Positions 1 to 20,000 of a stretch of 20,000 nt of DNA are shown here, one piece after another. The notes beneath the pieces are model-generated. The model saw nothing but the letters and a program-made list of their open reading frames with translations, did not search any database and was not told the origin of the DNA. Position 1 is the stretch's first letter; each line of letters starts with the position of its first letter. The position numbers and the translations under genes were made by a program. Source of the stretch: an uncultured virus (IMG/VR IMGVR_UViG_3300025098_000027) (Duplodnaviria > Heunggongvirae > Uroviricota > Caudoviricetes); IMG/VR virus record IMGVR_UViG_3300025098_000027; one strand, 5' to 3'.

Positions 1-356
1 AATTAGAAGCATTAAAAGATTTTGATATTGATCTTAGTACAAATACTCTTGGGAGCCGTAGTGGTCAAGGAGCACTTGAAGGTGGAGACGGATTGTACAA
101 AGACTTTAAAGATGCATATGCTGTAGTAGGATTCAATAGTAATGCATTAACTGAAAGTATATGCGAAGGCATTCCTACATTTAGTATGTGTTCTAGTTCA
201 ATGGCTTGGGATTGTAGTAATAAAGATTTATCTCAAATAGAATCACCAGAATTATTTGATAGACAACAATGGTTAAATAATTTAGGTTATTGCCAATGGC
301 GAGAAGACGAAATAGCACAAGGCCTACCTTGGTTCCATTTATTGAAAGGAATATAA
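1..356 (+). CDS. 5'-truncated GT-B-like glycosyltransferase (KpsS/KpsC capsule-synthesis-like), C-terminal part
   Basis: Frame is open from position 3 to TAA at 356. It carries AVVGFNSNALTESICEGIP and RQQWLNNLGYCQW, motifs shared with the paralogs at 3309, 4232, 5962 and the C-terminal half of 1619. Confidence 0.7.
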   Translation, partial: LEALKDFDIDLSTNTLGSRSGQGALEGGDGLYKDFKDAYAVVGFNSNALTESICEGIPTFSMCSSSMAWDCSNKDLSQIESPELFDRQQWLNNLGYCQWREDEIAQGLPWFHLLKGI

Positions 357-839
357 ATGAATATAGAATTTGGTTGCGGAGATAACCCTACTAAATTAGG
401 ATATAAAACTTGTGATATAAGAAACCTTCCTGGTATAGATTTTGTTTGTGTTGCTTGGAATATTGATAATTTAGTACCTCATAATAGTGTAGACAATATT
501 TTTTCGAGACATTTTTTTGAACATTTAACATTCTCCCAAGGAAGAAAAACTCTAAATGCTTGGTACAATATTATGAAACCTGGAGCGTTATGTGAAATGT
601 CATTGCCTAATATTGACTATCATATAGACCAATGGGTAAATAAGAAAAACATAGAACACGCAAAAGCAGGTTTTTGGGGATGGCAAAGAGAAGGCGACAC
701 AGAACTATGGGACGTACATAAAAGTGGCTATAACTTTGGCACATTAAGTTGTTTAATAAAAGAAGAAAAATTTACAAACATAACTCCAATAAAAGTTAAC
801 GGTAAACACTTAAAAGTTAGTTTTATCAAACCAATCTAA
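357..839 (+). CDS. Class I SAM-dependent methyltransferase (Methyltransf_11-like)
   Basis: Motif I NIEFGCG, then D-I-R, SVDNIFSRHFFEHL and MKPGA. ATG abuts the previous stop; AAGGA lies upstream. Confidence 0.8.
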   Translation: MNIEFGCGDNPTKLGYKTCDIRNLPGIDFVCVAWNIDNLVPHNSVDNIFSRHFFEHLTFSQGRKTLNAWYNIMKPGALCEMSLPNIDYHIDQWVNKKNIEHAKAGFWGWQREGDTELWDVHKSGYNFGTLSCLIKEEKFTNITPIKVNGKHLKVSFIKPI

Positions 840-861
840 GAAATCATAATACTAGTACTTA

Positions 862-868
862 ATAAATA
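862..868 (+). promoter_or_regulatory. T4-like late promoter core (ATAAATA), 5 nt before ATG 874
   Basis: aATAAATAccagtATG in a short intergenic gap with no Shine-Dalgarno. Confidence 0.55.
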
Positions 869-873
869 CCAGT

Positions 874-1632
874 ATGGATATAGTTTTAGTTACAGGTGGA
901 TTTGATCCACTACACTCCGGACACATAGAATATTTTAAAGCGGCGAAAAAACTAGGAGATCACTTAGTTGTAGGTGTTAACAGTGACGAATGGTTAACAC
1001 GCAAAAAGGGAAGACCTTTTATGTCGTTTGATGAACGGTGTGCAATTATAAAAGAACTCAGTGTTGTAGATGAAGTTATAGGGTTCGACGACATAGACGA
1101 TACTGCTAATCACGCAATAATGCAAGTAGTATCTACAAAAAGTTCAAAATCAAAACTTATTTTCGCCAATGGCGGAGATAGATCAAAATCTAACATACCC
1201 GAAATGAAATTTACAGATGTTGAATTTGTCTTTGGCGTTGGCGGAGAAAACAAAGCTAATAGCAGTAGTTGGATACTCGACGAATGGAAAACACAAAAGA
1301 CAGAACGTGATTGGGGCTACTGGCGTGTGTTAGATCACAAACCTAAGCAAGGTTACAAAGTAAAAGAGCTTGTAATATATCCCGGCAAATCACTCAGTGA
1401 CCAAAAACACTTTAAACGTTCAGAAGAATGGAATGTACTAGAAGGTATAGTTAAAATGGACACTGAGCTGAATGGTATACAAAGTAGTATACTACTAGAA
1501 CAAAAAAGTAAAACATTTGAAATTGGTAAAGAAGTTTGGCACAAAGCAAGCAATCCCGGAACAGAAAATACTCATATACTAGAAGTACAATGGGGAGAAC
1601 AATGCGTGGAGGAAGATATTGAAAGAAGATAA
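874..1632 (+). CDS. Cytidylyltransferase-family (RfaE/TagD-like) domain fused to a type II mannose-6-phosphate-isomerase-like cupin
   Basis: N-terminal TGGFDPLHSGH (HxGH), VGVNSD, RKKGRPF, FANGGDR and NSSS. C-terminal RDWGYWRVL, PGKSLSDQKHFKRSEEW, WHKASN and EVQWG...EEDIER. Confidence 0.85.
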   Translation: MDIVLVTGGFDPLHSGHIEYFKAAKKLGDHLVVGVNSDEWLTRKKGRPFMSFDERCAIIKELSVVDEVIGFDDIDDTANHAIMQVVSTKSSKSKLIFANGGDRSKSNIPEMKFTDVEFVFGVGGENKANSSSWILDEWKTQKTERDWGYWRVLDHKPKQGYKVKELVIYPGKSLSDQKHFKRSEEWNVLEGIVKMDTELNGIQSSILLEQKSKTFEIGKEVWHKASNPGTENTHILEVQWGEQCVEEDIERR

Positions 1633-3322
1633 ATTAAAAATTTATGTAGGCTGGGACCGAAGAGAAGACATTGCATACCAGGCGTGTAAGCAGAGTATTC
1701 TTAATACAGCAACAGTCGAAGTAGATATTATTCCGTTAAAACAGAAACAACTTAGAAAAGACGAGTTGTATTGGAGAGAAAAGGATAAACTTGCAAGTAC
1801 AGAATTTACATTTACTAGATTCCTTGTTCCTGAACTTCAAGAGTTTGATGGATGGGCTTTATTCATTGACTGTGATTTTATTGCTCTTGAAGATGTTAAA
1901 AATTTATTTGATCAAAGAGATGACAAATATGCAGTAATGTGTGCTCAACACGATTATACTCCTAAACAGGGCATAAAAATGGACGGACAACAACAGACAG
2001 TTTATCCACGTAAAAATTGGTCTAGTATGATGTTAATTAATTGCGGACATCATTCTAATAAACAACTAACTAAAGAGCTAGTTAATAACGAAGAAATTAC
2101 TGGAGCATACTTGCATAGATTTAGTTGGTTAGACGACAGTGAAGTAGGCGAACTTAGTCACGAATGGAATTGGTTAGTAGGTTGGTACAAAGAACCGGAA
2201 GATGGTAAGCCTAAGTTTCTACATTATACAGAAGGCGGCCCGTGGTTTGAACGATATCAAAATTGTGAATATGCAAATGAATACTATAAAGCTGAACGTA
2301 AGTATCTTACTAGTGAATATCACAACATATCTAATAAACTAAGTACTGAAAAACGAATACCTAAATTAGTTAACAATTTATCATTGCCTGATAGTTTACG
2401 GCAATCAATTGAGGCTTTTACATATGCAACAATTGATCCCGAAGGAACTTACTACGGCTATACTGAGGAAAATGCTATGAAAATTATACAGAATAAATTT
2501 CAACAAGGAAAGACTGCAAAGGTAGCAGCAATATTTAATGACGACTTAAATTACGATAATAAATCGTACGTATACGATGAATATCTAGAAGCACTAAGTT
2601 TAGGCAGCGGCGGCAAATTGAGTAGTTGGGATAAAGAAAAAAATACAAATACTCCGTTAATTATTCGAGGAGTTGGAAAGTCTAGTAGAGAAGCAGTCAA
2701 GCACTGTTGGGAAACTGGTAGAGAGTTTTATGCAATCGACACAGGATATTTTGGTAATACAAAAAGTAAATCAAAAGGCTGGCATAGAGTTACAAAAAAT
2801 AATTTACAAGACTATGGTCCAATTATCGAACGTCCTACAGATAGGTTACTAGGATGGAAATATAAAAAATTTAAAAAAGGAAGTAAAATATTAATATGTC
2901 CTCCTAGTGACAAAGTTATGAAATTCTTTGATCAACCTAGCCCAGAGGAATGGACAAAACAAATAGTAGCACAATTAAAGAACATTACTGATCGACCAAT
3001 CGAAGTTAGATTAAAACCTAATAGAACACATAGAATAACTGGTAATTCTATTGAAGATGCACTATCAAACAATGTTCATTGTCTTATAACATACAACAGC
3101 ATTGCTGCCTTAGAAGCGTTAAATTTTGGAAAACCTGCTATCGCACTTGGTCCTAATTGCGCATCAATTGTATGCAATACTAAATTAGAAGAAGTAGAAA
3201 ATTTGCATATACCAGACAAAGATGAAATGACTGCTTTAATGTCACACCTTAGTTATTGTCAATTTTCAAGAAATGAGTTGATGAACGGCTTTGCTTGGGA
3301 TACTGTTAATGAAAGTCGTTAG
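1619..3322 (+). CDS. Two-domain glycosyltransferase: GT8/CDI-like GT-A domain plus KpsS-like GT-B domain
   Basis: TTG start with GGAGGA at 1608-1613. N-half: IYVGWD, STEFTFTRF, DCD (DxD), YPRKNWSS, WNWL, HYTEGGPWF. C-half: IDTGYFG, ICPPS, VRLKP, TYNSIAALEALNFGKP, HLSYCQF. Confidence 0.8.
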   Translation: MKEDKLKIYVGWDRREDIAYQACKQSILNTATVEVDIIPLKQKQLRKDELYWREKDKLASTEFTFTRFLVPELQEFDGWALFIDCDFIALEDVKNLFDQRDDKYAVMCAQHDYTPKQGIKMDGQQQTVYPRKNWSSMMLINCGHHSNKQLTKELVNNEEITGAYLHRFSWLDDSEVGELSHEWNWLVGWYKEPEDGKPKFLHYTEGGPWFERYQNCEYANEYYKAERKYLTSEYHNISNKLSTEKRIPKLVNNLSLPDSLRQSIEAFTYATIDPEGTYYGYTEENAMKIIQNKFQQGKTAKVAAIFNDDLNYDNKSYVYDEYLEALSLGSGGKLSSWDKEKNTNTPLIIRGVGKSSREAVKHCWETGREFYAIDTGYFGNTKSKSKGWHRVTKNNLQDYGPIIERPTDRLLGWKYKKFKKGSKILICPPSDKVMKFFDQPSPEEWTKQIVAQLKNITDRPIEVRLKPNRTHRITGNSIEDALSNNVHCLITYNSIAALEALNFGKPAIALGPNCASIVCNTKLEEVENLHIPDKDEMTALMSHLSYCQFSRNELMNGFAWDTVNESR

Positions 3323-4235
3323 TTACTATAATGTAGTTCCAAGTTATAATAAGAGCCAAGAAAAATTTGATATACTTACTAAATTTATTCAAGGTGTAAA
3401 TGCTGCCGGAGATACTGGAATTGTACACAAAGGATACGACTTACAAAAGTGCGATGTTGGAATGATTCAAGGCTGGCAACACGCAGTTGGTAAAAATGCA
3501 CCCCACTTGCAGTTACGACAGCGTGTAATGAATAATACATCAAATACACACGTATGCACAGCAGACGCAAACTTGTTTTTATATGCAAACAAAATTAATC
3601 GTCCTCATCACTATTTGAGATATAGTTTTGACGGTGTATTTCCAAATACTGGTAATTACTTTGATGATAATCCTAATCCTAAACGTTGGCAACAAATTTC
3701 TAAACATTTAGATATAGCTCTTGAAAACCGAAAGAAAGGAAAAAATATTGTAATTTGTTTACAACGTAATCAAGGATGGAGTATGGGAGAATTATCCGTA
3801 ACTAATTGGTTAGAAACTACTATTGCAAAAATTTTAAATCATACCGATCGAACTATTGTTATTAGGCCGCACCCAGGTGATAAAAAAGCCATAACTCAAT
3901 ACTTGCCACAACTAATACAAAAATATCGAAGCAATAAAAACATTAAAGTTTCAATGCCTGGTTCGCCTTTAGATCAAGATTTAAACAAAGCGTGGGCTGT
4001 TGTAAATCATAATAGCAGTAGTATTGTTGGACCACTAATACAAGGATATCCTGGATTTATTACAGACCCAGATAAGAGTCAATGTGAAGAAGTTTGTCAC
4101 ACAGACTTTAGTAAGATAGAAAATCCTCAAGAGTTTGATCGACAAAAATGGTTAGAACGTATTAGTATGTTTCATTGGAACTTCCAAGAATTAACAGACG
4201 GCACAGCGTGGAAACATATGAGAGAATATGTATGA
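3309..4235 (+). CDS. GT-B-like glycosyltransferase (KpsS/KpsC capsule-synthesis-like)
   Basis: ATG 3309 overlaps the end of the previous gene. Motifs ICLQ, IRPHP, VVNHNSSSIVGPLIQGYP and RQKWLERISMFHW. Confidence 0.7.
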   Translation: MKVVSYYNVVPSYNKSQEKFDILTKFIQGVNAAGDTGIVHKGYDLQKCDVGMIQGWQHAVGKNAPHLQLRQRVMNNTSNTHVCTADANLFLYANKINRPHHYLRYSFDGVFPNTGNYFDDNPNPKRWQQISKHLDIALENRKKGKNIVICLQRNQGWSMGELSVTNWLETTIAKILNHTDRTIVIRPHPGDKKAITQYLPQLIQKYRSNKNIKVSMPGSPLDQDLNKAWAVVNHNSSSIVGPLIQGYPGFITDPDKSQCEEVCHTDFSKIENPQEFDRQKWLERISMFHWNFQELTDGTAWKHMREYV

Positions 4236-5077
4236 AAGTTGTTAAGGTCGCTGCTATTAATATGAATTCAAGTTCTTATGAATGCAACTTTCGTTGCGAT
4301 TCTATTTTACAACAGTTTGCAAAAGGAATCAATAAGCAGTTATTACCTGCGAGTGATGCAATTACAAATTCGTTGCCTTTGGTAGGAAGAGGTATGTCAG
4401 AATCTGTAGGCAAGTATATTTTATTGTCTATGAAAAATAATTTACCATTTTATCATATTGATACAGGGTATTTTGGTAATGTTAAAAGAAAAGTATGGCA
4501 TCGAATTACATACAATGGATTTCAAAACACAAATACATTTATACCGCGAGACAAACGAAGACTGTCTCAACAACTTCTTTCTTATTTTGGACAAGATGTA
4601 GAAATGCCGTTAGAAAAAAAGATTAATTCATTTACTCCGGGTAAAAAAATATTAATATGTCCACCTAGTAAAAAAGTTATGGGATTTTTCCAACAACCAA
4701 GTCCGCAGGAGTGGACTGAGAAAGTTATTAAAGAGTTAAGGCAATATACTGATAGACCTATTGAAGTACGCTTGAAGCCTAGTAGAACTGAAAGACAAAC
4801 TGTTAAAAATATGAAAGACGCATTAAAAGATGATATACATTGTTTAGTAACATACAATAGTATTGCTGCTACAGAAGCATTAATGGCAGGAAAACCTGCC
4901 ATTGTACTTGGACCAAATGCTGCACAATCTATATGTGAAACAGATCTAAAAAATATAGAAAATCCAAAAATCCCAACTCAGAGCGAAATGATTGCTTTCT
5001 TAACTCACCTATCTTACTGTCAGTTTACACAAACAGAAATGTATAATGGGTTTGCTTGGAAACACTTACAGCATTAG
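4232..5077 (+). CDS. GT-B-like glycosyltransferase, close paralog of the C-terminal domain of 1619..3322
   Basis: ATGA overlap start. Shares KVAAI, IDTGYFGN, WHR, KILICPPSxKVMxFFxQPSPxEWT, TDRPIEVRLKP, HCLxTYNSIAA and HLSYCQF with 1619..3322. Confidence 0.75.
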   Translation: MKVVKVAAINMNSSSYECNFRCDSILQQFAKGINKQLLPASDAITNSLPLVGRGMSESVGKYILLSMKNNLPFYHIDTGYFGNVKRKVWHRITYNGFQNTNTFIPRDKRRLSQQLLSYFGQDVEMPLEKKINSFTPGKKILICPPSKKVMGFFQQPSPQEWTEKVIKELRQYTDRPIEVRLKPSRTERQTVKNMKDALKDDIHCLVTYNSIAATEALMAGKPAIVLGPNAAQSICETDLKNIENPKIPTQSEMIAFLTHLSYCQFTQTEMYNGFAWKHLQH

Positions 5078-5920
5078 TTATTTCCAATAATCCTCAGTTC
5101 TATTAACCATTAAATCTCGTGATCGACTTTTTCCTTCTTCCTTGCGGACGCCTTTCATATGATCCATCCATTTACCTAATACACTATTAATTAAAGGATG
5201 TCCGCCTCCGCCTGTACGAGCTTCTTTCAAATACATTTCAGCACTATAATCTAACACGTTAGGAAACTCTTTTTTCATATTATTAAGAATGTGTCCGAAC
5301 ACGAAACTATCGTGCCATTCTTCTAATAAGAATATACCTTGTTCGGCTTCTTCGTATACACGTTCAAACTCTTTAAGGAACTCGTGACATACAGGATGAT
5401 TTAAGTTCATACCATAGAAGCCGCACTCTGGCCACGTCTGAGATCCTTTACCCCTACCTACATATGTTAACCAGGTATTATTTGGTAATAAGTTATTAAA
5501 TTCTTTATGGCTCCAATCACTATGAATAAATGTATCAGCATCCATCCATACACACCAGCCTTTAGAACGTGTACAAGCGTCATACACAGCATATGTTTTG
5601 TTAGCAAAGCGTATGGCGTCCCATTTAAATTTCTTGTGCCAATCCCGCGGTCTACGTGCTTTAATAGCGTCTGTAGGTATGCCGTTTGCTCTAGGATCAT
5701 TCTTCCAACGTTCCTTAAATACATTTAATTTAGGTAATACTTCTTTAGCATCAAGAATTGTTATCTGTTTCGGATCGGGGTTGATTGGATTACAATCTTC
5801 TGCGTATACTAATAGCTTTATCTTTTTACTAACTCGTTCTGCAAAACTATCTAAGAATCGTTGACCGTATGTGTCTAATCCTGGCTTATGAAAGGTTGTA
5901 ACCACTGTTATTGGTGTCAT
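5078..5920 (-). CDS. GT-A fold (nucleotide-diphospho-sugar) glycosyltransferase
   Basis: Start MTPITVVTTF at 5920 with SD AAGAGGAA. Motifs WDAIRFANK, WMDAD (DxD), ECGF, WHDSFVF and HMKG. Paralog of 16108..16824. Confidence 0.75.
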   Translation of the reverse strand: MTPITVVTTFHKPGLDTYGQRFLDSFAERVSKKIKLLVYAEDCNPINPDPKQITILDAKEVLPKLNVFKERWKNDPRANGIPTDAIKARRPRDWHKKFKWDAIRFANKTYAVYDACTRSKGWCVWMDADTFIHSDWSHKEFNNLLPNNTWLTYVGRGKGSQTWPECGFYGMNLNHPVCHEFLKEFERVYEEAEQGIFLLEEWHDSFVFGHILNNMKKEFPNVLDYSAEMYLKEARTGGGGHPLINSVLGKWMDHMKGVRKEEGKSRSRDLMVNRTEDYWK

Positions 5921-5932
5921 ATCGTTCCTCTT

Positions 5933-5959
5933 GTTAAATATGTATATGGAGTATTTAAC
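5933..5959. promoter_or_regulatory. Inverted pair GTTAAATA-N11-TATTTAAC; candidate face-to-face late promoters between divergent genes
   Basis: Perfect 8-bp inverted repeat, each half containing TAAATA, in the 41-nt gap between the divergent genes starting at 5920 (-) and 5962 (+). Confidence 0.45.
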
Positions 5960-5961
5960 TA

Positions 5962-6840
5962 ATGATTTTCTGTCTATACACTGATTATGGCGCACTAAAC
6001 AGTAAGCCAGTGTTTGAAGCATTTGCAAAGAGTGTAATTGATGCTGGCCATACAGTCATATATAATGAGCCTTATAGAGTTGGCGGCCATTATAGTAACT
6101 ATGACGTTGCCGTTATATGGAGTGTTCTATGGAACGGACGAATGGCACAAAACAAGACGGTATGGGAACAGAATCGTATGTTAAATAAACCTGTTATAGT
6201 ATTAGAAGTTGGCGGCATTAATCGCGGCACAACTTGGAAAGTAGGATTAAATGGAATCAACAGAACTGCTTACTTTGGTGACAAAGACAATGATAGGGTT
6301 AGGGCTGATAGCCTGGGACTGGTTTGTAAACCTTGGAGATCCAACGGCGATTATGTTTTAATATGTGGTCAACACGACAAGAGTTTACAATGGCAAGGTA
6401 TGCCTCGTATGAGCAACTGGTTCTTAAATACCTATGACGAAATACGTAAATACACTGACCGACCTATTATATTTCGACCTCACCCACGATGTAGACTAGA
6501 ACACATAGAACGTGGTCTTAAACACGTAACAAGACAGGAACCTAAACAAATTGCCAATACTTACGATGATTTTGATATGGGGTTTAATAATGTACATTGT
6601 ACTATCAGCTACAGTAGTAACCCTGGCATACATAGTATCATCGCCGGCGTTCCTAGTTTTGTTAGCACTCATAGTCTTGCTTATCCTGTAGCCAACGATA
6701 TAGACTTTTTACACGATATTGAAAATCCTGTAATGCCAGATCGTACACAATGGCTGAACGACTACGCTCATACTGAATATACAGTTGACGAAATTTCTCA
6801 AGGCTTACCACTTAAACACTTGACATCTAAGATAGTTTAG
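5962..6840 (+). CDS. GT-B-like glycosyltransferase (KpsS/KpsC capsule-synthesis-like)
   Basis: GGAG upstream. Motifs VLEVG, LICGQHDKS, FRPHP, ISYSSNPGIHSIIAGVP and RTQWLNDYAHTEY. Confidence 0.75.
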   Translation: MIFCLYTDYGALNSKPVFEAFAKSVIDAGHTVIYNEPYRVGGHYSNYDVAVIWSVLWNGRMAQNKTVWEQNRMLNKPVIVLEVGGINRGTTWKVGLNGINRTAYFGDKDNDRVRADSLGLVCKPWRSNGDYVLICGQHDKSLQWQGMPRMSNWFLNTYDEIRKYTDRPIIFRPHPRCRLEHIERGLKHVTRQEPKQIANTYDDFDMGFNNVHCTISYSSNPGIHSIIAGVPSFVSTHSLAYPVANDIDFLHDIENPVMPDRTQWLNDYAHTEYTVDEISQGLPLKHLTSKIV

Positions 6841-6848
6841 CGTATACT
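6820..6848 (+). promoter_or_regulatory. Sigma70-type promoter TTGACA-N17-TATACT
   Basis: TTGACA 6820-6825, TATACT 6843-6848, then 6 nt and ATG at 6855. Confidence 0.8.
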
Positions 6849-6854
6849 ACATAT

Positions 6855-8072
6855 ATGTTTACAGTAGAAGATTATATAGAACTCCTTACCGGATTCCAAG
6901 GTAGTGCAGACATAACACTAGATAGCAGTGACCATTCTCTTATGTTTAGTTTTGCAAAACAAATATCAAATAGTATACCGTTCACTGACAGGCAGTGTGA
7001 CCTTGCTAAAACAAAAATTAGTTATTACAAAGAACAACTTGAAAAAAATAACTATGAGGTAAATGATTTATCGCAGTTGCGTATGCCATTGCGTTCTATT
7101 GACAGAAGTAGATGGATTAAGATTGTTGAATTAAATGATAACGAATTGTGGATAGGCATTAGATTTATTTTTCAAAAGAAATTAATTCTACAACTTGACA
7201 AATTAAAAAGATTAATGTCAGACTCACAAGACGCATTTTATGATAAAGAATATAAAATCCATTATTTTAAATTAAGCGAAAGTAATGTATATGATGTAGT
7301 AAGCACATTTAAAGACATTACTAATTTTGAAGTTCAAGACGAACTTCTTGTATATTTTGAAAAGTTAAAAGAAATGAAAAACAACAAACAGAATTATATA
7401 CCAGGCATATACGGAATGCAACTTAAAAACTTACATACTAAAAGTTTAGACTATGCTATTAGTAGTGTCGGTACTCCAACAGCAGATAATCTATGTCAAT
7501 TTTACGATCAAAAAGATCGATTAGGATTATACCATTTTGATAAAGACGATTTACTTGAAAGTTTAAAACATCTAACTCCGTTATCTCAAAAAATTGTTAA
7601 TAGAGAGTCTCACCAAGTATTAGTTAATTCATCACAATACACAATTAATAATTTAGCAGAAGTAATACTTGAATTATATCGTTTTCCTTTAGTAATAGTT
7701 TTAAATGAAAAACAATGTTATGACGAATTAGTACAGTTTCATAGAGCGTTTAGTGGTATAATACCAAATGAACGTTGTAGTGTATTATTTAGATTAGATA
7801 ATAATTCAGAAGGTGAGGAATTTAATCAATATATCAAAGCTAATAATCTTAATAATAAGGTTGACAATAATACAAAAATAGTGTATATTAGTAATAATAA
7901 AGTTCCGAAGCCTTTGTTAAAAAGTGATTGGTTACCGATTACTGCTATAACAACTTCCTCAAATAGAAGTGCTGGCGCAAAAACAGATGCATATATTGAG
8001 ATGCTAGATCTTGTAATGCATTATGATTCTGATGTTAGTCCTTGGAAACGAAAACAAATAGAGACCCTTTAA
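6855..8072 (+). CDS. Hypothetical protein (405 aa), translationally coupled to uvsW
   Basis: Long ORF with its own promoter and a TAATG overlap with the next gene; no motif recognised. Confidence 0.75.
   Translation: MFTVEDYIELLTGFQGSADITLDSSDHSLMFSFAKQISNSIPFTDRQCDLAKTKISYYKEQLEKNNYEVNDLSQLRMPLRSIDRSRWIKIVELNDNELWIGIRFIFQKKLILQLDKLKRLMSDSQDAFYDKEYKIHYFKLSESNVYDVVSTFKDITNFEVQDELLVYFEKLKEMKNNKQNYIPGIYGMQLKNLHTKSLDYAISSVGTPTADNLCQFYDQKDRLGLYHFDKDDLLESLKHLTPLSQKIVNRESHQVLVNSSQYTINNLAEVILELYRFPLVIVLNEKQCYDELVQFHRAFSGIIPNERCSVLFRLDNNSEGEEFNQYIKANNLNNKVDNNTKIVYISNNKVPKPLLKSDWLPITAITTSSNRSAGAKTDAYIEMLDLVMHYDSDVSPWKRKQIETL
7861..7889 (+). promoter_or_regulatory. Intragenic sigma70-type promoter TTGACA-N17-TATATT upstream of uvsW
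   Basis: TTGACA 7861-7866 and TATATT 7884-7889 with a 17-nt spacer. Confidence 0.55.
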
Positions 8073-9535
8073 TGGCAACTTGCAAACTAATAATTGAAGA
8101 TGAAGTAAACATTAAGCTAGAAGGACTAGAGGTTGATGTACGGAGAAAGCTCGCGAATGCTCTTAAGTTTGAAGTGCCATACGCAAAGTATATGCCACAA
8201 TATAAACTTGGTCGATGGGACGGCAAAGTTGCTTTCTTTGGTATTGGCGGTACTGGCTATGTTAATCATCTTGATGTTGTTAGTGAAGTTTTGCAAAAAA
8301 ATAATGTACAAATAATAGACATTGAAGACAATAGACATCCTATACAATTTGACTTCCAACCAGTAACAGAACGTTATTGGGCTGATCAAAATGTACGTTG
8401 GCCAAAAGGACATCCTGCAGAAGGTGAAGAAATTATTCTGCGTGACTATCAAGTAGAGTCAATTAACAACTTTTTAAAACATCCACAGAGCTTGCAACAG
8501 ATTGCTACTGGTGCAGGTAAAACAATTACTACAGCAACACTTTCACATATAACTGAGCCGTATGGACGTAGTCTTATTATCGTGCCTAACAAGAGTCTTG
8601 TTACACAAACAGAGGAAGACTATATTAACTGCGGGCTCGATGCTGGGGTGTACTTCGGCGACAGAAAAGAGTTAGGTAAGACTCACACTATTTGCACTTG
8701 GCAGAGTTTGAATATACTCGACAAGAAGCACAAGGACGGAACAGCAGTATTATCATTAGCTGAGTTCTTAGATGGTGTAAGCACTATTATTGTCGACGAA
8801 GTACACCAGGCTAAAGCAGAAGTACTAAAGAATTTACTTACACGTAATTTAAAGAACGCTCCGATACGTTGGGGACTAACAGGCACTGTGCCAAGAGAGA
8901 AGTTTGAGTTTGAAAGTATTCACGCTAGTCTTGGTCCTGTAATTGGTCAAATTAGTGCTAAAGAATTACAAGACAAGGGTGTACTATCACAATGTCACGT
9001 TAACGTAGTACAATTATTAGATACACAATCACATTCAGATTATCAATCAGAATTAAAATATTTAACAACAAATCAGGCAAGATTAGAATACATAGGCAAA
9101 TTATTAAGCACAGTAAAAGAATCAGGAAACACACTTATACTTGTAGATAGAATTAGTGCTGGGGAAATACTTCAAGAACTAATACCAGGTAGTGTGTTTG
9201 TAAAGGGCGATGTAAAATTAAAAGATCGCAAGGAAGCATATGATGAAATTAATGAAGGAACTAACCACGTGGTTATCGCAACATACGGAGTCGCGGCTGT
9301 TGGTATTAATATACCGCGTATTTTTAATCTTGTTCTGCTTGAGCCTGGCAAAAGTTTTGTCAGGGTAATTCAAAGTATTGGTAGAGGCGTTCGTAAGGCA
9401 AAAGACAAAGACTTTGTACAAATTTGGGATATCACATCATCGTGCAAATTTGCAAAGAGACATTTAACACAACGTAAAAAATTCTATAAGGAAGCACAGT
9501 ATCCTTTCACTATAGAAAAAGTAGATTGGAACTAA
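8072..9535 (+). CDS. uvsW: UvsW-like superfamily 2 DNA helicase
   Basis: Q motif LRDYQ, Walker A ATGAGKT, DEVH, GLTGT, GINIP and QSIGRGVR; N-terminal YKLGRWDGK resembles T4 UvsW. Confidence 0.9.
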   Translation: MATCKLIIEDEVNIKLEGLEVDVRRKLANALKFEVPYAKYMPQYKLGRWDGKVAFFGIGGTGYVNHLDVVSEVLQKNNVQIIDIEDNRHPIQFDFQPVTERYWADQNVRWPKGHPAEGEEIILRDYQVESINNFLKHPQSLQQIATGAGKTITTATLSHITEPYGRSLIIVPNKSLVTQTEEDYINCGLDAGVYFGDRKELGKTHTICTWQSLNILDKKHKDGTAVLSLAEFLDGVSTIIVDEVHQAKAEVLKNLLTRNLKNAPIRWGLTGTVPREKFEFESIHASLGPVIGQISAKELQDKGVLSQCHVNVVQLLDTQSHSDYQSELKYLTTNQARLEYIGKLLSTVKESGNTLILVDRISAGEILQELIPGSVFVKGDVKLKDRKEAYDEINEGTNHVVIATYGVAAVGINIPRIFNLVLLEPGKSFVRVIQSIGRGVRKAKDKDFVQIWDITSSCKFAKRHLTQRKKFYKEAQYPFTIEKVDWN

Positions 9536-9540
9536 AATAT

Positions 9541-10047
9541 ATGCAAATACTAACATTAGAAAACGAAACGTTTCCATTAAAACAAATACCAGAAGAACTT
9601 GAAGAAGAAGTTCGATTTGCGGTATTAGACAATAGTGATCCTAAAAATCCTGACTTCTTTTTTGTACCAATGATCTTTTTAGAATCATTTAGTGCGCCAG
9701 CAATGGTATTAGAAATTAATGGTCACGAAATTACAATGCCAGTTGATTGGCACATAGCTGTTGGAGACAGTACAAGTGGCAACGACTTAGAAGTACTACC
9801 TTTAACATCAATTAACGATAGGGGCTTTGAAGCATTTTTATTCAATCCTTTATCGAGTTATAAGTTTGACTTTGGAGACATTAAGATAACTAATTTTTAT
9901 TCAGATGTAAAATGGTATTTTCCTAAAGTTAAAAACGGACAGCTACTTGGTGTTCCCCTTACTAAAGATCCAAAGTCGGTCTGTGCTTACTTTATTAAGG
10001 ATATAAGTAGACAAAGCGAAGTAATAGATTATACAAACTTATTATAA
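9541..10047 (+). CDS. Hypothetical protein, possibly a degenerate Hint-like fold
   Basis: Clean ORF directly after uvsW with a beta-rich pattern: VLEINGHEITMPVDWHIAV, EVLPLTSI, VKWYFPKVKNGQLL. Confidence 0.7.
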   Translation: MQILTLENETFPLKQIPEELEEEVRFAVLDNSDPKNPDFFFVPMIFLESFSAPAMVLEINGHEITMPVDWHIAVGDSTSGNDLEVLPLTSINDRGFEAFLFNPLSSYKFDFGDIKITNFYSDVKWYFPKVKNGQLLGVPLTKDPKSVCAYFIKDISRQSEVIDYTNLL

Positions 10048-10058
10048 GGAAATGGAGA

Positions 10059-10427
10059 ATGACAATGAAAGCAGGTAAAATTTGGGGTCAAACGGAATTG
10101 ATCCACGCTAACGGAGTATTAGAGTTTCACCGTATTGAATATAAAGGCGGCTACAAATGTAGCGAACACGAACATCAATTTAAATGGAACGGCTTTTATG
10201 TAGAGTCAGGAAAGATGCTTGTGCGTGTTTGGCAAGACGACCAAGGACTAGTTGATGAAACTATTCTTGAAGCAGGAGACTTTACACAAGTAAAGCCAGG
10301 CAAGATCCACCAGTTTGAAGGTATCGAAGACGGTGTAGCATTTGAGCTATATTGGGCAGAGTTTAATCACAACGATATTGTACGTAGAACAAGTGGAACA
10401 GCAATTGGCAAAACTAAAACCAAATGA
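10059..10427 (+). CDS. Cupin-domain protein (sugar isomerase-like)
   Basis: KIWG, CSEHEHQFKWNGFYVESG and LEAGD...PGKIHQF cupin motifs; GGAG SD. Confidence 0.8.
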   Translation: MTMKAGKIWGQTELIHANGVLEFHRIEYKGGYKCSEHEHQFKWNGFYVESGKMLVRVWQDDQGLVDETILEAGDFTQVKPGKIHQFEGIEDGVAFELYWAEFNHNDIVRRTSGTAIGKTKTK

Positions 10428-10662
10428 AGCATTGATATACGAGCGTAACGATGGTGTTGTCTACGCTCGTTATCAAAACAGGCCCGAGATACCTCGCTGG
10501 ATTATAGGCGGAGACCCGGCAGGAGTTGCTAGAGCTCAAGGAGACTTAATAAGTTATGCCGAGTGGCAAGAATTATGTGAGTTGTCAGAAGAATATCCAA
10601 CACTAAAAAAACTATTAGATACCTTAGTAACAACTTATTATACAATTAAGGAACACAAATGA
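10405..10662 (+). CDS. Small hypothetical protein (start uncertain, TTG 10405 or GTG 10393)
   Basis: Fills the gap between the two cupins; ATGA overlap with 10659; sequence LKPNEALIYERNDGVVYAR. Confidence 0.6.
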   Translation: MAKLKPNEALIYERNDGVVYARYQNRPEIPRWIIGGDPAGVARAQGDLISYAEWQELCELSEEYPTLKKLLDTLVTTYYTIKEHK

Positions 10663-10988
10663 AATACAGTGAATGGGATATAGGAGGCGATGTAGTTAAA
10701 AATGACAATCGTTATATTGTTAAAGATAATACTATGTTAAAAAATTTAGTTGTAAGCAGTACAATGTTATCAGCTCATAAAAGTACAACAGGACATAGAC
10801 ACGCTGGACAAGAAGAAGTGTATATGTTTGTTAAAGGTAGTGGACAAATGGAACTTGATCATAAAATATTCGATGTTACAGCAGGCGACACTGTACTAAT
10901 TGAAGACAACGTATTCCACAAAGTACATAATAATACAGACTTTGGATTAAAATTTATTTGCGTATTTGACGGAGGAAGAAAACAATGA
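10659..10988 (+). CDS. Cupin_2 domain protein
   Basis: TTGHRHAGQEEVYMFVKGSG and GDTVLIEDNVFHKVHN metal-binding cupin motifs. Confidence 0.85.
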   Translation: MKYSEWDIGGDVVKNDNRYIVKDNTMLKNLVVSSTMLSAHKSTTGHRHAGQEEVYMFVKGSGQMELDHKIFDVTAGDTVLIEDNVFHKVHNNTDFGLKFICVFDGGRKQ

Positions 10989-11812
10989 GAATTATAGCAG
11001 GCCCTTGCCAACACGAATCATTAGCACACAGTGCAGAGATTGCTAAAGAATGTAAACGTGTATGCGACAAGTACGGTATTGAATATATATTTAAAGCAAG
11101 TTTTGATAAAGCAAATCGTAGTAGTATGCAGGGTAAGCGTGGTGTTGGACTAGAAGCAACTCTGACAGACTTTCTTGCTCTTAAAGTACAGTATGGTGTA
11201 AAGACATTAACTGATGTACATTCTGTAGAACAAATAAAATATATAGAAGCACAATTTAAAAATGCAGTTGATGTCTATCAGATACCTGCATTCTTATGTA
11301 GACAAACTGACCTTATACAGGAAGCGTGTCGTACAGATAAAATTGTTAATATTAAGAAAGGCCAGTTTATGGCGCCTTGGGATATGAAAGGGGTGCTAAG
11401 TAAATGTGAAGGCGCAAAAGACGTCTGGATAACAGAGAGAGGAACAAGTTTTGGCTATAACACTCTTGTCGTTGATTATACTGGTATTATGTATATGCTC
11501 GACAATTATGAACATCCTATTGTTTTCGATTGTACGCACTCTGCACAAAAACCCGGCGGACAAGGGGATAGTTCAGGCGGCAATCGTGATTACGTGCCTG
11601 GGTTGGCTCGTAGCGGGTCTGCTCTTGGGGTACGGGACTTTTTCTTGGAAGTCCATCCAGATCCTGATGTAGCACCCAGTGACGGACCTAATATGCTACG
11701 TTTAGAGGATTTTGAACAAGTAGTAGAAGATATTATAGCATATTCGTATACACCTAAAGAAAAAGTTCCTCTTGATAGAAACTATACAGGTTTTAGATAT
11801 CAGGAGTGCTAA
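10985..11812 (+). CDS. kdsA: KDO8P synthase (2-dehydro-3-deoxyphosphooctonate aldolase), metal-dependent type
   Basis: IAGPCQHES, KASFDKANRSS, QIPAFLCRQTDL, NIKKGQF, TERG, FDCTHS, FLEVHPDP and SDG. Confidence 0.95.
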   Translation: MRIIAGPCQHESLAHSAEIAKECKRVCDKYGIEYIFKASFDKANRSSMQGKRGVGLEATLTDFLALKVQYGVKTLTDVHSVEQIKYIEAQFKNAVDVYQIPAFLCRQTDLIQEACRTDKIVNIKKGQFMAPWDMKGVLSKCEGAKDVWITERGTSFGYNTLVVDYTGIMYMLDNYEHPIVFDCTHSAQKPGGQGDSSGGNRDYVPGLARSGSALGVRDFFLEVHPDPDVAPSDGPNMLRLEDFEQVVEDIIAYSYTPKEKVPLDRNYTGFRYQEC

Positions 11813-12493
11813 ATGAAAACTGCAATACTCATACCCGCTAGATATGGTAGTACACGCTACCCTGGAAAGCCTCTAGCTATGCTGAACGGTGTTCCTATGA
11901 TAAAACGTGTGTATGACGCTTGTGTTGCGTCTAAGAAGCCAACATATGTGCTTACTGATGATCAAAACATATACAATGTAATAGGTGCAGATTGTCTATT
12001 AGATCACAGCGAATACGAAAACGGAACCGAACGATGTGCAGGCGCTGTTGCTAAGTTTAACATATTAGATGAGTACGAACAGTTTATAAATGTACAAGGC
12101 GATATGCCGGACGTAACAGATGAGATGATTCTAACGGCTACTGGATGGCTAAAATACTATCCTGTCAGTACATTGTTTACGCATATGCCTAAAGAAAAAC
12201 AGGCAGACCCTAATACAGTAAAGATGGTACGTGCCGGCGATCAAGCTCTATGGTTTGGTAGAGGTATGACCGGGTACGGAGATTGGCATTTAGGTGTATA
12301 CGGATATAAACGTAATTCTTTAGAAATGTACAAAACTCTTAAAGTAACTGTAGAAGAAGAAACGGAAAAATTAGAACAACTTAGATGGCTCAAAAATGGT
12401 TGGCAAATAGGTTGTTCGAGTGTACAATATAATGGAGTAGAGATAAATTCACCAGAGGATGTAGACGAATGGCATACCAAGAATTTCCAGTAA
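11813..12493 (+). CDS. kdsB: CMP-Kdo synthetase (3-deoxy-manno-octulosonate cytidylyltransferase)
   Basis: IPARYGSTRYPGKPL, GTER, NVQGD, HLGVYGY and EKLEQLR; directly follows kdsA. Confidence 0.93.
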   Translation: MKTAILIPARYGSTRYPGKPLAMLNGVPMIKRVYDACVASKKPTYVLTDDQNIYNVIGADCLLDHSEYENGTERCAGAVAKFNILDEYEQFINVQGDMPDVTDEMILTATGWLKYYPVSTLFTHMPKEKQADPNTVKMVRAGDQALWFGRGMTGYGDWHLGVYGYKRNSLEMYKTLKVTVEEETEKLEQLRWLKNGWQIGCSSVQYNGVEINSPEDVDEWHTKNFQ

Positions 12494-12924
12494 AAGATGT
12501 ACTAGCGTGTATTGACAGCAACGCTAAATCTGTTTGGAAAGAATTAACTGACGAACAAAAGAAGTGTGTTAACTTTTGGTTGCTTAACAGATACGCAAGT
12601 AGTGTACAAGGATCAAGAGATGCACAAGAACTTGCTATTGTACTTACTAACGAATACTATAACAAGAACTGGAATGTGTTAGGTACAAGACATCCTCAAT
12701 TACAATGGCAGTTGCTATGCTCAACACATAATGCATCTGCTGCGATTAGAAAACATCAATGGATTGGATTTAAAAAGAAAAAAGGCAACAACAATGCTAT
12801 AAAACTTTTACAAAAAATACATCCTAATATGAAACAAGACGAGGTAGAATTACTTGCTGGATTATCTACAAAGAAAGAACTCAAAGAACTTGCAAAGGAG
12901 TATGATATTGATATCAAACTCTGA
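12469..12924 (+). CDS. Putative clamp-loader small subunit (T4 gp62-like)
   Basis: FWLLNRYAS, HPQLQWQLL, KHQWIGFKKK and a helical C-terminus resemble the gp62 pattern; replication-gene context. Confidence 0.55.
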   Translation: MAYQEFPVKDVLACIDSNAKSVWKELTDEQKKCVNFWLLNRYASSVQGSRDAQELAIVLTNEYYNKNWNVLGTRHPQLQWQLLCSTHNASAAIRKHQWIGFKKKKGNNNAIKLLQKIHPNMKQDEVELLAGLSTKKELKELAKEYDIDIKL

Positions 12925-13603
12925 GAAACCATACAAGTGTGAGTATTGTGGTAATGGATATATGCGGGAGAAAACTCTTGCGGCGCATATGTGCGAAAAG
13001 AAAAGAAGATGGCTACAAAAAGACGAAAAAAGAGTAAGGTATGGACTATATGCATTTCAAAGATTCTATAAACTCTCAGCAGGTAACAAAAAAGAAAAAA
13101 CGTATGAAGATTTTGTCGGGTCACCCTATTATAATGCTTTTGTTAAATTTGGCAGTTTTATTAGCAATGTACGGCCTTTATATCCTGAAAAATATATTGA
13201 CTACGTAGTTACTAGTGGAGTTAAATTAGATCACTGGGCTAGAGATGAGCTGTATGAAAAATACGCATTAGAGTTTATTCTAAAAGAAGATGTAACTACA
13301 GCACTTGAGCGTAGTATACAAACAATGCTAGAATGGGCTGCTGATAATGATCCTGCTCCGTGGGATCATTACTTTAACCATATTAGTTTGAACAGAGCAG
13401 TATGGGATATTAAAGATGGTAAGATTAGTCCTTGGCTATTACTAAACTGTAAGTCTGGCAAAGCTATGCTAGGTAAATTCAACAACGAACAACTTGAAAT
13501 GGTATTCCACGTTATTAACCCTCAACACTGGGCAATGCGTTTTAAACGTTTGCCAAATGATGTGCAACTAGTAAAAGAGATTGCACAGGAAAGTAAACTA
13601 TGA
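12902..13603 (+). CDS. Hypothetical protein with an N-terminal zinc finger
   Basis: EKPYKCEYCGNGYMREKTLAAHMC (CxxC-x12-H-x-C); start approximate. Confidence 0.7.
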   Translation: MILISNSEKPYKCEYCGNGYMREKTLAAHMCEKKRRWLQKDEKRVRYGLYAFQRFYKLSAGNKKEKTYEDFVGSPYYNAFVKFGSFISNVRPLYPEKYIDYVVTSGVKLDHWARDELYEKYALEFILKEDVTTALERSIQTMLEWAADNDPAPWDHYFNHISLNRAVWDIKDGKISPWLLLNCKSGKAMLGKFNNEQLEMVFHVINPQHWAMRFKRLPNDVQLVKEIAQESKL

Positions 13604-14193
13604 TAGAAGAATGGTTTAAAACACCGATACATATCGGTAGCGCAACTAACTTTAAAAATTTACAAAAAGAGATATCGTCGTGTACTTCACAGATTGATTT
13701 TAAAAAACATCCAGATTGGGGAGGGCAAAATCATTCGTTAAGTAGCCCTAACTTTGATCAAAATATTATAACTAAATTTAATTTAACGCAACTTAAGAAC
13801 GAAATAGAAACACAAGTAATTAACTATACAAAGGGTTTTAGTAATACAAAGTATAATATTATTATAGAAGATTGTTGGATAGCTAACACTGCACCAAAAG
13901 AACATACAGTTGTACATAATCACGGTACTACACATATTTCCGGTGTTTATTATTTTAAGACAAACGAAAAAGACGGGAACATATATTTTTTAAATCCTAT
14001 CGTATCATTAATGAATTCACATTTTCTAGCACCAGATGATTATGTAGAGTACCCACCGAAAGAAGGTTTGTTTCTTTTATTTCCTAGTTGGCTATTTCAC
14101 GGAGTTAGATCAAATGATACTAAGGATAATAGAATTAGTATTTCGTTTAATGTAACCTTAACAAAAGATAATACACAAGAAAGCAAACTATGA
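13573..14193 (+). repeat. Imperfect 31-nt direct repeat (13573-13603 and 14163-14193) flanking the 2OG oxygenase gene
   Basis: aaaagagattgcacaggaaagtaaactatga vs aaaagataatacacaagaaagcaaactatga (26/31 identical); both genes end QESKL*. Confidence 0.8.
13600..14193 (+). CDS. 2OG-Fe(II) oxygenase superfamily protein
   Basis: WIAN, HNH, ISGVYY, FPSWLFHGV and RISISFN. Confidence 0.88.
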   Translation: MIEEWFKTPIHIGSATNFKNLQKEISSCTSQIDFKKHPDWGGQNHSLSSPNFDQNIITKFNLTQLKNEIETQVINYTKGFSNTKYNIIIEDCWIANTAPKEHTVVHNHGTTHISGVYYFKTNEKDGNIYFLNPIVSLMNSHFLAPDDYVEYPPKEGLFLLFPSWLFHGVRSNDTKDNRISISFNVTLTKDNTQESKL

Positions 14194-14390
14194 GGAAATT
14201 ATTAAACGGTAGTGAAGTACAGGATGAAGAGAACGCTGATAACCTATTAGTATATACCAAGTGTCCTACAAAATATAAATTAGTAGATATGGAAACAGGC
14301 GATGAGTATATGGGTTTACCTTTTGGGTCAAGGCACCCGAGTGGATTGTATGATGTGTATTGGGAAAAAATAGGAAAGAACAATGCCTGA
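14190..14390 (+). CDS. Small hypothetical protein (66 aa)
   Basis: ATGA overlap upstream and 8-nt overlap with the next gene; TKCPTKYKLVDMETGDEYMG. Confidence 0.7.
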   Translation: MRKLLNGSEVQDEENADNLLVYTKCPTKYKLVDMETGDEYMGLPFGSRHPSGLYDVYWEKIGKNNA

Positions 14391-14943
14391 TATTGATATA
14401 GACTTTGCAGACAGAGATGTTATTTTATCTCAACTTGAACATCGTGTGGCAAAATTAAACACCGGCAAGAAGCACAACACTGGTGTTTATGCTACAGAGA
14501 TTCCCCATAACCCTGTAGACAACTTGAGTACAATTGAACACAAGACAGCAGAAGACAGAGGTTACTTTAAACTAGATTTTTTAAATGTGTCTATATATAA
14601 AGATGTTAAAGACGAGGCACATTTACAAGAACTTATGGAAAAGGAGCCAATATGGCAACTACTGGAACACAAAGACTTCTCAGATCAAGTATTTCATCTA
14701 AGCGGTCACGACGAACTATTACAGCAATTGAAGCCTACTTCGGTACAACAATTGGCGGCTACACTGGCAATTATCAGACCAGCAAAGCGACACTTAGCAA
14801 AAGAAAATTGGGAAACGATAATGAACGAAGTATGGACAAAGCCGACAGACGGAGCATACTTCTTTAAGAAAGCACACGCATATGCGTATGCTACAAGTGT
14901 CATAGTCCATATGAATTTGTTATGCGAACAAATTAACTCTTAG
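14383..14943 (+). CDS. dnaE: Miniaturised DNA polymerase III alpha (DnaE-like catalytic core only)
   Basis: PDIDIDF, KHNTGVY, YFKLDFLN, VFHL, LKPTSVQQLAATLAIIRP and YFFKKAHAYAYA occur in the order of the DnaE motifs. Confidence 0.8.
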   Translation: MPDIDIDFADRDVILSQLEHRVAKLNTGKKHNTGVYATEIPHNPVDNLSTIEHKTAEDRGYFKLDFLNVSIYKDVKDEAHLQELMEKEPIWQLLEHKDFSDQVFHLSGHDELLQQLKPTSVQQLAATLAIIRPAKRHLAKENWETIMNEVWTKPTDGAYFFKKAHAYAYATSVIVHMNLLCEQINS

Positions 14944-15304
14944 GTTTCTTAACTAGTTGCACTGACTTACGCTTTACTCGTTTAATTGCTAAGTTGTTTA
15001 GATTAACACACGGACCAATTGTAACTTTTACATCTTTGCTGTTCATTGTTTGAATAGCATAACGAAATTGATCCATTTCTGTTCTTAAAAAGATGTTGAT
15101 AGGTATCATTCGATTTGATTCCCACCACCATACATCACCTAAGTCAAGTAACATCTTCTTTTCTTTTTCACTTTTTAAATCAGTGTATACGTACATACTT
15201 GTAACATACTGATCTTGATTTATAACGATGCCGACGTACTCGGCGCCACCGTAATGAACTACGCTAATGAATGGAAAATTTTCTTCGATATCTTTTAGTA
15301 ACAT
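14933..15304 (-). CDS. Hypothetical protein (123 aa, basic C-terminus)
   Basis: MLLKDIEENFPFISVVHYGGAEYVGIVIN...WWWESNRMIPINIFL; fills the gap; likely start is ATG 15304. Confidence 0.75.
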   Translation of the reverse strand: MLLKDIEENFPFISVVHYGGAEYVGIVINQDQYVTSMYVYTDLKSEKEKKMLLDLGDVWWWESNRMIPINIFLRTEMDQFRYAIQTMNSKDVKVTIGPCVNLNNLAIKRVKRKSVQLVKKPKS

Positions 15305-15313
15305 TGTTATCCG

Positions 15314-15325
15314 ATAAATACTATT
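15314..15325 (+). promoter_or_regulatory. T4-like late promoter ATAAATACTATT immediately before ATG 15326
   Basis: gATAAATACTATT-ATG; near match to the T4 late consensus TATAAATA; no SD. Confidence 0.65.
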
Positions 15326-16108
15326 ATGCAAACTTTACGATATTTAGTATCAAACAGAATTAACATCCTAGCAAATGAAGCAGGATTCGTTACGGAGTAT
15401 AAACCAGTGTATAGCAGACAGTTAAACGTATATAAAGGAATAGATAATGTCCTTGAATTTAGATTATTAAACGCAGATCAAAAACCATTAGATGTAGATA
15501 GATACACACCTAAGTTTGTAGCGTTCGATGAAAACAATCAAATGGTTATCGAACACGATGGTGTAAACCTACAAGAAGGTGATAGTACTGCATATACTAA
15601 AAAAGGTTTATTTAAAGTTACTATAACTGAAAATGATTTATTGAATATAAAAGATCAGTTTCTATCATACAATGTATATCTAGTTGACTATGACGATACT
15701 AAAGTACAAACTTATGCTAACGAATGGTTTGAAGCACCTGGCATTATTAAAGTCAGCGGTAATGCATTTCCTGGTCCTAGTTCAAGTTATTCAATTGGCA
15801 CATTTGTATCCGATAATGATGCTTGGTTATCTGAGTCTATCGACGCACAGCCGAGTATTAACGGCAATGAAGCTCTACACACTGCGGCTTTTTATACAGA
15901 CAGTTATATAGGCGATGTAGTAGTACAGGGCACACTAGAAAACCAAGTAACTGGATCAACAAGTTGGGCTGATATTGAAACTGTAACGTTTGACGGAACA
16001 GAAACAGAACCTACACCTGTAAACTTTAACGGTGTATTCAATCATTTACGTGTTAAAGCAACAGCAGATCCAGCAGACAAAATTTCCAAAATACTAGTGA
16101 GGAACTAA
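15326..16108 (+). CDS. Hypothetical protein, acidic and beta-rich; possibly virion-associated (late gene)
   Basis: 260-aa ORF behind a late-promoter motif; VYKGIDNVLEFRLLNADQKP and VQGTL...WADI; no enzyme motif. Confidence 0.7.
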   Translation: MQTLRYLVSNRINILANEAGFVTEYKPVYSRQLNVYKGIDNVLEFRLLNADQKPLDVDRYTPKFVAFDENNQMVIEHDGVNLQEGDSTAYTKKGLFKVTITENDLLNIKDQFLSYNVYLVDYDDTKVQTYANEWFEAPGIIKVSGNAFPGPSSSYSIGTFVSDNDAWLSESIDAQPSINGNEALHTAAFYTDSYIGDVVVQGTLENQVTGSTSWADIETVTFDGTETEPTPVNFNGVFNHLRVKATADPADKISKILVRN

Positions 16109-16824
16109 TGCAAGATGTCGTAGTAATAACTACGTTTGCTCAAGATCATATTAATCTTTACGGAAAAAGATTTGTAGATACATTTAAACGCTATTGTCGT
16201 TATCCTTTGTATATATTTGCAGAAGATTTTAGTAGTGATCAGTTCTACGGACATACTGTATATGATTACTATAAACATATTCCTGAGCAGCTAACATTTA
16301 AAAATAATATATTAAATCTATTTCCATCTTTAGATACAAAAGAGCAGAATAGATTACGTAAAGCACTGCGTTGGAGTTATAAAGGGTTTGCTATATGGTA
16401 TGCTCTTAAAAATATAGATACAAAATATATTGTATGGATCGATGCTGATGTTGAAACTCTATCAAAGATACCTTCTAGTTTAATAAGTTCATTATGTGAA
16501 GATAAATTATTAATGTGTTATCCTCAACGAATGAAAGGTAGTCTTCACGTAGAATCTGGATTTGTAATTTTTAACAAGCAACACCCAGAAATAGATTTAG
16601 TAATACAACATTACGAGAACGGTTATCTTAATCAGCAAGTGCTTGAACTTTCAAAGCCGTGGGACGGTTTTTGGCTAGGAAAATTTATCGAGCAATCAAA
16701 CAATTGCTGTTTAGAACGTACACCATTTAAAAATATAGAATCATTCTTTAAGCATTATGTTGGTAAAGAAAAGTTTCAAGATACTAGTTTGAACAAATAC
16801 TCGGGCCGAAAATCATTGACATAA
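16108..16824 (+). CDS. GT-A fold glycosyltransferase, paralog of 5078..5920
   Basis: VVITTF, YGKRFVDTF, RWSYK, WIDAD (DxD), ESGF, WDGF and HYVG; TAATG overlap. Confidence 0.75.
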   Translation: MQDVVVITTFAQDHINLYGKRFVDTFKRYCRYPLYIFAEDFSSDQFYGHTVYDYYKHIPEQLTFKNNILNLFPSLDTKEQNRLRKALRWSYKGFAIWYALKNIDTKYIVWIDADVETLSKIPSSLISSLCEDKLLMCYPQRMKGSLHVESGFVIFNKQHPEIDLVIQHYENGYLNQQVLELSKPWDGFWLGKFIEQSNNCCLERTPFKNIESFFKHYVGKEKFQDTSLNKYSGRKSLT

Positions 16825-16844
16825 CCCTACACTGACGCTATAAT
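16816..16844 (+). promoter_or_regulatory. Consensus sigma70 promoter TTGACA-N17-TATAAT
   Basis: TTGACA 16816-16821, TATAAT 16839-16844, then 6 nt and the primase ATG at 16851. Confidence 0.88.
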
Positions 16845-16850
16845 AATAGT

Positions 16851-17834
16851 ATGAGTGTAGTAAGCGAAACAGTTCTGACATACTTGCCGCCTAAGCGCAA
16901 ACAAACGCCTAGTGGCTGGTTATCCTTTAATGCTACGTGTTGTCACCATAATGGACACGCAGCAGACACTCGCGGCCGTGGTGGCCTTATAAGTAACCCA
17001 GATGGAGGCGTAAGTTATCATTGTTTTAACTGCGGCTTCAAGGCATCCTGGCAACCGGGCAGGAACTTCTCACATAAACTGCGTAAACTCCTACAATGGA
17101 TGGGAGCACCTGACGATGTAATCAATAAGGTAGCACTAGAGGTTATGAGAGAAAATGAAGGAGTTGAAGCTAAAACACAAATAGCCCAACTACCAACTTT
17201 CAATACTGTCCCGTTGCCAGACGATGCTATTAAAATTACAGACATAACAGACTTTAACAAGTATAGTATGGCAGTACTTGAGTATATGGCTGCACGTAAT
17301 TTAAACGTTGATGATACAGACTATTACTGGAGCCCCAGCTTAGGGTATCGTGATAGATTGATCATACCCTTCTACTTTGAAGGTAGGGTAGTAGGATGGA
17401 CTGGACGTAGCGTGAACCCAGACAAGAAGCCCAAGTACTTGACCGAAGTGCAACCTGGGTTTGTGTACGGACTAGACGAGCAGTCTTATAAAAAAGTATT
17501 TGCGATACTCTGTGAAGGACAAGTCGATGCTATACACATAGAAGGTTGTGCGCTAGGTGGTAGTGAAATATCTAGTCAGCAAGCAATGCTGCTCAATAGA
17601 CTACAGAAGCAAATCATTGTTGTTCCTGATCGTGACAAGGCAGGAAGTAAACTAGTAGAAGAAGCAATTGATCTAGGTTGGAGTGTGAGTATGCCTGATT
17701 GGCCTACTGGACTAAATGACATAGGTGATGTAGTAGAAAAACACGGTAGGTTATATGCATTACATACTATAGCAAGCAGTGCCGAAGACAGTGCATTAAA
17801 AATTAGACTGAGAGCGAAGAAATGGTTCGACTGA
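16851..17834 (+). CDS. dnaG: DNA primase (T4 gp61/DnaG-like: Zn-binding plus TOPRIM domain)
   Basis: Zn ligands TCCHH and YHCFNCG; RLIIP, GR and KYL; TOPRIM CEGQVDA, PDRDKAG and ND. Confidence 0.9.
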   Translation: MSVVSETVLTYLPPKRKQTPSGWLSFNATCCHHNGHAADTRGRGGLISNPDGGVSYHCFNCGFKASWQPGRNFSHKLRKLLQWMGAPDDVINKVALEVMRENEGVEAKTQIAQLPTFNTVPLPDDAIKITDITDFNKYSMAVLEYMAARNLNVDDTDYYWSPSLGYRDRLIIPFYFEGRVVGWTGRSVNPDKKPKYLTEVQPGFVYGLDEQSYKKVFAILCEGQVDAIHIEGCALGGSEISSQQAMLLNRLQKQIIVVPDRDKAGSKLVEEAIDLGWSVSMPDWPTGLNDIGDVVEKHGRLYALHTIASSAEDSALKIRLRAKKWFD

Positions 17835-17838
17835 TTAC

Positions 17839-17867
17839 TTTACTTTTTGTAATAACTGTGTTATACT
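17839..17867 (+). promoter_or_regulatory. Sigma70-type promoter TTTACT-N17-TATACT with extended -10 (TGn)
   Basis: TTTACT 17839-17844, TG 17859-17860 and TATACT 17862-17867 in the primase-helicase gap. Confidence 0.6.
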
Positions 17868-17891
17868 TAGCAGTAACTAAAAAACAAATCG

Positions 17892-17912
17892 AACCCGAGC
17901 CACTTGGGTTTT
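17892..17912 (+). other. Stem-loop in the helicase 5' leader (weak terminator/attenuator candidate)
   Basis: AACCCGAG-cca-CTTGGGTT (8 bp with one G-U pair) followed by TT. Confidence 0.4.
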
Positions 17913-17957
17913 CGCCGAGCATAATTACAATAGAAGAACTAGAACCAAGGGTATTTG

Positions 17958-19400
17958 ATGACAACTAGACAAAACACAGACTATGGATATGATATACAAA
18001 AAGTATATTTAGAAATGATGCTGTCTGATGCTGAGAGCTTTGTACGCTGTCAGGCTGTATTTGATCCGGATAGTTTTGATAGAAGACTAAAGGCGCCAGC
18101 AGAGTTTCTCAACAACTATGTTATGGAACACAATGCATTGCCTACACTTGATATGATCAATGCGGCAACAGACATTAATTTAAAAGATGTAGGTGAACTA
18201 CAAGAGAATCACTATGATTGGCTACTAGCAGAGTTTGAAACATTTAGTAAACACAAAGCACTAGAAGCGGCAATCCTTAAGAGTGCTGACCTGTTAGAAA
18301 ATGGTGACTATGGACAGTGTGAAGACTTGGTCAAGAAAGCTGTACAGATAGGACTACAAAAAGACTTGGGTACAGACTACTATGCTGATCCAAGAGCTAG
18401 ACTAGAAGGCATCAAGAGTACAAACGGACAGGTAAGCACAGGCTGGCCAGCTATGGACAAGAAATTGTTTGGTGGCTTCAACAGAGGCGAGCTGAATATC
18501 TTTGCAGGTGGTTCGGGTGCAGGTAAGAGTTTGTTCCTTGCTAACATTGGCGTTAATATGGCTGAGAAAGGGTTGAACGTGATCTACTTGACACTAGAGC
18601 TTGCAGAGAGTCTAGTTAGTATGAGACTTGATAGTATGACTACTGGCATTCCGAGTCGTGATGTGTTTAAGAGCATTGACGATGTTGAGATGAAAGTTAA
18701 GATGATCGGCAAGAAGAATGGTGCATTCCAAGTCAAGTATATGCCCAGTGGCAAGACAGCAAATGATGTACGTTCATACATTAAAGAATATGAAATTAAA
18801 ACAGGCAAGAAGGTAGACGTACTACTGATTGACTACTTGGACTTGTTGATGCCAGCCAGCACAAAGGTTAGTGCAGAGAACTTGTTTATCAAAGACAAGT
18901 ACGTATCAGAAGAGCTACGTAACCTAGCAATGGAATTGAACACAGTGTTTGTCACAGCGGCACAGTTGAATCGTGGTGCTGTGGAAGAGATTGAATTTGA
19001 TCACTCGCACATATCAGGTGGACTTAGTAAGATCCAGACTGCGGATAACGTGTTTGGTATCTTTACAAGCAGAGCAATGCGTGAACGTGGACGCTATCAG
19101 CTACAGTTGATGAAGACACGTAACTCAAGTGGTGTAGGTCAAAAGATTGATCTAGGCTTTGACCTAGACACTCTGCGTATTGTAGACTTGGATGAAGACG
19201 ATGATGACAATTACGGTTCAGCACCAAATACCAGTGCAGGTGCTAGTGTGCTTGATTCAATCAAACGCAATAGTGTACAGCCAGGAGCGGCAGTCACAGC
19301 AGATCCACAAGAAGGTGCTACAGCCACAAGTGGTAAGATTAGAGCGCAAACTGATTCAACCAAGTTGAGAGACTTTCTCAATAACCTAGACGACGACTAA
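17958..19400 (+). CDS. dnaB: Replicative DNA helicase (DnaB/T4 gp41 family)
   Basis: VSTGW, Walker A AGGSGAGKS, TLEL, Walker B IDYLDL, AQLNR, TAD and KTRN. Confidence 0.92.
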   Translation: MTTRQNTDYGYDIQKVYLEMMLSDAESFVRCQAVFDPDSFDRRLKAPAEFLNNYVMEHNALPTLDMINAATDINLKDVGELQENHYDWLLAEFETFSKHKALEAAILKSADLLENGDYGQCEDLVKKAVQIGLQKDLGTDYYADPRARLEGIKSTNGQVSTGWPAMDKKLFGGFNRGELNIFAGGSGAGKSLFLANIGVNMAEKGLNVIYLTLELAESLVSMRLDSMTTGIPSRDVFKSIDDVEMKVKMIGKKNGAFQVKYMPSGKTANDVRSYIKEYEIKTGKKVDVLLIDYLDLLMPASTKVSAENLFIKDKYVSEELRNLAMELNTVFVTAAQLNRGAVEEIEFDHSHISGGLSKIQTADNVFGIFTSRAMRERGRYQLQLMKTRNSSGVGQKIDLGFDLDTLRIVDLDEDDDDNYGSAPNTSAGASVLDSIKRNSVQPGAAVTADPQEGATATSGKIRAQTDSTKLRDFLNNLDDD

Positions 19401-19409
19401 AGCAAACGC

Positions 19410-19601
19410 TTACTTTGAGTCGTTTTGTCTTAGGTTAACCACAGTGTTTTGAATAATTGATTTGCGTGACCACTCAGTAGTGTCGTGATCCTGTGCAATC
19501 TCAACAGTGCCACGTGAATTCTCATCAAATGATATGTTGACTTTGTAGTTGCCGTTTGTTCGTGCTACACTTCTGGTGCTGTTGAATGTTTGTTTGCTCA
19601 T
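19410..19601 (-). CDS. Small hypothetical protein (63 aa)
   Basis: ATG 19601 is preceded on the minus strand by CTAAATA-N5; convergent with the helicase. Confidence 0.55.
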   Translation of the reverse strand: MSKQTFNSTRSVARTNGNYKVNISFDENSRGTVEIAQDHDTTEWSRKSIIQNTVVNLRQNDSK

Positions 19602-19606
19602 ATGTG

Positions 19607-19613
19607 TATTTAG
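19607..19613 (-). promoter_or_regulatory. T4-like late promoter core (CTAAATA), 5 nt before ATG 19601
   Basis: Minus strand reads gCTAAATAcacatATG. Confidence 0.5.
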
Positions 19614-19627
19614 CGACTCAGCCCAAG

Positions 19628-19706
19628 AGCGCGGAGCGTTTGCGCCCAAAAAGCCGCACAGCGGTTAACGCAGATTTAGCTAAGAAGCCGCGAAGCGGTA
19701 AACGCT
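19628..19706. repeat. GC-rich cluster of mini-hairpins with a 21-nt imperfect direct repeat
   Basis: aagccgcACAgcggttaacgc (19651-19671) and aagccgcGAAgcggtaaacgc (19685-19705), 18/21 identical; third hairpin agcgcGGAgcgtt (19628-19640). Confidence 0.75.
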
Positions 19707-19762
19707 TTTCGCACAGAACTAAGTGTTTACTAAAGCACCTCTAGCAAGCTCATACAAGCCCG

Positions 19763-19992
19763 TACACAGCTATAGTCTAGTTATGGTGTATGTAGAGTCA
19801 TCTGACAGTGCTAACTGCGCAAAAGTACAGTGTGCGTCTGTGTCAAAGACTAATCGATTGGCTTGTGGTTGTGTAGCATCTATGCCGTTTGTGATCAACA
19901 GTTCTATTGACAGTGCATACACAAGAGCATCAATGGCTACTTCATTAGTAATAGTATGATAATTGAATTCCAAACAATACACAGCTATAGTC
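19763..19992. repeat. Exact 15-nt direct repeat tacacagctatagtc at 19763-19777 and 19978-19992
   Basis: Both copies read directly; they bracket the minus-strand ORF 19770..19982. Confidence 0.85.
19770..19982 (-). CDS. Small hypothetical protein (70 aa)
   Basis: Its GTG start and TAG stop each fall inside one copy of the 15-nt repeat. Confidence 0.5.
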   Translation of the reverse strand: MYCLEFNYHTITNEVAIDALVYALSIELLITNGIDATQPQANRLVFDTDAHCTFAQLALSDDSTYTITRL

Positions 19993-20000
19993 CTAGTGAG

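Follow-up and report, generated by a model that had tools for sequence, protein, structure and literature searches.

A 186 amino acid DnaE-like protein from an uncultured phage is probably the C-terminal unit of a split minimal DNA polymerase III alpha of group 2.2 jumbo phages

The presence of the catalytic motifs of bacterial DNA polymerase III alpha (DnaE) within an open reading frame (ORF) of only 186 amino acids poses the question of whether so short a product is an enzyme in its own right, one part of a larger enzyme or a remnant of one. The ORF lies on the forward strand at 14383..14943 of a 20,000 nucleotide stretch of DNA from an uncultured tailed phage, referred to here as the window, and a check of the frame and its translation found it intact with an ATG start. 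The original prediction described it as a miniature DnaE retaining all three catalytic aspartates. Our analysis indicates that it is probably the C-terminal unit of a split minimal Pol III alpha of the group 2.2 jumbo phages, the RaK2, PA5oct and Atu_ph07-like phages, comprising the Mg2+-binding half of the palm together with truncated fingers.

In order to place the motifs we utilized the E. coli K-12 dnaE product (1160 aa) as the reference. All six motifs named in the original prediction are present in the order given, with PDIDIDF starting at residue 2, KKHNTGVY at 29, GYFKLDFLN at 60, VFHL at 103, LAIIRP at 128 and YFFKKAHAYAYA at 159, and the E. coli motifs quoted alongside them were located in K-12 DnaE at 400, 509, 552, 608, 636 and 754. 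The packing of these motifs into about half the usual length was borne out, the span from first to last being 169 residues here in comparison with 366 in E. coli. A profile alignment equates D3, D5 and D7 with D401, D403 and D405 of E. coli alpha, K63 with K553 and D65 with D555, which agrees with the three catalytic aspartates as originally assigned (D3, D5 and D65). On the forward strand the codons of D3-I-D5-I-D7, the DxD metal-binding strand aligned to E. coli 399-406, occupy 14389..14403, and those of K63-L-D65, which includes the third catalytic aspartate, occupy 14569..14577. The alignment further places R132-P133 of the LAIIRP motif (E. coli ALFRPG, 636-641) at 14776..14781 and YFFKKAHAYAYA at residues 159-170 (14857..14892), equivalent to YGFNKSHSAAYA of E. 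coli (754-765), with the ORF stopping 16 residues past this HAYAYA motif. The proposed equivalence of KKHNTGVY with GKHAGGV held only in part: the stretch is present, corresponds to a palm strand (E30-36) in the predicted model and contains H31 and G34, both nearly invariant in the family, but 173 of 500 shuffles reached an equal score in local sequence alignment. The gene also contains a conserved open alternate reading frame of about 65 codons at 14652..14867.

The resemblance of the protein to DnaE is far above chance level, as judged from a match to phrog_11778 (E 3.7e-59, with residues 3-184 aligned to positions 8-195 of the 197 in the profile) and from structural Z scores of 9.2-9.9. A family profile built from 70 full-length members aligned with three stretches of E. 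coli alpha in collinear order (399-418, 539-641 and 739-769) and matched PDB at E 1.8e-5, the K-12 sequence returning identical blocks, whereas phmmer with the single 186 aa sequence found no match in PDB. Pfam returned a finger-domain match below threshold only (E 0.017), Protein Atlas returned unnamed viral clusters only, one with PF17657 on 12% of its members, and blastn of the region against phage genomes gave no match. Comparison of a predicted structure with the DnaE palm, proposed as a check on the original prediction, came out in its favour. The AlphaFold (AF2) model of the 186 aa protein is confident (pLDDT 96.5) and in structural comparison by VIA gave Z 9.9 with 3e0d (184 residues aligned, rmsd 3.6) and Z 9.2 with 2hnh (E. 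coli residues 400-781); 181-184 of the 186 residues aligned to DnaE structures, while the best unrelated chain reached Z 3.2. In a Foldseek search with the same model the top 14 rows were all C-family polymerases with a best E of 1.2e-3, so that Foldseek alone gave no match at E <= 1e-3.

Approximately 200 residues are deleted internally in comparison with DnaE, the region equivalent to E. coli 419-538 having shrunk to about 35 residues and that equivalent to 642-738 to about 10. The thumb and most of the fingers are missing, the limits of which in E. coli alpha, as Lamers and colleagues are said to have given them in 2006, are 433-510 and 561-911 respectively. None of the PHP, beta-binding/HhH, OB and tau-binding parts was found in the ORF, and alignment, Pfam and superposition concur with the originally proposed absence of thumb, most of the fingers, PHP, clamp-binding and OB domains. 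What is retained are the palm strands with the catalytic aspartates and a cut-down fingers helix bundle, the palm being represented by its C-terminal half only. In DnaE the incoming dNTP is bound by a GRGS and Arg segment in the N-terminal half of the palm. This segment had been described as absent, which is correct for the ORF, but it is not lost, as relatives encode it in a distant gene of approximately 170-185 aa.

This second ORF of about 170-185 aa (the N-piece) lies far from the 186 aa unit (the C-piece) in the complete genomes of the three cultured jumbo phages examined, Phosso, PAC2 and RaK2, and in G003 (237 kb), the sole long relative that reaches the N-piece region. The N-piece and a family B polymerase were thus observed in relatives, the closest being G003 at 75% identity; the record nearest to the window, G001, is a 23-kb fragment. 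Phrog_405, a full-length DnaE profile, recognises the N-piece at positions 337/357-436 in all three cultured genomes and in G003, where it also scores 38.1 bits with Pfam PF07733 (cut-off 23.9), aligns to E. coli 272-392 and belongs to phrog_11127. The N-piece carries the GRGS dNTP-binding segment of the palm and a conserved extension of about 72 residues without a counterpart in DnaE. It ends in EFL followed by R, K or N, just before the DxDxD at the start of the C-piece; in E. coli numbering the N-piece runs to 392-393 and the C-piece begins at 399, and the fission point is identical in four lineages. The two genes are separated by roughly 30-220 kb in relatives (about 122 kb in G003), with the N-piece in a clamp-loader/MazG/exonuclease block and the C-piece in a UvsW-primase-helicase block.

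The fused protein described below (P0334), used as query, matched 96 phage records in 188 places, none of which covers at least 80% of the query, indicating that both halves are present and always apart. Counted by organism name the N- and C-pieces are equal in number, with 34 and 34 for Escherichia, 8 and 8 for both Erwinia and Salmonella and 4 and 4 for both Xanthomonas and Yersinia. The N-piece and PolB were not found in four of five long related contigs, but as all four are 33-73% complete we consider these uninformative rather than contrary. The search for a family B polymerase and other DnaE pieces that had been suggested recovered both in G003 and in all three cultured relatives, and of the several options first put forward for the protein the evidence favours that of one subunit of a split polymerase. 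The idea that complementary fragments might rebuild an ordinary polymerase was half right, in that a complementary fragment exists, but the two together amount to a core of only about 370 aa. With phrog_405 no further DnaE segments were found at convincing E-values in the relatives, and positions beyond 809 of this profile were not found in 8 records. Neither the 186 aa protein nor the N-piece has a PHP match in Pfam, and in the four large related genomes neither PF02811 (PHP) above cut-off nor PF14579 (HhH) was found. A sub-threshold PHP match in G003 was rejected as a DnaE piece as it lies in a KdsB-like cytidylyltransferase. In Phosso there is also a weak phrog_405 match at 170115-170195 (E 0.0105) inside a 459 aa frame.

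One natural sequence joins the two halves. P0334 (375 aa), the sole fused sequence found, matches the N-piece over residues 15-180 (E 9e-23) and then, as in DnaE, the C-piece over 189-370 (E 9e-36), with a short, ordinary linker between them and a PF07733 match of 59.6 bits spanning the junction. No genomic context or relatives of P0334 were found in the viral or metagenome contigs searched. Folded on a shallow alignment of 31 N-pieces and 3 C-pieces, with both halves correctly placed, it gave a model of low confidence (pLDDT 62.4, pTM 0.43) from which the packing of the halves is not readable; residues 74-258 of this low-confidence model superpose on the E. coli palm at 271-556 with Z 7.7. 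A search for longer proteins returned only P0394, possibly a chimera, in which a foreign N-terminus precedes residues 40-184 of the C-piece on a 1.4-kb contig.

The C-piece gene is under strong purifying selection. An intact frame of 185-191 aa is present in all 80 related loci, and nine motif residues that were checked are invariant in all 80 sequences (the window and 79 loci), with D3, D5, D65, R132, P133, K162 and H165 kept throughout. D3, D5, K63, D65, R132 and P133 are likewise invariant among the 70 full-length members, an alignment in which conservation of K162 and H165 is 90% or higher, and among 150 representatives listed D3 is kept in 124 of 128, D5 in 126 of 128 and D65 in 130 of 135 of those covering the column. 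Against the window, dN/dS had a median of 0.10 over the 61 pairs, out of 79, in which dS was finite; for the 846 pairs with 0.05<dS<1.5 the median was 0.135 and the maximum 0.26, and dS among the loci is near saturation. There are at least 8,000 metagenomic homologs, 184-197 aa in length among the 120 listed, which reduce to 416 representatives at 50% identity. By tblastn we found 94 phage records, the matches listed being mostly jumbo phages of approximately 284-490 kb and a few shorter records, and identity to the homologs of PA5oct, Phosso, Atu_ph07 and RaK2 is 35-51%. Length and synteny are kept from marine phages through RaK2, PA5oct and Atu_ph07. The source lineage itself is uncultured, low in GC (about 36%) and very abundant in metagenomes, two homologs among those listed carrying a Tara source label. 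Public runs labelled as RNA yielded only short contigs from relatives that cover the gene in part (word shares 0.06-0.25); as these may stem from carried-over DNA, they do not count as evidence of transcription.

The surroundings of the gene are also conserved. Upstream at 12854..13603 (+) is a 249 aa protein with a C2H2-type zinc-finger-like motif (phrog_11058, E 6e-63), the homolog of which in PAC2 is annotated as a C2H2-type domain protein; it precedes the C-piece in all 78 loci with sufficient flank, and a functional link between the two may be suggested. Between them in the window sit a 2OG-Fe(II) oxygenase gene and a 66 aa ORF, insertions shared by 3 and 8 of 80 relatives respectively. 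On the reverse strand at 14933..15331 is a conserved convergent gene (phrog_11637, E 2.4e-33) of 132 aa if read from its TTG, although it probably starts at M10 to give 123 aa, as the Protein Atlas sequence begins at residue 10; the Protein Atlas otherwise gave nothing for this neighbour. This convergent gene shares 11 nt at its 3' end with the C-piece gene, is present in every one of the 76 loci that extend 450 bp or more downstream and is arranged identically in Phosso, PAC2 and RaK2. Further downstream are a DnaG/gp61-type primase at 16851..17834 (+; phrog_47, E 4.5e-40), found in 55 of the 56 loci for which 3.5 kb or more of downstream sequence is available and in the same order in cultured relatives, and a DnaB/gp41-type replicative helicase at 17955..19400 (+; phrog_19, E 8.7e-72), found in 54 of 80 loci, a count limited by flank length. 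A UvsW-type helicase at 8042..9535 (+; phrog_16, E 2.1e-79) belongs to the same conserved replication block upstream and was seen in 59 of 80 loci; PAC2 and RaK2 have a gene annotated UvsW at the corresponding position. These UvsW, primase and helicase genes are the replication genes of the window, and the 20-23 kb covered contain no family B polymerase. A complete T4-like family B polymerase is however present in all three cultured genomes and in G003, where it has 889 aa with exonuclease and polymerase domains, while a family A polymerase was not found in the relatives searched. The presence of a family B polymerase in relatives indicates that the C-piece protein is not the main replicase.

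A number of other explanations for the C-piece were weighed against that of a unit of a split enzyme. The shortness of the ORF in comparison with DnaE and the sub-threshold Pfam match might suggest a pseudogene remnant of a full-length phage or host dnaE, but we give this essentially no credence given 80 intact loci out of 80, invariant catalytic residues, a dN/dS of about 0.1 at near-saturated dS and the conserved length and synteny of the metagenomic homologs. Across the 80 loci neither the length variation nor the lost aspartates that would mark a pseudogene were seen, and the original view of a selected minimal Pol-beta-like nucleotidyltransferase module rather than a decaying fragment stands, with dN/dS at about 0.10-0.14. 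In cyanobacteria the halves of split dnaE genes are joined by a split intein, and as consecutive parts of one domain are here encoded by two distant genes a similar joining into one covalent chain could be envisaged. The ends of the pieces however abut at the equivalents of E. coli 392 and 399 and leave no space for intein halves, Pfam scans of either piece gave no intein or Hint family (E <= 1-10) and the linker of P0334 is short and ordinary, all of which makes such splicing extremely improbable. That the 186 aa protein is by itself a complete nucleotidyltransferase or polymerase, binding dNTP and metal without a partner, would fit the presence and conservation of the three catalytic aspartates with K63, R132 and K162/H165 and the confidence with which the protein is predicted to fold on its own. 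This reading too we regard as very unlikely, as the ORF is without the GRGS/Arg dNTP-binding half of the palm, which is a separate and equally conserved gene in every complete relative examined, ends where the C-piece begins and is fused to it in P0334. The original picture of a self-sufficient 186 aa miniature DnaE is accordingly not supported, since the dNTP-binding half sits in a separate gene in relatives.

For the split enzyme that we favour, the N- and C-terminal products would come together without covalent linkage to form a single active site of about 370 aa, and the two-piece enzyme may provide the phage replisome with a second nucleotidyltransferase or DNA polymerase, of low processivity. 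Its most plausible role, going by gene neighbourhood, would be short-range extension of primers, or synthesis in gap filling and repair, alongside the family B replicase, as the C-piece lies with UvsW, primase and helicase genes and the N-piece with the clamp loader, MazG and exonuclease. Whether synthesis by the pair is templated and processive is uncertain, as neither the thumb nor the HhH/beta-binding and OB parts are present and the fingers have lost about 100 residues. The loss of these parts, which hold the primer-template, might instead indicate that the assembled pair is not a templated polymerase but another nucleotidyltransferase of the Pol-beta superfamily, e.g. an untemplated terminal transferase, a nucleotide-signal synthase or an enzyme that nucleotidylates nucleic acid or protein, and the complete family B replicase already in related genomes and the extension of the N-piece unlike anything in DnaE point the same way. 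On the other side both genes lie in replication modules, the sequence gives no pointer to a specific alternative substrate and the retained fingers helices, including FKKSHA, form the subdomain that binds the template strand according to Iyer et al. (PMC7824862), and on balance we are doubtful of a non-polymerase function. We are similarly sceptical of the most specific form of the polymerase reading, in which the two-gene mini-DnaE (a single chain in P0334) would be an active C-family core without thumb or PHP, the smallest known, performing primer extension and hand-off with the adjacent primase in a T4-like family B replisome, a division of labour with parallels in DnaE and PolC of Bacillus and in Pol alpha and delta of eukaryotes.

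Comparison with known C-family enzymes places the C-piece closest to DnaE. With the DnaE structures (2hnh, the T. aquaticus ternary complex 3e0d and M. tuberculosis DnaE1, 5lew/7pu7) it shares the Pol-beta-like palm strands with the DxD and third aspartate, and homologous helices of the fingers, in which the RP and FxKSHxxxYA motifs lie, but where DnaE has about 1160-1220 aa it consists of 186 aa covering E. coli 399-781 with the N-terminal half of the palm as a separate protein. PolC is more distant. The palm and fingers core is shared with PolC of Geobacillus kaustophilus (3f2b/3f2c; Z 6.0-6.1 with the model of the fused form), while the inserted proofreading exonuclease and different domain order of PolC are absent here. 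The entries 9qrn, 9qpc and 9qrl, matched at residues 970-1301, gave Z 6.5-7.7 with the C-piece model, and we take these to be PolC from their residue numbering rather than from the entry titles. The full-length DnaE-type polymerases of phages (group 3.2, e.g. Bacillus phage G, and those of Gordonia, Streptomyces and Bacillus phages, which are annotated as DnaE-like DNA polymerase III alpha) are replicases of about 570-1470 aa in single chains, which have the N-terminal palm motif in common with the N-piece and the fold in common with the C-piece (BFVD matches). They are described by Iyer et al. (PMC7824862) as host-like enzymes with a PHP domain, whereas the family studied here is minimal, divided over two genes and an accessory to a family B polymerase.

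The expectation that short DnaE-like genes would already be noted in large-phage surveys proved right, as Iyer et al. 2021 (Viruses 13:63, PMC7824862) described the split minimal enzyme of the group 2.2 phages from genome comparisons and proposed that it models the ancestral module of Pol III. Examples of the C-unit are RaK2 ORF124 (YP_007007279), PAC2 XAI94078 and Phosso XYS97594, with which the present protein shares phrog_11778, length class, catalytic motifs and gene neighbourhood and, as seen through its relatives, the distant N-terminal partner gene and the co-resident family B polymerase. It differs from these cultured members in belonging to an uncultured low-GC lineage and in the inserted 2OG-Fe(II) oxygenase gene and 66 aa ORF. 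The literature searched, consisting only of genome descriptions and Iyer et al. 2021, contains no biochemical, genetic or expression data on family members.

Our results leave the published picture unchanged and add to it an abundant uncultured-phage member. Quantitative support comes with it: the gene is under strong purifying selection, the fission point is fixed, the two halves strictly co-occur and the structure of the C-piece is predicted with confidence. For biochemistry, P0334 could provide a single-chain construct. The family can be seen as a natural test of how far a C-family replicative polymerase can be pared down, here to a palm and a stub of the fingers, divided over two genes and coexisting with a family B replicase.

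The ATG-initiated ORF of 186 codons at 14383..14943 (+), whose product we term the C-piece, overlaps by 8 nt the end of the preceding 66-codon ORF, and its 3' end overlaps by 11 nt the 3' end of the convergent ORF at 14933..15331 (-). All six DnaE motifs of the original prediction can be found in their stated order at residues 2, 29, 60, 103, 128 and 159, and the corresponding motifs of E. coli K-12 DnaE (1160 aa) were all located at residues 400, 509, 552, 608, 636 and 754, so that the span from first to last is about halved, at 169 residues versus 366. Pfam returned only DNA_pol3_finger at E 0.017, below threshold, and phmmer with the single sequence found no match among PDB sequences. Within PHROGs the full-length match was phrog_11778 'DNA polymerase' (E 3.7e-59), with a partial match to phrog_405, the full-length DnaE family. 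A profile of 70 full-length members, comprising the window protein, that of G003 (a 237-kb IMG/VR relative) and 68 of 150 listed 50%-identity representatives chosen by eye for a length of ~180-220 aa and coverage of the query, found Pol III alpha in the PDB with a best E of 1.8e-5, the entries matched being from E. coli, T. aquaticus and M. tuberculosis. The match falls into three blocks in collinear order (E. coli 399-418, 539-641 and 739-769), was repeated against the K-12 sequence and equates D3, D5, D7, K63 and D65 with D401, D403, D405, K553 and D555; the same alignment pairs FKKAHAYAYA with F756-A765. That KKHNTGVY is equivalent to GKHAGGV is plausible but cannot be demonstrated by local alignment, in which 173 of 500 shuffles score equally.

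An AlphaFold2 model computed from the family alignment (mean pLDDT 96.5, pTM 0.88) shows five strands, which bear the DxD, KHxxGVY and KxD motifs, and after them a helical bundle. The top 14 Foldseek matches in the PDB are all C-family polymerases (best E 1.2e-3, probability up to 1.00), nothing reaching E <= 1e-3, and those in BFVD are phage DnaE-type polymerases of ~570-1470 aa. As anticipated the model superposes on the DnaE palm, with VIA giving Z 9.9 for 3e0d_A (184 residues aligned, rmsd 3.6 A, chain 461-838), Z 9.9 for 5lew and Z 9.2 for 2hnh (181 aligned, chain 400-781), against 6.5-7.7 for 9qrn, 9qpc and 9qrl, which we take from their residue numbering to be PolC-type, and 3.2 for the best unrelated chain. 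By these superpositions the 186 residues cover ~380 residues' worth of E. coli DnaE, whose domain limits as used here reportedly derive from Lamers et al. 2006. Blocks and superposition agree that, compared with the E. coli enzyme, the C-piece lacks the thumb, ~100 residues of the fingers, the PHP domain and all C-terminal parts, much as had been proposed. It comprises one half of a C-family palm, the one with all three metal-binding aspartates, and a remnant of the fingers.

A word-indexed search found at least 8,000 homologs at E <= 1e-3, the 120 matches listed being 184-197 aa long, and among the 150 listed representatives 79 have 180-219 aa, 69 are shorter and are probably fragments from short contigs, one has 233 aa and one 375 aa. 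Counting only those representatives that span the column concerned, D3 is retained in 124 of 128, D5 in 126 of 128, D7 in 123 of 127 and D65 in 130 of 135. The frame is intact in 80/80 related IMG/VR loci at 185-191 aa (79 were found by pattern, the remaining locus, L044, starting with TTG), and D3, D5, D7, K63, D65, R132, P133, K162 and H165 are invariant across the window and 79 loci. When loci are compared with the window, the median dN/dS by the Nei-Gojobori method is 0.10 (range 0.05-0.15), a value that is approximate because dS was finite in only 61 of 79 pairs, with a median of 1.7; the 846 pairs with 0.05<dS<1.5 have a median of 0.135 and do not exceed 0.26. Intact frames, invariant motif residues and low dN/dS together exclude a pseudogene, and the view of a selected minimal gene is upheld.

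The gene also contains an alternate frame at 14652..14867 (+), offset by 2 from the main one, which is open for 85 codons compared with a mean of 39 in synonymous-codon shuffles, none of 200 reaching 85. Its open run averages 77 codons across 81 genes, compared with 36 for controls, and is longer than the gene's own control in 79 of them; an ATG occupies the same codon in 77. Main-frame third-position entropy in the overlap is not significantly lower (0.67 vs 0.72, p 0.12), and the peptide is basic, S/T-rich and variable, so that the indications of an overlapping gene, judged from sequence, are mixed. In the window 4 of 46 gene-by-frame tests gave p <= 0.015; three other genes, at 10659..10988, 10985..11812 and 15326..16108 (+), also have unusually long open offset-1 frames, with p 0.000, 0.005 and 0.015 from 200 synonymous shuffles, raw over the 46 tests.

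As G001, the record nearest to the window, spans a fragment of just 23 kb, we looked for the missing half and for a family B polymerase in relatives. With tblastn the C-piece matched 94 phage records, those listed being mostly jumbo phages of RaK2, PA5oct, Atu_ph07 and 121Q type, with 31-51% identity where the match is full-length. In the complete genomes of three cultured jumbo phages, Phosso, PAC2 and RaK2, phrog_405 detects the C-piece and a second ORF of 169-177 aa, the N-piece, aligned to profile positions 357-436 and lying ~34-224 kb away. All three encode a family B polymerase and none a family A polymerase. Five long IMG/VR contigs have a C-piece 73-80% identical to that of the window, of which only G003 (67% complete) extends into the relevant region, with the C-piece at ~61 kb, an N-piece of 185 aa at ~183 kb and a family B polymerase of 889 aa with exonuclease and polymerase domains at ~211 kb; the other four have neither N-piece nor family B polymerase, an absence made uninformative by their 33-73% completeness. 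In PAC2 (PP408249.1 202949..206726) the family B match is divided between frames of 825 and 379 aa ~2.5 kb apart, which suggests that polB of the PA5oct group is interrupted, whether intron- or endonuclease-split.

The G003 N-piece, a member of phrog_11127, scores 38.1 bits against Pfam DNA_pol3_alpha (cut-off 23.9), and its alignment to E. coli 272-392 takes in the GRGS segment. The GS/Arg segment, correctly reported as missing from the C-piece, has therefore not been lost; relatives encode it as a separate conserved protein alongside a complete family B replicase. The N-piece ends '...REFLR' and the C-piece begins 'MPDIDIDF', equivalent to E. coli 392 and 399, and the fission point is identical in Phosso, PAC2, RaK2 and G003, which at sequence level argues for a single ancestral split. 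The proposal of a self-sufficient miniature DnaE is consequently not supported, and its alternative of one subunit of a split polymerase is favoured. Complementary fragments that rebuild an ordinary polymerase would have undermined a minimal enzyme; a complementary fragment does exist, but since neither a PHP nor an HhH (HHH_6) domain scored above cut-off in the four large genomes the two pieces rebuild only a ~370-aa core. A lone sub-threshold PHP match sits in a KdsB-like cytidylyltransferase and was rejected as a DnaE piece. Around the G003 N-piece lie a GroES-like gene, MazG, a DEDD exonuclease (Rv2179c-like) and the clamp loader, neighbours similar to those in the cultured phages, and two tandem 2OG oxygenase genes.

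The two halves also occur in one chain. A representative search (416 clusters at E <= 1e-3) contained a single 375-aa metagenomic protein, P0334, in which residues 15-180 resemble the N-piece (E 9e-23) and 189-370 the window C-piece (E 9e-36), the two being arranged as in DnaE and joined by a short linker, and which scores 59.6 bits across the junction with Pfam DNA_pol3_alpha. Its identity to the four split lineages is 31-44% for the N half and 34-40% for the C half; this about equal distance is what a real gene from a lineage of its own would show, and speaks against a chimera of assembly, as far as one sequence, the only fused one found and recovered with no genomic context, can indicate. 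By tblastn P0334 matched 188 places in 96 phage records, none covering >=80% of the query, so that cultured phages carry both halves always apart; counts by organism name agree between N-piece and C-piece matches, the N-piece search also catching phages with ordinary full-length DnaE. Both halves of P0334 were placed correctly only in a shallow alignment, and its model therefore has low confidence (pLDDT 62.4); residues 74-258 of the model, junction included, still superpose on residues 271-556 of the E. coli palm with Z 7.7 and an rmsd of 4.8 A over 179 aligned positions, and Z >= 2 is reached with C-family polymerases only, which may lend weak support at most to a joint palm. In the G003 N-piece (L107:1237-1791) the DnaE match begins at residue 73 (E. 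coli 272), and residues 1-72 form an extension without counterpart in E. coli DnaE that is strongly conserved in close homologs, present in P0334, modelled there with low confidence and assigned to no Pfam family. Two further metagenomic proteins, chimeras of the C-piece named P0394 (425 aa, an unrelated ~270-aa N-terminus then C-piece residues 40-184, on a 1.4-kb contig) and P0342 (233 aa, the first ~105 C-piece residues then a pseudouridine-synthase C-terminus), are possibly assembly or frameshift artefacts.

The C-piece gene belongs to a replication block whose order, UvsW helicase, further genes, C2H2-type protein, C-piece, convergent ORF, structural protein, primase and DnaB-type helicase, is common to PAC2, RaK2 and Phosso. 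The C2H2-like zinc-finger protein (phrog_11058, 249 aa, 12854..13603 (+)) lies upstream in 78/78 loci with enough flank and could be a DNA-binding partner. The convergent ORF (phrog_11637) is found in 76/76 loci and also in RaK2, PAC2 and Phosso; Pfam and Atlas give no lead, and as the Atlas sequence begins at residue 10 translation probably starts at M10, for a product of 123 aa. Primase is present in 55 of 56 loci. The 2OG-Fe(II) oxygenase gene (197 aa) and 66-aa ORF between the C2H2 and C-piece genes (13600..14390 (+)) recur in no more than 3 and 8, respectively, of 80 relatives, which marks them as a variable insert. The window also holds a sugar-metabolism set (874..3322 and 10059..12493 (+)) with a cytidylyltransferase/mannose-6-P-isomerase fusion (874..1632), a GT8 glycosyltransferase (1619..3322), a KDO-8-phosphate-synthase-like gene (DAHP_synth_1, 10985..11812), a CMP-KDO-synthetase-like cytidylyltransferase (11813..12493) and two cupins, all (+). 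A sigma-70 consensus matching at 12/12 positions (TTGACA, 17 nt, TATAAT; 16816..16844 (+)) lies upstream of the primase gene, its end 7 nt from the start codon; over the region as a whole, promoter-like sites are no commoner than in shuffles.

This arrangement is not new, as the original prediction had suspected: in the portion of the paper available to us Iyer, Anantharaman, Krishnan, Burroughs and Aravind (Viruses 2021, PMC7824862) describe the split mini-DnaE of jumbo phages in exactly this form, that portion making no mention of the fused one. The Atu_ph07, Sharanji and Callisto genome papers, in the parts available, go no further than naming a 'DNA polymerase III alpha' gene, and the literature searched yielded no functional follow-up on the split mini-DnaE. 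N-piece and C-piece would associate into one active site, and the putative enzyme may serve replication or repair as an accessory polymerase or nucleotidyltransferase of distributive action, for which primer extension is a reasonable guess given the primase beside the C-piece gene. Alternatively, with the thumb and duplex-binding parts lost, it may no longer be a templated polymerase. The C-piece itself is a selected, minimal unit of a split enzyme from an already described family.
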